A stretch of DNA of 64,000 bases from a virus (Duplodnaviria; Caudoviricetes), in the IMG/VR virus record IMGVR_UViG_2684623125_000003, positions 3,873 to 67,872 of that record, one strand, 5' to 3'. Position numbers and translations under genes: made by a program. Positions within the stretch are counted from its first letter, which is position 1. Each line of letters begins with the position of its first letter. The notes below the pieces were generated by a model, which was not told the DNA's origin, did no database searches, and was given only the letters and a program-made list of their open reading frames with translations. Of this stretch, positions 1 through 64,000 are shown piece by piece.

Positions 1-66
1 GGCCAGCTCATCTTGGGTCATTTTTAAGGCTTTCCGCCTGGACTTAATCACGTCGCTCATACTCAT
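1..66 (-). CDS. cI: Lambdoid-type CI repressor, 5' end only (MSMSDVIKSRRKALKMTQDELA...)
   Basis: XRE HTH start read by hand on the minus strand, divergent from cro. Confidence 0.75.
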   Translation of the reverse strand, partial: MSMSDVIKSRRKALKMTQDELA

Positions 67-175
67 GTAAGTAATATTACATCGCCACTTACGTCAGTTT
101 TCTTTCTTTTTTTGAATTTTTAGTTGTCACAATTCGAAAGCTCACTTACATTACCGTAATCGAAAGAACTCTTAT
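67..175. promoter_or_regulatory. Four operator-like imperfect palindromes (consensus GWAAG-N4-CTTWC at 67, 93, 136, 162) and a PR-like promoter TTGTCA(124)-17-TACATT(147)
   Basis: GTAAGtaatATTAC, GTCAGttttCTTTC, GAAAGctcaCTTAC, GAAAGaactCTTAT; two pairs each 26 bp apart. Confidence 0.65.
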
Positions 176-195
176 CAACGTAAGTGGACCGAAAG

Positions 196-381
196 ATGAT
201 GAAGGAAGAAGCACTCAGCCATTTTGGTGGTGTAGTCGAACTAGCGAAGGCCTTGGGGTGCAAGCCTCAAGCGATATCTCAGTGGGGTGAGACCATCCCC
301 AAAGGCCGTGCCTACCAGATCGAGGTGCTGACTGGCGGCCAGCTGAAAGCTGACCCCACTCAATCTCGCCCTGCGAAGTAA
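196..381 (+). CDS. cro: Cro-like repressor (P22 Cro/YdaS type)
   Basis: FGGVVELAKALGCKPQAISQWGETIP..RAYQIE motif. Confidence 0.9.
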   Translation: MMKEEALSHFGGVVELAKALGCKPQAISQWGETIPKGRAYQIEVLTGGQLKADPTQSRPAK

Positions 382-392
382 GGATTACCCCT

Positions 393-680
393 ATGCCACC
401 ACGTCATATCAACCCAGCCGTTTCGCATGCTCCGCCGGCGGCCGTCAGCGCGATCAATCTCGTGATCTCCCCTGACACTCCACCGCTGATGCCCATCGCC
501 AAGTTCGCTGAGTGGGTTGGTGTCTCTGTCGATACCGCTCGCCACTGGGTCAAAACAGGCCGGCTAGATGTATTGGAAAAGACCCGCAGCAACGAGCTGG
601 TCATGGTGAAAGTGCATGTATTTATCGCCAAGCAGATGGCCAGTGCTTTCCCCACGGTCCAGTTCAGGCTGGCGGCTTAA
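393..680 (+). CDS. cox: Cox/Apl-like excisionase-regulator
   Basis: Winged-HTH pattern IAKFAEWVGVSVDTARHWVKTGRL; position before cII. Confidence 0.7.
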   Translation: MPPRHINPAVSHAPPAAVSAINLVISPDTPPLMPIAKFAEWVGVSVDTARHWVKTGRLDVLEKTRSNELVMVKVHVFIAKQMASAFPTVQFRLAA

Positions 681-708
681 CCATAACGACCTTTGGAGGG
701 AAATCAGA

Positions 709-1191
709 GTGTCGAATACCACCAGAAACCTACACCCCCACTACCGCAGTGCCTGCGCCGGTTTCGTGAAGGATCGCAACGTAGAAAAGTTGGCCGCCAG
801 CATGGGTATGTCGGCCCATGTGCTGCGCAACAAGTTCAATCAGCAGCAGAAACACAAGCTGTCGGGTGACGACTTGATCGCGCTCTACCAGGTAACCAAA
901 GACGAAACGCTACTCGATGCCCTGCTGTTTGAGTGTGGCCTGACTGCTGTCGCCATCCCCGATGCAGAGCGGGCGCCATCCCTGACCCACCAGGTGATCC
1001 AGCTCAACTCGCAAATAGCGAGCATCGGCCAGCGCACCCTGGAGCTCACGGAACGCGGCCGCATCACCAGCAACGAGCACCGATCTTTCATGAGCATTGC
1101 CGCCGCCGCGATGGGCTCAGTGGCGCTGCTGATCAATGACGTCGAACAGCGCTTTCAGGTGGTGTCGCCCCTTGCGGCACTGGCGATGTGA
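709..1191 (+). CDS. cII: Phage regulatory protein CII (186/CP76 family)
   Basis: GTG start after GGAGG; VLRNKFN..HKLS motif; homologous to 33608-34141. Confidence 0.85.
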   Translation: MSNTTRNLHPHYRSACAGFVKDRNVEKLAASMGMSAHVLRNKFNQQQKHKLSGDDLIALYQVTKDETLLDALLFECGLTAVAIPDAERAPSLTHQVIQLNSQIASIGQRTLELTERGRITSNEHRSFMSIAAAAMGSVALLINDVEQRFQVVSPLAALAM

Positions 1192-1204
1192 GAAGGAGGA
1201 AAAG

Positions 1205-1630
1205 ATGAATTTACGAGCGAGTGCAGCCGAGAAGGCGCTGGCAGAAATGCGTGAAGCGCTTTACCACGCCAATTGCAGGGTTGCGAAGTATTGGGGCGAG
1301 CTCAATCAGCCGCAACGTCGAGCCATCTGCAATGAAGCCGAGTTACCCAGTTCGCTGGCAAGGCCTGAATTCCCACTTGGGGAGCGCGACCGCGAGGCCC
1401 TTTGCCTGGCCATGCGCCGTCTTGGGTACCAACACCTGTTTCACGGTGCAGTCAGCCTCGAAGAATGGCGCACTGGTTTGATCGCACCACCAGAAGAAAA
1501 ACCAGAGGTCACAGGACCAGCCGACCGGCTGGCGAAGAGCAAAGGCTTGTTGATGACACTGGTCAACAACCCACAAACCGCAAATTGCGGGCAAGAAAAA
1601 ACCCCGATCACTGGTGCCGCAAACACCTAA
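1205..1630 (+). CDS. Early protein, P2 gpB-like
   Basis: AGGAGG RBS; WGELNQPQRRAIC resembles the gpB-type motif. Confidence 0.55.
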   Translation: MNLRASAAEKALAEMREALYHANCRVAKYWGELNQPQRRAICNEAELPSSLARPEFPLGERDREALCLAMRRLGYQHLFHGAVSLEEWRTGLIAPPEEKPEVTGPADRLAKSKGLLMTLVNNPQTANCGQEKTPITGAANT

Positions 1631-1701
1631 CGGGGTTCCTATCAATCACTTATCACGGGAATTGACATGGCAACTTTAGCAATCCCCTGCGCGCTGCGCA
1701 A
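1596..1701 (-). ncRNA. Predicted antisense sRNA (~1666 to ~1596) with promoter TTGCGC-17-TAAAGT and intrinsic terminator
   Basis: Promoter, hairpin and U6 tract conserved with the copy at 34609-34711. Confidence 0.6.
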
Positions 1702-1852
1702 CCGCAAGATCCAGAACAGCCGTATTGCTGGCCCATATGCCGCCCGCTACTCGGAAAACGACCTGACGATCCTGAGCCAGCGCGCTAACGCCCTGGTCTG
1801 GGCTTCTCTGTTTGGTCACATCAATCGCCTTAATGCCCATCAAGGAGCCTAA
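1667..1852 (+). CDS. Small early protein (MATLAI..., 61 aa)
   Basis: Positional homolog at 34677-34853 shares the N-terminus. Confidence 0.7.
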   Translation: MATLAIPCALRNRKIQNSRIAGPYAARYSENDLTILSQRANALVWASLFGHINRLNAHQGA

Positions 1853-1854
1853 CC

Positions 1855-2142
1855 ATGACCATGCACACCACTGAAATGCCGTCTATGACAGCCCTCAATG
1901 CCAGTACCCGCCAACGACTGCGCCAGCTGCGCGAATTTCTGGGGATGAGTCGTCCCAAATTCGCAGCACAGCTGGATATCCCACCCACCACCCTCAAGAA
2001 CTACGAGCTGGGCTATCGCGAGATTGGCGGCGGCCTGCTGCTGCGCATCATCAATACCCCCGGCCTGTCTGATTACGCCGTATGGCTGATGAAAGGCTCT
2101 CTGATCATCCCCGAGCAAGTGCGCCCGGCCCATCCCAACTAA
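1855..2142 (+). CDS. XRE HTH protein resembling the P2 C immunity repressor
   Basis: LRQLREFLGMSRPKFAAQLDIPPTTLKNYELG...TPGLSDYAVWLM. Confidence 0.8.
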   Translation: MTMHTTEMPSMTALNASTRQRLRQLREFLGMSRPKFAAQLDIPPTTLKNYELGYREIGGGLLLRIINTPGLSDYAVWLMKGSLIIPEQVRPAHPN

Positions 2143-2177
2143 TCCCACAAGGGGCTGCTTCAGCAGCCCCTGGAGCA

Positions 2178-2399
2178 ATGCACATGGAAGGATTCAAGAG
2201 CATTGGCCGGATACCGGCCCAGATACAGGCAAAAGCGGCAGTGGTGCTGGCCTGTCAACGCCCTCGCCGGCTGCAATCCGGGTGTGGGGATGTCATTGCA
2301 GTGGGCTACCGATACCGCCTGTTTCGGCCCTGTGGGGCCAGCGGTTATCAGCTGATGACCCACGAGCGGTACAACAAACTGACCGTAAGAAAGCGTTGA
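2178..2399 (+). CDS. Small basic protein, ParE/RelE-like fold candidate
   Basis: GGAG RBS; VGYRYRLF...LMTHERYNK pattern. Confidence 0.55.
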   Translation: MHMEGFKSIGRIPAQIQAKAAVVLACQRPRRLQSGCGDVIAVGYRYRLFRPCGASGYQLMTHERYNKLTVRKR

Positions 2400-2409
2400 G
2401 GAAATAGCT

Positions 2410-2859
2410 ATGAGTGACACAATCAAGATAGCCAACCAAGCCCCCAAGCTCATCGAAGGGCTGCTGGCCGACATGTTCGCCGCCCGGGCTGATGACAATC
2501 GGGTGTGCCTGGGCAGCGTATGGTCAGGCCCGCAGCACATTCAGATCCAGCTTGTGGCCACAAGCAGCCCAGACGCGCTGCTGGATGATGACAGCAGCGA
2601 TGATGAATACGCCGAAACCGGTGAGCTGGTCCAGCCGAAAAGCGGGCTGTGGCTCCACTGGCAGAGCTACCGAGCCGACTACATCGGCGCCTCTAACGCC
2701 ACCTATGGCACTGATGCTGCTGAGGTGCTCGCCCTTGGGGCGATCCGTTCCATCTACTGGCTGGCACTCGGTCAAGGGGAGACCCCGCTTGCTACCGAAA
2801 TCGGCGACTGGTGGAAAGAGTGCTCACCCCTGCATGGACTGGGCGAGGTGATCCGATGA
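2410..2859 (+). CDS. Conserved phage early protein (fusion of two P2x genes)
   Basis: Halves match 35214-35423 and 35420-35728. Confidence 0.8.
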   Translation: MSDTIKIANQAPKLIEGLLADMFAARADDNRVCLGSVWSGPQHIQIQLVATSSPDALLDDDSSDDEYAETGELVQPKSGLWLHWQSYRADYIGASNATYGTDAAEVLALGAIRSIYWLALGQGETPLATEIGDWWKECSPLHGLGEVIR

Positions 2860-3140
2860 CCGAAAACACCCCGGACTTTTCAGCACTGCAAGCAGAAGTA
2901 GAGGCCGACATTGCCACCTTGTCCGCCATCGCCAAGGTGAAGCTGGCAACCCTTCGTCAGTACCAACGCCAGCTCCTCACCTTACGAGAGGCCCGCCTGC
3001 CAGAGCCCAAATACGCCCTGTGCCGCCTTCTGTTCGAATGCAGAGAGGAGCGCCGCGCCCGTATCGAGGCGTTAGACACTGTCGCCCACCAGGAGCGGTA
3101 TCTTGCCCACCTGCGCTGTGACGAGCCCCTGCCGTTCTAA
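2856..3140 (+). CDS. Hypothetical coiled-coil early protein
   Basis: ATGA overlap; homolog at 35725-35982. Confidence 0.75.
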   Translation: MTENTPDFSALQAEVEADIATLSAIAKVKLATLRQYQRQLLTLREARLPEPKYALCRLLFECREERRARIEALDTVAHQERYLAHLRCDEPLPF

Positions 3141-5905
3141 TGTCGCTCCACCCCGATCTGTTCGACGCTAAACCCATAACCCCCAGGCAGCCTGTTGCCT
3201 GGAAACTGGCAGCATCCACCAAAGCCATGGCGCGTCGCATCATGGCTTGTCGTCGTGTCTCACTCTGCCCACTCGACGCATCCCGCCTCCCCGCAGCTCG
3301 GCGTAGGGAGCTCGCCGGCGGCGATATCAATACCCGGGTAGAGGCCATCAAGAGCTATTTTGTCGGCATCCCTGGCGCCTATGCCTTGGACTGGGCGCTT
3401 GACCTGCTGGAGCGGCCGATCCCGCGTGAGAACGGCGGGCCAGGGGTGCAGCTGCCCGGAGATCTGATCGCCGAGTTGTTCGTGGGTTACTGCTCCCGTC
3501 GCGCCCCGGACGTGCTCAAGGGGGTGGCCATCTGCAAGGAGGCCAACCGCTGGCTATCAAGCCGCATCACCACCCTGCGCCAGGTACAAAACGTGATCCC
3601 CGAACCGCTCGAAGCGCTGCGCACCAAAGAGAGCCGTGAGCGCCTGGCCGTCAACTACGCCGAACGGGTCACCCGCTTGTGTAATGCCATCACTGACTTT
3701 GGCGCTGAGCAGGTGCCGCCGCTGCGCTTGTGGTATGCCTGCCGCCAACCGCTGGCCGCCTGGGGTATGCTGCCCCGCCTGCCCAGGTTCAGAACAGCCG
3801 CAAGCCGCGACGACTTCATCACCCACCACCTTATCCGCTGGCTCGACCCCAAGTGGTGGGCCAGGCGCATGCGCAAGATCTGGGATCAGTACAACGAGCA
3901 TTGCGCCATCCTGCTCGGCAAGGTGCGCAAAGGGGTATCCGCCTACGTGTCCAGCCAGGGCCTGCAAGCCTTTATCGAGCGCCAGCGTATGGCCGCCGCC
4001 TGGCTCAAGGACATGGAAGCTTATAACGCCCAGGACGACATCATCATCAGCCTGGAGGATGCTGTAAAAGCCTCCATCGCTAACCCGGAGAACCGCCGCC
4101 ATGAGCTGATTGTTCGGGCGCGCGGCTTCTCTGATGTGGCTGATGAAATGGGCTATGTGGGTCTGTTCTTCACCTGGACGGCACCGAGCCGCTTCCACCC
4201 TTGGAAGACAGTACGAGCCTCCCAGGCCGGCGGGCCAGATAGCACAGAAGAGAACCCCAAGCACGACGGCTCATCCCCTCGCGATTCGCAACACTACATC
4301 AGCGAGCTGTGGAAGCGCTGCCGTTCTGCCCTCGATCGCAACCTGGCCAAGCGGGGGGAGTTCCTGGTGGCCGACCCTATCGACTATTTCGGCTTTCGGG
4401 TGGTCGAACCCCACCACGACGGCACGCCCCACTGGCACCTGCTGATCTGGGTCAAACCCGAGCACCAGCACCGGCTGATCGGCATCCTGCAGCGCTACGC
4501 TCTGAGCCATGACAAAGGCGACCTGGAACGCAAACGCCACCCAGACAGCAAAAAGCCTTATAGCGACATCACGCCCCGCTTTGACTGGAAGGTAATGGAC
4601 AAGGAGAAGGGCGGCGCCGTCGGCTACATCGTCAAATACATCGCCAAAAACATCGACGGGTACCGGGTCGGCGACGAAGGCGATCTGGAAGCCGAGACCG
4701 CGGCTACCGAAGGCGCCCGCCGAGTGCGGGCTTGGGCCTCGCTCTGGGGCCTGCGCCAGTTCCAACCCTTGAAAGGGCCACCGGTCGGGATCTGGCGGGA
4801 GCTACGCCGGCTACCTGGCCGTCTGCAAGAGGCCAAGGGGATCGTCGTGGCCCCGCTGGCCAGCCCCATCATGGAAGAGTGCCGGCGCTATGCCGACGCG
4901 GTGGACTGGAAGAACTTCACCCAAGCCATGGGCGGCCCCTGCTGCCGGCGCGATGAACGCCCCTTGAGTATCCACCGCACCGCTTTTGCCGAACCCAATC
5001 AGTACGGCGAACCGCAAACCAAGCTTGTGGGCGTGCGGGCCGCAGACGGCCTCATCCAGCAGACCCGAGTGGGGAAATGGGTGCTGCGTAAATGTGGTTC
5101 ACAGAGTACCACCGAGGCCCAGGGCAGCGGGTTTTGGTCTGTGGGCGAGCGCAGCGAGTTAGTGGGTACCGAGCGAAGCGAAGGGGGTTTCCCCCTTGGA
5201 GCTCTGGCAACAACTGTACGCGACGATCTCGAAGGATCTAAGGAGGATCCATTGGGCGGCATAAATCTGTTCCATTTGGGGTTAGATGGTGAAGAAGTCG
5301 CCATGGTCCGCCGCGGCTTAATTGTCAGGGCGGGGGACCGGTCAGTTTGCATCCGGGATGGTGAGTTGAAAGTGACCGAACGGCATCCGTTCGAATCACC
5401 AAACGAACCATCATCGTATCAAATTGAAGCCGAAGCCAGGCGCCGGGAGGCAAAACGCCAGGCGGAGCTCAAGGATGTGCGGGGCTTGCTGGCCGAGTCC
5501 GGGGATCCAGCGGCTTGGCTGGCCAGCATGACGGCCGCCGGCACCGATGATGCCCTGGCGTTGCTGGAGGTCCTGGGGGATGGGGACGCCGAGGCAGCCC
5601 GCGTCCAGCTTGACCGGCTGCGCGATACTGTCGATCTGCAGACGTGGCCACTGCCACCAGTCGAGCGCCGCCAAGAGGCGATCAGCAATGCCGAGTTCTT
5701 CGGGCCGTCAACAGATGGCCAGCGCTCGCCTACCCGCAAACAAGATGTGCACCACCTGATTGCCGAATCAACCAGAGCGCGCTTGGCCGACGTTCGTCCA
5801 GAACATCGAGAAGTGCTGCTCACTCACCTGATGGCCAAAGCCGATGCCATGACACCAGGCGGCGGCGACACCGTCGCATTCGTTGCCGATTGTTTACTGG
5901 CATAA
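3140..5905 (+). CDS. A: Replication endonuclease gpA (rolling-circle HUH)
   Basis: FFTWTAPSRFH, EPHHDGTPHWH and YIVKYIAKNIDG motifs. Confidence 0.95.
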   Translation: MSLHPDLFDAKPITPRQPVAWKLAASTKAMARRIMACRRVSLCPLDASRLPAARRRELAGGDINTRVEAIKSYFVGIPGAYALDWALDLLERPIPRENGGPGVQLPGDLIAELFVGYCSRRAPDVLKGVAICKEANRWLSSRITTLRQVQNVIPEPLEALRTKESRERLAVNYAERVTRLCNAITDFGAEQVPPLRLWYACRQPLAAWGMLPRLPRFRTAASRDDFITHHLIRWLDPKWWARRMRKIWDQYNEHCAILLGKVRKGVSAYVSSQGLQAFIERQRMAAAWLKDMEAYNAQDDIIISLEDAVKASIANPENRRHELIVRARGFSDVADEMGYVGLFFTWTAPSRFHPWKTVRASQAGGPDSTEENPKHDGSSPRDSQHYISELWKRCRSALDRNLAKRGEFLVADPIDYFGFRVVEPHHDGTPHWHLLIWVKPEHQHRLIGILQRYALSHDKGDLERKRHPDSKKPYSDITPRFDWKVMDKEKGGAVGYIVKYIAKNIDGYRVGDEGDLEAETAATEGARRVRAWASLWGLRQFQPLKGPPVGIWRELRRLPGRLQEAKGIVVAPLASPIMEECRRYADAVDWKNFTQAMGGPCCRRDERPLSIHRTAFAEPNQYGEPQTKLVGVRAADGLIQQTRVGKWVLRKCGSQSTTEAQGSGFWSVGERSELVGTERSEGGFPLGALATTVRDDLEGSKEDPLGGINLFHLGLDGEEVAMVRRGLIVRAGDRSVCIRDGELKVTERHPFESPNEPSSYQIEAEARRREAKRQAELKDVRGLLAESGDPAAWLASMTAAGTDDALALLEVLGDGDAEAARVQLDRLRDTVDLQTWPLPPVERRQEAISNAEFFGPSTDGQRSPTRKQDVHHLIAESTRARLADVRPEHREVLLTHLMAKADAMTPGGGDTVAFVADCLLA
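5194..5220 (+). other. ori: Rolling-circle origin inside gpA
   Basis: CCTTGGAGCTCTGGCAACAACTGTACG resembles the P2 ori; 25/27 identical to 37785-37811. Confidence 0.8.
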
Positions 5906-5985
5906 CTGAACAAGATAAGAGGGAAAAAATTAGAATCGTTGGATACCATAAAACACATATGCGCGATCAGGCTTAGAGGCATAAC

Positions 5986-6005
5986 AAAGGGGCCGGAGGC
6001 CCCTG
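5986..6005 (-). terminator. Intrinsic terminator
   Basis: AGGGGCC-TCC-GGCCCCT followed by TTGTT on the minus strand. Confidence 0.6.
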
Positions 6006-6016
6006 ATGTAGCTAGA

Positions 6017-6286
6017 CTAAGCCTGATACTCTGCCAAGCCAGATAGAACGCGATGGACGACATCAGCCGGACAGCCGTCCCGTTCAACCAATTTTATGGC
6101 CTCAGCCATCACTGCTTGCTGTCTCTGCTCAAAAGTCATCTCTTGAATGTCTCTCTCGCAAGCCAATGAGCTGTTCTGATATTGGTGACTTACCATTGCC
6201 TGATCAGGCCAAGGGACCAAAGCAATTTCAGGTGAATTTGGATTCCAGCACAACATAACCATTGTTGAATCAACATAGTTTGACAT
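6017..6286 (-). CDS. Hypothetical moron protein (89 aa, MSNYVDST...)
   Basis: GAGGAG RBS, own terminator, located in the rep-portal variable region. Confidence 0.65.
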   Translation of the reverse strand: MSNYVDSTMVMLCWNPNSPEIALVPWPDQAMVSHQYQNSSLACERDIQEMTFEQRQQAVMAEAIKLVERDGCPADVVHRVLSGLAEYQA

Positions 6287-6486
6287 CAGAATCTCCTCAC
6301 TGGGTTGGATTATCGTATCGCTCATTTAGAGGCCACGCGGAAACCTCTGGTTGGAAACACCTCAAAGACTGATATGTCAACAACTTAAGTGTTGTTAGAT
6401 TGGCCCCTTGAAGAGCCAGACACTTCGCCCCTCTTAACTTAAGAGGTAGTCTTGGAACTATGTTCAGTACTAGTCGCAACGAGAAG

Positions 6487-6855
6487 ATGGTCGAAGTGTT
6501 AACAGGGGCTGAGCGCCGTCGACGCCGGACTCCGCAGGAAAAGATCGCCATCGTGCAGCAGACCTTTGAGCCCGGAATGACCGTCTCTCATGTCGCTCGC
6601 TTGCACGACGTCAACGCCAACCAGCTTTTCAAATGGCGTAAGCAATTCCAGGAAGGGTCTCTCACGGCGATCACCGCCGGTGAGGATGTTGTTCCAGCCT
6701 CCGAGTTGGCTGCTGCCATCAAGCAGATCCGAGAGCTCCAGCGTCTGCTCGGGAAGAAGACCATGGAGAACGAGATCCTCAAAGAAGCCGTGGAGTATGG
6801 TCAAGCAAAAAAATGGATTGCGCTTGCGCCCTTGTTGCCGGGGGGCGACGATTAA
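6487..6855 (+). CDS. IS2-like OrfA (InsC-like)
   Basis: [25 protein letters not shown]; A7 slippery run near 6807-6813. Confidence 0.9.
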
Positions 6856-7691
6856 GTGCTGTGAGCCAGGCCCTTAATGTATCGCGTGCGCAGCTATCCG
6901 TTCGTGTTCATCGAAAACCAGGTTGGCAAGATGGTCGTCATCATCGCCAGCATGATGATGCTGCCTTACTTGGCCGGATCATGGAGGCGATGGCTGAGCT
7001 TCCCTCCTATGGGTATCGCCGAGTCTGGGCGCTGTTACGGCGTCAGTCAGAGGCAACACGACAGCCTGTGGTAAACGCCAAACGGGTATATCGCGTCATG
7101 CGCGATCATGGCCTGCTGCTGGAAAGAAAACCGGCTGCACCATTGGCCCAGCAGGCACATAAGGGGCGTGTTGCCGTCAAAGAGAGCAATCGACGTTGGT
7201 GCTCAGATGGCTTCGAGTTTCGCTGCGATAACGGTGAAAAACTACGAGTCACGTTCGCCATGGACTGCTGCGATAGGGAGGCGTTGGACTGGGCGGCCAG
7301 TACCGGGGGTTACGACAGTGACACGGTGCAAGATGTCATGCTGAGGTCTGTCGAACGACGCTTCGGGGATGCGTTGCCGGCATCACCGGTGGAGTGGCTG
7401 ACTGATAATGGCTCGGCGTATCGCGCCCATGAGACCCGCGCGTTTGCACGAGAAATCGGGTTGGAGCCCAGAACGACTGCGGTGAGAAGCCCACAGAGCA
7501 ACGGTATAGCGGAGAGCTTCGTCAAGACGATGAAGCGAGACTATATCGAGATGATGCCGAAACCAGATAGCCGAACAGCGGTAGGCAACTTGGCCATCGC
7601 GTTTGAGCATTATAACGAACACCACCCGCACAGCGCCTTGGGATACCGTTCACCTCGGGAATTTCTGCGCAGTCGGGTATCACAACCCTAA
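6813..7691 (+). CDS. IS2-like OrfB, DDE transposase (fused to OrfA by -1 frameshift)
   Basis: [27 protein letters not shown] motifs. Confidence 0.92.
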
Positions 7692-7763
7692 GCGGGAAAA
7701 AGTGTCTGGATCTATGGGGTCGAATCCAGTTGTTGCTGATGCCGATGACTAGCTTTATCGGCA

Positions 7764-8111
7764 TCAAAGTAGCCGTTCAATTACCACAGGAAGAACCGCT
7801 AGAGTCAAAGCCCCAAGGTAGCTGAATATCCATTTACGAGCACGAAGAGCAAAGCCCTTCTGCAATTTTTCGTAGATGAAACGGTTATTGTCTTTAACCA
7901 CATCCCAGCATTGGGCAACTGTTAGCGGCTCCCTGACCCAATGCACCTCCAACCAACCTTCGTTCAGTTCATAATTCTCCCCATATTCTTGTGAGTATGA
8001 AGATAGAGCGATGCGCATCATCTTAGTGCGCTCCGTGTACTCCTCGAGTGAAACTGGACACGGAAGATCGTACAACGACACAAACTCAGGCCGAAAAAAT
8101 CGCATATGCAT
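7764..8111 (-). CDS. Hypothetical moron protein with C-terminal TM helix
   Basis: Own promoter TTGCAA-16-TAGAAT (8165-8138, minus strand); lower GC. Confidence 0.65.
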   Translation of the reverse strand: MHMRFFRPEFVSLYDLPCPVSLEEYTERTKMMRIALSSYSQEYGENYELNEGWLEVHWVREPLTVAQCWDVVKDNNRFIYEKLQKGFALRARKWIFSYLGALTLAVLPVVIERLL

Positions 8112-8321
8112 CCCCTGCTTTGTTTATGAACAAGCTAATTCTATCAGATCAAAAAAACCTTGCAAATCAATGCATTGCTGTTGACACCTCAGCATTGAGT
8201 TAAAAAGACCTGTGTCAACATGTCGAACAAGCAAGAGATAACCCCCCTGCCCCGTGGCTGTGTGGAGCATGTGAGGATTGAATTTCCCCCGTATTACTAC
8301 TCGGGCCTGATTACAAAAAGA

Positions 8322-8370
8322 GCCAGCATAAGAGGGTGACTAGCGCAGTCTGTCTCCCTCTTATGCTGGC
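8322..8370. repeat. 15-bp perfect inverted repeat (long hairpin)
   Basis: GCCAGCATAAGAGGG-N19-CCCTCTTATGCTGGC. Confidence 0.85.
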
Positions 8371-8407
8371 CGGTAAGCGAAGCGCGGCAGTTGATTGGCA
8401 GGAAAGC

Positions 8408-8434
8408 AAAGGGGCACATCATGCGCCCCTTTTT
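8408..8434. terminator. Bidirectional terminator after ogr
   Basis: AAAGGGGCAC-ATCAT-GCGCCCCTTTTT. Confidence 0.6.
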
Positions 8435-8688
8435 CATTGTCCTAGGTTGAGTTCCCGCTGGATGGCCTGCCGCCCATCCGGGCTGAGCGAGTTGATAAGG
8501 CTCAAGGCCAGTTGGCTGGTCGTGCGGCCCGATGGGCTCAATGGGTGGCTGTATGACACCTGGGACACCCAGCTGTGTCCGCATTCCGCATCCGTGCACT
8601 GGCAATACAGATCGGCGGTGTCACGGCTCAGGCGGTGCGTCTTGGTAATACGCCCCAGTTCCCCACATTCCCGACAAAATACCCGCAT
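8434..8688 (-). CDS. ogr: Ogr/Delta-like zinc-finger late activator
   Basis: CxxC...CQCTDAECGHSW. Confidence 0.92.
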   Translation of the reverse strand: MRVFCRECGELGRITKTHRLSRDTADLYCQCTDAECGHSWVSQVSYSHPLSPSGRTTSQLALSLINSLSPDGRQAIQRELNLGQ

Positions 8689-8736
8689 AAATCCCCCTGA
8701 TACCGTCGATAAAAAACCGCTCGATTATACCCTAAG

Positions 8737-8752
8737 CTGGATCTCTATACAG
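8737..8752 (-). promoter_or_regulatory. LexA (SOS) box upstream of ogr, overlapping the portal stop codon
   Basis: CTGTATAGAGATCCAG; TATAAT 7 bp downstream (8729-8724). Confidence 0.65.
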
Positions 8753-9791
8753 TAACACCGGCCTCCAGCGACCGATTGAAATCCACCTGCAGCCGGCGCG
8801 GCAAATTGGCGCCATTGATCGCATCCTGGATAAGCTCGCACATCGGGATCGTTTCGTTGCGAGCATAGGTCCGGTCGTACTGCTCCGGGTTGCCGAGCCC
8901 CCCACTGCCGTTGGCCGGGATGATGCCAGCGAGCGCGGCCGGGAACCGATGCGCCGTCAGCACATCCTGGGCGGTGATCGCCTTGATGGCGGCGAATTCG
9001 TCCTTGGTCGCGATGTCCCCCACTGGGATCAGCTTGATGCCATCGGGCTTGCCGCCCGGGATGTTGACGAACATCGAGCGAAAATTCCCGACCCCCTTGG
9101 AGCTGGCGATCATCTCCTTCATTTCCCTTTCTTGGTCATCGTCCATGTTCGGGTCGGTGGCGTAGAAGATGAACCCCATGTGCGCCCCGTTGAGGAAGTA
9201 TTTGCGCCGAAACATGGTGGCGTCCTGGTTGAGCAGGGCCGACTGCAGGCCTCCCAAGTAATCGGGCTGACCATACACCTGCTGCACCGGGTCGTACTGG
9301 GCCAGCCAGATGATGTCGGCCGCCAGGTAGTGCTTGTAACTGCCGTCCCGCTGCAGCATCAGGAAATTGCCATCCTGGCAGCGGCGCAGGTAAAGGCTCG
9401 ACAGAGGGTAGAGCCCGACCACCTGGCCAAACCCGTTGCGCAATTTCAGCAGCGCCGCGTCCCCGAACTGCAGCAGGTTATGCACAAAGGCGGTGATCAC
9501 CTCCCGGGGCACCCCTTCGCTGCTGATAAAGCGGCCCGATACCATATTGCGCCGCGCCATCAGGATGGCGCCATGGTGCGCATTGGCGCGGGCGACTTTG
9601 GCCAGTCCCTGCCGGTCGATAGGCGGCAGGTAATACTCGCCCCAGGGGCTGTAGAACACGTCCGTGTAGTCGGTCATCCAGGCCGTGGGGTCGATGGGCT
9701 CGGCCATGGAAAAGCTGACCGAGGGCCAGCTGCCGGTTGTACTGGGGGTGGGCCGCTCGGCCCGCTGATGAAAGCGCTGTTTGCGGCTCAT
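8745..9791 (-). CDS. Q: Portal protein (gpQ)
   Basis: YGQPDYLGGLQSALLN..FRRKYFLNGAHMGFI. Confidence 0.95.
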   Translation of the reverse strand: MSRKQRFHQRAERPTPSTTGSWPSVSFSMAEPIDPTAWMTDYTDVFYSPWGEYYLPPIDRQGLAKVARANAHHGAILMARRNMVSGRFISSEGVPREVITAFVHNLLQFGDAALLKLRNGFGQVVGLYPLSSLYLRRCQDGNFLMLQRDGSYKHYLAADIIWLAQYDPVQQVYGQPDYLGGLQSALLNQDATMFRRKYFLNGAHMGFIFYATDPNMDDDQEREMKEMIASSKGVGNFRSMFVNIPGGKPDGIKLIPVGDIATKDEFAAIKAITAQDVLTAHRFPAALAGIIPANGSGGLGNPEQYDRTYARNETIPMCELIQDAINGANLPRRLQVDFNRSLEAGVTV

Positions 9792-11598
9792 GTTTTCCTC
9801 GTTTGCTGATGGCCCAAGTGGATTTGCGGCGGCGCGATGTGTCGAGCGGTTCGTTGTCCACCGCGTGGGCGATGGCAAAGAACACGTCGGCGTGTCCGGT
9901 CTCGCTGCTGCGCGAGGCCCTAAACGTCAGCTGGCCGCCGCCGGTGGTGCTGCGCTTGATACTCATGAAGGCCAGCGGGATCTCGATGTCTTCCTGATCC
10001 CACTCGATGCGATCTGACTCGACCACATCCACCATTTTGAGGACCAGCCTGGCCTTACTCTCCACGTTGTAGTTAATCGGGGTGATGGTTGACTTGAACA
10101 CGGGCTGCAGCAGGTCATAGACCCCGCTACCCACCCCGGAGACGTCGATCCCTAGATAGGTGACTCGGAACTTCTTGGCGATCTTCTCGATCTCGTCCGC
10201 CTGGTAACGAAAGTTCATCCCGCGCCAGAAGTGCTTCTCCAGCACCCGGAATTTCTCGCCCGGGAACAGCGGCGGGGCGACCACCACCAGAGTGGCGTTA
10301 TCGCGGGTCCGGCTCGGGTCATAACCCAGCCACACCTCGCGCTTGCCAAACGGCTCGGGATGCCCCGGGGTGTAGTCGCTCCAGTTGCTGATACTGGTCT
10401 GGGCCCGCTCCATGTGCTGGAACTTGAACACCGAGGCTTCATCGTCCACAAAAGCGCACATGTAGAGGTGATCGAATACCTCGATGGCGGTCTCTTCGCG
10501 CAGCGCCTCGATGTCGATGAGCGTGAAACCCTTGGATACGGCATCTTCCAGGGTGAGGATGTAGCGCCACACCCGATCCGGGCAGACCCGGCCACCGTCG
10601 CGCAGCTCTGCTTCGGTCGGAAATTCGATAGCCTGGCGGGCCGGATCCTTGCCCTTCCAGTCATCCCCGGTCCACAGCTTGTAACCGCCGTGGGCCTTGC
10701 TGGACGGGGTGGAGAAAAAGGTCTTGCGCCAGTGGGATTGCGAGCCCATGCCGGTGGCCACGTCGGTGACCGCCTTGAAGTTCTTGATCCAGAAGTATTC
10801 ATCGGCGTAAAAGTTGCCGGTGTAGCCCTGGGCACTGTTGGCGCTGGTTGAGCAGAACACCAGCTGCGCCCCGTTGGAGAGCACAATGGGGTTGCCGGTG
10901 AGCTCTACCCCCAGGAACTTGCGCGCAATGTTGATGATGTAGGAGCGGAAGATTTCGGCCTGGGCCCGGGTCGCGGACAGGAACACCTGATTGCCGCCGG
11001 TCAAGATGGCATCCTCCAGCGCTTCGCCGGCGAAATAGTAGGTCATGCCGATCTGGCGGGACTTGAGGATATTGCGGGTGCGCGGGATGGCCGGGTCGTT
11101 CTTGACCTCCCGCACGTACAACTGGTGCGGGAACAGGGAAGCCAGCCACCCCTCGAAGTCTTCGGGGCCCAAGTCATTAACCCAGTTCTTGGTCTTCTTG
11201 CCGCCCTTCTTCGGCTTGCTCTCCCCGCGCTGGCGGCGTCCGTCACCCTCGCCAGCCTCATCTGACGGGGTGGCCTGCCGACGAGCCTTGAGGGCCTGCT
11301 CGCGCTCGGCCAGCTTGACGGCCTCCGCCTTGAGGGCGACGTGGTGGCTGATAAGCCGGTCCATTTCGGCCAGGTCGGCGTGGTTCTTCTTCGGCTTGGC
11401 GGCCAGCGCCTGGTAACGACGGGTGATCGCATCTTCCAGCGCCTCGTCGCTCAATAGCTCCGTCCAGCCATACTTCTCGGCCCACAGGTACACCACCCGC
11501 ACGCTGCCAAGGCCGAGTTCCTCCTTGATCTCCCGTGCGCTCCAATGGCGCAGATAAAGCCGTTTGGCGGTTTGTCGTACCTCTTCTGTATAGGCCAT
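9478..11598 (-). CDS. P: Terminase ATPase subunit (gpP) with anomalous C-terminal run-on into the portal gene
   Basis: LKSRQIGMT, DEYFW, GYDPS, HADVFFA motifs. Confidence 0.9.
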   Translation of the reverse strand: MAYTEEVRQTAKRLYLRHWSAREIKEELGLGSVRVVYLWAEKYGWTELLSDEALEDAITRRYQALAAKPKKNHADLAEMDRLISHHVALKAEAVKLAEREQALKARRQATPSDEAGEGDGRRQRGESKPKKGGKKTKNWVNDLGPEDFEGWLASLFPHQLYVREVKNDPAIPRTRNILKSRQIGMTYYFAGEALEDAILTGGNQVFLSATRAQAEIFRSYIINIARKFLGVELTGNPIVLSNGAQLVFCSTSANSAQGYTGNFYADEYFWIKNFKAVTDVATGMGSQSHWRKTFFSTPSSKAHGGYKLWTGDDWKGKDPARQAIEFPTEAELRDGGRVCPDRVWRYILTLEDAVSKGFTLIDIEALREETAIEVFDHLYMCAFVDDEASVFKFQHMERAQTSISNWSDYTPGHPEPFGKREVWLGYDPSRTRDNATLVVVAPPLFPGEKFRVLEKHFWRGMNFRYQADEIEKIAKKFRVTYLGIDVSGVGSGVYDLLQPVFKSTITPINYNVESKARLVLKMVDVVESDRIEWDQEDIEIPLAFMSIKRSTTGGGQLTFRASRSSETGHADVFFAIAHAVDNEPLDTSRRRKSTWAISKRGKHEPQTALSSAGRAAHPQYNRQLALGQLFHGRAHRPHGLDDRLHGRVLQPLGRVLPAAYRPAGTGQSRPRQCAPWRHPDGAAQYGIGPLYQQRRGAPGGDHRLCA

Positions 11599-11665
11599 GA
11601 GGCTCCCCAGTCATAAAGCTGGGGCTCATGATACTGAGCCGATCCCCCCCATCCCGCCGCCTTCA

Positions 11666-11699
11666 TTCGGATGAATTCGGATAACCCCCGCTATCCGAA
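11666..11699. promoter_or_regulatory. Putative late-activator site between the divergent P and O promoters
   Basis: TTCGGATA-N8-TATCCGAA plus upstream TTCGGATG; same arrangement at 46881-46914. Confidence 0.7.
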
Positions 11700-11775
11700 A
11701 TCGCCCGAACGCCTCTGAGTGCTCCCCTGCGCTGGCCCCGATAACCTGACGCCAATTCGACACCAGGAGGCCGCC

Positions 11776-12693
11776 GTGCCAACACCGACAGACTCATCAC
11801 TGCGCACCGGCTGGGTGGCGATCGCCACTGAGGGCCAGTCCGTGGATGGCCGTGAGATTTCGGCCAAGTGGATCACCGACATGGCCGACACCTACGATCC
11901 GACCTTCTATTGTGCGCAGCTGTGGCCGGACCATGAGAAGTGGGGCGAGAACCTGGGCTACGTGCAGGCCCTCAAGGCTGACAAGGTAGACGGCAAACAC
12001 ACCTTGTTCGCCATCCTCTGCCCGACCCGCGACCTCATCTATCAGAACCAGCGCGGCCAATACAAATTCTGCTCCATCGAACCGCTGGATAACTTCACCG
12101 GTCAGGGCAAAACCTACCTGTTTGCGGTGGGCGTGACGGACATCCCCGCCAGCACCGGCACCACCATGCTCAAGTTTTCCGCCAAGCACCCGTCGCCGAC
12201 CGTGGGGACCAGCCAGCCGCTGGACTTGTCTGGCTTCTCTTTCCCCGAGGACGAGCAGGGTGCCCCTGATCGCGTCTCGCTCCTGCACAAGGTGTTCAAC
12301 TTCCTGGGCGGTCACGGCGCCCCGACCGCGGCGATCCCCACTGAGTCACCGACCCGCCCCCAACCCGAGGACAGTATCGACATGAACGAAGAACAGATGA
12401 ACAAGCTGGCGGGGATGTTCACCGCGCTGGGCACCCAGATTGAAACCTTTGGCGCCAAGGTCGACGCGCTGACGGCAGACAAGCAACCGGCTGTCACCGA
12501 GCCGGCCACCGTAGTCGACCCCGCCCCGGTCGCCGTCACCAGTGAGCAGTTCTCGGCCTTCGAGCAGACCCTCAAGGGCTTGGGCGAACAGCTGACCGGC
12601 CTCAACGCCAAAATCGAAAAATTCTCGGTAGAAGCACCTGACCAGCGCCCCGATGCCCTGGGCGGCAGCGACACCCACCCGACCGTTTGCTGA
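11776..12693 (+). CDS. O: Capsid scaffolding/protease gpO
   Basis: IATEGQSVDGREI, VTDIPASTGT; GTG start after AGGAGG. Confidence 0.92.
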   Translation: MPTPTDSSLRTGWVAIATEGQSVDGREISAKWITDMADTYDPTFYCAQLWPDHEKWGENLGYVQALKADKVDGKHTLFAILCPTRDLIYQNQRGQYKFCSIEPLDNFTGQGKTYLFAVGVTDIPASTGTTMLKFSAKHPSPTVGTSQPLDLSGFSFPEDEQGAPDRVSLLHKVFNFLGGHGAPTAAIPTESPTRPQPEDSIDMNEEQMNKLAGMFTALGTQIETFGAKVDALTADKQPAVTEPATVVDPAPVAVTSEQFSAFEQTLKGLGEQLTGLNAKIEKFSVEAPDQRPDALGGSDTHPTVC

Positions 12694-12703
12694 GGAACCC
12701 TCT

Positions 12704-13783
12704 GTGAGTCAAACCAAAACCCCGCAGGCTGAGAAGTGCCTGAACCACTACAACGCGTTGCTGGCCAAAGCCTTCAACGTGCCCGAGAACGCGCTGGCCA
12801 AGCAGTTCTCGGTCAGCGCCCCCATGGAAACGGTGCTGCGCAGCGCCATCCTTGAATCCACCGAGTTCCTCAAACTCATTACCTGCCTGGACGTGGACCA
12901 GCTGACCGGTCAGGTGGTGCAGGTCGGCGCCAGTGCCCTGCACACCGGCCGCAAGGTTGAAGGGAGCTTTCGTCGCAAGATTGGGGTCGACGGCAACAAG
13001 TACAGCCTGACCGAGACCGATTCCTGCGTGCGCCTGGACTGGAGCACCCTGTGCACCTGGGCCAACGCCGGCCATGAGGGCCAGTTCGTGCAGTTGGTGT
13101 CCGACTTCACCAACCAGACTTTTGGCCTCGACATGCTGCGGGTGGGCTTTAACGGTACCCACATCGCCGATGATTCCGATCCGGCAAAGTATCCGCTCGG
13201 TGAAGACGTCAACAAGGGCTGGCAGCAGCTGGCGCGTGAGTGGAACAAAGGCAGCCAGGTGGTGAAAGCCGTCGCCGGCGACAAGATCTATTTCGACCCG
13301 GACGGCTACGGCGACTTCAAGACCCTGGATGAAATGGCCTCCGACCTCATCAATGCCACCATCAACCCGCTCTATCGCACCGATCCCCGTCTGGTGGTGC
13401 TGGTCGGTACCGACCTGGTGGCCGCGGCCCAGGCCAAGCTCTACAGCGAGGCCACCAAGCCCACCGAGCAGATCGCCGCCCAGCAGCTGGCCAAGTCCAT
13501 TGCCGGCCGCCCGGCCTACATCCCGCCCTATTTCCCGGCGAACGGGATGTGGGTCACCACCCTGGCCAACTTGCACATCTACACCCAGCGCAACACCCGC
13601 AAGCGCAAGGCCGCCGACAACGACGACACCAAGGGCTTTGAGAACCAGTACTGGCGTCAGGAAGGCTATGCCATCGGCGAATATGAAGCCTTTGGCAGCT
13701 ATGAAGAGGCCGACGTGGTGGTCGGCGCGCGCCCTGCCGCCCCGCCTGCAGGTGCTGACGCGCACAGCGAACCGGAGGCCTAA
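12704..13783 (+). CDS. N: Major capsid protein gpN
   Basis: LDMLRVGFNG, DVNKGWQQ motifs. Confidence 0.95.
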   Translation: MSQTKTPQAEKCLNHYNALLAKAFNVPENALAKQFSVSAPMETVLRSAILESTEFLKLITCLDVDQLTGQVVQVGASALHTGRKVEGSFRRKIGVDGNKYSLTETDSCVRLDWSTLCTWANAGHEGQFVQLVSDFTNQTFGLDMLRVGFNGTHIADDSDPAKYPLGEDVNKGWQQLAREWNKGSQVVKAVAGDKIYFDPDGYGDFKTLDEMASDLINATINPLYRTDPRLVVLVGTDLVAAAQAKLYSEATKPTEQIAAQQLAKSIAGRPAYIPPYFPANGMWVTTLANLHIYTQRNTRKRKAADNDDTKGFENQYWRQEGYAIGEYEAFGSYEEADVVVGARPAAPPAGADAHSEPEA

Positions 13784-13785
13784 CC

Positions 13786-14511
13786 ATGGCCCTCTCGCCT
13801 GGCATGCGTCACAAGCAGCAGGTCCTGGCCCAGTTGGGGGCGGCGCAAGCCGCCACCACCGGGCAAGCCACAGGACTTGTGGCCAACAGCTTGCACCTGC
13901 AGCTGATTGCCCTGGAACAGGACATGGCGCGGCTCAAGACGCTGGCCAGGATGAGCGACAAGGTGGCGATGAAGCGGGATGAGTTGTTCCCCAAGTATCG
14001 CCCCTACGTGGACAAGTACCTGGAACTGGCGGCGCTCGGCACCGTGTACCAGAACGCGCTGTTTCAACGCCTGATCGTCTGGGCGTTTGATATCGGCGAT
14101 CTGGAAACCGCCATCAATTGGGCGCTGCTGGCCATCGAGCAGAACCAGCGCACCCCGGGCAACATCAAGCGCGACTGGGCCCATTTCACCGCCGACACCG
14201 TGCTGGGCTGGGCCGAGGAGCAAGCGGCGCTGGGCCATGGCGTCGAGCCCTGGTTCTCCCGGGTGTTCGACAAGGTGCGGGGTGACTGGCGCCTCAACGA
14301 ACAGGCCACCGCCAAATGGTACAAGCTGGCCGGTTGCCTGCTGCTGCGCGACAAGGACGGGGTACCTCGCCCCAGCGCGCTGGCAGACAACGCCACCCTG
14401 GAGCAGGCCGACCACTGGCTGGCCCTGGCCGAGAAGACCCACAGCAAGATCGGGGTCGGCACCTTGCGCCACAAGATCGCCATGCGCCTGCGTGCACTCA
14501 ACCCAGAATAA
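13786..14511 (+). CDS. M: Terminase small subunit gpM
   Basis: IVWAFDIGD...KIGVGT; synteny. Confidence 0.9.
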   Translation: MALSPGMRHKQQVLAQLGAAQAATTGQATGLVANSLHLQLIALEQDMARLKTLARMSDKVAMKRDELFPKYRPYVDKYLELAALGTVYQNALFQRLIVWAFDIGDLETAINWALLAIEQNQRTPGNIKRDWAHFTADTVLGWAEEQAALGHGVEPWFSRVFDKVRGDWRLNEQATAKWYKLAGCLLLRDKDGVPRPSALADNATLEQADHWLALAEKTHSKIGVGTLRHKIAMRLRALNPE

Positions 14512-14616
14512 CGACTCCCACGCCACCGCGCCCCGGCGGGGATGAGCCTGCAGCTGACCGCTCGCACCGCGCTCAATCCCGTGGCCTCAGGGGCGCCCCA
14601 ATTGATAGGGCAGCAC

Positions 14617-15078
14617 ATGATTTCAGGCAAAAGCATCCGTTACAGCGAGCAGACCATCACCAATGACGGCTTTTGGCCTGACGTGGTGTGTGGCGACTTC
14701 GAGCGCCGGCGCGCCCTGCCCGCTGACATGGACAGCGACGCCATCAGTGCGGCCCTGCTGGCGGCCATCAGCGAAATCAACCTGCAGCTGACCCGCCACC
14801 AGGCCACCTTGCGAGCCCAGGGCTACTCCGAGGCCGATCAGGTGCCCGGCCCCCGGCTCGCCGGCGGCAACAACGCGCTGACCGAGACCTACCTGGCCGC
14901 CGTCTTTGCCCGGGCCAAGGCCATGCTGCTGCCCGAGTTCGCCACCGTCACCGAGCGGGACGCCCGCAAAGACCTGGCCGAGCGCGCCCCCGATCTGCGT
15001 GAGCAGCTGCTGGCCGAAAGCCAGCAGCTGGTGCGCAGCATCAAGAACAAGCACCGGGTCGGGGTCTCGATGATATGA
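14617..15078 (+). CDS. L: Head completion protein gpL
   Basis: ITNDGFWPD..YLAAVFARAKA. Confidence 0.9.
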   Translation: MISGKSIRYSEQTITNDGFWPDVVCGDFERRRALPADMDSDAISAALLAAISEINLQLTRHQATLRAQGYSEADQVPGPRLAGGNNALTETYLAAVFARAKAMLLPEFATVTERDARKDLAERAPDLREQLLAESQQLVRSIKNKHRVGVSMI

Positions 15079-15605
15079 GCGAAACCAACGAGGCCCTGCA
15101 TCCCCAGGGGTATTTCCTGTCAGCCCTGCACAGCGAGCTTGAGCGAGTCCTGCCAGCCCGCTGCGCCCGTTCCCTCGACAGCTGGATGGAGGGCGGCACC
15201 ATCAGCCTGGAACCCAAGGACATGGGGATCACTGGGATGGATCTGGCCTGGCTCAAATACACCGCCGTGTTTTCCCTGGAAAGCCTGCCGTTTCGGGAAT
15301 GCCGCACCGAGACCCTGCTGGCGGTGATCGCCAGCTGGATACAGGAAAACGACCCTTTCCGCGAACGCTTCGCCTTGCCCGATCCCACCTATGACGTGGT
15401 GCCCAATGACGAGCACAGCGCCGACCTGGATCTGGAGGTGCAGTTCGCCGAGCCCCTGCGCATCGTGGAAGACCCGGACGGTGCAATCCGCTGGCTGGAT
15501 AAGACCTGGACCGTGGCCCCCTTTGAAGTGTGGGTGGCCGATGAAATCACCCTGTCGGTGGCAGGCAGCGCCCACCCTGTCTACCCCCCTAACCCCGAGA
15601 CTTAA
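15075..15605 (+). CDS. Tail completion protein gpR-like
   Basis: Synteny; ADLDLEVQFAEP motif. Confidence 0.8.
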   Translation: MSETNEALHPQGYFLSALHSELERVLPARCARSLDSWMEGGTISLEPKDMGITGMDLAWLKYTAVFSLESLPFRECRTETLLAVIASWIQENDPFRERFALPDPTYDVVPNDEHSADLDLEVQFAEPLRIVEDPDGAIRWLDKTWTVAPFEVWVADEITLSVAGSAHPVYPPNPET

Positions 15606-15617
15606 GGAGCCCGCGCC

Positions 15618-16742
15618 ATGTGGCCTTATGTACAGATCAACAACTTGAACCAGATGCAGGGGCCGGTGACCGAGGTCGAACGCCACCTGCTGTTCATCGG
15701 CCACGCCGCCAACAACGCCGGTAAGCTGCTCTCCCTCAACACCCAGAGCGACTTCGACAAGCTGCTGGGTGATGCCGCCAGCGAGCTGAAAGCCAACCTG
15801 CAGGCCGCCATGGCCAACGCCGGCCAGAACTGGAGCGCCGGCGCCTACGTGCTGCCCGCGGAAATGGACTGGAAAGACGCGGTACGTGATGCCCAGAAAA
15901 CCCAGTCGTTTGAGGGGATCGTGGTACTGGGGCAAGCGTGGGACGAGGCGAAAATCAACGCCGCACACGCCCTCAACCAGGAGCTCATCGCCAAATGGGG
16001 GCGCTGGCAGTTCATGCTGCTGGCCGTGCCAGGCATCGTCTCGACCGCCGAGGGGGGTCAAGACTGGAGCGAGTACGAGGGGGCGCTGGCTGCCCTGCAA
16101 GATGGCATCCGAGCCGATTCGGTGTCTCTGGTACCGCAGCTTTGGCCGAACCTCGCCGGCGCCTATGCGGGGCGCCTGTGCAACCGGGCGGTGAGCATCG
16201 CCGACAGCCCCTGCCGGGTGAAGACCGGCGCCCTGGTCGGCCTTGGCAACAAGCCGGTGGACAAGGACGGGATCCCGCTGCCGCTGGCCACCCTGCAGAC
16301 CCTGGAGCAAAACCGGTTCTCGGTACCGATGTGGTACCCGGATTTCGACGGTACCTACTGGGCCGACGGCCGCACCCTGGACGCCGAGGGCGGCGACTAC
16401 CAGGTGATCGAAAACCTGCGCATTGCCTACAAGGTGGCGCGCCGGATGCGCCTGCGCGCCATCGCCCGTATCGGGGATCGCTCGTTCAACTCCACCCCGG
16501 GCAGCACCGCCACCGCCATCACCTACTTTGGCAAAGACCTGCGCGCCATGGCCAAGGCAACCACCATCAACGGCCAGCTGTTCCCCGGTGACATCGCGTC
16601 CCCCCAGGATGGCGACATCCGTATCCAGTGGACTGCCAAGAACCTGGTCTCGGTGTTTGTGGTGGTGCGCACCGTGGACTGCCCCAAGGGGATCACCGTC
16701 AACATCCTGCTCGATCTGAGCCTCAACAACGGGGAGGGTTAA
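15618..16742 (+). CDS. Tail sheath protein (HP1 type)
   Basis: MWPYVQINNLNQMQG..GRLCNRAVSIADSP. Confidence 0.9.
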   Translation: MWPYVQINNLNQMQGPVTEVERHLLFIGHAANNAGKLLSLNTQSDFDKLLGDAASELKANLQAAMANAGQNWSAGAYVLPAEMDWKDAVRDAQKTQSFEGIVVLGQAWDEAKINAAHALNQELIAKWGRWQFMLLAVPGIVSTAEGGQDWSEYEGALAALQDGIRADSVSLVPQLWPNLAGAYAGRLCNRAVSIADSPCRVKTGALVGLGNKPVDKDGIPLPLATLQTLEQNRFSVPMWYPDFDGTYWADGRTLDAEGGDYQVIENLRIAYKVARRMRLRAIARIGDRSFNSTPGSTATAITYFGKDLRAMAKATTINGQLFPGDIASPQDGDIRIQWTAKNLVSVFVVVRTVDCPKGITVNILLDLSLNNGEG

Positions 16743-16745
16743 CCC

Positions 16746-17201
16746 GTGACCAAACGCTTTTCCGGTATCAACTTCGACACCACCCTGATGGGGGCCATGG
16801 TCCACGTCGAAAAGGCCAGCCTCTCCATCACCGACAACAGCGCGGTGGCGCAAACCCGGGGCATTCCCGATGGCTATGTGGATGGGGATGTCGCCGCCGA
16901 GTGTGAATTCGAGGTCGACACCAAGAACTTCAAGTTGCTGATCGCCGCCGCCAAACAGGCCGGCAGCTGGCGCGGGATGGAGCCGGACGATGTGCTGTTC
17001 TACGCCAATACCGGCCGCGAGGAGATCAAGGTGGAAGCCTACGGCGTCAAGCTGAACGCGTCCGACCTGCTCGACATCGATCCCAAGGGCGGCAGTAAGG
17101 CCGTGCACAAGGTGAAAGGCTTCGTCACCTCCCCCGACTTTGTTCACCTCGATGGCGTGCCGTACCTCTCCAAGGACGACACCCGCCACCTGATGGATTA
17201 A
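16746..17201 (+). CDS. Tail tube protein (HP1 type)
   Basis: TRGIPDGYVDGDV..VTSPDFVHLDGVPYL. Confidence 0.9.
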   Translation: MTKRFSGINFDTTLMGAMVHVEKASLSITDNSAVAQTRGIPDGYVDGDVAAECEFEVDTKNFKLLIAAAKQAGSWRGMEPDDVLFYANTGREEIKVEAYGVKLNASDLLDIDPKGGSKAVHKVKGFVTSPDFVHLDGVPYLSKDDTRHLMD

Positions 17202-17211
17202 GGGGCGCGCC

Positions 17212-17421
17212 TTGGACGATATCGACCGCGCCAGCCGCACCACCGCCCGCATGCTGGCGGCCCAGCTGGCCAACCAGGTGGGCAAGGGGCGTTACCAGGG
17301 GGAGAGCCTGCACCAGTGCGAAGAGTGCGACGACCCCATCCCGGAAGGACGCCGCCGCCACATCCCCGGGGTGCGCCTGTGCGTCCCCTGCAAGACCCGC
17401 CTTGAGCGGCTGGGTCGCTAA
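17212..17421 (+). CDS. TraR/DksA C4 zinc-finger protein
   Basis: DDIDRA..CEECDDPIPEGRR..LCVPC. Confidence 0.9.
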   Translation: MDDIDRASRTTARMLAAQLANQVGKGRYQGESLHQCEECDDPIPEGRRRHIPGVRLCVPCKTRLERLGR

Positions 17422-17435
17422 CCAGAGCAACGGAC

Positions 17436-17771
17436 ATGAACCCTATGCCAAACAAAGACCCCATCATCGGTGCTGCCCTGCTGGCCTGGTTGATGGACAA
17501 CTGGCCCACCGTCTATGGGGCACTGCTGGCGCTGGCCATCGCCTTCCTGCGCATCACCTATGCCGGTGGGCGGGGTCGCCGCCGGCTGATCGAATCCCTG
17601 CTGTGCGGCCTCATCACCCTGGCGGCCGCCACCGGTACCCAGTTGCTCGGGATCCCCCAGGAAGCCACCCCGTTGCTGGGCGGCATGGTGGGACTGCTCG
17701 GGATCGACATCATCCGCGAGCGGGCCAAGACCGTGTTCAACAAGAAGGGAGACAACAATGCCGCGCAGTAA
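17436..17771 (+). CDS. Holin, lambda S family
   Basis: Three TM segments, precedes the lysin, MNPM possible dual start. Confidence 0.88.
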   Translation: MNPMPNKDPIIGAALLAWLMDNWPTVYGALLALAIAFLRITYAGGRGRRRLIESLLCGLITLAAATGTQLLGIPQEATPLLGGMVGLLGIDIIRERAKTVFNKKGDNNAAQ

Positions 17772-18219
17772 CTGCCACCCACAAGTGGCCGCCTTTCTCG
17801 ACCTGCTCGCCTATGCCGAAGGCACCAAGGGCTTGGGGGATGACGGTTACAACAAGCTGGTCAATCCAGCAGGGTTCTTCACCGACTACCGCTCCCACCC
17901 GAACGTGCTGGTGCAGGTCAACAAGACCCTGAGCAGCACCGCCGCCGGCCGCTATCAGCACCTGTCCAAGCACTGGCCGCATTACCGCGACCAGCTCGGC
18001 CTGCCGGACTTCGGTCCCGCGTCGCAAGACACCTGGGCCATCCAGCTGATCCGCGAGCGCAAGGCGCTGGACGATGTGCTCAAGGGCCGCATCCCCCAGG
18101 CGGTGGCCAAGTGCGCCAACATCTGGGCCAGCCTGCCCGGGGCCGGCTACGGTCAGCGCGAGCACAAACTGGCGGACCTGCTGGCCAAGTTCACCGAGTT
18201 CGGTGGGGTGCTGGCATGA
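17758..18219 (+). CDS. Endolysin, lambda R-like transglycosylase
   Basis: AEGT, STAAGRYQ, IWASLPGAGYGQ. Confidence 0.93.
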   Translation: MPRSNCHPQVAAFLDLLAYAEGTKGLGDDGYNKLVNPAGFFTDYRSHPNVLVQVNKTLSSTAAGRYQHLSKHWPHYRDQLGLPDFGPASQDTWAIQLIRERKALDDVLKGRIPQAVAKCANIWASLPGAGYGQREHKLADLLAKFTEFGGVLA

Positions 18220-18650
18220 GCACGCTCATCCGATTCCTGCCGACCATCATCGGGTTGGTACTGGGCACCCTGTTGTTTACCCAAGGCGAACGGCTCACGC
18301 AGCGCACCAAGGAACTGGCCAGTGCCAACGACACCATCAACATCCTGCAGGCCGTCAACACCCAGCAAGCGACCGCCTTCCAGGAACTGCTGATGCAGGC
18401 AAAGGGGTTGCGTCTGCTGCTCGCCAACCAGAACGACGCACTGACTGAGCTCGACAAACAGAACAGGAAGACCGCCGATGAACTGCAACAAGCCTTGGCC
18501 ACGCCGCCGGCGGGCCGTCCGGACTGTGCTCGCGAGCCTCTGCCTAGCGGTGCTTTGCGCCTGCTCCAGCCAGCCCACCACGGTGGTGCAAACCAAGGTA
18601 GTGAAGCGGCTGCCACCGCCGGGGCTGGTGCCCCACTGCCCGGAACCTGA
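18216..18650 (+). CDS. i-spanin (Rz/LysB-like)
   Basis: N-terminal TM plus coiled coil. Confidence 0.8.
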   Translation: MSTLIRFLPTIIGLVLGTLLFTQGERLTQRTKELASANDTINILQAVNTQQATAFQELLMQAKGLRLLLANQNDALTELDKQNRKTADELQQALATPPAGRPDCAREPLPSGALRLLQPAHHGGANQGSEAAATAGAGAPLPGT

Positions 18651-18777
18651 CTTTACGGGGAGCACCTACGGCGAGGCCGTGCGGTTCATCCCCACTCTGC
18701 AGACGGCGCTGCGCCGCTGCCAAACCCAGATCACCACCCTGAACCATTGGATTGAACAAGAGGAAACCACCCCATGA
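18478..18777 (+). CDS. o-spanin lipoprotein (Rz1/LysC-like), overlapping the i-spanin
   Basis: Lipobox LCAC, Pro-rich. Confidence 0.75.
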   Translation: MNCNKPWPRRRRAVRTVLASLCLAVLCACSSQPTTVVQTKVVKRLPPPGLVPHCPEPDFTGSTYGEAVRFIPTLQTALRRCQTQITTLNHWIEQEETTP

Positions 18778-19040
18778 GCAAGATCACACCTATCACCCTG
18801 ACCATCGCCGGCACCGACATCCGCTTTGTGCCCACCATGGTGGCCTACAACAGCTACATCAACGGCCTGTCGATGACCGACAAAGTGGCTCCGTCCCACC
18901 AGTACCTCAAGCGCATCGTCGACGCTGACAGCAAAGAGGCGCTGGATGACCTGCTGGCCCGCCCGGGCGCGGCCCTGCAGATCGCCGCCAAGGTCAACGA
19001 GCAGTACGCCCCCGACCTGGATATCGAAGTAAAAAACTGA
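18774..19040 (+). CDS. Tail assembly chaperone; -1 frameshift at A6 (19031-19036) extends the product to 19225
   Basis: GTAAAAAACTGA before the tape measure gene; open -1 frame conserved in P2x. Confidence 0.85.
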   Translation: MSKITPITLTIAGTDIRFVPTMVAYNSYINGLSMTDKVAPSHQYLKRIVDADSKEALDDLLARPGAALQIAAKVNEQYAPDLDIEVKN

Positions 19041-19228
19041 CCGCGCGCGCCGAGGCCATCGAGCACAACCAACTGGAGCAGGTATTGGCGCTGCGTCGCC
19101 ACTACCTGCCCCATGAAGGTGACGAGCTCGACACCCTGGCTCGCGCCCTCTGGTTAGACAAGTACCACGCCCAACGCCTCGCCCATGCGGTCGCGGAGGG
19201 CATTGCCACCGCCTTCAATGGATAAATC

Positions 19229-21283
19229 ATGGCTTCTGTCACCGAACAACTGATCATGAGGATTGCCCTGATAGATGCCGTTACCCGGCCGCTTGAGGGC
19301 ATCAACAGCCAGCTGAACCGGGTGAAAGAGACCGCGCAAAGCGGCTTTGCCAATATTGCCGGCGGTGGCGCCGCCATGCTGGCCGGCACCATGGCGATCC
19401 AGAATGCACTGGGGCCAGCTCTGGAAATGGACGCGGCCCTGGCCGAAGTGGCCTCGCTCGATGTCCATGAAAAGACCCTCAAGCAGCTCTCCGACACCGC
19501 CTTGATGTTCTCCGTCAAGTACGGCGAATCGGCCAGCGCGTTTGTCAGCGCCTCCTACGATATCCAATCCGCCATCGCGGGGCTGGAGGGCAACGAACTG
19601 CCCTCCTTTGCCCGTGCCTCTGGCGTGCTGGCCAAGGCTACCAAGGCCGACACCGCCACCATCACCAACTACATGGGCACCATGTATGGCATTTTCGAGC
19701 AACAGGCCAAGAAGATGGGCAAGGCCAACTGGGTGGAAGATGTCGCCGGCAAGACCGCGCAAGCGGTGCAGATGTTTAAAACCACCGGTCAGGGCATGAC
19801 CGACGCCTTCAAGGGCATTGGCGCCAACGCCACCGCCGCCGGGATCTCGATGGATGAGCAGTTCGCCGTGCTCGGCCACCTGCAGGCCACCATGGGCGGC
19901 GGCGAGGCCGGTACCAAGTTCAAGTCCTTCCTGGCCGGGGTCGGCAGTGCTCAGAAAGCGCTCGGCCTCAAGTTCACCGACGCGGCGGGCAACATGCTGC
20001 CGGTGCTCGATATCCTGGACAAGCTCAAGGCCCGCTATGGTGACACCCTCACCGTGGCCGGCAGCGACGAGCTGAAAAAGGCGTTTGGCTCGGACGAAGC
20101 GGTCTCGATGATCAAGCTCTTGATGAGCAACACCCAGGGCCTGGCCACCAGTATCAACGCCCTGGCCAACACCCACGGCATGGGCAAGGCCGAGCAGATG
20201 GCCGGGGCCATGGTGGACCAGTGGCAACGGGTCAAGTCGGCCTGGTTCGCGATCCGAGCTGCCGCTTTCGGGGCACTGCTCCCCGCCATCAACAAGGTGG
20301 TGGGTGCCTTTGCCGATGGCGGTGACCTGGTACTGCGCTGGACCCGGCTCTTTCCCAACCTCACCAAGGTGGTGGGGGCCGTCATCTTGGCCATTGCGGG
20401 CCTTAGCATCGTGACCGGTGCCTGGCTGATGCTGGCCGGCGTCGCCAAGCTGGCCACCCTGGCCTGGGCGCTGACCTTCGGCGGTCTCAGTGGCCCCATC
20501 CTCCTGTTCAAGAAGGCCCTCGCCGCCCTGCGCCCGGTTATCTTCGCCGTCAACCTGGCGATGAGTCTGAACCCGGCGGTGATCATCATCGGGGCGATCC
20601 TGGCACTGGTCGCCGCCGTGGCGCTGGCCATCATCTACTGGGACGAACTGCGCGCCACCTTCGCGGTGCTGACTGACTTTGAACTGCTGGGCGCCTTCTT
20701 TGGCGGCCTGGCCGAGACCTTCGGCCCGCTCGCGTCGCAAGCACTGGCCCCCGTGGCGGATTTTTTCACCCTCATCGTGGGGCTGCTCGGTCAGGGGATC
20801 GCCTGGCTTGGCGGCTTCTTTGAACAAACCAACCAGGCCAGCGTCGGCATCGACAACGTGGCCGACGCCGGCCGCCGGATGGGAACCATCCTTGGTGAAA
20901 TTTTTGACACCCTGCTTACCCCGTGGCGGGCACTGATCGCGCTCATCAAGACGGCGCTCGATGCCTCGAATCAGTTCCTGGGCACCCAGTTCGACACCGG
21001 CGCCTTGAACGTGGATGTGTTGCCCAAATGGGCCGGCTCCCCCACGGATATCACCCCGCCCGCCACCGTGGTGAACAGCCCCTTGGCCAGCTACCGCCAG
21101 CAGGACCAGAGCAAGGTGCCATCCGGGGGCCTTGGCCAACAGTTGATCCAGGCCAACGCGGCGGCGACCACCACCAACCAGAAGCCGGCAAAGGCCATGC
21201 ACATCGGCGAGGTGCACAACCACTTTGCCAACCCGATCACCCCTGGGGAGATGGAGCAAGAAATGTGGATAACGACCAAATGA
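19229..21283 (+). CDS. Tail tape measure protein (684 aa)
   Basis: Ala-rich helical; GGEAGTKFKSFL. Confidence 0.93.
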   Translation: MASVTEQLIMRIALIDAVTRPLEGINSQLNRVKETAQSGFANIAGGGAAMLAGTMAIQNALGPALEMDAALAEVASLDVHEKTLKQLSDTALMFSVKYGESASAFVSASYDIQSAIAGLEGNELPSFARASGVLAKATKADTATITNYMGTMYGIFEQQAKKMGKANWVEDVAGKTAQAVQMFKTTGQGMTDAFKGIGANATAAGISMDEQFAVLGHLQATMGGGEAGTKFKSFLAGVGSAQKALGLKFTDAAGNMLPVLDILDKLKARYGDTLTVAGSDELKKAFGSDEAVSMIKLLMSNTQGLATSINALANTHGMGKAEQMAGAMVDQWQRVKSAWFAIRAAAFGALLPAINKVVGAFADGGDLVLRWTRLFPNLTKVVGAVILAIAGLSIVTGAWLMLAGVAKLATLAWALTFGGLSGPILLFKKALAALRPVIFAVNLAMSLNPAVIIIGAILALVAAVALAIIYWDELRATFAVLTDFELLGAFFGGLAETFGPLASQALAPVADFFTLIVGLLGQGIAWLGGFFEQTNQASVGIDNVADAGRRMGTILGEIFDTLLTPWRALIALIKTALDASNQFLGTQFDTGALNVDVLPKWAGSPTDITPPATVVNSPLASYRQQDQSKVPSGGLGQQLIQANAAATTTNQKPAKAMHIGEVHNHFANPITPGEMEQEMWITTK

Positions 21284-21603
21284 GCGAACCCAAGTACATC
21301 GATCTGCTGGTCGTGAACGGCGCCTGGCTGCTCGATGCCGGCGGCCAGCCGCGCACCACCCAGGACCGCCACAGCATCGGCCAGGACATCAAGCACCGCA
21401 TCATGGAATCGGGGCTGGCCCGCAAGCTGATTGGCGAGCGCAGCCCAACCCTGCGCGCCGACGTGATGACCGAGATTGAATTGCTGGTCGAGAACGACGA
21501 GCGACTGGTGCCAGGCACCATCCTCATTCGTGAGGAATACCCGCAGCGCATTCTGGTGACGGCCCGCACGTATGACTTTGGCGATCTGGAGGTAACCCTG
21601 TGA
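21280..21603 (+). CDS. Baseplate wedge protein (gpW-like)
   Basis: SIGQDIKHRIMESGL; synteny. Confidence 0.85.
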   Translation: MSEPKYIDLLVVNGAWLLDAGGQPRTTQDRHSIGQDIKHRIMESGLARKLIGERSPTLRADVMTEIELLVENDERLVPGTILIREEYPQRILVTARTYDFGDLEVTL

Positions 21604-22787
21604 ACCTGCGCCCGAACGTGGACTTTATGGCCCTGCTGGCCGAGACCGGCATCCCGACCACCGAGCAGGCCATGGAGGCCGAGCTTAAAAAGGAGGTGGT
21701 GGCCGCCGGCTCCCTTATCACCAACGACAGCGATGTGAGCCCATTTTGGCGACTGGTGCGCGGCGTGGTCATCACCCCGGCGCTTTGGCTTGTCCGTACC
21801 CTGCTGGCTGGCCATGTGTTGCCCAACACCTTTGCCGCCACTGCCACCGATGCCTATCTCGACCTCAAGGCGTGGGATGTGGATCTCACCCGCAAGGGCG
21901 ACCAGAAGACCCGAGGGGTAATCAACTTCGTCAAGGTGAACCCAAGCGAAGCAGTCACCATCCCGGCCGATATCTGGATCAGCACCGAGCGCATCAACGG
22001 CACCCTCTACCGGGTCAAGCCACTGCAAGCGGTAGTGAGCCCAGCCGGTGAAGCGGTGGCCCGCGTGGTGTGCGAAGCCGAGTTCGCGGGCGCGGCCTGG
22101 AATCTGGCCCCAGGCTATTACCACCTGCTCAGTGAACCGGTGACCGGTATCCTCTCGGCTCGCAACGATGACAAGGAGTGGATCATCACCCCGGGTGCCG
22201 ATGCGGAAAGCAACGATGCGCTGGGCCTGCGCATCAAGAACCAGTTCTCTGCAGTGGGGCGCTATCACATCGACGCCGTCTATCGCTCGATGCTGGCCAG
22301 CGTCGCGGGCATTCGTGCCGATCATATCGTCTTCGAGCACGATGCCCCGCGCGGGCCAGGTACCGCCAATGCCTACATCCTGCTGGAAGTGGGGACCACA
22401 CCGGCCAGCCTCATCAGCAAGCTTAACGACTACGTGACCAACCAGGGCAACCACGGCCACGGTGATGATCTGCAGGTGATGGCGATGCCGGAAACCGAGC
22501 ACTCCCTGCACCTTGAACTGTGGCCCGTCGATAACCTTGGCGAGCCCCAGCGGGCCGCCCTGGTCGCGGGGGTCAGGCAGCTGGTCAATGCGGCGTTCCG
22601 GCTGTCGGCTGACTATCCGACCGTGACCCGTACCTGGCCGCAGTCCCGTTTCTCCTTAAGCCAGCTGGGCCGCGAGCTGCATCAGGCATTCCCCGAGATC
22701 AGGAGCCTGCACTTCACCGAGCTGGATATCCTCTCGGGGCTCGCCATCCCGCGCCTATCTGGGCTGGAGGTGACGCTCCATGAATAA
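21600..22787 (+). CDS. Baseplate J-like protein
   Basis: SPFWRLV, APRGPGTANA. Confidence 0.9.
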   Translation: MNLRPNVDFMALLAETGIPTTEQAMEAELKKEVVAAGSLITNDSDVSPFWRLVRGVVITPALWLVRTLLAGHVLPNTFAATATDAYLDLKAWDVDLTRKGDQKTRGVINFVKVNPSEAVTIPADIWISTERINGTLYRVKPLQAVVSPAGEAVARVVCEAEFAGAAWNLAPGYYHLLSEPVTGILSARNDDKEWIITPGADAESNDALGLRIKNQFSAVGRYHIDAVYRSMLASVAGIRADHIVFEHDAPRGPGTANAYILLEVGTTPASLISKLNDYVTNQGNHGHGDDLQVMAMPETEHSLHLELWPVDNLGEPQRAALVAGVRQLVNAAFRLSADYPTVTRTWPQSRFSLSQLGRELHQAFPEIRSLHFTELDILSGLAIPRLSGLEVTLHE

Positions 22788-23472
22788 AACCACCGGCATC
22801 GACCATCTGAGCGCCGCGCCCCAGCTGCCGGAAAGCGCCGCCCCGTGGTGGGAAGATGGCAAGAGCATCGCGGACGAGGTGCAGGAGCCTGCCTTTTTGG
22901 CCCGGGGCATCATGGCCCTGTGGCGCCGACTACGAGGCTGGCTGGTACAGCCGCTGGCGCAACAAGACCCGCTGACCTGCTCCGAGTCCCTGCTGGCACT
23001 GCTCGCCTGGGAGCGGGATATCACACGCTTCAAGGGCGAACCGCTCGACCTGTTTCGCAAACGGGTGAAGTTCGCCTTCATCAACGCCAGAGACGCGGGC
23101 GGTACCGCAGGCTTTGTCGATATCTTTGGCCGGTTCGATATCACCCTGCGCGCCCAGATGGAGCGCATCGACGGCATGGATTGGGACATCATCCTGCTGT
23201 TGCTCGATGAGCACAGCGACCAACTGACGGAGCGGCTGGCCCACGAGCTGGTGAAGCAGTACCGCCGCACCTGTCGCCGCTATAACGTGGGCGTGACCGC
23301 GTTCACCGACCAGCAGCAGTTGGGCTGCGCCGAGTTTTCGGCCAGCTATCAAACCATCACCGCATCAACGGATGTCGAACTGGCCGGTTCGGTCTGGGGG
23401 CATTGCGTGAGGGCGGCCCAGCCGATCTCTGCCAGCTATGTAACTACGGAGGCTAAATGGCCGAAATCCTGA
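22780..23472 (+). CDS. Baseplate/tail protein gpI-like
   Basis: LLAWERDITRF..FRKRVKFAF. Confidence 0.88.
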   Translation: MNKTTGIDHLSAAPQLPESAAPWWEDGKSIADEVQEPAFLARGIMALWRRLRGWLVQPLAQQDPLTCSESLLALLAWERDITRFKGEPLDLFRKRVKFAFINARDAGGTAGFVDIFGRFDITLRAQMERIDGMDWDIILLLLDEHSDQLTERLAHELVKQYRRTCRRYNVGVTAFTDQQQLGCAEFSASYQTITASTDVELAGSVWGHCVRAAQPISASYVTTEAKWPKS

Positions 23473-24239
23473 ATCGGGGGATGATGCTCATCACCCAGAA
23501 TCTCGCCCTAAACGTGGCCACCCACATCGACAAGATGGTGCTGGCCTACAAGCCGGGGTTGAACTACACCGACCCGGTGAATCCGGATGAACCGGATCCC
23601 GCACTGGGGGAAATCAAATATCGGGGACCGGTCACCAAGGCCGCCGCGATCTCGCCGGACAAGGTGGTCTATTCCCTGCTGCTGGAACCGACCGTGGGGC
23701 CGTTTACATTCAACTGGATGGGGCTGGAAGCCAGCGATGGCACCCTGGTCGCGGTCTCCTATCTGCCTGATACGGTCAAGGTGGCCAAGGATGCCAACCA
23801 GCCAGGGGATACCCTGATCCGCAACTTCATCCTGGCCTTCGCCCGCGCCAGCGCCGCGCTGGATGTGACCATCACGCCGGAGACATGGCAGTTTGATTTC
23901 ACCGACTACATCAACACCGCGATCAGCGATGGGTTGCGCGCCGGGTTCAGTGCATCGGCGATCACTGCCGACAGTTCGCTGCCAGCAAACGGGAAATACC
24001 CGTCACACCTGAGATTTATGAAACCTGCCGTCGTGACCCTGGATGAAACATGGGCGGATGGTAGCCGCCTCGGCGTGATTGTCGATCACAGCGTGGATAT
24101 GGCGGCAGGGGACTGCATCGTGCAGCTAACCAGCGGGACGATCAGCACCAGCGCCGGGGCTGACCGTCAAATCAGACTGCGCCAAGCCAGTCGCGAGTTT
24201 ATTTTCGAGAAGATTGCCGGACAGTGGAGGGCAGCATGA
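23457..24239 (+). CDS. Short tail-fibre anchor protein
   Basis: VVYSLLL..GPFTFNWMGL..TWQFDF; only 260 aa. Confidence 0.85.
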   Translation: MAEILNRGMMLITQNLALNVATHIDKMVLAYKPGLNYTDPVNPDEPDPALGEIKYRGPVTKAAAISPDKVVYSLLLEPTVGPFTFNWMGLEASDGTLVAVSYLPDTVKVAKDANQPGDTLIRNFILAFARASAALDVTITPETWQFDFTDYINTAISDGLRAGFSASAITADSSLPANGKYPSHLRFMKPAVVTLDETWADGSRLGVIVDHSVDMAAGDCIVQLTSGTISTSAGADRQIRLRQASREFIFEKIAGQWRAA

Positions 24240-25096
24240 TCACATTGGGAGGCAGTGCCGGAGCAAGCACTGGATTCGGGCGGTTTAGAAACCGCATTGA
24301 AGTGTTGGACATCATCCCGGGCACGCGCCAGCTCACTATTCCAGAAGGGTGGAACAAGATCCGGGTCGCCGTGGTGGGAGGTGGCGGCGGCGGCCGGCTT
24401 TTTGGTGGCAATTATGGATATGGCGGAGGCGGCTCTGGTGGGGGGTATGCAGAGAAAGTGTTCGATGTGACGCCAGGGCAAACCTTCACATATACGGTCG
24501 GTGCAGGCGGTGAAGTCAATGTTGATGGAAGCACATCCAGTTTTGCCGCCGTGCTCTCTGCAACTGGTGGGAGAACTGCATCATCACCATCATCCTCCAA
24601 CAGCATCGGTTCTGCCGGCGGTGTAGGTATCGGTGGCGATGTTAACAACCCGGGTGGGCGAGGTGGATCTGGTTACTCAGACCCCAAAGGGGGAGCCGGC
24701 GGGGGAGGTGCATCAGGCCATAGATACGGGGCCGGTGGCGATGGCGCCAATGGGGAACCAAATTCTGTGCAGGGAGCTGGGGGCTCATGGATAGGAGGGG
24801 TTAGACCGTTGCTGTACGACGATGGGTGGGGGCTGGGTATAACCCCACATGACTTGCCTATCGATGCAGATTTAACTGCCAATGGAGCGCAATCTTCACA
24901 ATCAACATCAATATATTCACGCGTCGGACTGGGAACAAGTCGGCAAGACACTAGGCCAAACATCGGTGGTGGCTCATGCGGTTTAGTGAGCACTGTCGTA
25001 CAGCGCGGAGGTATCGGCGCTGGCGGCGGCGGTGGGTACAACATATATGCCGGTGCAGGTGGGGCTGGAGCAGTAATTGTGGAGGTATTGGGATGA
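24236..25096 (+). CDS. Glycine-rich putative adhesin / tail-tip protein
   Basis: VVGGGGGG..GGGGSGGGY..TVGAGG repeats; ATGA-coupled. Confidence 0.75.
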   Translation: MITLGGSAGASTGFGRFRNRIEVLDIIPGTRQLTIPEGWNKIRVAVVGGGGGGRLFGGNYGYGGGGSGGGYAEKVFDVTPGQTFTYTVGAGGEVNVDGSTSSFAAVLSATGGRTASSPSSSNSIGSAGGVGIGGDVNNPGGRGGSGYSDPKGGAGGGGASGHRYGAGGDGANGEPNSVQGAGGSWIGGVRPLLYDDGWGLGITPHDLPIDADLTANGAQSSQSTSIYSRVGLGTSRQDTRPNIGGGSCGLVSTVVQRGGIGAGGGGGYNIYAGAGGAGAVIVEVLG

Positions 25097-25311
25097 ATTA
25101 CTACGCAAGACTGATTAAAGATCGCGTGACGGAAATCTGGAACGATGGTGGCCTGAACATCACCCCGGCTGATGTGCATGTGGCTGAGCTGGCCGCCAAG
25201 TTTGTGCCCTGCCCTGACTGGGTGATCGCTGGCGCGACCTTTGACGGCAAAGAGTGGATCAACCCTGAGCCGATCCTGCCGACCGAGCCCACCGAGGAGC
25301 CCGAGGAATGA
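25093..25311 (+). CDS. Small tail-fibre-associated protein (72 aa)
   Basis: MNYYARLIKDRVTEIW; homolog at 60734-60961. Confidence 0.75.
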   Translation: MNYYARLIKDRVTEIWNDGGLNITPADVHVAELAAKFVPCPDWVIAGATFDGKEWINPEPILPTEPTEEPEE

Positions 25312-26189
25312 CATGGCACCAGGGCCATCTGGTATGGCCCGCATCGGCTGACGCCATCCATGGCGCTGCCAACGGGGTGACAAGCCAGATCCCGGGCGCT
25401 CAATCAGCCGCAGTAAACCGCCTGCAAGGGCTGGCGGGGCGGGCTCAGTACCGGCCCCATCCACTCAGCGAGGCCGCCGCCGCGCTGGCGGGGTTACGGG
25501 GTGAACTGGACAGGCTGCTGGTCACTGGTCGCTGCCTGACCGTGACCCCGTATCAGCATGGAGTGGGCCAGCACCAGGGCAACCAGTACAGCCTCGCCGC
25601 CCCCAACGCGGTGGCCACCCTTGCCGCCAAGCTGCAGGACGGGGCCGATCCCCTGCTGCCGACTGGCCAGCTGCACGCCATCGCCTGGCTGGTGACCGGC
25701 AACAGCGCCGAGGCACTGGCCATGGCCTTGGCCCCGCTCTGCACCGTACTGCCGCTGCCGGAGTGGTGCGCCACCCTGCGCCGCCTCACCGCCAACAACG
25801 ACACCATGAGCCAGCCCACCGCCGCCAAGGTGCCACGCTGGAAAGCAGACGAGCCTCTGAGTTGGGATCCGCTGCGCCCGGCCCGCTTGGCGCTGGGGGC
25901 AGAGCTGGCCCAACTGGAGAGCCTTTGCAGGGACAGCCAGACCCCGATCACCAAGCTGCAGGGGCTGGCGAAACGCCGTGCCGACCGCCTGGCCACCCTC
26001 GCCGAGGCTCTGGCCAGGCTGGGCTCACTCTCCGGTACCCTCTGGCACTGGCAGGGCCAGGGGGATGCAGCCAGCCTGGCCGCCCAGCTGGGCCAGAGCA
26101 GCCCGCCAGACCATAGTCAGAGCATGACGGTCGGCACCCTGCTGCTCTCCCCTTCCCCGCTCACCTTCTGGCAGGAGTTAACCCAATGA
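25308..26189 (+). CDS. Conserved HP1-type tail-region protein
   Basis: Coupled ORF; homolog at 60958-61833. Confidence 0.75.
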   Translation: MTWHQGHLVWPASADAIHGAANGVTSQIPGAQSAAVNRLQGLAGRAQYRPHPLSEAAAALAGLRGELDRLLVTGRCLTVTPYQHGVGQHQGNQYSLAAPNAVATLAAKLQDGADPLLPTGQLHAIAWLVTGNSAEALAMALAPLCTVLPLPEWCATLRRLTANNDTMSQPTAAKVPRWKADEPLSWDPLRPARLALGAELAQLESLCRDSQTPITKLQGLAKRRADRLATLAEALARLGSLSGTLWHWQGQGDAASLAAQLGQSSPPDHSQSMTVGTLLLSPSPLTFWQELTQ

Positions 26190-26737
26190 GCAGAACCGCC
26201 ATGCTTACCCTGGACGGTGAGCCCGTTGTGATGAAGTCGATGCGGGTCTCCGCATCGATGCAGTTTCAGGACAAGGACAACAGCGGCCAGACCAGCGCAA
26301 CCAGCAGCTCGGAGCAGGGGGAGAAGGCCAAGGAGCTCGATGTCTCCGGCCTGATCCCGTTCAAGGATGAGCAGATGCTGAGCCGGCTGTTTGAACTGGC
26401 CTGCGCCAAGGGGGATGGCGGTCAGCGTCATATTTACCGGGTAGGTTCGCTGTTGGCCAAGTCAGTGAAGGTGCGCCAGGCCAAGTTTGCCGGCCGCATC
26501 ACGGCCAGCGAACAGGAAGGGCTGCTGGCATGGCAAGTGCAGTTCACCCTGCGCGAACACAACTCGGTGCCCGAGAAGCGGGAACAACGCCTACCAAAAA
26601 CGACTGCCTCTGTCGGAAAAGGGACCGGTAACACCACCGCAGTAAAGGGCAACGACGCACCGGAACAAGACAAACTGAACCGCTTTGAACAAGGCCTTAA
26701 ATGGGTTGATGGCAAGGTAGGAGATATTTTAGCGTGA
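26186..26737 (+). CDS. Putative baseplate / tube-initiator protein
   Basis: SGQTSATSSSEQG..WQVQFTLRE; homolog at 61830-62390. Confidence 0.75.
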   Translation: MSRTAMLTLDGEPVVMKSMRVSASMQFQDKDNSGQTSATSSSEQGEKAKELDVSGLIPFKDEQMLSRLFELACAKGDGGQRHIYRVGSLLAKSVKVRQAKFAGRITASEQEGLLAWQVQFTLREHNSVPEKREQRLPKTTASVGKGTGNTTAVKGNDAPEQDKLNRFEQGLKWVDGKVGDILA

Positions 26738-28347
26738 AACTGTCCACTCGCCTGACCCTGGCGGGTCAACCTGTCCACCTGGTCGACCATGATATGGTGC
26801 TGGACCTCAACGCCGGCGGCCGCGCCGCTCTCACCATCGAAGGCCAGGCCGAGAAGGGGCAAACCCTGACCGTGGACACCGGCTATAACAACCAGTTGCA
26901 CCGCTGGTTCACCGGTTACGTGTATGACGTGCAGCCCGCCACCAATGGCACCAACAAACTGCTTTGCCGTGAGCTGGCGGGGATACTGGGCAGCCGCTTT
27001 CCAGTCAGCCTCCAACATGCCACCCTGCGCCGCCTGCTGGCCTGGCTGACTGACCAGACTAGCCTTACTTTCCTGTTACCTGATGGGGCTGACTATACCG
27101 ACCGGCCTATCCCCAACTTCACCAGTGCCGGTACCGGCTATCAGCTGCTCGATCATGCCGGTCGCGCCTTCGCGGTCCCCGACTTCATTTGGCATCAACA
27201 ACCCGATGGCACCATCTTCGTGGGCAGCCACGCCCATAGCCGCTGGCCTGAGCGTGCGGTAGCGCTGGATCCGGCGTTTTCGAGCCATCAAGCGGGCAAC
27301 ACGCTGACCACGGCGCCGATCCCGACCATGCGCCCAGGCGCTATCGTCAACGGCAAGCGGGTGATGCGGGTGCGCCTTAAGGGCGACCAGATGACCCTGA
27401 CCACGGCAACGCCTGGCAAACCGGTGAAAACGCCGGAACGGCGCAAGATAGAGGGGGAGTTCCCAGAGCTGGCCGACAACATGCACCTGCCAAAATTCGG
27501 ACGGGTCGAGGCCATCAGCGACCAGGCCAGCGCCGGCCAGCTCAATGACCCATTCCGCCCCCGCTATGCGGTGGACGTGCAGCTGCTGGGTGAGGATGGC
27601 CAGCCGGAGCAGGCCGCCCCGCTCTATCGGGCGGTGCCGCTGCCAGTGATGTTCGGCGGGCCTGAGCAGGGGCTGATGCAATTCCCCATCGAGGGGACGC
27701 TGGTTGAACTGGGGTTCGCCTTCGGGCGGGCCGACCGGCCCTTTATCCGCACCGTGCTCGGCAGTGGCTGGCCACTGCCTGACATCGCCCCGGGCGAGCA
27801 GCTACAGCAGCAACGGGCCGAGGTGGCCAGCCGCATCGATACCGTAGGCAACCTCTCCCGCCACACCGACCGGCGCCTGCACGACCGCGCCCTGCAGATG
27901 CACCACCAGAGTGACGATTACCTAGGAGAGCATGGCCAGCACCGGCTGCAGATAGCCCAGCACAGCATCGAGGAGGTGGGCGGGCTCAAGCTCATCGAGG
28001 CGCTCGGTGCCATCGAGCTGCTGGCCGGCGATGACCTGACCCTGGGCTGTCTGGGTAACCTAAGCCAGACCACGGCGGGCGACCTGGTTGAGGTAGTGGG
28101 TCAGTTGCGGCGCAGTGTGGCCGCCGAGCTGCAGCACCTGGAGGCGCCCCGTTCGTGGATGGGGACCGAGGGCGTGAACATCTTCCGGCTGCTGCTGCAG
28201 CTGATGAACGTGGTGGAGCAGCTGGCCGCTGCCACGGCCAGCCACACCCACGGCAGCGGCCCGGTGCCGGGTAACAGCGGGGCCATGACCGGACATGGCC
28301 AACAGGCCAAACAGCTAGCTGACCAGCTCTCCCCCATCATCGAATAG
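26734..28347 (+). CDS. Baseplate hub-spike fusion protein
   Basis: C-terminal HTH tripeptide (HxH metal-tip motif); homolog at 62387-64000. Confidence 0.8.
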   Translation: MKLSTRLTLAGQPVHLVDHDMVLDLNAGGRAALTIEGQAEKGQTLTVDTGYNNQLHRWFTGYVYDVQPATNGTNKLLCRELAGILGSRFPVSLQHATLRRLLAWLTDQTSLTFLLPDGADYTDRPIPNFTSAGTGYQLLDHAGRAFAVPDFIWHQQPDGTIFVGSHAHSRWPERAVALDPAFSSHQAGNTLTTAPIPTMRPGAIVNGKRVMRVRLKGDQMTLTTATPGKPVKTPERRKIEGEFPELADNMHLPKFGRVEAISDQASAGQLNDPFRPRYAVDVQLLGEDGQPEQAAPLYRAVPLPVMFGGPEQGLMQFPIEGTLVELGFAFGRADRPFIRTVLGSGWPLPDIAPGEQLQQQRAEVASRIDTVGNLSRHTDRRLHDRALQMHHQSDDYLGEHGQHRLQIAQHSIEEVGGLKLIEALGAIELLAGDDLTLGCLGNLSQTTAGDLVEVVGQLRRSVAAELQHLEAPRSWMGTEGVNIFRLLLQLMNVVEQLAAATASHTHGSGPVPGNSGAMTGHGQQAKQLADQLSPIIE

Positions 28348-28357
28348 GGATGCACAG

Positions 28358-29056
28358 ATGATCTCGCTGACTCTTAATCAAAACACCATGCACCGCCTAC
28401 TGGAGCGCCTGGACGCCGCCTCTCTGCCGCCGGCGAAACGCCGGCGCATCACCCAGCAGATAGGCCGCGAAGTGGCCAAGGTGAGCCGCCAGCGCATCCG
28501 TGCCGGCAAAGCACCTGATGGGACAAAGTGGGCCCCCACCAAGAGCAAACGCAAGCACAAGCGGCTCACGGGCCTCTCCAAGCGTCTGCGCTCTCGCGGT
28601 ACCGAGGATGCGGCCATCATCGACTTTGACTCCCGCTTTGCAGGGATGATCGCCAACCAGAACCACCAGGGAATGTCACAGCCATTCGCGGCAGCGCCGC
28701 CCAAGCCAGCACAACCGAGGAAGTCAGAGCGGGGCAAGAAGCAGGAACCGTTCAAGCCTACGGATAGCCCTTGCACCCGTAGCCAGGCGCAGCGCCTGCG
28801 TGCGCTGGGGTACAAGGTGCTGTCAGACCGGGGCGCTCGTCGCCGCTACCGCAAGCCCTCCCTCAAGTGGATACGGGAACATGTCAGTGTTACCCGGGCT
28901 GCCATCCTGATCAGGACCACCACTGGAGAGACCAGGAAGCACCGCTGGACGGTAGAGACTCCCGCCCGCCCCATGCTCCCCCAGGCCAACAACGACGAAC
29001 TGCTGGTCATCGCCGCCAAGGCATTCAAGAAGATGGGATGGGGCGCCGGCCAGTAA
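28358..29056 (+). CDS. Virion morphogenesis / tail completion gpS-like, at a displaced position
   Basis: RQRIRAGKAPDGTKWAP..PARPML; homologous to 50749-51432. Confidence 0.85.
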   Translation: MISLTLNQNTMHRLLERLDAASLPPAKRRRITQQIGREVAKVSRQRIRAGKAPDGTKWAPTKSKRKHKRLTGLSKRLRSRGTEDAAIIDFDSRFAGMIANQNHQGMSQPFAAAPPKPAQPRKSERGKKQEPFKPTDSPCTRSQAQRLRALGYKVLSDRGARRRYRKPSLKWIREHVSVTRAAILIRTTTGETRKHRWTVETPARPMLPQANNDELLVIAAKAFKKMGWGAGQ

Positions 29057-29083
29057 CCTGCCGACTATCACCCAGCACACGAC

Positions 29084-29108
29084 AGCGACGCACCAGCGTC
29101 GCTTTTTT
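29084..29108 (+). terminator. Late-operon terminator
   Basis: AGCGACGC-ACCA-GCGTCGCT-TTTTT. Confidence 0.85.
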
Positions 29109-29137
29109 GTGGCCAGCCCCCTGCCCTGCAGCCCAGT

Positions 29138-29156
29138 GGCGACGGAGGAAACGCAC
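29138..29156 (+). other. cos: Candidate cos site
   Basis: GGCGACGGAGGAAACGCAC matches 14/19 of the P2 cohesive end as recalled; non-coding region near att as in HP1. Confidence 0.45.
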
Positions 29157-29627
29157 CGCTCACGGAATCCGCACTCCTCCCCCCCCACCTTCGGGCTAAA
29201 AATGTGGCGTTTTTTGCACAAATAAAATGGTGCAAATCCATCGTCTAGCCCGCGCCATGGCTGGGTTCTTGGGGGGAATTCAGAATTTCACAAAACGTCA
29301 TTTGATGATCGTTTTGGGGAGGTTTGATCACGCCCATCAGACGGAGCGAAAATCGTAAGCCATTGAGAATAAACAGATGATGGTGACTTTCCGTGAGGAT
29401 CTGAGTCGGCGCGGTGGATCTGGTTAGACCATAAGGAAAAAGCTGGAAAGCCTTATGTGGCAAGGCTTGGCGGGTAGTTTTGGCAAGGATCCAGAATTTC
29501 GCTAGTGAAGCATTTCTATCTATCGCCGAAATGAAAATGTAGACAAATTGTGATAAGGCGCCCCATCCAACTAGGCGGAAACCGCCTACAAATCTTGACG
29601 AAATCGTCATTTCGTTATAGTGTTCTA

Positions 29628-29795
29628 GTCGAAAGCGCAAAGTCGGTGGCCAGTTGGGGCAATGACCGATAGAGGAACCCCAGAATGTCCAACTGCATTG
29701 TGAGGGTGAGACCTTTCCTCACCAGCTTGGGTGAGTACAAAGTACAAGCAAAATGAAAGATTCAAAATTGAGGCAACCATAGGTTGCCTCTTTTC
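29628..29795 (+). ncRNA. Predicted structured ncRNA (~165 nt) with pseudoknot
   Basis: Promoter TTGACG(29595)-17-TAGTGT; interlocked stems; terminator GAGGCAACC-ATA-GGTTGCCTC-TTTT. Confidence 0.55.
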
Positions 29796-30294
29796 ATTTA
29801 TGGCGAGCATAGACTAGCTTTCCATGTCTATGTTTGTTCATCGATTTTGCTTCACTTTGCATGAAGTTCCACAAGATCTTGTCTGGTGTAATTGTGGCAA
29901 CAACCAGCATCATGTTTCGCTCTTCAAAGGTACCTATGAAGGCATACCGATAGCTTCCGTCGTCATAAGCAACCTCCCAAACCTCGAAGGGATTCTGCAG
30001 GGTTACGATAGCATGATTGACGTAACGTTCTCTGGCATGTGGTCTTTTCTCAACAATGTGCGGTAAAGAACCCCGACACACCTGAATATCACCGACTGGT
30101 GTAACCATCATCACTGATGCTTCGTTGCCGACAAAACCAAACTTACTTACCAACACAGCAACTGCATCTTCTTGAGTAGCAGCCGGCGGCTCTTGCTCAA
30201 TAGCAGGAAGCCTCTTCTCTACCCCAAGGCCCTTCAGGTCTTCCAACTCCATGCTTTTCCAATCAGGCTGATCGGGGCACTCTTTTACTGTCAC
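29794..30294 (-). CDS. Standalone PBECR-type (barnase/EndoU/colicin/RelE-like) nuclease domain protein
   Basis: HIVEKR..RERY...TLQNPFEVW..RYAFI pattern; own -10 TAGAAT; low GC. Confidence 0.65.
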   Translation of the reverse strand: MTVKECPDQPDWKSMELEDLKGLGVEKRLPAIEQEPPAATQEDAVAVLVSKFGFVGNEASVMMVTPVGDIQVCRGSLPHIVEKRPHARERYVNHAIVTLQNPFEVWEVAYDDGSYRYAFIGTFEERNMMLVVATITPDKILWNFMQSEAKSMNKHRHGKLVYARHK

Positions 30295-30460
30295 GAAAAA
30301 ATCTCAGTTGGATGCTCAAGACGGGGGAGCATTCTAGCAGAAGGCTAAAAAAAAATGGGTAGGACACACTTGGAATTGAGATGAACTGAGTCACTGGAAA
30401 GAAGAATCGAGCATCGGTTTACGCCGATCATCTAAATACCTGCCGCCACCATGACACAGA

Positions 30461-30491
30461 AAAACAAAAGGCCATCCGCTAGGATGGCCTT
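30461..30491 (-). terminator. Phage-supplied terminator downstream of the tRNA 3' end
   Basis: AAGGCCATCC-TAGC-GGATGGCCTT-TTGTTTTT on the minus strand. Confidence 0.8.
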
Positions 30492-30508
30492 AAGTCATTG
30501 AATTCTAA

Positions 30509-30562
30509 TGGTGCCCGGGGTCGGACTCGAACCGACACGGTTATTCACCGGCGGATTTTGAA
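30509..30562 (-). tRNA. 3' half of tRNA-Leu(CAA), serving as att core (not a full tRNA)
   Basis: TTCAAAATCCGCCGGTGAATAACCGTGTCGGTTCGAGTCCGACCCCGGGCACCA; D-arm and 5' acceptor strand absent. Confidence 0.9.
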
Positions 30563-30581
30563 ACCGTTGGAGTCCCTTCAG

Positions 30582-30594
30582 AATCAATAAGTTA
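30582..30594 (+). promoter_or_regulatory. IHF site in the att arm
   Basis: AATCAAtaagTTA matches WATCAA-N4-TTR. Confidence 0.6.
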
Positions 30595-30637
30595 CTGATT
30601 TATAACAGGTCGAAAATCTCAATATGACCACATGTAG

Positions 30638-31690
30638 CTAAATATGGGGCGGCTCGATGGACTGTTTATGGACACTTTTCAGTGCGGTGATGGGGTTTAA
30701 CCGTACCGCATCCTCCAAGTGATCGGGGGCAAAGTGGGCATAACGCATCGTCATCTTGATATCCGTGTGGCCGAGGATTCGCTGCAGCACAAGAACGTTG
30801 CCACCGTTCATCATGAAGTGGCTGGCAAAGGTATGGCGTAGAACGTGGGTGCTCTGCCCTGTCGGCAGCTTGATACCTGCTCGCCTGATGGCCTTCTCGA
30901 ACTCGGCATAGCAATCATCGAACAGGCGGCCTGTACGCTTGGGCAACATGGCCAGCAACCAGGGGGCGACAGGGACCGTCCTGTTTCTCTTTCCCTTTGT
31001 CTTGGTGAAGGTGATTCGCCCCATGCCAATCTGTGATCTGGTTACCTTCTCAATCTCAGACCAGCGGGCGCCGGTCGAAAGGCAGAGCATGACGACCAGC
31101 CACAGATCCCGCTGCTCCTTGCAGGCATCAAGCAGTTGCTCGATCTCATCCTGGGAAAGATAAGCCAGCTCGGATTCTTGCACCTTGTACTGGCGCAGGT
31201 CAGAAAGCGGATTTCCGCCTTGCCAAACTCCGAGGCGGGCCAGCTCGTTGAACACCGCTTGCAGATAGAGCTGCTCACGGTTGATGGTGGTGGGGGTGAC
31301 CTGCTTGCGCTGCCCAGGAACATAAAGCTCCCCCGCCAATCGCCGTTCGCGGTATGCCGAGAAGTGTTCGGAGGTGAACTCGCTGGCAAGCGGGTTATCC
31401 AGAGCTTCGCACAGCCAAACCAGCTTATCGCGGCGCCGTTCACCATCAGCCAAGGTCTGCCCGTGGCGGCCAAACCAGAGGTGAACCAAATCGAGCAGCC
31501 GCTGGCAGTTCTGCTCTGGCTCGGGTGCCTCCTCTTTCAGCCACGGCTTGTTCAGAAGCTGGTGCCGTTCCCACGCCAGCGCTTCACCTTTAGTCATAAA
31601 GCTCTTGCGCAGGCGGGGACCGTTTACCCCATCAGGGCGAACGTCTGCCCGCCACGGCTTGGCTTGCCCCTCAATTTTTTTGACTGTCAT
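30638..31690 (-). CDS. int: Tyrosine integrase (HP1/186 type)
   Basis: TGARWSE, TKGKRNR, HVLRHTFASHF, LGH..MTMRYAH. Confidence 0.96.
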   Translation of the reverse strand: MTVKKIEGQAKPWRADVRPDGVNGPRLRKSFMTKGEALAWERHQLLNKPWLKEEAPEPEQNCQRLLDLVHLWFGRHGQTLADGERRRDKLVWLCEALDNPLASEFTSEHFSAYRERRLAGELYVPGQRKQVTPTTINREQLYLQAVFNELARLGVWQGGNPLSDLRQYKVQESELAYLSQDEIEQLLDACKEQRDLWLVVMLCLSTGARWSEIEKVTRSQIGMGRITFTKTKGKRNRTVPVAPWLLAMLPKRTGRLFDDCYAEFEKAIRRAGIKLPTGQSTHVLRHTFASHFMMNGGNVLVLQRILGHTDIKMTMRYAHFAPDHLEDAVRLNPITALKSVHKQSIEPPHI

Positions 31691-32522
31691 CGCACACCGC
31701 TCGGGCTTGCTTGTGGGATGCAATGGCCTGCGCCAGTTGATCACGCGCAGACTGCAGTGCATTGGCATCACCATTTTTGGCGTATGTATAAAGCTGGCCA
31801 ACAAACGCATCGGAGCGCTGCACCAAGTCAGCAGCCAGTCGGATAACCACATCATCATCCAGGTGGCTGGTACGCAAGCCGTTCATAGAACCACGAACGG
31901 CAGATATCATCGGATTGACGGTGCTTACCCGATACTCGGCAATCTGGTGGTGGTCGATCTGCTGGCCATTGAGTAGACCACCAAAGCGCCCCATCACCCC
32001 GTCAGTGGTCTGGTTCACCTGCTGATAGATCTCCTGCTCCAGTCGGCACTGTTCAGCGAGGGTGAGTGGACGCAGAGCCATGGCTGGTTGTTGCTCGCCA
32101 TGAACCAGCTCGCTATCAGCGGGCGGCATAGGGGTTTCAAACCGAGCAGGGCGGAACAGCCAGGCGCCAGCGAGCGCCGCAACGAACAGCACCAATACGC
32201 CGGCCCCTGCTGTACTTGGGCGAACTGATGCCGCTCTCTGCGCCCGTTCCTCTTTGCTCATCTTGAGAACAGACAGGACATGACTGAAGAACAGCAGGAT
32301 CCCATGTACGACAGCCAACACGGCCAGCAGCACCAATCCGCCAGACAGTTCGATCTTGCCATTCGGCACCATGCTGAGCAGGGCAAAACCGAGGAATGCG
32401 TAGAGCCCGATAAAGAACGCATTAAGCCGGCGCTTCTGTCCAAACAAAGCCGGTTTGAACAAACTGATCACCGTCAGCAGCAAGCATAAAAGGGCTGTCC
32501 AGATAGCCAACACAGAAAGCAT
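31671..32522 (-). CDS. Membrane protein (about 4 TM plus helical domain) in the lysogenic operon
   Basis: Hydrophobic N-terminal half; GGAG RBS; between cI and int. Confidence 0.75.
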   Translation of the reverse strand: MLSVLAIWTALLCLLLTVISLFKPALFGQKRRLNAFFIGLYAFLGFALLSMVPNGKIELSGGLVLLAVLAVVHGILLFFSHVLSVLKMSKEERAQRAASVRPSTAGAGVLVLFVAALAGAWLFRPARFETPMPPADSELVHGEQQPAMALRPLTLAEQCRLEQEIYQQVNQTTDGVMGRFGGLLNGQQIDHHQIAEYRVSTVNPMISAVRGSMNGLRTSHLDDDVVIRLAADLVQRSDAFVGQLYTYAKNGDANALQSARDQLAQAIASHKQARAVCDDSQKN

Positions 32523-32531
32523 GAGAACTCC

Positions 32532-33248
32532 TTAAAACTTTTTGCCCGCCCAGACAACACGACCAACCAGATCCAACTCGGCCAACTCCGACCGACTCAG
32601 GTCACGCGACTTATAGAGGGGGTTATCAGAGATGATGCGCACTCCGCCCAGGTCGAACTGCAGGCGCTTGACGAACAAGCCGCCATCGAGGCGCAGCACA
32701 TAGAGCCCATCGCGAGGAGCTTCCCCGTTCTTGAGGCGGATCAGGATCACATCGCCATCGTTGATGGTCGGTTCCATGCTGTCACCCTTGGCCCGGATGA
32801 CTGCCATCTTGACTGGGTCGAACCCTTCACGGCGCAGCCATTCGGTACGAAACGCCATCGGCTCGGCCAGCTGCTCATCCGTGATCTGTGAACCATGCCC
32901 GGCGCTAGCCTCAACTTGATAGGCAGGAATCGTGGTGAATTCGTCGGGTTGATATACAACGCGAGGTTCGGTCGGTGAATCATAAGGCCGAGAGGGAAGG
33001 GCTGATTGAGATGCATCGCCAACGCCAAATACCAGCCATTCAAACGTCACGCCTCCTGCACGCGCCAGATTGAGAGCGCGATCAACTGGTGGGATGGTTC
33101 CTTCATGTAGATACCGTCTTAACCCGCCATCAGTCATATCGGCCCTGCGTGCAAAAGCTCGCAATGGTTCATTACCGATGATTCTTTCAAGCCGTTTCAC
33201 AAAATCCGCTTGGTTGAATGCAATCTCTTGTAAGCGCGCACCATTCAT
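32532..33248 (-). CDS. cI: CI repressor, HTH plus S24 autopeptidase
   Basis: ASAGHG cleavage site, GDSMEP Ser, VKRL Lys. Confidence 0.93.
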   Translation of the reverse strand: MNGARLQEIAFNQADFVKRLERIIGNEPLRAFARRADMTDGGLRRYLHEGTIPPVDRALNLARAGGVTFEWLVFGVGDASQSALPSRPYDSPTEPRVVYQPDEFTTIPAYQVEASAGHGSQITDEQLAEPMAFRTEWLRREGFDPVKMAVIRAKGDSMEPTINDGDVILIRLKNGEAPRDGLYVLRLDGGLFVKRLQFDLGGVRIISDNPLYKSRDLSRSELAELDLVGRVVWAGKKF

Positions 33249-33386
33249 TAGTCATCACCATCAAGTTTTAGTGAAGATATGTACACACCCGCTTGACTAG
33301 TGCTTTTTTTGGATCAATCATGCAATCGCCAGAAAGCAATGAGCAACCAAGAATAGCAAATAGCAATAGGTGAAAGAGGTCCCATC

Positions 33387-33602
33387 ATGTCAGAGATTGC
33401 ACTCAAGATCGACACACCGGTTAAAACCATCGAGCGCTATAGCGCAGACACCGGCATTCCTGTTGGCACAGTCAGGAAAATGATCGCCTGCGGTGAACTT
33501 CAGATCATGCCCAAGGCAGGCCCCAAGCACCGCGTCCTGATCAACATGGTCGCGCTGTACCACAAAGCCGCTGCAGCCGCCTACCTCCCTGCAACCTCCT
33601 GA
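33387..33602 (+). CDS. cox: Cox/Apl-like regulator
   Basis: TIERYSADTGIPVGTVRKMI..VLINMVAL. Confidence 0.85.
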   Translation: MSEIALKIDTPVKTIERYSADTGIPVGTVRKMIACGELQIMPKAGPKHRVLINMVALYHKAAAAAYLPATS

Positions 33603-33607
33603 TTACT

Positions 33608-34141
33608 ATGGCACTCATTGGAGCGAGAACCATGTTTATCGGTGACGACTGCAAACATCCGCACTTTGAATCTGCATGCAGCAGATTTACCTCCAGCCAC
33701 GTGATCAGCAAGGTCGCGGCGGCGGCTGGCATTGATGCTCAGGTGCTGAGAAACAAACTCAACCCTGACCAGCCGCACCAGCTGACCGTGGCTGATCTCA
33801 TTGCTTTGTACCAAGCCACCGAAGGGGACGAAACCCTGTTCGACGGCATGTTGCTGGAATGCGGGCTGACCGCCCTCGCCATTCCAAACGCTGAACGTGC
33901 GCCATCCCTACCCCATCAGGCGATCGACCTCAATGCCAAGGTGGCCAGCATTGGCCAGCGGGCACTGGAGCTGGCCGAGCGGGGACGTGTATCGCGCACC
34001 GAACGCAACACCATCGTCAGTGTCGCTACCGCCGCCATGGGGTCGCTGGCACTGCTTATCCACGACGTCGAGGCCCGCTTTCAGGCTGTGCCGACTGTCG
34101 CCTGCGCATCAGACATCCTGATGCAAACCATGACCATGTAA
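33608..34141 (+). CDS. cII: CII (186/CP76 family)
   Basis: VLRNKLNPDQPHQLT. Confidence 0.9.
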   Translation: MALIGARTMFIGDDCKHPHFESACSRFTSSHVISKVAAAAGIDAQVLRNKLNPDQPHQLTVADLIALYQATEGDETLFDGMLLECGLTALAIPNAERAPSLPHQAIDLNAKVASIGQRALELAERGRVSRTERNTIVSVATAAMGSLALLIHDVEARFQAVPTVACASDILMQTMTM

Positions 34142-34151
34142 GGGGGAACCC

Positions 34152-34610
34152 ATGCAAACCCAATCCATTGACCATGAGCAGCGCAATCTGGCCGGCCTGA
34201 CCCCGGACGAGCAGGTGGCCATGAACACCGCCGGCTGCCTGCTGCTGCGTGAGCTGCTGCGCAAGACGCGATCCAGCCTGGATAGCGACTGGCTGGCCAT
34301 GAGCCAGACCAAACGAGCGGCCATCTGCACCATCGCACGCCAGCCACGTCATGAAGTGATGAGCGCCACCTTGTCGGCGCTGCCCCATGCACAGCGTGAG
34401 GCGATTCGCCTGGCGGTGATCGCACTGGAGTACCAGGGGGATTTTCGCTGTGGCTGCACCACAGAGGTGTGGCATCCGGTCACCACCGACCGGGCCCAAC
34501 GAGAGATAGAACGAGAGAAGAAAGAGAGAGCCAACCGCCTGCGCATGAAACGCGCCGTGCTGGCGGCCACCCACATGCTGCAGCAAGGGCCGCGCGCCAT
34601 TGGGCAATAA
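34152..34610 (+). CDS. Early protein, gpB-like
   Basis: WLAMSQTKRAAIC; synteny with 1205-1630. Confidence 0.6.
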   Translation: MQTQSIDHEQRNLAGLTPDEQVAMNTAGCLLLRELLRKTRSSLDSDWLAMSQTKRAAICTIARQPRHEVMSATLSALPHAQREAIRLAVIALEYQGDFRCGCTTEVWHPVTTDRAQREIEREKKERANRLRMKRAVLAATHMLQQGPRAIGQ

Positions 34611-34711
34611 AAAAGCCCGCATTACGGAGCGGCAACTCCAAGCGGGCCCTTATCAACAACGTATCAGGAAGTCGACATGGCAACTTTAGCTATTCGTGAC
34701 CAATTGCGCAA
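34609..34711 (-). ncRNA. Predicted antisense sRNA (~34676 to ~34609) with its promoter
   Basis: TTGCGC-17-TAAAGT; hairpin plus U6; covaries with the P1 copy. Confidence 0.6.
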
Positions 34712-34853
34712 TCTGCGCCTGCAAACCCGCAAGCTGACCCACTACAACCGGCGCCACCCCTGCGACCCCGATCTGATCCGCGCCCTCGAGCGCCCGGTGG
34801 CCATGGCATGGCACGCGATCTGGTCATGCGTTAACTGCCGAGGGGAGATCTGA
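34677..34853 (+). CDS. Small early protein (MATLAIRDQLRN..., 58 aa; below the ORF-track cutoff)
   Basis: Translated by hand; counterpart of 1667-1852. Confidence 0.7.
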   Translation: MATLAIRDQLRNLRLQTRKLTHYNRRHPCDPDLIRALERPVAMAWHAIWSCVNCRGEI

Positions 34854-34855
34854 CC

Positions 34856-35029
34856 ATGGCAGCCGTTATCACCCGCCACACAGTACCCAATGTCAAGGCC
34901 GCAAACGCCTACCTGGTGCAACAGGGCTACACCAATTGCGGCACCACCTGGCTTAAAGGCCAGCGCGGCTACGCCCGTATGGAGCGCCTGACCTCTGGCG
35001 CGATACGCATCATCGAGGGGGTGGCATGA
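34856..35029 (+). CDS. Hypothetical 57-aa early protein (MAAVITRH...)
   Basis: GGAG RBS; ATGA-coupled to the next gene. Confidence 0.6.
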   Translation: MAAVITRHTVPNVKAANAYLVQQGYTNCGTTWLKGQRGYARMERLTSGAIRIIEGVA

Positions 35030-35217
35030 AAACACTGTTTCACCCCATCGCGACGCAAACGGCCCTGGCCAATCTGGCCGACCTGCCGCACCGCATCAAG
35101 GCCCAGATCTACAGCACCAAGCCCGGCCCCGAGGGCCGCCATTTACGCGAGCAGGCACGCCAGCAACTGCGCTGGCACCAGCTCTTTCGCACCCTGAGCA
35201 GGAGGACCCAACCATGA
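35026..35217 (+). CDS. Hypothetical early protein
   Basis: Coupled ORF chain. Confidence 0.65.
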   Translation: MKTLFHPIATQTALANLADLPHRIKAQIYSTKPGPEGRHLREQARQQLRWHQLFRTLSRRTQP

Positions 35218-35423
35218 GCATCGATGCCATCCATATCGCCAAGCGTGCCGAACACGCCGTGCTGCCGCTGCTTACCGAGTTGCTGGCCAGTGGCGAGCAG
35301 GAAAACCGGATCGCCCTGGGTGAACTCTACTCCGGGGACGAGTACATCCAAGTGCAACTGGTGGTGACCAGCACGCCGGCCGACCTGATGGATGACGACT
35401 CGGTCATGGGGGATGAGCAATGA
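35214..35423 (+). CDS. Hypothetical; matches the N-half of 2410-2859
   Basis: NRIALG..IQVQLVVTS..DDDS. Confidence 0.75.
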   Translation: MSIDAIHIAKRAEHAVLPLLTELLASGEQENRIALGELYSGDEYIQVQLVVTSTPADLMDDDSVMGDEQ

Positions 35424-35728
35424 GCGATCTGTTTGCACTGCAAGCCCCCCTCGCTGAGCAAGATGGCAGTGAATCGGGCCCGGCCCACCTACAGCCCCCC
35501 GCAGCCATCAGCCAACTGGCCACACACTGGGCCGTGGCCAGAAACGAATTCGACCATTCAGGGCAAGGCCCACTGAGGGACATCACCAAAGAGCTGCTGT
35601 CTCTTGGCGCTATTCGCGCCCTCTACTGGTTGGCCCTGGGCAATGGCGAGGTGTCGCTGGCCAAAGAGATCGGCCAGTGGTGGGCCCATTGCCAACCACT
35701 GCACGGGCTGGGGGAGACCATTCGATGA
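35420..35728 (+). CDS. Hypothetical; matches the C-half of 2410-2859
   Basis: LGAIRALYWLALG..PLHGLGE. Confidence 0.75.
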   Translation: MSDLFALQAPLAEQDGSESGPAHLQPPAAISQLATHWAVARNEFDHSGQGPLRDITKELLSLGAIRALYWLALGNGEVSLAKEIGQWWAHCQPLHGLGETIR

Positions 35729-35982
35729 GCCATCACCTTATCGACCGACTGACCGCCAGGGTCAGCCACTGGCGCACCGCAGAGGCGGAGGATAAAGAGA
35801 GACTGCGTGACTACCAGCACCGCCTGCTGGCGCTGCGCCAACTGTCACCGCGCCCACATGGCTCGATTGACCTGGCCTTGCGCCAGTGCAAGGCCGTGCG
35901 CAAGACCCTGCAAAACGCCACCCATACCCTGGCCGTCTGCCGCCGTCACCTTCGCGAAATGGCAGGTGCCGCCCTCCCATGA
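35725..35982 (+). CDS. Hypothetical coiled-coil early protein
   Basis: LRDYQHRLLALR versus LRQYQRQLLTLR in P1. Confidence 0.7.
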   Translation: MSHHLIDRLTARVSHWRTAEAEDKERLRDYQHRLLALRQLSPRPHGSIDLALRQCKAVRKTLQNATHTLAVCRRHLREMAGAALP

Positions 35983-38264
35983 TCCGCCGCAGCTCCCGGC
36001 TGCCGCTCTCCAAGAAGACCCTGCGGCAGCGCATTGACACCCTTTCCAACTCTCTGCCCGGCGTCAACGTTGACGCCGTTTTCGGTGGTCCCCGCGGTCA
36101 ATACGACCTGCTGTGGGCCATCCAGTTGCTCGATGGCCTCTCCCCCCAACTGACCCAGACCCTGTTTAAACAGTATGTGCGCCGGCGCAAAGATGGCAGC
36201 ACCCACCCCTGCCGCAGCGCCAACATCTGGCTGCGCGAGCGCACCCAATGGGTGCGCGGCCTCATTCAGGCGATCCCGGTCGACCCGCAGCAGTTGCGTG
36301 ACAAAGAGAGCCGCGAGCGGGTGGCCCACCAGTTCGCCAACCAAACGGCCGCCATCTGGCACCACATCGAGCAGAGCATCAAAGGCGGCGAACACCCCGA
36401 CCTGCCACTGGCCTTTGAGGCAGTGCGCCAACCGGCCGACCAGTGGGGCTTTATCGGTGACATGCCCACGTTCAAATCAGACGAGACTCGGGATAACTGG
36501 GCCTTGAGCGTGATGGTGCGCCTGCTCTCGGCCAAGTGGTGGGAGAAGCGCATCAACCGCTGCTGGGACCGGCTGCAAGAGCACATCAATATTTTGCTCG
36601 GCAAGGTCCGCAAGGGCGTGTCGGCCTATGTGTCGAACGCCACCATGAAGGTGGTGCGCGAGCGCAAACGAGCCATGATGCGCTGGCTGGCCGAGTCGGA
36701 GGTGATGAACGCCCGGCATGATCTGGTGGTCTCGATGAAGGAGTGCTGGGAGGCAAGCCCCTCTAACCCGGTCAACCGCCGCAACGAGATGATGACCCGC
36801 ATGCGCGGCTTTGAGGATTACGCCGAAGAGATGGGGCATGTGGGGGTGTTCTTCACCTGGACGGCCCCGAGCAGCTATCACGCCTGGAAGACCGGCCGCA
36901 ACGGCAAGACGGTCGAGAACGACAAGTACCAAGGTGCTACGCCCCGCGATACGTGCGCCTATCTGGCCAAACTGTGGAGCCTGACCCGAGCCAGCCTCTC
37001 GCGCGCCAATACCCCCGTTTACGGCTTTCGGGTCTGTGAGCCCCACCACGATGGCACCCCACACTGGCACCTGCTGCTGTTTATGCGCCCGACTGACAAG
37101 TGGCGAGTGATCAGCACACTGCAGCACTACGCCCTGAGCGATGACCGCGATGAGCTGGAGCGCCTTAACCAGGGGATCCCGTTTACCGACATCACCCCGC
37201 GTTTTGACTGGAAGGAGATCGATCCGGCCAAGGGCGACGCCACCGGCTACATCGCCGCCTATATAGCCAAGAACATCGACGGCGAACACGTCGAGGGGGA
37301 CGATGAAGCGGGCACGGCGGCCGATCTCGGTGCCCAGCATGCAGTTGCCTGGGCCAGTTGGTGGGGCATTCGCACCTTCCAGCAGATTGGCGGCGCCCCG
37401 GTCGGCGTCTGGCGTGAATTGCGCCGCATCAGCAACGCCAAGAAAAGTGGCGATCTGGTTGGCCCCCCCAAGCCGGTACTGATGGATCCGCGCTTTGAGG
37501 CCGCTCGCTTCGCCGCCGATAACGGCATCTTTCGCTGTTACCTGCACGCCATGGGTGGGGCCCTGGCAGCCCGCACCGAGCACCCCATCAAGCTGGCCCA
37601 CCTCATCGAGGAGCAGGCGAACCGTTACGGTGAAGACATCCAGCGCCTGATGGGACTACACACGGCGCGCCTTGGCGTCAAAACCCGCCTGCAGGGGTGG
37701 GAAGTGGTTCCCGCCGGCACCTATGAGGCCACCAAGGCTGCCGGAGCTGGGGGGGTTGGGGTTAAGCCGGGCGGCAGCCCGGCGCCTTGGAGCTCTGACA
37801 ATAACTGTACGCAGCCGGATCCTGCGGCGTTTGCGGATCAGGTAATGGCAGAGCAGTGGGGGTTATCGCCCTTCTCTATCAAGCGCCTACGGGAAGGCGC
37901 CCAAGTCAGCACTGATGGTTACACCCTCTGGCTTGAGAACGGCCAGTTGCAGTCGAGCCGGGCCCCAGCCGGTGAACCACCGTGGCAGTCTGAATCCTCC
38001 TCGATATCCCACGACCAAGAGGGTGAGTACGCCATTGCCCCGAATGACCCGCAGTGGCCAGAGCTGGTCAGCCTCTGCGGTAGCCTCTACCAGGTACAGG
38101 GCCATAGCGGCGCGCACCGCTGGATCGAGATGCTGCCCGAGCCTTACCAGTCAGAGATGTGGCGGGTGCTCGAGGGGCTGGATTCGCCGACGTGGATGCA
38201 AGAGCAAGAGGAGTACCGCGAGTGGGAAGAGTGGGAGGCATCAGATGAGCAGACAACCCCATGA
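35979..38264 (+). CDS. A: Replication endonuclease gpA
   Basis: EPHHDGTPHWH, YIAAYIAKNIDG, PWSSDNNC. Confidence 0.95.
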   Translation: MIRRSSRLPLSKKTLRQRIDTLSNSLPGVNVDAVFGGPRGQYDLLWAIQLLDGLSPQLTQTLFKQYVRRRKDGSTHPCRSANIWLRERTQWVRGLIQAIPVDPQQLRDKESRERVAHQFANQTAAIWHHIEQSIKGGEHPDLPLAFEAVRQPADQWGFIGDMPTFKSDETRDNWALSVMVRLLSAKWWEKRINRCWDRLQEHINILLGKVRKGVSAYVSNATMKVVRERKRAMMRWLAESEVMNARHDLVVSMKECWEASPSNPVNRRNEMMTRMRGFEDYAEEMGHVGVFFTWTAPSSYHAWKTGRNGKTVENDKYQGATPRDTCAYLAKLWSLTRASLSRANTPVYGFRVCEPHHDGTPHWHLLLFMRPTDKWRVISTLQHYALSDDRDELERLNQGIPFTDITPRFDWKEIDPAKGDATGYIAAYIAKNIDGEHVEGDDEAGTAADLGAQHAVAWASWWGIRTFQQIGGAPVGVWRELRRISNAKKSGDLVGPPKPVLMDPRFEAARFAADNGIFRCYLHAMGGALAARTEHPIKLAHLIEEQANRYGEDIQRLMGLHTARLGVKTRLQGWEVVPAGTYEATKAAGAGGVGVKPGGSPAPWSSDNNCTQPDPAAFADQVMAEQWGLSPFSIKRLREGAQVSTDGYTLWLENGQLQSSRAPAGEPPWQSESSSISHDQEGEYAIAPNDPQWPELVSLCGSLYQVQGHSGAHRWIEMLPEPYQSEMWRVLEGLDSPTWMQEQEEYREWEEWEASDEQTTP
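37785..37811 (+). other. ori: Rolling-circle origin
   Basis: CCTTGGAGCTCTGACAATAACTGTACG. Confidence 0.8.
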
Positions 38265-38739
38265 AGCCCTGGCCCCAACCGTCAGCCAGGATAACTACCG
38301 ACGCCTGGATAACCGGGTGACCAGCATTCTCAAGCGCAATTGGCCGGCCGATGAGATCAGCCAATGGGTGGGGTTGCTGTCGGGGGAAGAGCAGGCGCTG
38401 GCCTGCGCCATCCTTCGCCGCCGTCACCCTCGCACAACCCTGTTGGCTCTGCCGGCCAGCAACAATGAGGCGTCAAAGCCGCTTCAGTCCAGAGAGCTGC
38501 GCCCCACAGTACCGGTGCTCTCGGTCGCCGGCCGCCCCATTGGGCGGCGCCATCGGGTGGAAGATCTGACACCGGTAGTGATCGAGCTGAGCGGCACCAT
38601 CCGTAACGCCAGCACGGGCCGCACCCTCTGGATTGCCCCGGGTAGCCCCACCGATCGCGCCAACCCGGGTACAGCTGCAATTATCAATGCCTCCTACCGG
38701 CCTACGCAGCACCAGGTGATCGCGGATCATCGCCTCTAA
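38245..38739 (+). CDS. Hypothetical protein after rep
   Basis: GGAGG RBS; overlaps the rep end. Confidence 0.65.
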   Translation: MSRQPHEALAPTVSQDNYRRLDNRVTSILKRNWPADEISQWVGLLSGEEQALACAILRRRHPRTTLLALPASNNEASKPLQSRELRPTVPVLSVAGRPIGRRHRVEDLTPVVIELSGTIRNASTGRTLWIAPGSPTDRANPGTAAIINASYRPTQHQVIADHRL

Positions 38740-38766
38740 ACCACAAACTCGGGAAAAAGCGTTATA

Positions 38767-39138
38767 GTGCCTCAAATAGAGCCCACTACTGGATGGTTGA
38801 ATATGGAGCGCTTAAAGGATCTGCTTGTCACGCTTGTCATGGAGCCTGGTGTGCTGAAGTTCGTTGGTGGCCTGCTGATGACGCTCTCTATAGCAGCGAT
38901 AATGCTGGGCGCCAGAGCATTCCTGTTTGAAGGCCGAATCGAGCGAGCGTTTAGCCGATTTCAGACAATAGCTGATGGCAAAGCAACACTGCCCACTCCC
39001 CCCGGCCTATTTGACCAGTGGCCCGTCATCCAGGCCATGATCCCCGAAACCCTTGTAGGGCTCATCGGTTGGCTACTTCTACTTGTCAGTGGATGGATGA
39101 TGGCGAGCTTTGGTAAGCAAATCGAGCGCATCTACTGA
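38767..39138 (+). CDS. Two-TM membrane moron protein (start may be 38802 region, MERLK)
   Basis: Two hydrophobic segments. Confidence 0.6.
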   Translation: MPQIEPTTGWLNMERLKDLLVTLVMEPGVLKFVGGLLMTLSIAAIMLGARAFLFEGRIERAFSRFQTIADGKATLPTPPGLFDQWPVIQAMIPETLVGLIGWLLLLVSGWMMASFGKQIERIY

Positions 39139-39158
39139 CACTCAGTGGTTACAAGCGG

Positions 39159-39377
39159 TCACTCAATGACGATGAGGGGCTCTGCCGGTTTGTGCATGCA
39201 GATGGGGCAGATCTTTGCCTCAGGGAAGTGCTCGAACGTCTTCATTATCGCTCGCCTCTCAGAGGCGAACTCCCCCAGGTAGTAGCGGCAGTGTACCCGC
39301 TCGAGACGACTGCAGCCCCAGCAATGGGCCACATAGCGGGTGGGGTTTACACTCATCGCGACAAAGTAATCGTCCAT
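39159..39377 (-). CDS. Small Zn-binding protein
   Basis: HCxxC...YLGEF...CPIC; GGAG RBS. Confidence 0.65.
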   Translation of the reverse strand: MDDYFVAMSVNPTRYVAHCWGCSRLERVHCRYYLGEFASERRAIMKTFEHFPEAKICPICMHKPAEPLIVIE

Positions 39378-39561
39378 CTGGACTCCCTAGCTTCTGCAGT
39401 TACAAGACGAGGGTAGTCATCTCAGCGCCAGGGTGGCTTGTCACTAATGACAGCTCTTTAACTGATAGAGGGGGTTTTTCATTCCAGAAGCAAGATGTAA
39501 CATACTTCAGGACGGAAAATTTATAACGGCTTGTGTATGGCCCAAGACTCGGATAGTTCTG

Positions 39562-40485
39562 ATGCGTGTTTTTAGCCTAAAATTTGGATGGTGGAATGTT
39601 GGCTTGTCCCCTACAGCAAAATCTGCCGTGACCAAGGCATGTGCAGAAACCTATAACCAACTTTGCACTCATATCACAGATTTATTTTCAGATCATTCAA
39701 TTGATCTTCTTGGTCTTTGTGAAGTATCAGAAGATGACATTCTTTACCTTGAAAGCTTCTTCAGCAATCAGAATATTTCAACCTTTGGAATGACATCACA
39801 AATAGGGCGCTCTAGATTTGATCTAGCGGTAATGTATAACAATACGAAAATATCAGTATCCCATGTTGACTCCCTTGTGGATGTTCACTGTGGAAATTAC
39901 ATCAAAGCAGGCCAAGTTCTAAAGATAAATGTAAATGAAAATGAAAATGTAAATAATGATAATGATGAAATTTACGTATACCTCTGTCACTGGCCCAGTA
40001 GAGTACGACCTGAGGGAGAAGCAAAAAGGTCTTTAGCTGCAGAATACGTATATAATGATGCTGTGAGAAGAATGAGACAAGGCAAGGACATAATCGTAAT
40101 GGGCGATTTCAATGATAACCCATATGATGACAGCTTAAGTCTCCGTTTACGAGCCAATCGTTGCCACGACTACGTAAAAAAATACCCAACGGAATTGTTT
40201 TACAACCCATTTTGGCGGACAGTCGTTTCTGATTCAAAGTTTTGTTATGCTGACAGCAATAACACTTACAGGTCAGGCACTCATAAATACCATCAATTCG
40301 GCGGCTCACTTTGGCACTCCTATGATCAGATTTGTGTCTCAGGCAGCTTTATAGGAGCAGGCAAATGGTATTTAAATGAGCATGCGACTACTGTAATTGC
40401 AAGCCAGAATATTTTAGACGATTACAACAACAGTAATAACTTCATTGACCACTTGCCAATAGCATGTGAAATAACAAGACCATAA
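39562..40485 (+). CDS. Endonuclease/exonuclease/phosphatase (EEP) family protein
   Basis: WN, CE, HWPSR, GDFND, DQ, DHLP catalytic motifs; AT-rich. Confidence 0.88.
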   Translation: MRVFSLKFGWWNVGLSPTAKSAVTKACAETYNQLCTHITDLFSDHSIDLLGLCEVSEDDILYLESFFSNQNISTFGMTSQIGRSRFDLAVMYNNTKISVSHVDSLVDVHCGNYIKAGQVLKINVNENENVNNDNDEIYVYLCHWPSRVRPEGEAKRSLAAEYVYNDAVRRMRQGKDIIVMGDFNDNPYDDSLSLRLRANRCHDYVKKYPTELFYNPFWRTVVSDSKFCYADSNNTYRSGTHKYHQFGGSLWHSYDQICVSGSFIGAGKWYLNEHATTVIASQNILDDYNNSNNFIDHLPIACEITRP

Positions 40486-40494
40486 GGATTATTT

Positions 40495-41022
40495 ATGCCT
40501 GATGATTTTATGGATTCATTATATGCTGGAGATACCGCAGCAAACCGGGTTATACAAGCCAAGGTTGAAATAAACAACATTTTCTCTAAGTTGGAAAATG
40601 CACTATCCGCTTATTTTAGATCCTCTATAGTATTAAATTTCCGCACCCCGAAAAGCACTAACCTTAAGCATATCCTTAATGCCTTCGCCGCATCTAATGA
40701 AAACAAACTAGATATCAATGACACTTTCGATGAAGTGATAGCAATAGAGCCATCAACTCAGTGTAAAAGTGCACCCTTGTTTTTGTACAAAAAGACTCTT
40801 GACGGATGGCCAATTTATATAAGACATAACACAAACACTATAAGAATAACATCAAAAGATGAGTTTGAACGTGTGTTAAACGATATTTTAAGAGAGCCAT
40901 TAACTATTTTTAAATTGCGAAGCCTCATCGCCGACATTGCCAATGCAAATAATAAAGAAGTTTTAGGTTCAGATGAAATCGACAATCATAACAATGGAGA
41001 CCAAGTCAGCCAAGCTGAATAG
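40495..41022 (+). CDS. Hypothetical partner of the EEP nuclease
   Basis: 9-bp gap with AAGGA RBS; same low GC. Confidence 0.75.
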   Translation: MPDDFMDSLYAGDTAANRVIQAKVEINNIFSKLENALSAYFRSSIVLNFRTPKSTNLKHILNAFAASNENKLDINDTFDEVIAIEPSTQCKSAPLFLYKKTLDGWPIYIRHNTNTIRITSKDEFERVLNDILREPLTIFKLRSLIADIANANNKEVLGSDEIDNHNNGDQVSQAE

Positions 41023-41086
41023 TTCACCACCTAAATATGGTCACACTCGGCATCCGTGTACTGGCAAAGATCGGTATCGAATAAAC

Positions 41087-42361
41087 TCACTTCACCACCG
41101 GCAGCTCGCCAAGCGCAGTGGTATAGCGGGGGCTTAACTGCTCCCGCTTCATCATCCACTCCCGGGTGTCACTGCCGCGGGCCGCGAAATATACCTTCCC
41201 TAACCGCCCCTGATTGATCTTGTCGATGACCTGCATCAGCGCCTCGCTGCGCGAGGGCTGCTGGGCGGCAAACAGGTCACCCTGTAGCATGTTGGCAGGG
41301 GTAAGATCGGCCAGCATGACGCCCCCTTTCTGATATCGCTGCTCGTCGCGCCAGATGCGCGGGAGCAGTTCCGGGATCAGAGCCAGCAGCGCCCGGGTGT
41401 CATGGGTGGGCATCGCCAGCTTGGTGCTCACCTGGTTGCCGTAATAGGGCTCCCTGTCGCTGAACGGGCTGGTGCGAATGAACAGGGTCACGTGCCGGCA
41501 GCACATCCTCTCCCCCCTCAGTTTCTCGGCGGCCCGCTCCATGTAGCCGGCCAGTGCCTGGTGCATGGGGCCGATCTGGGTGATGCGCTCCCCAAACGAG
41601 CGTGAGCAGATGATCTGCTGCTTGGCCTGAGCCTCTTGTTCCAGCTCGGCGCAGGGGATCCCACGCAGCTCTTGCACCGTGCGCTCGACCACCACGCCAT
41701 AACGGCGCCGCAGCGCCTTGGGGTCAGCGGCGACCAGATCGGCCACGGTCTTGATGCCCTGTGCCTCCAGCTTGGCGGTGAGCCGGCGACCAATGCCCCA
41801 AATCTCGTCCACCGGGGTGATCGCCATCAGCCGGGCACGGCGGGCTTCATCACGCAGATCCACCACGCCGCCAGTAGCCGGCCACTTCTTGGCAGCATAA
41901 TTGGCGAGCTTGGCCAACGTCTTGGTGGGGCCGATGCCTACCCCCACAGTCAACCCGGTCCATTGCTGTACCCGCTCGCGGACGTGGCGGCCATAAGCCA
42001 CCAGATCGCCGGCCCAGCTCTCACTCAGCTCAATAAAAGCCTCGTCGATGCTGTAGACCTCTACCGCCGGGGCCATCCCCTCCAGAATGGTCATCACCCG
42101 GTTCGACATGTCGCCATAGAGGGCGTAGTTACTGGAAAACCAGACCCCGCCCATGGCCTCGAAGAACTGGCGGATCTGAAAGTACGGCACCCCCATCTTG
42201 ATGCCGAGCGCCTTGGCCTCCGCCGAGCGGGCCACCACACAGCCATCGTTGTTGGAGAGCACCACGATGGGCCGCCCCTTCAAATCGGGCCGAAACAACC
42301 GCTCGCAACTGGCGTAGAAGTTGTTCACATCGACCAGCGCGATCGCACAGCGCTTGTTCAT
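41087..42361 (-). CDS. umuC: DNA polymerase V catalytic subunit
   Basis: [26 protein letters not shown] clamp motif, SPRYTT. Confidence 0.96.
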
Positions 42362-42780
42362 GATGCTTCCATCTGGTGCACAACAAAGGACACCACCCCG
42401 AAGATTTCCAGTTCCTGCCCATCGCTGAAATGGATGGGACGATAAGCACAGTTGCCAGGCAGTAGCGCCACCGATGGCTCAAGCTGCAGCCGCTTCACCG
42501 TGAACTCGCCATCTACGGCAGCCACCACCACACAGCCATGCACTGCCTTACGACTGCGATCGACGACAAGCAGGTCACCATCGCGGATCCCGTAGTCAAC
42601 CATGCTGTCACCGGCTGCACGCACGAAGTAGGTGGCCGCTGGGTGGGCCACGCACAGTTGATTAAGGTCGATGGTCTGCTCGGTGTAGTCCTGCGCCGGC
42701 GATGGAAAGCCACAGGCCACCGGGGAGAGGAACAGGGGTAGCTCCAACAAGGGTGCATCGGGAGTGGGTTGAGCAAACAT
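42358..42780 (-). CDS. umuD: UmuD/RulA autoproteolytic subunit
   Basis: [18 protein letters not shown]. Confidence 0.95.
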
Positions 42781-42799
42781 GCTGGCAATCTCAAAAGTA

Positions 42800-42815
42800 C
42801 TGTATGAATGAACAG
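42800..42815. promoter_or_regulatory. LexA box for umuDC
   Basis: taCTGTATGAATGAACAGta, about 20 bp upstream of the umuD ATG. Confidence 0.9.
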
Positions 42816-42989
42816 TATAGCAAGACACCAACACCGGATCACCGTTCGGCATTTGGCTCCTATAGGCAAATGAAAGTAGGGAGAGAAAGGATAGGATTTC
42901 AGCCTGTGACACAGCGACAAGGATTGACAATCTGTATATAAAGCATACGCAAGGTGTATATCTCATGGGTTTTCTACAAGCACGGGAAA

Positions 42990-43044
42990 TAATATTAAAA
43001 TGACATCACCTTAATATTAAAATGACATCACCTTAATATTAAAA
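42990..43044. repeat. 22-bp tandem repeat, 2.5 copies
   Basis: TAATATTAAAATGACATCACCT. Confidence 0.9.
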
Positions 43045-43463
43045 GTCCGTAACCGCTGATTTATCAAGGCGATTACCATTGTCAAAAATCAAGTGTTGAA
43101 CATCCTAACAAGTCGGCGCTATCGGATGCCGTGTGCATCCTAACAACTTCGCGAAGGGCCGCCATTGCTGGCCTGCATAGATTCAGTCTCGGTGTAACTT
43201 TGATTGCCTGGTAGTTTCAACGTGTAGGCAAACGATAGTTATTTATTTAAAACTAAAACAATGAACGCTGTTGCAAATATAGAACTTATCCACTTATGAT
43301 TGCGCCAAGAAGTGAAACCAATAAAGGATCCAGCCATGCCGGAGGGAATTAATTTGCCACTTGGATGTCAGTTTTATTCCCTATAGGTCGGTCTGAGCCG
43401 GTGGCTTGTGATAAGTAAAGCAGTCAACCGGGAGCAACAATTACATCAACGATAGGAGGCAGT

Positions 43464-43631
43464 ATGTCGCGTGGCGTTCAAACGGACATCTACAGTTCAA
43501 TCCGGTACATAGCAAGAATCACCCCAGACCTGAATCTGGAGGAAAGAGAGGACCTGTGCAGGGCAATCATCACCTTGTGCGAACTGGGCGAAATGCTCCA
43601 GGGAACCGAGATGAACAAAACAGAGTCGTGA
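43464..43631 (+). CDS. 55-aa protein, possible Tum-like antirepressor
   Basis: AGGAGG RBS; MSRGVQTDIYSSIRYIARITPDLNLEEREDLCRAIITLCELGEMLQGTEMNKTES. Confidence 0.55.
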   Translation: MSRGVQTDIYSSIRYIARITPDLNLEEREDLCRAIITLCELGEMLQGTEMNKTES

Positions 43632-43669
43632 GGCAACGCGACCACGGGATGCAGAAACAAAGAGGGGCG

Positions 43670-43921
43670 CTATTGCGCCCCCAGTCCTTCCAGTACCATC
43701 TGCCGCCCCTCTGGCGTCAGCGACCCAATCAAGCTCAGCACCAGCTGGTTGGTGGTCTTGGCCGAAGGGCTTAGGGTGTGGGCGAACGACAAGGTGGCCA
43801 CCCAGCTGTGGCCACACTCGGCATCGGTGCACTGGCAATAGAGATCCGAGACATCATCGCTCAGTCGGTTGGTCTTGGTAATGCGGCCCCGCTGGCCACA
43901 TACTTTGCAATAAACCCGCAT
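43670..43921 (-). CDS. ogr: Ogr/Delta-like late activator
   Basis: CKVCG..CQCTDAECGHSW. Confidence 0.92.
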   Translation of the reverse strand: MRVYCKVCGQRGRITKTNRLSDDVSDLYCQCTDAECGHSWVATLSFAHTLSPSAKTTNQLVLSLIGSLTPEGRQMVLEGLGAQ

Positions 43922-43978
43922 CACCCCTCCCAATAAATCAAATGTTCAATCAATAGATTTCATTCTACCTCGATAGCA

Positions 43979-43994
43979 CTGTCTATTTATACAG
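43979..43994 (-). promoter_or_regulatory. LexA box upstream of ogr, overlapping the portal stop codon
   Basis: CTGTATAAATAGACAG; TAGAAT at 43967-43962. Confidence 0.75.
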
Positions 43995-45006
43995 TCACGC
44001 CAATTTCCTGCCTGAAACTGACCCATAACGCTCGCGGGATCCCGCTGCTGTTGATGGTCTCGGTGACCAGCTCACACAAGGGCAGCACCTCGTTGCGGGT
44101 ATAGGTGGCATCGTACTTCTCAGGATCCCCCAGACCGGCGCTGCCGTTGGCCGGGATGATGCCGGCCAGCGCCGCCGGGAAGCGGTGCGCGGTGAGCACA
44201 TCCTGGGAGGTGATCCCCTTGATGGCGGCAAACTCGTCTTTTGTGGCGATGTCGCCCACCGGGATGAGCTTGATGGCGTCCTTGTCCCCGCCCGGGATGT
44301 TGACGAACATGGAGCGGAAATTCCCCACCCCCTGGCTGCCGGCGATCATCTCCTTCATCTCGGCCTCGGTGTCGTCGTCCATGTTCGGATCCGAGGTGTA
44401 GAATATGAATCCCATGTGGGCACCGTTGAGAAAGTAGCGGCGCCGAAACAGGGTCGCATCCCGGTTGAGCAGGGCCGACTGCAGGCCCCCCAGGTAGTCG
44501 GGCAGTCCATACACCTGCTGCTCGGGGTCGTACTGGGCCAGCCAGATCACATCCTCTTCGGCATAGTCCAGGTGTTGGCCATTGCGCTGCAGCAGCACAA
44601 AGCCCCCCTGGGGCCGGCGGCGCAAGTAGATGCTCGAGAGCGGATAGAGCCCCACCACCTGGCCCCAGTGGTTGCGCAGTTTTAGCAATGCCGCATCCCC
44701 GCTTTGCAGGTAGTTATGCACGAACGCTGCGATGGTGGCACGCGGCACCCCGCCGCTTTCAAAGCGCCCCGACACCATGTTACGCCTGGCCATCAAGATG
44801 GCGCCATGGTGGGCATTGGCACGGGTCAGCTTGGCCAGCCCCTTGCGGTCGATGGGCGGCTGGTAGTAATCCCCCCAGGGGTTCAAAAACACGTCCGTGT
44901 AATCAGTCATCCAGGCGGTCGAGTCGACCGGCTCGGGCATCGAGAACATCACGGCCGGTTTGTGGGTCATGGCGGCAGGTGCCGCCGGGGTATGCTTGCG
45001 GGTCAT
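43987..45006 (-). CDS. Q: Portal protein gpQ
   Basis: YGLPDYLGGLQSALLN. Confidence 0.95.
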   Translation of the reverse strand: MTRKHTPAAPAAMTHKPAVMFSMPEPVDSTAWMTDYTDVFLNPWGDYYQPPIDRKGLAKLTRANAHHGAILMARRNMVSGRFESGGVPRATIAAFVHNYLQSGDAALLKLRNHWGQVVGLYPLSSIYLRRRPQGGFVLLQRNGQHLDYAEEDVIWLAQYDPEQQVYGLPDYLGGLQSALLNRDATLFRRRYFLNGAHMGFIFYTSDPNMDDDTEAEMKEMIAGSQGVGNFRSMFVNIPGGDKDAIKLIPVGDIATKDEFAAIKGITSQDVLTAHRFPAALAGIIPANGSAGLGDPEKYDATYTRNEVLPLCELVTETINSSGIPRALWVSFRQEIGVTV

Positions 45007-46813
45007 GCAGCCCTCTTTGCTGGGCTCACCGCCCAGGTTGATTTGCGTTTACGGGATGTGTTGAGTGGCTCGTTCGCCACGGCGTGGGCTACGGCCCAAA
45101 ACACGTCGGCGTGGCCGGTGAGGTTGTCGCGCCCGGCCTTGAAGGTCATCTGGCCGCCGCCGGTGGTGCCGCGCTTGATGGCGAGAAAGGCCGCCGGGAT
45201 ATCCCGGTCGCTGCCATCCCACTCGATGCGGTTGGCCTCGACCACGTCAATGAGCTTGAGAACCATGGCGCCCTTGGTCTCGACGCTGTAGTGAATGGGG
45301 CGCAGCTTGCCCTTGAACAGGGGCGAGGCCGAGAGCAGGTCATAGACCCCCATCCCGATCCCCGACACGTCCACCCCGAGGTAAGTCACATTGAAGCGGC
45401 CGGCGATGCGCTCGATCTCCTGCGCCTGGTACTGGAAATTAAGCCCACGCCAGTAGTGGCGCTCGAGCACGCGAAAGCGCTCGCCCTCAACCAGGGGCGG
45501 GGCAACCACCACCAGGGTGGCGTTGTCCCGGGTGCGGCTCGGGTCATAGCCGAGCCACACTTCGCGCAGGCCAAACGGGCGGGAGGTGCCGCCCTTGTAG
45601 TCACCCCAGCGACTCGGGTCGACCCCGGCGCGCTCCATGTGCTGGAACTTGAACACCGACAGGGCATCATCGATGAAGCGGCACATGAAGAGGCGATCAA
45701 ACACCTCGTCCGGGTACTCGTCGCGCAGCTCCTCGATGTTGATCCGGTCGCACCCCATGCGTACCGCGTCTTCCACCGTGATGATGTAGCGCCACTGCTT
45801 GTCCGGACAGACGCGCCCCCCGTCGCGCAGCGCCTCTTCACCCGGAAAGTCGATCGCCTGGCGGGCCGGACGGTCCCCCTTCCAGCGCTCCCCGCTCCAG
45901 AAGCGATAGGCCGGGTGTGCCTTGCTCGAGGGGGTCGAGAAGAAGGTCTTGCGAAAGTGGCTCTGGGTCGCCATGGCCGAGGCCACGTCGGCCAGCTTTT
46001 CAAAGCCGCCAATCCAGAAATACTCGTCGATATAGACGTTGCCCGAGCGCGACTGGGCACTGTCGGAGTTGGTGGAGCAAAAGTGAAGCTCGGCCCCGTT
46101 CGACAGGGTGATGGGGTTGCCATTGGAGAGGGCGACGCCGAGGAAGGTGGCGGCAATCTTGCGGATATAAGAGCGGAACACCTCGGCCTGCACCTTGGTG
46201 GCCGAGAGGAAGATCTGGTTGTTGCCGGTGAGTACCGCATCCTCGAGCGCCTCGCCCGAGAAGTAATAGGTCATCCCGATCTGCCGGCTCTTGAGGATGT
46301 TGCGGGTGCGCGGCAGTGCCGGATCGTCTTTGGCCTGGCGCACATGCTGCTGATAACCAAACAGGGTGTCTACCCAGGGCTGGAAATCGGCCGCCGTGAG
46401 CTGGCTGACGTCGTTCTTGCCCCCCTTGCGGGGTTTCTTCTTGCCTTCCCCCCGCTCGCTCGTCTCGCGCCGTGGGGTATGCTCGCCGCCCTCGTCTCGG
46501 CCACTTAATGCCGCCTGGCGCTCGGCCCAGCGCAGCGCCTTCTCTTTGAGTTTGACGTGGTGCTCGATGAGCCGATCGAGCTCCTCCTGCTCCCCTTGGG
46601 TCTTCTTCTCCCGGTGCATCAACACCTGCAGGCGCCGGTTGATCGCCTCTTCCACCGATTCCTCGGTGAGCAGATCGCGCCAGCCGAACTTCTCGGCCCA
46701 GTAATAGACGATGCGGCAGCTGTTAAGCCCGAGCTCCTCCTTGATCTCCTGGGGGTCCAGCGCTTAAGGTAAAGGCCGCGCGCGGCGGTGCGGATCTCGT
46801 CGGGGTAAGCCAT
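45003..46813 (-). pseudogene. P: Terminase ATPase gpP with a 1-bp frameshift near codon 21 (real or sequencing error)
   Basis: MAYPDEIRTAARGLYLKRWTP continues in another frame as QEIKEELGL; G5 run at 46751-46755. Confidence 0.8.
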
Positions 46814-46880
46814 GGCGTCCTCGGGTTATCGTCTCGGCGCCATCTTAACGAGCCCCTCCCTCTCCCTTTGGCTGCTTTCG

Positions 46881-46914
46881 TTCGGATGACTTCGGATAAC
46901 CCCTGATATCCGAA
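46881..46914. promoter_or_regulatory. Putative late-activator site
   Basis: TTCGGATGac TTCGGATA-N8-TATCCGAA. Confidence 0.7.
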
Positions 46915-47001
46915 TTGCCCGGAACGCAACCGGATGAAACGCCCCTCCCGCCCCGATAGCCTGAGCCCGCATTCACAACGATGAGGCGCGGCGAGCACCC
47001 C

Positions 47002-47889
47002 ATGAGCACCCCCAACGACTCTCAATTGCGCACCGGCTGGGTGTGCATCGCCACCGAAGGCAAGGCCGTCGATGGCCGCGATATCACCCGCCAGTGGCTG
47101 GTCGATATGGCCGAGACCTACGACCCGAGCTTTTACACCGCCCTGCTGTGGCCCGATCACGATCGCTGGTCCGCCTTTGGCACGGTGCAGGCACTCAAGA
47201 CCGAAGAGGTCGCCGGCCAGCTCAAGCTGTTTGCCATCCTGAGCCCAACCCGGGATCTCATCTATTACAACCAGGTGGGCCAGTATCAGTTCTGCTCCAT
47301 CGAGCCTTTCGAGAACTTCGCCGACACCGGTCGCACCTACCTGCTCGGCCTCGGCGTCACCGACCAGCCGGCCAGCACCGGCACCACCCAGCTCAAGTTC
47401 AGCACCAAGCATCAGGGCCACGCCATCGGCACCAGCGAGCCGCTGGACTTGTCCGGCTTCTCGCTGCCCAAGGAGCCGGGCGGCTTTCTCAAGAAGCTGT
47501 TCAGCCTGCTGGCCAACCATGGCGAGGAGCTCGCCCCCTTGACCCCCCCGCACAGCCACGACGATGAGGACGAGGCAATGAAACCCGAACAGTTCACCCA
47601 GCTGACCGAGGCCCTTAACGGCCTGGGCAGCAAATTCGAGAGCCTGGCCGAGAGCGTCGCCACGTTCACCGCCGGCAACCAGGGCACCGACGAGCAAGAG
47701 AAACCGGCGCCCAAGCCGGCCGCCACTGAGGCGGTGACCGCCGAGCAGTTCAGCCAACTGACCGAGGCCATGACCGGCATGGCCAGCAAGCTCGACGGCA
47801 TCACCCAGACCATCGAGCAGTTCTCCGCCGAAAAGCCGGGTCAGCGCCCGAGCCCCCTGGGCGGCAACGACAACATCACTCTGGTGTAA
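47002..47889 (+). CDS. O: Capsid scaffolding gpO
   Basis: IATEGKAVDGRDI. Confidence 0.92.
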   Translation: MSTPNDSQLRTGWVCIATEGKAVDGRDITRQWLVDMAETYDPSFYTALLWPDHDRWSAFGTVQALKTEEVAGQLKLFAILSPTRDLIYYNQVGQYQFCSIEPFENFADTGRTYLLGLGVTDQPASTGTTQLKFSTKHQGHAIGTSEPLDLSGFSLPKEPGGFLKKLFSLLANHGEELAPLTPPHSHDDEDEAMKPEQFTQLTEALNGLGSKFESLAESVATFTAGNQGTDEQEKPAPKPAATEAVTAEQFSQLTEAMTGMASKLDGITQTIEQFSAEKPGQRPSPLGGNDNITLV

Positions 47890-47901
47890 GGAGCCCCCAC
47901 C

Positions 47902-48966
47902 GTGAGCCAAACCCTGACCACCCACGCCATGGCCGCGCTGCAAACCTACTGCAGCCAGCTGGCCCAGGCCTACAACATCCCCGAGGCCGCGCTGTCGAAA
48001 CAGTTCTCGGTCACCGGCCCGGTCGAGAGCAACCTGCGCCAGGCCCTGCTCGATTCCCTCGAGTTCCTGAAACTCATCACCGTGCTGGACGTGGACCAGA
48101 TCAAGGGCCAGGTGGTGCAAGTGGGCGTCGGAGCCCTCTACACCGGCCGCAAGGCGGGCGGGCGCTTCAAACGCGCCATCGGTGTGGGTGGCAACACCTA
48201 CGAGCTGACCGAAACCGACTCCTGCGCGCAGCTGCCCTGGTCCACCCTGTGCACCTGGGCCAACGCCGGCGGCGATGGCGAGTTCATGCGCCTGGTCAAT
48301 GAGTTCACCAACAAGGCCTTTGCCCTCGACATGCTGCGGGTCGGTTGGAACGGGGTTTCGGCCGAGCCGACGACCGACGCCGAGAAACACCCCCTCGGCC
48401 AGGACGTGAACACGGGCTGGCACCAGCTCGCCCGTGCCTGGAACGACGGCAGCCAGATCGTGAAGGCCGAAGTCGGCAAGAAGATCCACTTCGACCCGGA
48501 TGGCCGCGGTCATTACCGAACCTTGGACGAGATGGCGTCGGATCTCATCAACACCACCATCGATCCCCTGTTCCAACAGGACCCGCGCCTGGTGGTACTG
48601 GTCGGCACCGACCTGGTCGCCGCCGCCCAGGCCAAGCTCTACAGCGAGGCCACCAAGCCGAGCGAGCAGATCGCCGCCCAGATGCTGGCCAAGTCCATCG
48701 CCGGGCGCAAAGCCTACATCCCGCCCTTCTTCCCGGGCCGGCGCATGGTGGTCACCACCCTGGACAACCTGCACATCTACACCCAGCGCGGCACCCGCAA
48801 GCGCAAGGCCGACGATAACCAGGACGCCAAGGCCTTCGAGAACCAGTACTGGCGCATGGAAGGCTACGCCATCGGCGAATACAAGGCCTATGGCGGCTTT
48901 GAAGAGGCTGACATCGAGCTCGGCGCCGACCCGGACGCCCCCGTGACCGCAAGCACCGGAGGCTAA
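47902..48966 (+). CDS. N: Major capsid protein gpN
   Basis: Homolog of 12704-13783. Confidence 0.95.
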   Translation: MSQTLTTHAMAALQTYCSQLAQAYNIPEAALSKQFSVTGPVESNLRQALLDSLEFLKLITVLDVDQIKGQVVQVGVGALYTGRKAGGRFKRAIGVGGNTYELTETDSCAQLPWSTLCTWANAGGDGEFMRLVNEFTNKAFALDMLRVGWNGVSAEPTTDAEKHPLGQDVNTGWHQLARAWNDGSQIVKAEVGKKIHFDPDGRGHYRTLDEMASDLINTTIDPLFQQDPRLVVLVGTDLVAAAQAKLYSEATKPSEQIAAQMLAKSIAGRKAYIPPFFPGRRMVVTTLDNLHIYTQRGTRKRKADDNQDAKAFENQYWRMEGYAIGEYKAYGGFEEADIELGADPDAPVTASTGG

Positions 48967-48969
48967 GCC

Positions 48970-49680
48970 ATGCTCTCCCCCGCGCTGCGCCACAAGCTAC
49001 GCCATGAAGCGACCGCCGCTATCGCGCAAACGGCCATCACCGGCCAGGCGACCGGCGCCGTGGGGGACAGCCTGCACCTGCAACTGCTGGCGCTCGAGCA
49101 GGACATCGCCCGCCTGCGCCGATGTGAGCGCATCGCCGATCGGATCGAGATGAAGCGCCGCGAGCTGTTGCCCAAGTATCGCCCCTACGTGGAGCGCTAC
49201 CTGGCCGCCGGCATCGCGCACCGCAATGAGCTGTTTGCCCAGCTCATCATCTGGGCCTTCGACGTGGGCGACTTCGATACCGGGATCGCCTGGGCGCTGA
49301 TCGCCATCGAGCAGCACCAGCCGACCCCGCCCAACATCAAGCGCAACTGGGCCACCTTCGTGGCCGACACCGTGCTCGAGTGGGCCGAGACCCAGAGCAC
49401 CAACGGCCACAGCGTCGCGCCCTGGTTCGCCAGGGTGTTCGACCTGGTACGCAACCAGTGGCGCCTCAATGAGCGCATCACCGCCAAGTGGTTCCGGGCC
49501 GCCGGCCTGCACCTGCTGCGCGATAGCGAGGGCAAGCCACTGCCAAGCGCCGTCAATGACGGCAACGTGCTGGAGCAGGCCGACCACTGGCTGGCCGAGG
49601 CCGAAAAGCTCCACGCCAAGATCGGCGTGGGCACCGTGCGCCACAAGATTGCCATGCGCCTGCGGGCGCTCTCGGAGTAA
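48970..49680 (+). CDS. M: Terminase small subunit gpM
   Basis: IIWAFDVGD. Confidence 0.9.
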   Translation: MLSPALRHKLRHEATAAIAQTAITGQATGAVGDSLHLQLLALEQDIARLRRCERIADRIEMKRRELLPKYRPYVERYLAAGIAHRNELFAQLIIWAFDVGDFDTGIAWALIAIEQHQPTPPNIKRNWATFVADTVLEWAETQSTNGHSVAPWFARVFDLVRNQWRLNERITAKWFRAAGLHLLRDSEGKPLPSAVNDGNVLEQADHWLAEAEKLHAKIGVGTVRHKIAMRLRALSE

Positions 49681-49790
49681 CCGACTCTCCGTGCCGCCGC
49701 CCCCGGCGGGGAGGATAGGCTGCCAGATGGCATGCCGACTCCTGCGAACCGTGGCCACAGGGGGGCCCCAATTCATCATGAGGACGAGGC

Positions 49791-50252
49791 ATGTTTACCG
49801 GTAAACCGCTCGACTACAGCGACCAGCAGATCAGCAACAACGGCTTTTGGCCCGACGTGGCGGTCGCCGAGTTTGAGCGGCGCAGCGCCCAGCCGGCCGA
49901 TCTGGACCGTCAAACAATCGCCTCGGCCCTGCTCTCGGCCATCGGCCAGATCAACCTGCAGCTCGATGCCTACCAGGACGGCCAGCAGGCGCTCGGGTTT
50001 GCCTGCGCCGCTGACGTGCCGGGCCCGGCCATCGAGGGCGGCAACAACGCCCTGACCGAGCATTACCTGGGCGCCGTGTTCGCCCGGGCTCGCGCCGAGC
50101 TGCTGCCGGCGGCGGCCAGCGTGACCGAACGCCAGGTGGCCAACCTCACCGCCGAGCGCGAGCCGGTCACCCGCGAGAGCCTGCTCGCCATCAGCCAGCA
50201 GCTGGTGCGCCTTATCAAAGGCAAGCGCCGCGCCGGAGTGGCCCTGTTATGA
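49791..50252 (+). CDS. L: Head completion gpL
   Basis: ISNNGFWPD. Confidence 0.9.
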   Translation: MFTGKPLDYSDQQISNNGFWPDVAVAEFERRSAQPADLDRQTIASALLSAIGQINLQLDAYQDGQQALGFACAADVPGPAIEGGNNALTEHYLGAVFARARAELLPAAASVTERQVANLTAEREPVTRESLLAISQQLVRLIKGKRRAGVALL

Positions 50253-50752
50253 GCAGCCAGGGCTACTACCTGCAGGCACTGCACCAGGCGCTGATCGCCG
50301 TGCTGCCCCCCAAGTGCCAGCGCCTGCTCGACAGCTGGATGGAGCAGGGCCAGCTGCGCCTTGAGCCCAAGAACATGGGGCCCACCGGGGTCAATGTGGC
50401 GCTGCTCACCTATCGCGCCGTCTACACCCTGGAAGGGCTGCCGTTTCGGGAGTGCGATCCGGCGGTGCTACTGGCCACCGTCTGCGCCTGGCTGCAAGAC
50501 CACGACGACCAGCGCGCGGCCTTCGAGCTGCCCGATCCCGAGTTCGCCATCACCGAGAACGACGAACACAGCGCCGATCTCGAGGTGCAGGTGGAGTTTG
50601 TCGAGCCGCTTCGCCTCTCGCCGGACCCACAGGGGCCGGTGCTCTGGAACGGCCAGCGCTGGGCGGTGACGCCCTATGAGATCTGGGTGGCCGATCGGGC
50701 CCTGCTGCAGGTGGGGGCCACGCCGGCCCATACCGTGGGGGGAGAGGCATGA
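50249..50752 (+). CDS. Tail completion gpR-like
   Basis: Homolog of 15075-15605. Confidence 0.8.
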   Translation: MSSQGYYLQALHQALIAVLPPKCQRLLDSWMEQGQLRLEPKNMGPTGVNVALLTYRAVYTLEGLPFRECDPAVLLATVCAWLQDHDDQRAAFELPDPEFAITENDEHSADLEVQVEFVEPLRLSPDPQGPVLWNGQRWAVTPYEIWVADRALLQVGATPAHTVGGEA

Positions 50753-51432
50753 TCACCATCACCCTCGACACCCGCCGCAGCCAGGACCAGCTCAAGCTGC
50801 TGGCCCTGCCCGCCAAACAGCGCAAGCGCCTGGTGTGGCGCGCCGCCAACGAGCTCAAGAAGGTGGCCAGCCGCAACATCCGTGGGCAACAGGACTGGAA
50901 CGGCACGCCCTGGGCACCGCGCAAGCGGGGCAAACGCAAGATGCTGCAGGGACTGCGCCGCCTGATTGTCATCAGCGACAAGCGCCAGGATGTGGCCGAA
51001 CTCCGCTTTCGCGGCGGCCGCTACGGCATGCACCCGGGCGTGGTCGCCGCCGCCCATCAGCAGGGGCACACCTACAAGGTGACCGCCGCCCAACGCGCCC
51101 GGGTGATGCCGGCCGGCGCCGGCAAGGAAAAGGCCGCCACCCGCGCCCAGGCCCGTAAGCTGCGCGAGCTCGGCTTTAAGCGCCCGAGCGCGCGCAAGGG
51201 GCGCTATCGCGCCGCGTCGCTGGGCTGGATGACCGCCCATCTCAACTACGCCCAGGCCGGCCTGCTGATCAAGAAACTCAAGGATGAACCCACCAAGAGC
51301 GACTGGGAAATCACCCTTCCGGCTCGCCCCTTCCTCGGCGCCAATGCCCAGCAGCGCCAGCAGGCCTTCGCCCGTGCCCTGCAGGGGATCAACTACGGCT
51401 GGGACGTAATGAAAGACCAGATGAGGACCTGA
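50749..51432 (+). CDS. Virion morphogenesis gpS-like
   Basis: NIRGQQDWNGTPWAPRK..LPARPFLG. Confidence 0.88.
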   Translation: MITITLDTRRSQDQLKLLALPAKQRKRLVWRAANELKKVASRNIRGQQDWNGTPWAPRKRGKRKMLQGLRRLIVISDKRQDVAELRFRGGRYGMHPGVVAAAHQQGHTYKVTAAQRARVMPAGAGKEKAATRAQARKLRELGFKRPSARKGRYRAASLGWMTAHLNYAQAGLLIKKLKDEPTKSDWEITLPARPFLGANAQQRQQAFARALQGINYGWDVMKDQMRT

Positions 51433-51436
51433 CGCC

Positions 51437-52549
51437 ATGTGGCCCCATGTACAGATCAACAACCTAAACCAGCGGCAAGGACCGGTGACCGAGGTCGAAC
51501 GCCACCTGCTGTTTATCGGTAGCGCGCCGAGTAACACCGGCAAGCTGCTCTCCCTCAACACCCAGAGCGATCTCGATGCCCTGCTGGGCAGCGAGGACAG
51601 CGAACTCAAGCGCAATCTGGCGGCCGCCCGCGACAACGCTGGCCAGAACTGGAGCGCCGCCGCCTATGTGCTGCCGAGCGATGGCAACTGGTTGGACGCA
51701 GCCCGGGCTGCCCAGCTCACCCAATCCTTTGAGGGGATCGTGGTGCTGGGCCACGCATGGGACAAAGACGCCATCGCCGCCGCCCACGCCCTCAACCAGG
51801 AGCTGATCGCCAAGTGGGGGCGCTGGCAATTCCTGCTGCTGGCACTGCCGGGGATTGCAGGGGATCAAGACTGGCCTGCCTATGAGGCCGCCGTGGTGGC
51901 CCTGCAAGATGGCATCGCCGCCGAGTCGGTCTCCCTGGTCCCCCAGCTCTGGCCCACCCTGGCCGGCATCTATGCCGGGCGCCTGTGTAACCGCGCCGTG
52001 AGCATTGCCGACACCCCGGCCCGGGTCAAAACCGGCGCCCTGGTGGGCCTGGGCAGCAGGCCTACCGACAAGGACGACACACCGCTGCCACTGGCTACTC
52101 TGCAAACCCTGGAGCAGAACCGCCTCTCGGTGCCCATGTGGTACCCCGACTATGACGGCTATTACTGGGCCGACGGCCGCACCCTGGACGTCGAGGGCGG
52201 CGACTACCAGGTGATCGAGAACCTGCGGGTGGCCTACAAGGTGGCGCGCCGGATGCGAGTTCGCGCCATCGCCCGCCTCGGCGATCGCGCCTTCAACTCC
52301 ACCCCGGGCAGCACCGCCGCCGCCATCACCTATTTCGGCAAGGACCTGCGCGAGATGGCCCGCGCCACCACCATTGCGGGTCAGCCCTTCCCCGGGGACA
52401 TCCTGCCGTCCCAGGACGGCGACATCGTCATCACCTGGCAGTCGAAGAACCTGGTCGCCATCTACGTGAACGTGCGCACCGTCGACTGCCCCAAGGGGAT
52501 CAGCATCAACATCATGCTCGATTTGAGCCTCAACAACGGGGAGGGCTAA
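51437..52549 (+). CDS. Tail sheath
   Basis: Homolog of 15618-16742. Confidence 0.9.
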   Translation: MWPHVQINNLNQRQGPVTEVERHLLFIGSAPSNTGKLLSLNTQSDLDALLGSEDSELKRNLAAARDNAGQNWSAAAYVLPSDGNWLDAARAAQLTQSFEGIVVLGHAWDKDAIAAAHALNQELIAKWGRWQFLLLALPGIAGDQDWPAYEAAVVALQDGIAAESVSLVPQLWPTLAGIYAGRLCNRAVSIADTPARVKTGALVGLGSRPTDKDDTPLPLATLQTLEQNRLSVPMWYPDYDGYYWADGRTLDVEGGDYQVIENLRVAYKVARRMRVRAIARLGDRAFNSTPGSTAAAITYFGKDLREMARATTIAGQPFPGDILPSQDGDIVITWQSKNLVAIYVNVRTVDCPKGISINIMLDLSLNNGEG

Positions 52550-52552
52550 CCC

Positions 52553-53008
52553 ATGACCCGCCGCATTTCCGGTATCAACTTCGACACCAGTCTGATGGGG
52601 GCCATGGTCCACGTCGAAAAGGCCACGCTCACCATCACCGACAACACCGAAGTGGCCAAGACCCGCGGCATTCCCGACGGCTTCGTCGATGGCGAGGTGA
52701 GCGCCGAACTCGAGTTCGAACTCGACGCCAGAAACTTCAAGCAGCTGGGGGAAGCGGCCCGCCGCGCCGGCAGCTGGCGCTCGTTGTTGCCTGACGATGT
52801 GCTGTTCTACGCCGACACCGGCGCTGAAACGCAAAAGATCGAGGCGTTTGGGGTCAAGTTGGTGATCTCCGACGTGCTCGACCTCGATCCGGCCGGTGGC
52901 AAGAAGGGCACCCACAAGCTGAAAGGCATGGTCACCTCTCCCGATTTTGTCCACATCGATGGTGTGCCGTACCTCTCCAAGGACGACACCCGCCACCTGC
53001 TGGGTTAA
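52553..53008 (+). CDS. Tail tube
   Basis: Homolog of 16746-17201. Confidence 0.9.
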   Translation: MTRRISGINFDTSLMGAMVHVEKATLTITDNTEVAKTRGIPDGFVDGEVSAELEFELDARNFKQLGEAARRAGSWRSLLPDDVLFYADTGAETQKIEAFGVKLVISDVLDLDPAGGKKGTHKLKGMVTSPDFVHIDGVPYLSKDDTRHLLG

Positions 53009-53017
53009 GGGGGCGCC

Positions 53018-53227
53018 ATGGACGACATCGACCGCGCCAACCGCCACGCCGAGCGCATGCTGACCGTGGCCCTCGCCAACCAGGTGGGTAAGAGCCAACG
53101 TCAGGGCGAGAGCCTGACCGAGTGCGAGGAGTGTGATGATCCGATCCCCGAGGGGCGCCGCCGTCATGTTTCCGGGGTGCGCCTGTGTATCACCTGCCAA
53201 ACCAGGCGCGAGCGCCTGCGCCGGTAA
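53018..53227 (+). CDS. TraR/DksA zinc-finger protein
   Basis: CEECDDPIPEGRR. Confidence 0.9.
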   Translation: MDDIDRANRHAERMLTVALANQVGKSQRQGESLTECEECDDPIPEGRRRHVSGVRLCITCQTRRERLRR

Positions 53228-53242
53228 CGACGAGAACAGGAC

Positions 53243-53575
53243 ATGAAACCCATGCCGAACAAAGACCCCACCCTCTGGGCCCCGCTGCTGGCCTGGCTGA
53301 TGGACAACTGGCCTGCCGTCTATGGGGCACTGCTGGCGCTGGCCATCGCGTTTTTGCGCATCACCTACAACGGCGGCAGTGGGCAGCGCCGCCTGATCGA
53401 AACCCTGCTTTGTGGCCTGATTGCCCTGGCCGCCGCCACCGGGGTACGCCTGCTCGGCATCCCTGCCGACGCCACCCCGTTCGTGGGCGGCATGGTGGGG
53501 CTGCTCGGTATCGACATCATTCGCGGCAAGGCGGCCAACATGGTAGGTCGCCAAGGAGGTAACGATGCCCCGTAG
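53243..53575 (+). CDS. Holin, lambda S family (MKPM possible dual start)
   Basis: Three TM segments. Confidence 0.88.
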   Translation: MKPMPNKDPTLWAPLLAWLMDNWPAVYGALLALAIAFLRITYNGGSGQRRLIETLLCGLIALAAATGVRLLGIPADATPFVGGMVGLLGIDIIRGKAANMVGRQGGNDAP

Positions 53576-54026
53576 TCACTGCCACCCCCAGGTGGCCGCG
53601 TTCCTGGACATGATCGCCTTTGCCGAGGGCACCAAGGGTAAAGGCGACGATGGTTACAACGATATCGTCGACCCGGCCGGCTTCTTTAAGAGCTACGCCA
53701 CCCACCCGCACCAGCTGGTACAGGTCAATTCCCGCCTGAAAAGCACCGCCGCCGGCCGCTATCAGTTCCTGGCGCGCTACTGGCCGCACTATCGCGACCG
53801 GCTCGGTCTGCCCGACTTTGGCCCCGAGTCGCAAGACACCTGGGCCATTGCCCTGATCCGCGAGCAGAAAGCCCTGCCCGACGTGATGGCCGGCCGCCTG
53901 AAAGAGGCGATCGCCAAGTGCGCCAACATCTGGGCCAGTCTGCCAGGGGCCGGCTATGGCCAGCGCGAACACACGCTTGCCGATCTGCAAGACAAGTTTG
54001 TCGAGTTCGGAGGGGTGCTGGCATGA
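53565..54026 (+). CDS. Endolysin, lambda R-like
   Basis: STAAGRYQFL, IWASLPG. Confidence 0.93.
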   Translation: MPRSHCHPQVAAFLDMIAFAEGTKGKGDDGYNDIVDPAGFFKSYATHPHQLVQVNSRLKSTAAGRYQFLARYWPHYRDRLGLPDFGPESQDTWAIALIREQKALPDVMAGRLKEAIAKCANIWASLPGAGYGQREHTLADLQDKFVEFGGVLA

Positions 54027-54457
54027 GCGCCTTGTTCAAGCTGTTGCCGACCCTGCTCGGGCTGCTGATTGGCACCCTCCTCTTCGTTCAGGGCGAGCGC
54101 CTCTCGACCCGAACCAAGGAGCTGACCACCGCCCACAGCACCCTCACCGCGCTGCAGAACGTCAACGACCTGCAAGCCCAGGCCCTGGCCGACTACCCCA
54201 AGCGCGAGCAGACCTTGCGCCAGCAGTTGGCCACCCTGAGCGGCGAGCTCGCCGCCCTCGACCAACACAACAGGAGCATCAGCGATGAACTGGAACGCGC
54301 CCTGGCCACGCCGCCGGCGGGCCGCCCGAATTGTGCCCGTGAGCCTCTGCCTGCTGGCGCTCTGCGCCTGCTCAAGCCCACCGGCGCCCCTGATGCAAAC
54401 CCGGGTAGTGACACGCCTTCCCCCGGCGGCGCTGGTGCCCCACTGCCCGGAGCCTGA
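54023..54457 (+). CDS. i-spanin
   Basis: TM plus coiled coil. Confidence 0.8.
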   Translation: MSALFKLLPTLLGLLIGTLLFVQGERLSTRTKELTTAHSTLTALQNVNDLQAQALADYPKREQTLRQQLATLSGELAALDQHNRSISDELERALATPPAGRPNCAREPLPAGALRLLKPTGAPDANPGSDTPSPGGAGAPLPGA

Positions 54458-54584
54458 CTTTACCGGGAACACCTACGGCGAGGCCGTACGCTTTATCCCG
54501 ACACTGCAGCAGGCCCTGCGCCGCTGCCAACGGCAAATCAATGCCCTGAATCACTGGATCAACACCGAGGAGAACCCCCAATGA
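54285..54584 (+). CDS. o-spanin lipoprotein
   Basis: Lipobox LCAC. Confidence 0.75.
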   Translation: MNWNAPWPRRRRAARIVPVSLCLLALCACSSPPAPLMQTRVVTRLPPAALVPHCPEPDFTGNTYGEAVRFIPTLQQALRRCQRQINALNHWINTEENPQ

Positions 54585-54838
54585 GCAAGCTCACCCTGAC
54601 CGTTGCCGGCACCGAGATCACCTTCGAGCCGACCATGGTGGCCTACAACGGCTACATCAACGACCTGCTACCCGGCGACAAGGTGGCCCCGGCGCACAAC
54701 TACCTGCAAAAGATCGTGGCCCAGGGCAGCAAGGAGACCCTCGCCGAACTGCTCAAACGTCCGGGCGCCGCCCTGCAGCTGACCGCCGTGGTCAACGAGC
54801 ACTTCGCCCCGCAGCTCGAGATCAGCGTAAAAAACTGA
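54581..54838 (+). CDS. Tail assembly chaperone; -1 frameshift extends the product to 55023
   Basis: GTAAAAAACTGA, A6 at 54829-54834. Confidence 0.85.
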   Translation: MSKLTLTVAGTEITFEPTMVAYNGYINDLLPGDKVAPAHNYLQKIVAQGSKETLAELLKRPGAALQLTAVVNEHFAPQLEISVKN

Positions 54839-55028
54839 CCGCGCGCGCCGAGGCCATCGAGCGCAACCCCCTCGAGCAGTTGCTGGCCCTGCGCCGCCGC
54901 TACCTGCCGCACGAAGGGGACGACGCCGACAGCCTCGCCCGCGCCCTGTGGCTCGACAAAGCCGAGAGAGAACGCCTCGCCCATGCCGTGCGCGAGGGCA
55001 TTGTGAACGCCTTTAACGGATAACGCCG

Positions 55029-56924
55029 ATGGCCTGGATGGAAAAACTGATGATGCAGGTGGCCCTGGTTGACCAGGTGACCCGCCCCCTCGCCGGCATC
55101 CAGCGCCAGATGGACGAGGTGAGCCGGTCCGGCCGCCAGGGGTGGGCCAACATGGCCATGGGCGCCACCACGGTCGCAGCCGGCGGCATGGCGATCCAGA
55201 CCGCGCTCGGTCCGGCCATCGAGCTGGACCGCGCCCTGGGTGAAGTGGCCTCGCTCGGGGTGGCCAAGGAGACCCTGGCGCAGCTCGGCCACACAGCGCT
55301 GACCACCTCGGTCAACTATGGCCGCTCAGCGGTCGACATGGTGCGTGCCTCCTACGACATCCAGTCGGCGATCGCCGGGCTGGAAGGGGGCGAGCTGCCC
55401 GCGTTTGCCCGGGCCTCAGAGGTGCTGGCCATGGCGACCAAGGCCGACACCGCCACCATCACCAACTACATGGGCACCCTATTCGGAATTTTTGAGCAGC
55501 AGGCCAACGCCATGGGCAAGGCCAACTGGGTCGAAGACGTGGCTGGCAAAACCGCGCTGGCGGTGCAGATGTTCAAGACCACCGGCCAGGGGATGGCCGA
55601 TGCCTTCGGCGCGATCGGGGCCAACGCCACCGCCGCCGGAGTCTCGATGGATGAGCAGTTCGCCGTGTTCGGTCAGCTGCAAGCCACCATGAGCGGCGGC
55701 GAGGCGGGCACCAAGTTCAAGGCCTTCCTGGCCGGGGTCGGCAATGCCCAGAAGGCCCTCGGCCTGCAGTTCACCGACGCCGCCGGCAACATGCTGCCGG
55801 TGCTGAACATCCTGGAGCAACTCAAGACGCGCTACGGCGAGACCCTGAGCGTGGCCGAGGGCGACGAGCTCAAGAAAGCCTTTGGCTCCGACGAGGCGGT
55901 GGCCATGGTCAAACTGCTGATGACCAACACCCAGGCACTGGCCGGTAACATCAACGCCCTGGCCAACACCCACGGCATGGGCAAGGCCGAGCAGATGGCG
56001 GCCAGCATGACCGACCAATGGCAACGGGTGGAGCAGGCCTGGTTCGCCATCAGGGCGGCGGCCTTCTCCACCATCCTGCCCGCCATCAACGGCGTGGTCG
56101 GGGTGTTTGCCGACGGGGCCATGGTGGTGCTGCGCTGGACCCAGCTCTTCCCCAACCTCACCAAAGTGGTGAGCTATACGCTGCTCGCCATCGTGGGACT
56201 GGGGATGGTCACCGGCACCTGGATGCTGATAGCCGGCATCGCCAAGATGGCTACCCTCGGCTGGGGCATCGCCCTCGGCGCCATCATGGCGCCCCTCAAC
56301 CTGCTCAAGGCTGGGTTGGTGACCTTCCGGGCCATCATGCTGGCGGTCAATATCGCCATGTACGCCAATCCCATCGGCCTCATCATCGCCGGCATCGTGC
56401 TGCTGATCGGCGCCGTGGCGGCGGCAATCTACTACTGGGACGATCTCAAGGCCGTGCTGGCCGACTGGGGCGTGTTCACCGCCATGGAGCAGGTGATCAA
56501 CACCCTCGGCCAGGGGTGGGATGCCTTTCTCGGCGTGCTCGGTAACCTGAGCCCGTTCCAATTGCTGGGTGATGCGGTGCGGGGCCTGATCGATCTGCTC
56601 AACACCATTCCGGGGGTCAATATCGACCTGGGCGGACGTCTGAGCGTTCCTGAGCCGGCCAGCTTCGCGCCCCTCGTTGATAACGGTCTGATTCCCCAAG
56701 CCCAGCGGCACGTCGCCGCCCCCATTGCGCGCTATCGGGAGGCGTCGACGACGCTCACCCCGCCGGGTGGGCTGGGCCAGCAACTGGTGCAGGCCAACGC
56801 TCGCGCCAGCGCCGCCAACCAAAAGCCTGGCAAAAGCCTGCAAATTGGCGAGGTGCACCTGCACAGCCAGCAGCCCATGACCCCTGAGCAGATGGCACAA
56901 AACGCCTGGTTGGAGACCCCATGA
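55029..56924 (+). CDS. Tape measure protein (631 aa)
   Basis: Homolog of 19229-21283. Confidence 0.93.
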   Translation: MAWMEKLMMQVALVDQVTRPLAGIQRQMDEVSRSGRQGWANMAMGATTVAAGGMAIQTALGPAIELDRALGEVASLGVAKETLAQLGHTALTTSVNYGRSAVDMVRASYDIQSAIAGLEGGELPAFARASEVLAMATKADTATITNYMGTLFGIFEQQANAMGKANWVEDVAGKTALAVQMFKTTGQGMADAFGAIGANATAAGVSMDEQFAVFGQLQATMSGGEAGTKFKAFLAGVGNAQKALGLQFTDAAGNMLPVLNILEQLKTRYGETLSVAEGDELKKAFGSDEAVAMVKLLMTNTQALAGNINALANTHGMGKAEQMAASMTDQWQRVEQAWFAIRAAAFSTILPAINGVVGVFADGAMVVLRWTQLFPNLTKVVSYTLLAIVGLGMVTGTWMLIAGIAKMATLGWGIALGAIMAPLNLLKAGLVTFRAIMLAVNIAMYANPIGLIIAGIVLLIGAVAAAIYYWDDLKAVLADWGVFTAMEQVINTLGQGWDAFLGVLGNLSPFQLLGDAVRGLIDLLNTIPGVNIDLGGRLSVPEPASFAPLVDNGLIPQAQRHVAAPIARYREASTTLTPPGGLGQQLVQANARASAANQKPGKSLQIGEVHLHSQQPMTPEQMAQNAWLETP

Positions 56925-57241
56925 TGACCAAATACGTCGACATCCTGGTCGAGGGCGGGGCCTGGGTGCTGGATGCCGGCAGCCAGCCGCGCCTCACCGC
57001 CGATCGCCACAGCATCGGCCAAGACATCAAGCACCGCATCATGGAATCGGGGCTGGCCCGCAAGCTCGTCGGCGAGCGCAGCCCAACCCTTCGCGCCGAT
57101 GTGATGACCGAAATCGAGCTGCTGGTCGAGCTCGACGAACGGCTGATCCCGGGCACCATCGAGATCCGCGAGGAAGCACCCGACCGGCTGCGGATCACCG
57201 CAACAACCTACGACTTCGGCCCCCTGGAGGTTGCCCTATGA
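56921..57241 (+). CDS. Baseplate wedge gpW-like
   Basis: SIGQDIKHRIMESGL. Confidence 0.85.
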   Translation: MMTKYVDILVEGGAWVLDAGSQPRLTADRHSIGQDIKHRIMESGLARKLVGERSPTLRADVMTEIELLVELDERLIPGTIEIREEAPDRLRITATTYDFGPLEVAL

Positions 57242-58416
57242 TGCGTCCCACCGTCGATTTCATGCGCCTGTTGGGTGAAAGCGGCATTCCTACTACCGCC
57301 GAGGCCATGGAGGCCGAGCTGAAACACGAAGCCGAGGCCGCCGGCTCGCTCATCTCCAACGACAGCGATGTGTCGCCGTTCTGGCGCCTGGTGCGCGCCG
57401 TGGTCATCGCGCCGGCCTTGTGGATCATCACCACCCTGCTGGCCAAGCATGTACTGCCAAACACATTCGCCGCCACCGCCAAGGGGTACTACCTACGGCT
57501 CAAGGCGTGGGATGTGGGGCTGACCGTCAAGGAGGCACAGGCAGCGCGCGGCATCGTCGAGTTTATCAAGCGTGACCCCAGCGCCAGTCTGACCATCCCG
57601 GCCACCCTGTGGATCACCACAGAGCGCATCGAGGGCAACGTCTACCGCCTGCGTCCTCTGCAAAGCGTGATCTCCCCTGCCGGCGAGCCGGTTGCCCGGG
57701 TGATGTGTGAGGCCGAGCACCCGGGGAGCGCCTGGAATCTGGCACCGGGTTATTACAACCAGACCAGCGAGCCGCTCGAGGGGATCGCGGCGATCGCCAA
57801 TCCGGCCGGATGGCTGACACGGCCGGGCGCCGATGCCGAAGGTGACGACGAACTGGCCCTGCGGATCCGCAATCAGTTCTCCACCGGGGGACGTTTCCAT
57901 ATCGATTCGGTGTACCGGGCCGCCCTGGCCCAGGTCGCGGGGATCCGCAGCGATCTGATCTTCTTTCAGCACGACGCCCCGCGTGGTCCAGGCACGGCCA
58001 ACGCCCTGGTGATGCTCGAGGTGGGTGCGGTTCCCCCGTCACTCGTGGCCACCCTGAACACCTATCTCGCCGCGGGCAACCATGGCCACGGTGACGACCT
58101 GCAGGTGATGGCCATTCCCGAAACCCAGCATACCCTGCATCTGACCGCCTGGGGCACGGGGACACTGACCGATGAACAGAAACGCGATCTCAAAGGGGAG
58201 ATAGAAAACGCCATTGGTGCGGCCTTTCGCCAGCACGCAGCCTACCCCACGATCACCCGGGTGATGCCCCTGCAGCGTTTCTCCATGTCACGACTCGGCG
58301 CCGAGCTACATGGCCTGTTTCCGACGCTCACCAGTTTGCACATCGATGAAGCCGACATCGTGCCCGGCCTGACCCTGCCACGACTGATCCGGCTTGAGGT
58401 GACGCTGCATGACTGA
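57238..58416 (+). CDS. Baseplate J-like
   Basis: SPFWRLV. Confidence 0.9.
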   Translation: MMRPTVDFMRLLGESGIPTTAEAMEAELKHEAEAAGSLISNDSDVSPFWRLVRAVVIAPALWIITTLLAKHVLPNTFAATAKGYYLRLKAWDVGLTVKEAQAARGIVEFIKRDPSASLTIPATLWITTERIEGNVYRLRPLQSVISPAGEPVARVMCEAEHPGSAWNLAPGYYNQTSEPLEGIAAIANPAGWLTRPGADAEGDDELALRIRNQFSTGGRFHIDSVYRAALAQVAGIRSDLIFFQHDAPRGPGTANALVMLEVGAVPPSLVATLNTYLAAGNHGHGDDLQVMAIPETQHTLHLTAWGTGTLTDEQKRDLKGEIENAIGAAFRQHAAYPTITRVMPLQRFSMSRLGAELHGLFPTLTSLHIDEADIVPGLTLPRLIRLEVTLHD

Positions 58417-59092
58417 GCGCCCCGATCACGAATTGCTGGCCCCTTCACTGCCCTCACCGCTCACCCCCTGGTGGGAGGATGGCACGACGCTGACCGAGGG
58501 GGTCGCCGAGCCGGCCATGTTGGCCACCGGCATCATGGGATTCTGGCAACGGATCCGCCGCGCCATCTTGCTGCCGCTCTATGCCACCGACGCCCTGCGC
58601 TGCGATGAGGCGATGCTGGATCTGCTTGCCTGGGAGCGAGACATCACCCGCTTTGCCGGTGAGCCGCTCGATGTCTACCGCCGCCGGGTGCACTTCGCCT
58701 TTGTTAACGCCCAGGACGCCGGGCAGGCCGCCGGTTTTGTGCGCATCTTCGAACGCTTCGGGATCACCCTGCGCCAGCAGATGGAGCGCATTGAGGGGAT
58801 GGACTGGGACCTGGTGCTGGTGCTGCTTGATGAGCACACCCCGCAGCTGCAAGAGCGCTTGGCCACCGCCCTGATCACACACTACCGCCGCACCTGCCGC
58901 CGCTATAGCGTCGGGGTCACCGCATCGACGAACCAACAAGCCGGCGCCACACACTTTGCCGCCGGTTTTCACACCCAGACCGCCACCGCCCGCATCGACA
59001 TGGCGGGGACGGTCTGGGCCAACCACACACGGGCCGCCCAGCCCGTCACGGCCCATTACCATACGACGGAGGCAACATGGCCGAAATCCTGA
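58409..59092 (+). CDS. gpI-like tail protein
   Basis: LLAWERDITRF. Confidence 0.88.
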   Translation: MTERPDHELLAPSLPSPLTPWWEDGTTLTEGVAEPAMLATGIMGFWQRIRRAILLPLYATDALRCDEAMLDLLAWERDITRFAGEPLDVYRRRVHFAFVNAQDAGQAAGFVRIFERFGITLRQQMERIEGMDWDLVLVLLDEHTPQLQERLATALITHYRRTCRRYSVGVTASTNQQAGATHFAAGFHTQTATARIDMAGTVWANHTRAAQPVTAHYHTTEATWPKS

Positions 59093-59847
59093 ATCGGGGC
59101 ATGATGCTCATCACCCAGAATCTGGCACTGAATCAGCCCACCCCCATCAATCAGGTGGTGCTGGCCTACAAGAGTGGCCTCGATTACACCACCCCGGTTA
59201 ACCCGGACGAGCCGGACCCCGCGCCGGCCGAGGTGGTGTACCGGGGCGCGGTGACCAAGGCAGCGGCGATTACCCCCGACAAGGTGGTCTATTCCCTGTT
59301 ACTCGAGCCCACGCTGGGCCCCTTTACCTTCAACTGGATGGGACTGGTTGCCAGTGACGGCACCCTGGTTGCGGTCTCTTATCTGCCGGATACGGTCAAG
59401 TTGGCCAAGGACGAGAGCCAGGCCGGGGACACCCTGATCCGCAACTTCATCCTGGCGTTCGCCAGGGCCAGCGCCACGTTGGATGTGACCATCTCGCCGG
59501 AGACCTGGCAGTTTGATTTCACCGACTACATCAACACCAGTATTCGGCAGGGTTTCGCTGCGGCTCAGATTGAACAGGACCTTCCATTGCCCGAACCCGG
59601 CAAGCCGTGCCCCTCTTATCTGCGCTTCATGCAAGGGGCCAAGGTGACACTTCTGCCGGAATGGCCCAACGGTAGCCGATTTGTGGCCGAGGTGGATTGG
59701 GGAGTCAATCTGGCTAACGCCCCCTGCTTGCTACAGGCCGATAGCAGCATCTTGACCCCAAACGGACCCGCTGACGTCGTGAAGTTGGTCGAGACCGGTC
59801 GCCAGTTCGTATTCATCAAAATTAACGGTCAATGGAGGGCATCATGA
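59077..59847 (+). CDS. Short tail-fibre anchor protein
   Basis: Homolog of 23457-24239. Confidence 0.85.
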   Translation: MAEILNRGMMLITQNLALNQPTPINQVVLAYKSGLDYTTPVNPDEPDPAPAEVVYRGAVTKAAAITPDKVVYSLLLEPTLGPFTFNWMGLVASDGTLVAVSYLPDTVKLAKDESQAGDTLIRNFILAFARASATLDVTISPETWQFDFTDYINTSIRQGFAAAQIEQDLPLPEPGKPCPSYLRFMQGAKVTLLPEWPNGSRFVAEVDWGVNLANAPCLLQADSSILTPNGPADVVKLVETGRQFVFIKINGQWRAS

Positions 59848-60737
59848 CCACGGTAAGTTTGGGTGGAAGTGTGCCCGCCAGCTTTGGCCGCTTCCGTAAC
59901 GCCATCGAAGTGTTTGACATCCAGCCGGGTACACGGCAGCTCACGATTCCCAACGGTTGGAGCCGGATCCGTGTGGCCGTGGAAGGCGCCGGCGGCGGCA
60001 CACGCGTGAGGCGTGTATCTAACGGAACCCACGGAGACAGTGGAGGCTCCGGTGGCGGGGGGTATGCCGAGATAGTCATCGATGTGGTGCCAGGCCAGAC
60101 CTTTACATACACAGTGGGTCAAGCCGGTGATATTAACGCTGATGGTGGAACATCCAGCTTCGGGGGCCTCATCTCAGCAACCGGAGGGAAAACCGCGACC
60201 GATATTACTGACACGGTATCTCAAGGCGGCGACGGCGGCATGGGGATCGGTGGCGACATCAACACAGCAGGTGGTCGCGGCGGAAATGGCTTTGACGCAT
60301 CAGGTGGCGGCGCCGGTGGTGGTGGGGCAAGTGGCCACCGCTACGGCAATGGTGGAAACGGCGGCCATGGAGCAGCATCCGGTGTAGGAGGAAGTGGCGG
60401 TGGATGGGGCGGCTCAGCCAATGGGACAACGCCCGGTCCCTCTATGAATCGAGCCTTACTGTTTGATGACGGATTCGGTCTCGGCATTACAGAGTTCGAT
60501 CCCCCCATCACCAGTCAACTGAACTCAGATGCGGCATATGGTCGTGTGGGTGAGGGCGGTGTTGGGTCAACCAGTCGAATTTTGCCAAATCTGGGAGCTG
60601 GCGCTGGAGCCAGTTTGCAAAATGGCACATCCGTTGGACCCCGCTCCGCAGGTCTGGGGGGAGGCGCAGCAGGGGGACCTGCATCAGTTGCTGGCAAAGG
60701 CGGCGTCGGTGCTGTGATCGTGGAGGTATTGGGATGA
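59844..60737 (+). CDS. Glycine-rich putative adhesin
   Basis: Homolog of 24236-25096 with variable loops. Confidence 0.75.
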   Translation: MTTVSLGGSVPASFGRFRNAIEVFDIQPGTRQLTIPNGWSRIRVAVEGAGGGTRVRRVSNGTHGDSGGSGGGGYAEIVIDVVPGQTFTYTVGQAGDINADGGTSSFGGLISATGGKTATDITDTVSQGGDGGMGIGGDINTAGGRGGNGFDASGGGAGGGGASGHRYGNGGNGGHGAASGVGGSGGGWGGSANGTTPGPSMNRALLFDDGFGLGITEFDPPITSQLNSDAAYGRVGEGGVGSTSRILPNLGAGAGASLQNGTSVGPRSAGLGGGAAGGPASVAGKGGVGAVIVEVLG

Positions 60738-60961
60738 AGTTTTACGCTCGATTGATTAAAAACCGCGTGACAGAAGTCTGGAACGATGGGGGGCTGAACA
60801 TCACCCCTCACGATGTGCACGTTCCTTCCATCGCCAGTGAGTTTATCCCCTGCCCGGAGACGGTGCAGCCCGGCGCCACCCGGGTGGGTGAAGAGTGGAT
60901 TAACCCGCCCCCGGTGGAGCCTGCACTCCCTCCTGAAGAGATGCCGGAGCCCATTCAATGA
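60734..60961 (+). CDS. Small tail-fibre-associated protein
   Basis: MKFYARLIKNRVTEVWNDGG. Confidence 0.75.
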   Translation: MKFYARLIKNRVTEVWNDGGLNITPHDVHVPSIASEFIPCPETVQPGATRVGEEWINPPPVEPALPPEEMPEPIQ

Positions 60962-61833
60962 GCTGGCGGCAGACTACGCTCGCCGTTCCCCCCAGCCTGG
61001 TGGATGTATGCAGCCAAACCAGCGGGGTGCTCGATGCCATCCCGGCCGAGCAGGAGCAGGCCCTGCAACGGTTAACGGCCCTCGGCGAACGGGCCGGATG
61101 GCGCCGCCACCCCCTCGGAGCGCTCGCACAACCCCATTCAATGTTGCGAGCACAGTGGGAGGCCTGGCTGGCGCAAGGGTGGGCGCTGACCGTGACCCCC
61201 TTTCAGCATCGGGTGGCCTTGCGCCCGGGCACCTTGTCGGCCCCCAATGCCATCAAGGCCCTGATCGCCAAACTGCGCGACCAGGACGATCCGCTGCGCC
61301 CCTCCGGCCCGTTGTTCGCCATCGGTTGGATGGTCGCGGCCAGATCGCACGATGAGCTGGCCAGTCGCCTGCAGCCACTTTGCCAGGCGCTCCCGCTGCC
61401 GGACTGGTGCGCCGTGCTGCGCCGGTTACAGGCACAAAACGACCCCATGCAACAACCCAAGACACCGACGTCGCCGCATTGGAGCCCGAGACAGCCGCTG
61501 ATCTGGGATCCGCTGCGCCAGGCGCGCCGCGTCAGCGGGAGCGTGCTCGGCACCATCGAGAGCCTGGCGAGCGATGCCGCGACACCGCTCGCCAAACTGG
61601 CCCGTCTGGCCGAGAAGAAGGCGGCACATCTGGCGCAGGAGCAGGCGGTCATCACCGATCTGCAGGCGGCAATAGCCGGGACGTTATGGCGCTGGCAGGG
61701 GCACGGCGAGGTGGAGAGTCTGGCCAGCGAGCTGGAGCGATCGCTCCCGGATGACCATACCTCTTGCGCGACGGTGGCGAGTCTCTTGCTCTCCCCCGCC
61801 CCGCTCACCTTCTGGCAGGAGTTGACCCCATGA
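60958..61833 (+). CDS. Conserved tail-region protein
   Basis: Homolog of 25308-26189. Confidence 0.75.
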   Translation: MSWRQTTLAVPPSLVDVCSQTSGVLDAIPAEQEQALQRLTALGERAGWRRHPLGALAQPHSMLRAQWEAWLAQGWALTVTPFQHRVALRPGTLSAPNAIKALIAKLRDQDDPLRPSGPLFAIGWMVAARSHDELASRLQPLCQALPLPDWCAVLRRLQAQNDPMQQPKTPTSPHWSPRQPLIWDPLRQARRVSGSVLGTIESLASDAATPLAKLARLAEKKAAHLAQEQAVITDLQAAIAGTLWRWQGHGEVESLASELERSLPDDHTSCATVASLLLSPAPLTFWQELTP

Positions 61834-62390
61834 ATACCACCATGCTGACCCTGGATGGGGAACCGGTCGTGATGCAGTCCCTGCGCATCACCGCATCGAT
61901 GCAGTTCCAGGACAAGGACCAGAGCGGACAGACCAGCTCAACCAGCAGCGCCGAGCAGGGGGCCAAGGCCAAGGAGCTGGACGTGATGGGACTTATCCCC
62001 TTCAAAGATGAGCGCCACTTGGCCCGCCTCTTTGAACTGGCCGATGCCAAGGGGGACGGCGACAAACGCCATGTCTACCGGGTCGGCTCCCTGCTGGCCA
62101 AAACCATTAAGGTACGCCAGGCCAAGTTTGCCGGCCGCATCACCGCCAGCGAGCAAGAGGGGCTGCTGGCCTGGCAGGTACAGTTCACCTTGCGCGAACA
62201 CAACTCGGTACCGGAGAAGAAAGAGCAGCGCAGAACGCAGCCCACCCTGACCGTAGGCCAGCACACCGACAACACGCGCGCCAGTAAACCGCCCACCAGT
62301 GCTGGCCTATCGCAAGACACATCTGGCAGCCCGGATTTGAGCTGGTTCGAGCGGAGCGTACTCAAGCCCATGGATGATGCACTCGGATGA
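61830..62390 (+). CDS. Putative baseplate protein
   Basis: Homolog of 26186-26737. Confidence 0.75.
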   Translation: MNTTMLTLDGEPVVMQSLRITASMQFQDKDQSGQTSSTSSAEQGAKAKELDVMGLIPFKDERHLARLFELADAKGDGDKRHVYRVGSLLAKTIKVRQAKFAGRITASEQEGLLAWQVQFTLREHNSVPEKKEQRRTQPTLTVGQHTDNTRASKPPTSAGLSQDTSGSPDLSWFERSVLKPMDDALG

Positions 62391-64000
62391 AACTGACCAC
62401 CCAAGCCGCCATCAGCGGCCAGCCCGTACACCTGGTGAGCCATGATATGGTGCTCGACCTCTCGGCCGGTGGCCGCGCCGCCCTGGTGATCGAGGGCGAT
62501 GCCAAACCCAACCAGGTGGTGACCGTCGATCTCGGGTATAACGATGCCGTGCGCCGCTGGTTTGTGGGCTATGTCGAATCCACAGCCCCGGCAGAGCGCG
62601 GTGCCACCCGCTTGATGGTACGCGAGCTCGCCGGCCTGCTCGCCAAACGCTATCCGGTCAGCCAGCAGCACGCTACCCTGCGCGGCCTGCTCGACTGGTT
62701 GGCCAGCCAAAGCGGCCTCACCTTCTTGCTGCCCGAGGGGGCCGACTACACCGATACGCCCATCCCCAACTTCACCAGCGCCGGCACCGGATACCAGCTG
62801 CTTGAACACGCCGGCCGAGCCTTTGCCGTGCCGGATTTTTGCTGGTACCAGCAACCCGATGGCGCCATCTATGTGGGCAGCCACGCCCACAGCCGTTGGC
62901 ACAATAGGGCTGTCACTCTGGATGCAAGCTGGTCATCCAAACAAACCGGCGACACCCTCACCCTCTCCCCGGTGCCCACTATCCGGCCCGGCGCTATGCT
63001 CAACGGCCAGCGGGTGACCCGGGTACGCCTGACCGGGGATCAGATGAGCCTGACCCTGACTCAGAAGGGAAAGCCGGCTCAAAGCACAGAGCGGCGCAAG
63101 CTCGAGCGGGAGTTCCCCGAGTTGGCCGACAAGATGCACCTGCCCGCGTTTGCCCGGGTCGAGGCCATCAGCGACAGGGCCGCCGCCGGACAGCTCAATG
63201 ACCCCTATCGCCCCCGCTATGCCGTCGACGTGCAACTCCTGGGCGAGGATGGCGAGCCAGACAACGCGGCCCCGCTCTATCGCGCGGTTCCACTACCCGT
63301 CATGTTCGGCGGTCCCGAGCAGGGGCTGCTGCAGTTCCCCGACGTGGGAAGCCTGGTCGAGCTGGGGTTTGCCTTCGGCCGCGCCGATCGCCCCTTCATT
63401 CGCACCATACTGGGCACCGAGTGGCCACTACCAAATATCGCCCCGGGTGAGCAGTTGCAGCAGCAACGGGCCGAGGTACAACAGCGCACCGACCAGGTAG
63501 GCAACCAGCACCGCGTCACCGACCGGGATCAGCGCGACGAGGCGTACACCATGCACCCCGTAGCCGATGTGTACTCGGCAGAGTTTGGCAGCCACCGTAT
63601 GCAGGTGAGCCAACACAGCATCGAGGAGGTGGGCGGCATCAAGCAGGTGGAGGCCCTGGGCGCCATCGAGCTGCTGGCCGGGGATGACCTGGTTCTGGGC
63701 AGCCTTGGCAACATGAGCCAGACCACTGCCGGCGATCTGGTGGAGGTGGTGGGCCAACTGCGCCGGGCTGTTGCCGGCGAGCTGCAACACCTGGAGGCGC
63801 CCCGTTCGTGGATGGGGAGCGAGGGGGTGAACATCTTCCGCCTGCTGCATCAGCTGATGCAGGTGGTGGAACAACTGGCGGCCACCACATCAAGCCACAC
63901 CCACCCAGGAGTAGGGCAACCCAACCAGGCCAGCACCTTCAACGGCCAGAGCACCCAGGCCAAGACACTGGCAAGCACCCTGTCCCCCATCATCGAGTAA
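62387..64000 (+). CDS. Baseplate hub-spike fusion
   Basis: Homolog of 26734-28347; SHTHP motif. Confidence 0.8.
   Translation: MKLTTQAAISGQPVHLVSHDMVLDLSAGGRAALVIEGDAKPNQVVTVDLGYNDAVRRWFVGYVESTAPAERGATRLMVRELAGLLAKRYPVSQQHATLRGLLDWLASQSGLTFLLPEGADYTDTPIPNFTSAGTGYQLLEHAGRAFAVPDFCWYQQPDGAIYVGSHAHSRWHNRAVTLDASWSSKQTGDTLTLSPVPTIRPGAMLNGQRVTRVRLTGDQMSLTLTQKGKPAQSTERRKLEREFPELADKMHLPAFARVEAISDRAAAGQLNDPYRPRYAVDVQLLGEDGEPDNAAPLYRAVPLPVMFGGPEQGLLQFPDVGSLVELGFAFGRADRPFIRTILGTEWPLPNIAPGEQLQQQRAEVQQRTDQVGNQHRVTDRDQRDEAYTMHPVADVYSAEFGSHRMQVSQHSIEEVGGIKQVEALGAIELLAGDDLVLGSLGNMSQTTAGDLVEVVGQLRRAVAGELQHLEAPRSWMGSEGVNIFRLLHQLMQVVEQLAATTSSHTHPGVGQPNQASTFNGQSTQAKTLASTLSPIIE

What the first reader, a model, noticed from the sequence alone, without database searches (positions are those of the whole stretch)
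29595..30340. Pseudoknotted ncRNA converging on a standalone PBECR/RelE-like nuclease: candidate new RNA-protein toxin-antitoxin or defence module
Seen: a plus-strand promoter TTGACG-17-TAGTGT and a terminator at 29770-29794 bracket about 165 nt with no plus-strand ORF. TCGGT(29643-47) pairs with ACCGA(29665-69) while the loop sequence CAGTTGG(29651-57) pairs with CCAACTG(29689-95), an H-type pseudoknot. It is followed by a GTGAGG/CCTCAC stem with a GG-TGAGA-CC T-loop-like cap and a GCTT..GTAC-AAA-GTAC-AAGC stem; CTCACC has alternative GGTGAG partners. The opposing gene has its own -10 and no protein antitoxin neighbour. Known: type III TA/Abi systems (ToxIN, AbiQ) neutralise RNases with pseudoknotted RNAs, but use tandem repeats upstream of the toxin. 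Inferred: a single-copy, convergent RNA antitoxin or cofactor for a PBECR nuclease in the cos-att moron slot.
Basis: partly seen in the sequence, partly recalled or inferred. Interest (0 to 1): 0.8.

Follow-up and report, generated by a model that had tools for sequence, protein, structure and literature searches.

The report
Structured small RNA partnered with PBECR2 RNase
A real, intricately folded small RNA gene sits tail-to-tail with a predicted phage RNase gene, and this RNA-protein pair recurs across plasmids, prophages and phage head genes, most likely as an RNA that keeps the RNase harmless.

Summary
Window 29630-29797 (+) is a small RNA gene of about 165 nt. It has its own promoter and terminator and converges on a 166-aa PBECR2 gene (29794-30294, -; Pfam E 4e-14).

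A covariance model finds the same RNA, on the same side and strand, next to 78 of 81 homologous genes (39-96% protein identity). It also finds it in 9 of 9 plasmid loci examined and 5 of 5 true viral hits. A shorter variant follows at least 25 of 43 MuF-PBECR2 phage head genes.

Covariation supports two hairpins joined by a kissing loop, plus a 3' pseudoknot (93% of cells paired against 33-42% in slid controls). His GTGAGG/CCTCAC stem is not the conserved one.

No Rfam family matches, and I found no paper on it. No protein partner is conserved. In 151 Pseudomonas genomes, none of the 15 full-length genes is shown to lack the RNA, while 14 of 29 RNA copies lack an intact gene.

Best reading (0.55): the RNA neutralises the RNase, as a type III-like antitoxin or immunity RNA. 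Binding and toxicity are untested.

The parts
29595..29623 (+). Promoter of the small RNA: -35 TTGACG 29595-29600; -10 TAGTGT 29618-23 (17-nt spacer) or TATAGT 29616-21 (15-nt spacer)
   Evidence: Sequence read. In 77 distinct upstream regions, the -35 is TTGAC[TAG] in 61, and the -10 ends 8-11 nt before the conserved GCG in 72. Not listed by the generic scan.
29596..29609 (.). Dyad TGACG-AAAT-CGTCA overlapping the -35 (TGAC-N6-GTCA)
   Evidence: Present in 14 of 77 distinct promoters from several lineages. Its role is unknown.
29630..29797 (+). Small RNA of about 165 nt. Both ends are predicted, not mapped.
   Evidence: The covariance-model hit covers 29624-29755 at 82.8 bits. Terminator. Metatranscriptome contigs stop at 29633 and 29646.
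29632..29642 (+). Conserved unpaired 5' motif AAAGCGCAAAG (family consensus GAGCGCGAAA)
   Evidence: The GCG and one A are invariant in 77 sequences.
29643..29669 (+). Hairpin P1. P1a is 29643-47 / 29665-69; P1b is 29649-51 / 29658-60; loop L1 is AGUUGG 29652-57.
   Evidence: P1a 98.1% and P1b 99.6% of cells paired; 7 of 9 pairs show compensatory changes. Also predicted by RNAalifold.
29670..29676 (+). Conserved junction UAGAGGA (family consensus UAGGAAC region)
   Evidence: Invariant G, A and C in this region.
29677..29707 (+). Hairpin P2 (29677-88 / 29695-29707, with a bulge). Its loop L2, CCAACU 29689-94, pairs with L1 as a kissing loop.
   Evidence: Kissing loop: 7 of 7 pairs with changes on both sides, 96.8% paired. 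P2: 99.7% and 90.5% paired.
29708..29715 (+). Conserved unpaired GAGACCUU (part of the invariant GUGAGACCU)
   Evidence: Invariant columns G85 T86 G87 A90 C91 C92 T93 of the first sequence.
29716..29749 (+). 3' pseudoknot. P3 is 29716-23 / 29730-37. P4 joins the P3 loop GCUUG 29725-29 to CAAGC 29745-49.
   Evidence: P3: 82.5% paired, 5 of 7 pairs compensatory. P4: six or more different complementary versions 2-10 nt after P3.
29770..29799 (+). Intrinsic terminator: 9-bp hairpin plus UUUUCAUUU. It overlaps the stop codon of the convergent gene.
   Evidence: In many homologous loci the T-run lies only on this strand (by eye).
29794..30294 (-). PBECR2 gene, 166 aa: a predicted metal-independent RNase of the BECR fold
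   Evidence: Pfam PF18810, E 4.3e-14, 53.2 bits against a cut-off of 27.1. AF2 model pLDDT 93.3. Invariant H79 within HIVEKR and several invariant Arg.
30510..30565 (-). Context: the 3' part of a tRNA gene, read by eye as the att site at the junction of two tandem prophages
   Evidence: Sequence. No whole tRNA found by ARAGORN. Unique in the window. An integrase lies at 30638-31858.

Best explanation
Window 29630-29797 (+) encodes a small RNA of about 165 nt made from its own sigma-70-type promoter and ended by its own terminator. The RNA folds into two hairpins locked by a loop-loop (kissing) contact, followed by a pseudoknot, with about 15 invariant unpaired nucleotides.

It is the obligate genetic partner of the convergent PBECR2 gene, a predicted metal-independent RNase. 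Most likely the RNA binds the RNase and keeps it inactive, acting as an RNA antitoxin or immunity factor. The pair would then behave as an addiction or anti-phage (abortive infection) module for the prophage or plasmid that carries it. When RNA supply fails or is overwhelmed, the RNase would cut cellular or phage RNA.

Shown here:
- the RNA gene and its fold;
- its strand, promoter and terminator;
- its tight linkage to the PBECR2 domain in very different genomic settings.

Inferred:
- transcription (only a weak hint from RNA contigs);
- toxicity of the protein;
- direct binding and neutralisation.
For: 1. Linkage.
- One RNA hit per locus, on the strand opposite the gene and at its 3' end, in 78 of 81 homologous loci plus the window.
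- Two of the three misses are contigs that end 51-54 nt after the stop codon.
- 9 of 9 plasmid loci have it, including a 4.2-kb Acinetobacter plasmid whose protein is only 34% identical.
- 5 of 5 true viral hits have the gene next door.

2. Structure.
- 93.2% of cells paired against 33-42% in slid controls.
- 28 of 35 pairs show compensatory changes.
- 0 of 500 shuffles reach the observed covariation score.
- The plain MAFFT alignment gives 88%, and RNAalifold agrees.

3. Strand.
- G-U 94 against A-C 39 in the pairs.
- The promoter is conserved.

4. No conserved protein partner.

5. One-sided loss in 151 Pseudomonas genomes.
- 14 of 15 full-length genes have the RNA adjacent. The 15th is split from an RNA by contig ends.
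- 14 of 29 RNA copies have a broken gene (3) or none (11).

6. Orphan copies decay.
- 4 of 11 orphans deviate at invariant positions, against 0 of 7 independent gene-linked copies.
- Three more orphans lost P3/P4.

7. Setting.
- 75 plasmid records carry the gene, among par, resolvase and relaxase genes.
- In one Pseudomonas chromosomal site, type II toxin-antitoxin pairs occupy the gene's place.

8. A related RNA fills the gap directly after MuF-PBECR2 head genes. It is found in 25 of 43 loci at E<0.05. The next gene is a Phage_tail_S homologue in 6 of 6 tested, which leaves no room for a protein immunity gene.
Against: - No experiment or computation here shows binding, inhibition or toxicity.
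- Known RNA antitoxins of type III systems are tandem repeats upstream of the toxin and are cut by it. This RNA is single-copy and convergent.
- 7 of 11 orphan RNAs keep all invariant positions, so the RNA may have a use without the gene.
- Two loci (L222, L046) carry a CopG/RHH ORF overlapping the gene start, which could be a protein antitoxin there.
- The loss asymmetry comes from one genus sample. Three of the 15 'full-length' hits carry a TAG flag that I did not inspect.
- Fold search gives only weak BECR-like matches.
- The protein hits no PADLOC model.
- The sequences are related, so counts of covarying cells overstate independent events.
Confidence: 0.55

Rival explanations
1. The RNA is a working partner rather than an inhibitor. 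It could be a scaffold, specificity factor or preferred substrate that the PBECR2 domain binds or processes, with the RNA-protein particle as the active agent. In the MuF form, the particle could be loaded into virions.
For: The linkage and fold evidence is the same as for the best explanation. The fold is more elaborate than simple sequestration would need. Iyer et al. 2017 (PMC5512222, passages read) proposed an RNA-binding role for the related MuF-C domain.
Against: A mutually dependent pair should lose either part about equally often. Here no full-length gene lacks an RNA, while 14 of 29 RNAs lack an intact gene. The putative catalytic His and Arg residues are invariant, which suggests an active nuclease that would need restraint.
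Confidence: 0.22
2. The RNA is a cis-antisense regulator, as in type I systems with 3' overlap. Convergent transcripts would pair at their shared 3' ends, or along a read-through 3' UTR, lowering PBECR2 mRNA stability or translation.
For: The layout is convergent, with a shared bidirectional terminator that overlaps the stop codon. In many Pseudomonas loci the T-run lies only on the RNA strand, so the mRNA might read through (by eye). One metatranscriptome contig spans both genes.
Against: The certain overlap is only the terminator. Invariant unpaired nucleotides, an intramolecular kissing loop and a pseudoknot are not needed for perfect antisense pairing. Cognate RNA/5'-UTR duplexes are no stronger than non-cognate ones: -64.9 against -62.4 kcal/mol over 20 representatives (a crude test).
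Confidence: 0.12
3. The RNA is an independent small RNA, or a DNA-level element such as a recombination or transfer site, that merely travels beside the gene.
For: 11 of 29 copies in the Pseudomonas sample stand without any PBECR2 remnant. Several lie at one chromosomal site whose neighbouring gene cassette varies between genomes. On some plasmids the element lies near a relaxase gene.
Against: The linkage survives down to 34% protein identity and across prophage, plasmid, chromosome and MuF-fusion settings. The G-U excess, the promoter and the terminator all point to an RNA on one strand. Orphan copies show decay.
Confidence: 0.08

Closest known systems
Type III toxin-antitoxin systems (ToxIN, CptIN, TenpIN / AbiQ). 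Features recalled, with search listings.
   Same: A protein RNase is paired with a structured, pseudoknotted RNA and no protein antitoxin. The pair is carried on plasmids and prophages and is linked to phage defence.
   Different: Here the RNA is single-copy rather than tandem repeats. It is convergent with its own promoter, rather than upstream and co-transcribed. The protein is PBECR2 (BECR fold), not the ToxN/AbiQ kind. Processing of the RNA by the toxin is unknown.
AbiF with the RCd22 RNA of a Clostridioides difficile prophage (bioRxiv 10.1101/2025.04.15.648962; abstract read)
   Same: A prophage-borne toxic protein is neutralised by an associated structured non-coding RNA through direct RNA-protein contact. 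The RNA is not a ToxI-type repeat array.
   Different: The protein family differs (Abi_2/AbiD/F) and so does the RNA motif. No Rfam family, abiF included, matches here. The gene arrangement also differs.
Type I systems with convergent 3'-overlapping antisense RNAs (par/Fst of pAD1, bsrG/SR4). Recalled, not read here.
   Same: Convergent transcription with a shared bidirectional terminator.
   Different: Type I toxins are small membrane peptides, whereas this gene encodes a 166-aa RNase domain. The overlap here is only the terminator. The RNA has a conserved tertiary fold.
MuF/polyvalent phage proteins with C-terminal PBECR domains (Iyer et al. 2017, PMC5512222; passages read). Downstream protein immunity genes for MuF toxins are recalled.
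   Same: The whole 166-aa unit recurs at the C-terminus of Phage_Mu_F proteins. The same RNA core follows those genes.
   Different: The paper mentions no RNA partner in the 12 PBECR passages shown. Where a protein immunity gene would be expected, the gap is filled by the RNA.
Type II RelE/YafQ/HigB modules
   Same: The toxin fold class (BECR) is the same. In one Pseudomonas chromosomal site, a RelB-YafQ pair sits exactly where PBECR2 sits in other genomes.
   Different: Those modules have protein antitoxins. No protein partner is conserved here.

Membership tests
Pfam PBECR2 (PF18810) | Profile match above the curated cut-off | tested here: met
   E 4.3e-14, 53.2 bits against 27.1; residues 49-162.
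BECR-fold RNases | N-terminal helix followed by a 4-5-stranded sheet, resembling solved BECR toxins | tested here: inconclusive
   The AF2 model (pLDDT 93.3) has helices followed by five strands. Foldseek against PDB gives nothing at E<=0.001. The best relevant hits are 7m5f_C (CDI system, probability 0.69) and 7vd7_A (toxin-antitoxin complex, probability 0.63). A sequence profile against PDB finds nothing.
BECR-fold RNases | Conserved catalytic His in the first core helix (Iyer et al. 2017, passage read) | tested here: met
   H79 in HIVEKR is invariant in 25 sequences and lies in helix 74-81 of the model. The C-terminal Thr/Ser of that scheme was not assigned.
Type III toxin-antitoxin | Antitoxin is an array of tandem RNA repeats upstream of the toxin gene and co-transcribed with it | tested here: not met
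   No tandem repeat in 29000-30700. One RNA copy per locus, convergent and downstream.
Type III toxin-antitoxin | Toxin of the ToxN/AbiQ/CptN/TenpN kind | tested here: not met
   PBECR2 is the only Pfam hit. No PADLOC model matches.
Type III toxin-antitoxin | The RNA binds and inhibits the toxic RNase | not testable with these tools
   The complex predictor takes no RNA chain. A bench test is needed.
Type I toxin-antitoxin | Small hydrophobic toxin peptide repressed by an antisense RNA | tested here: not met
   The gene encodes a 166-aa soluble-domain protein. No cognate 5'-UTR pairing signal was found.
Any Rfam 15 RNA family | Covariance-model match | tested here: not met
   0 matches at gathering score over the whole window. 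Only chance-level hits (E>6) in 29000-30700.

The most novel reading that the evidence does not exclude
The RNA is an 'immunity RNA' for a whole class of phage RNase warheads. It would hold the PBECR2 domain silent in the producing or lysogenic cell, whether the domain is a free protein or the C-terminus of the MuF head protein. In the MuF form the RNA may even ride in the virion, bound to the domain, until injection. That would be the first RNA immunity factor for a virion-delivered, polymorphic-toxin-like effector. It would also define a fourth, structurally unrelated family of RNA antitoxins.
Probability: 0.3. Interest if true: 0.92.

Novelty: new variant of a known kind. Interest (0 to 1): 0.85.

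Why it matters
The RNA has a covariation-backed fold, clear invariant nucleotides and a defined protein partner, and it matches no Rfam 15 family. That makes it directly testable.

If the RNA neutralises the RNase, three things follow. RNA antitoxins would extend beyond the three known type III families to the very large BECR toxin fold. It would explain how 'solo' PBECR2 genes are tolerated on plasmids and prophages. It would also explain how Mu-like phages can build an RNase into their heads without a protein immunity gene.

The pair is the only cargo of a 4.2-kb plasmid and occurs on 75 plasmid records, so it may matter for plasmid maintenance and phage exclusion.

Tried and rejected
- **Rfam.** Gathering and permissive searches gave nothing meaningful.
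- **DNA similarity to phage records.** None. tblastn of the solo protein against phage records also found none.
- **First locus searches with the single protein.** They found nothing in genome contigs and one near-identical viral contig. An alignment query was needed.
- **Anti-Shine-Dalgarno or 5'-UTR antisense idea.** Start codons are ambiguous and no shared complement was seen. Cognate and non-cognate duplex energies do not differ.
- **Loose DNA pattern scan of viral contigs.** It returned mostly chance matches. Of 117 or more stretches matched, 80 were returned as loci, and only 5 of those 80 were true by the model.
- **Conserved protein neighbour.** None was found. The CopG/RHH ORF occurs in only 2 loci.
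- **Enterobacterales sample of 151 genomes.** Only the centre genome has either part, so it says nothing about asymmetry.
- **PADLOC, NCBIfam and PHROGs.** No family matched the protein.
- **Named phages with full-length MuF-PBECR2.** Only 8 of 404 records cover 80% or more of the query, and none was in the rows shown. One (H58) ends at the record's end. I did not pursue this.
- **RNA reads.** Parts of the stretch without contig cover (29500-29632) are not evidence of silence.

Full report
**What is in the window**

The window comes from a provirus record. Its proteins look like those of Aeromonas (names). Positions 19229-29056 encode tail and baseplate proteins (PHROGs).

A second, related prophage starts with the integrase at 30638-31858. 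The two baseplate proteins are 72% identical. Between the prophages lie a non-coding stretch, the finding itself (29595-30340) and the 3' part of a tRNA gene at 30510-30565. I read that fragment by eye as the att site. ARAGORN finds no whole tRNA, and the fragment is unique in the window.

The ORF 29794-30294 (-) is a PBECR2 protein: Pfam PF18810, E 4.3e-14, above the curated cut-off.

**The observation**

The terminator 29770-29790 with its T-run is found by the scan. The promoter scores only 8 of 12 and is missed by the generic scan. Folding energy alone is unremarkable: z -2.85 for the plus strand and -1.49 for the minus strand. No Rfam family matches.

**Related loci**

The single protein found only near-identical copies. 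An alignment of 25 homologues (A1) retrieved 80 genome loci. Most are Pseudomonas. Others are Pantoea, Escherichia, Leclercia, Marinomonas, Janthinobacterium, Telluria, Pandoraea, Burkholderia and Aquabacterium.

Their 3' flanks carry a conserved non-coding element. I built a covariance model from a MAFFT alignment of 77 distinct copies. It hits the window and 78 of the 81 loci L002-L082, always once per locus, on the strand opposite the gene and at its 3' end, at 77-141 bits. Of the three misses, L050 and L057 are contigs that end 51-54 nt after the stop codon. L059 has 166 nt of unrelated flank.

**The fold**

On the unfitted MAFFT alignment, 88.0% of cells pair, against 33-40% when partners are slid by 1-3 columns. 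On the model-fitted alignment the figure is 93.2% against 33-42%. There, 28 of 35 pairs have changes on both sides, and 0 of 500 shuffles reach the observed covariation score. RNAalifold independently predicts P1a, P1b, P2 and P3, with 20 of 23 pairs compensatory.

In order, the RNA has:
- a conserved unpaired 5' motif (GAGCGCGAAA; AAAGCGCAAAG in the window);
- hairpin P1;
- a conserved junction;
- hairpin P2, whose loop pairs with the P1 loop (7 of 7 pairs with double changes, 96.8% paired);
- the invariant GUGAGACCU;
- hairpin P3;
- P4, a pairing between the P3 loop and a segment 2-10 nt downstream of P3. At least six different complementary versions of P4 occur. Its mean helix length is 6.1 against 4.7 for shuffled tails, so P4 is the weakest-supported helix;
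- a terminator.

His GTGAGG/CCTCAC stem is not the conserved helix. A caveat applies to all these counts: many sequences are close relatives, so cell counts overstate independent events.

**Strand and expression signals**

G-U pairs outnumber A-C 94 to 39. In 77 distinct upstream regions, the -35 is TTGAC[TAG] in 61, and the -10 ends 8-11 nt before the conserved GCG in 72. The reverse-complement control scores lower. In many loci the terminator's T-run lies only on this strand (by eye).

Aquatic metatranscriptome contigs from one study, about 96% identical to the window, cover 29646-30398 and 29633-30248. They stop at 29646 and 29633, a few nucleotides inside the predicted RNA 5' end, without running on upstream. 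A contig from a second study covers 29780-29998. This is a weak hint only, because RNA libraries can hold DNA and contigs show no strand.

**Where the pair lives**

- Apart from two ORF clusters that overlap the gene or the RNA and that I take as spurious, no other protein cluster is found in more than 20 of the 81 loci.
- The gene is on 75 plasmid records: Klebsiella 21, Pseudomonas 16, Leclercia 12 and others; 39 are conjugative.
- In the nine plasmid loci I opened, the gene lies among ParA, ParM, resolvase, relaxase or TrfB genes. The unannotated gap after it holds the RNA in 9 of 9.
- One of these is a 4.2-kb Acinetobacter plasmid that otherwise carries only rep and mob genes. Its protein is 34% identical and its RNA scores 33 bits.
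- A loose pattern scan of viral contigs matched 117 or more stretches, and 80 were returned as loci. The model confirmed 5 of those 80, and all 5 have the gene adjacent; one gene is frameshifted.
- A CopG/RHH ORF overlaps the gene start in only two loci.

**Loss pattern**

In a sample of 151 Pseudomonas genomes the RNA has 29 hits in 27 genomes. The protein profile has hits in 19 genomes.

- Of 15 full-length gene hits, 14 have the RNA adjacent. The 15th (G068) ends a contig, and an RNA ends another contig.
- Three of the 15 carry a 'TAG inside' flag that I did not inspect.
- Of the 29 RNA hits, 3 sit beside broken or fragmentary genes (G102, G113, G118). Another 11 have no PBECR2 remnant by six-frame hmmsearch.
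- Two weak partial protein hits (G060, G080) have no RNA and were not examined.

Many orphan RNAs lie between a LysR gene and a tautomerase-like gene. In L055, L066, L072, L073, L080 and L082 the same LysR gene sits just upstream of an intact pair (the tautomerase-like ORF is under the 80-aa cut-off of that table and was not found). In other genomes the gene's place is empty or is taken by a RelB-YafQ pair, or by a weak RelE-like ORF with an HTH ORF. In two genomes a RES/Xre pair lies on the promoter side.

Orphan copies also show decay. Four of 11 deviate at 1-3 of the 15 invariant positions, against 0 of 7 gene-linked copies that were not used to define those positions. Three more have lost P3/P4. 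The remaining orphans look intact.

**Extension to phage head proteins**

A profile search of 1.8 billion representatives finds 407 relatives, 270 of them at E<=1e-10. Many are 400-520 aa long and carry the whole 166-aa unit at their C-terminus. Six of 8 long ones that I tested are Phage_Mu_F plus PBECR2.

In 43 viral loci with such fusions, the solo-type model hits 21 at E<=0.05 with default filters. With filters off it hits 4 of the other 22 at E<0.05, with 8 weaker hits (E 0.06-4.3) at that place. All 21 default-filter hits, and these filters-off hits, lie on the opposite strand at the end of the fusion gene.

This variant is 90-110 nt long. A closing stem of 7-15 bp, with many unrelated sequences, encloses the same core: CGCGAAA or CGAGAUU, then P1a/P1b, a junction, P2 and GUGAGAC.
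- The closing stem was found in 30 of 31 candidates. L255 and L264 were left out of that count because they were unclear.
- P1a and P1b have 8 of 8 pairs compensatory on a MAFFT alignment of 29 copies. L227 and L234 were dropped from that alignment.
- The closing stem is often followed by a U-run.
- There is no P3 or P4.
- The folding energy is lower on this strand in 22 of 26 copies.

The next gene is a Phage_tail_S (Mu G-like) gene in 6 of 6 tested. The gap therefore has no room for a protein immunity gene.

**Interpretation**

The RNA-PBECR2 linkage is as firm as comparative data can make it. Five observations fit an RNA that restrains a dangerous RNase:
- there is no protein partner;
- the pair sits on plasmids and at prophage ends;
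- type II toxin-antitoxin cassettes occupy the same chromosomal slot;
- loss is one-sided;
- the RNA persists when the domain is fused to MuF.

I put 0.55 on this reading. An RNA-protein particle in which the RNA is a cofactor or substrate gets 0.22. A cis-antisense mechanism gets 0.12. An unrelated hitch-hiker gets 0.08.

**Known or new**

'PBECR2' occurs in one paper of the library and 'PBECR' in four. In the passages shown for the two papers I opened, Iyer et al. 2017 and a 2026 BECR classification preprint, none mentions an RNA partner. Searches for RNA antitoxins combined with BECR, or for new type III families, found nothing matching. A 2026 preprint on mining non-coding elements mentions type III systems only as benchmarks.

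The closest concept is AbiF/RCd22 (abstract read). Unnamed entries in the supplementary catalogues of RNA motifs could not be checked.

Noticed in passing
window 19229-29056 and 30638-64000: The window holds two tandem related prophages. The baseplate proteins 26734-28347 and 62387-63997 are 72% identical. The record ends before the second prophage's right end, so I cannot tell whether it carries its own PBECR2 pair.
   Followed up: partly
window 30468-30565: The 3' part of a tRNA gene (Leu-like by eye) lies on the minus strand, followed by a strong terminator at 30491-30468. It is probably the att core between the two prophages. No full tRNA is found anywhere in the window.
   Followed up: partly
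window 29104-29594: About 490 nt without a convincing ORF lie between the last tail gene's terminator (29084-29103) and the RNA promoter. They include a hairpin at 29572-29590. In the close relative L002 the similarity fades upstream of about window 29565 and ends near 29435, so the well-conserved part of the module starts near the hairpin.
   Followed up: no
window 29596-29609; loci: A TGAC-N6-GTCA dyad overlaps the -35 of the RNA promoter in 14 of 77 distinct promoters. Other lineages show different dyads at the same place by eye. It could be an operator or a hairpin.
   Followed up: partly
L226-L268 (viral contigs): In MuF-PBECR2 loci, the RNA promoter's -35 falls in the first codons of the next gene (Phage_tail_S family). 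Its -10 is the reverse complement of that gene's ribosome-binding site. Read by eye.
   Followed up: partly
window 28358-29056: The last structural gene before the module is itself a Phage_tail_S family protein. That is the same family that follows the RNA in Mu-like MuF-PBECR2 loci, though here it has a different orientation. This may be a trace of the module's origin.
   Followed up: no
L087, L093, L095, L097 (Pseudomonas chromosomes): The LysR / tautomerase-like interval holds different cassettes in different genomes: PBECR2+RNA, RelB-YafQ, a weak RelE-like ORF with an HTH ORF, or RES-Xre. The RNA sits at one border in each case.
   Followed up: partly
L222 1960-2478 and L046: A 172-aa CopG/RHH protein gene overlaps the PBECR2 start by 8 nt in two near-identical loci. 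It could be a local protein regulator or antitoxin.
   Followed up: partly
window 29824-30066 (+) and cluster 2: An antisense ORF inside the PBECR2 gene stays open in 42 of 81 loci. I take it as a by-product of the conserved sense frame.
   Followed up: no
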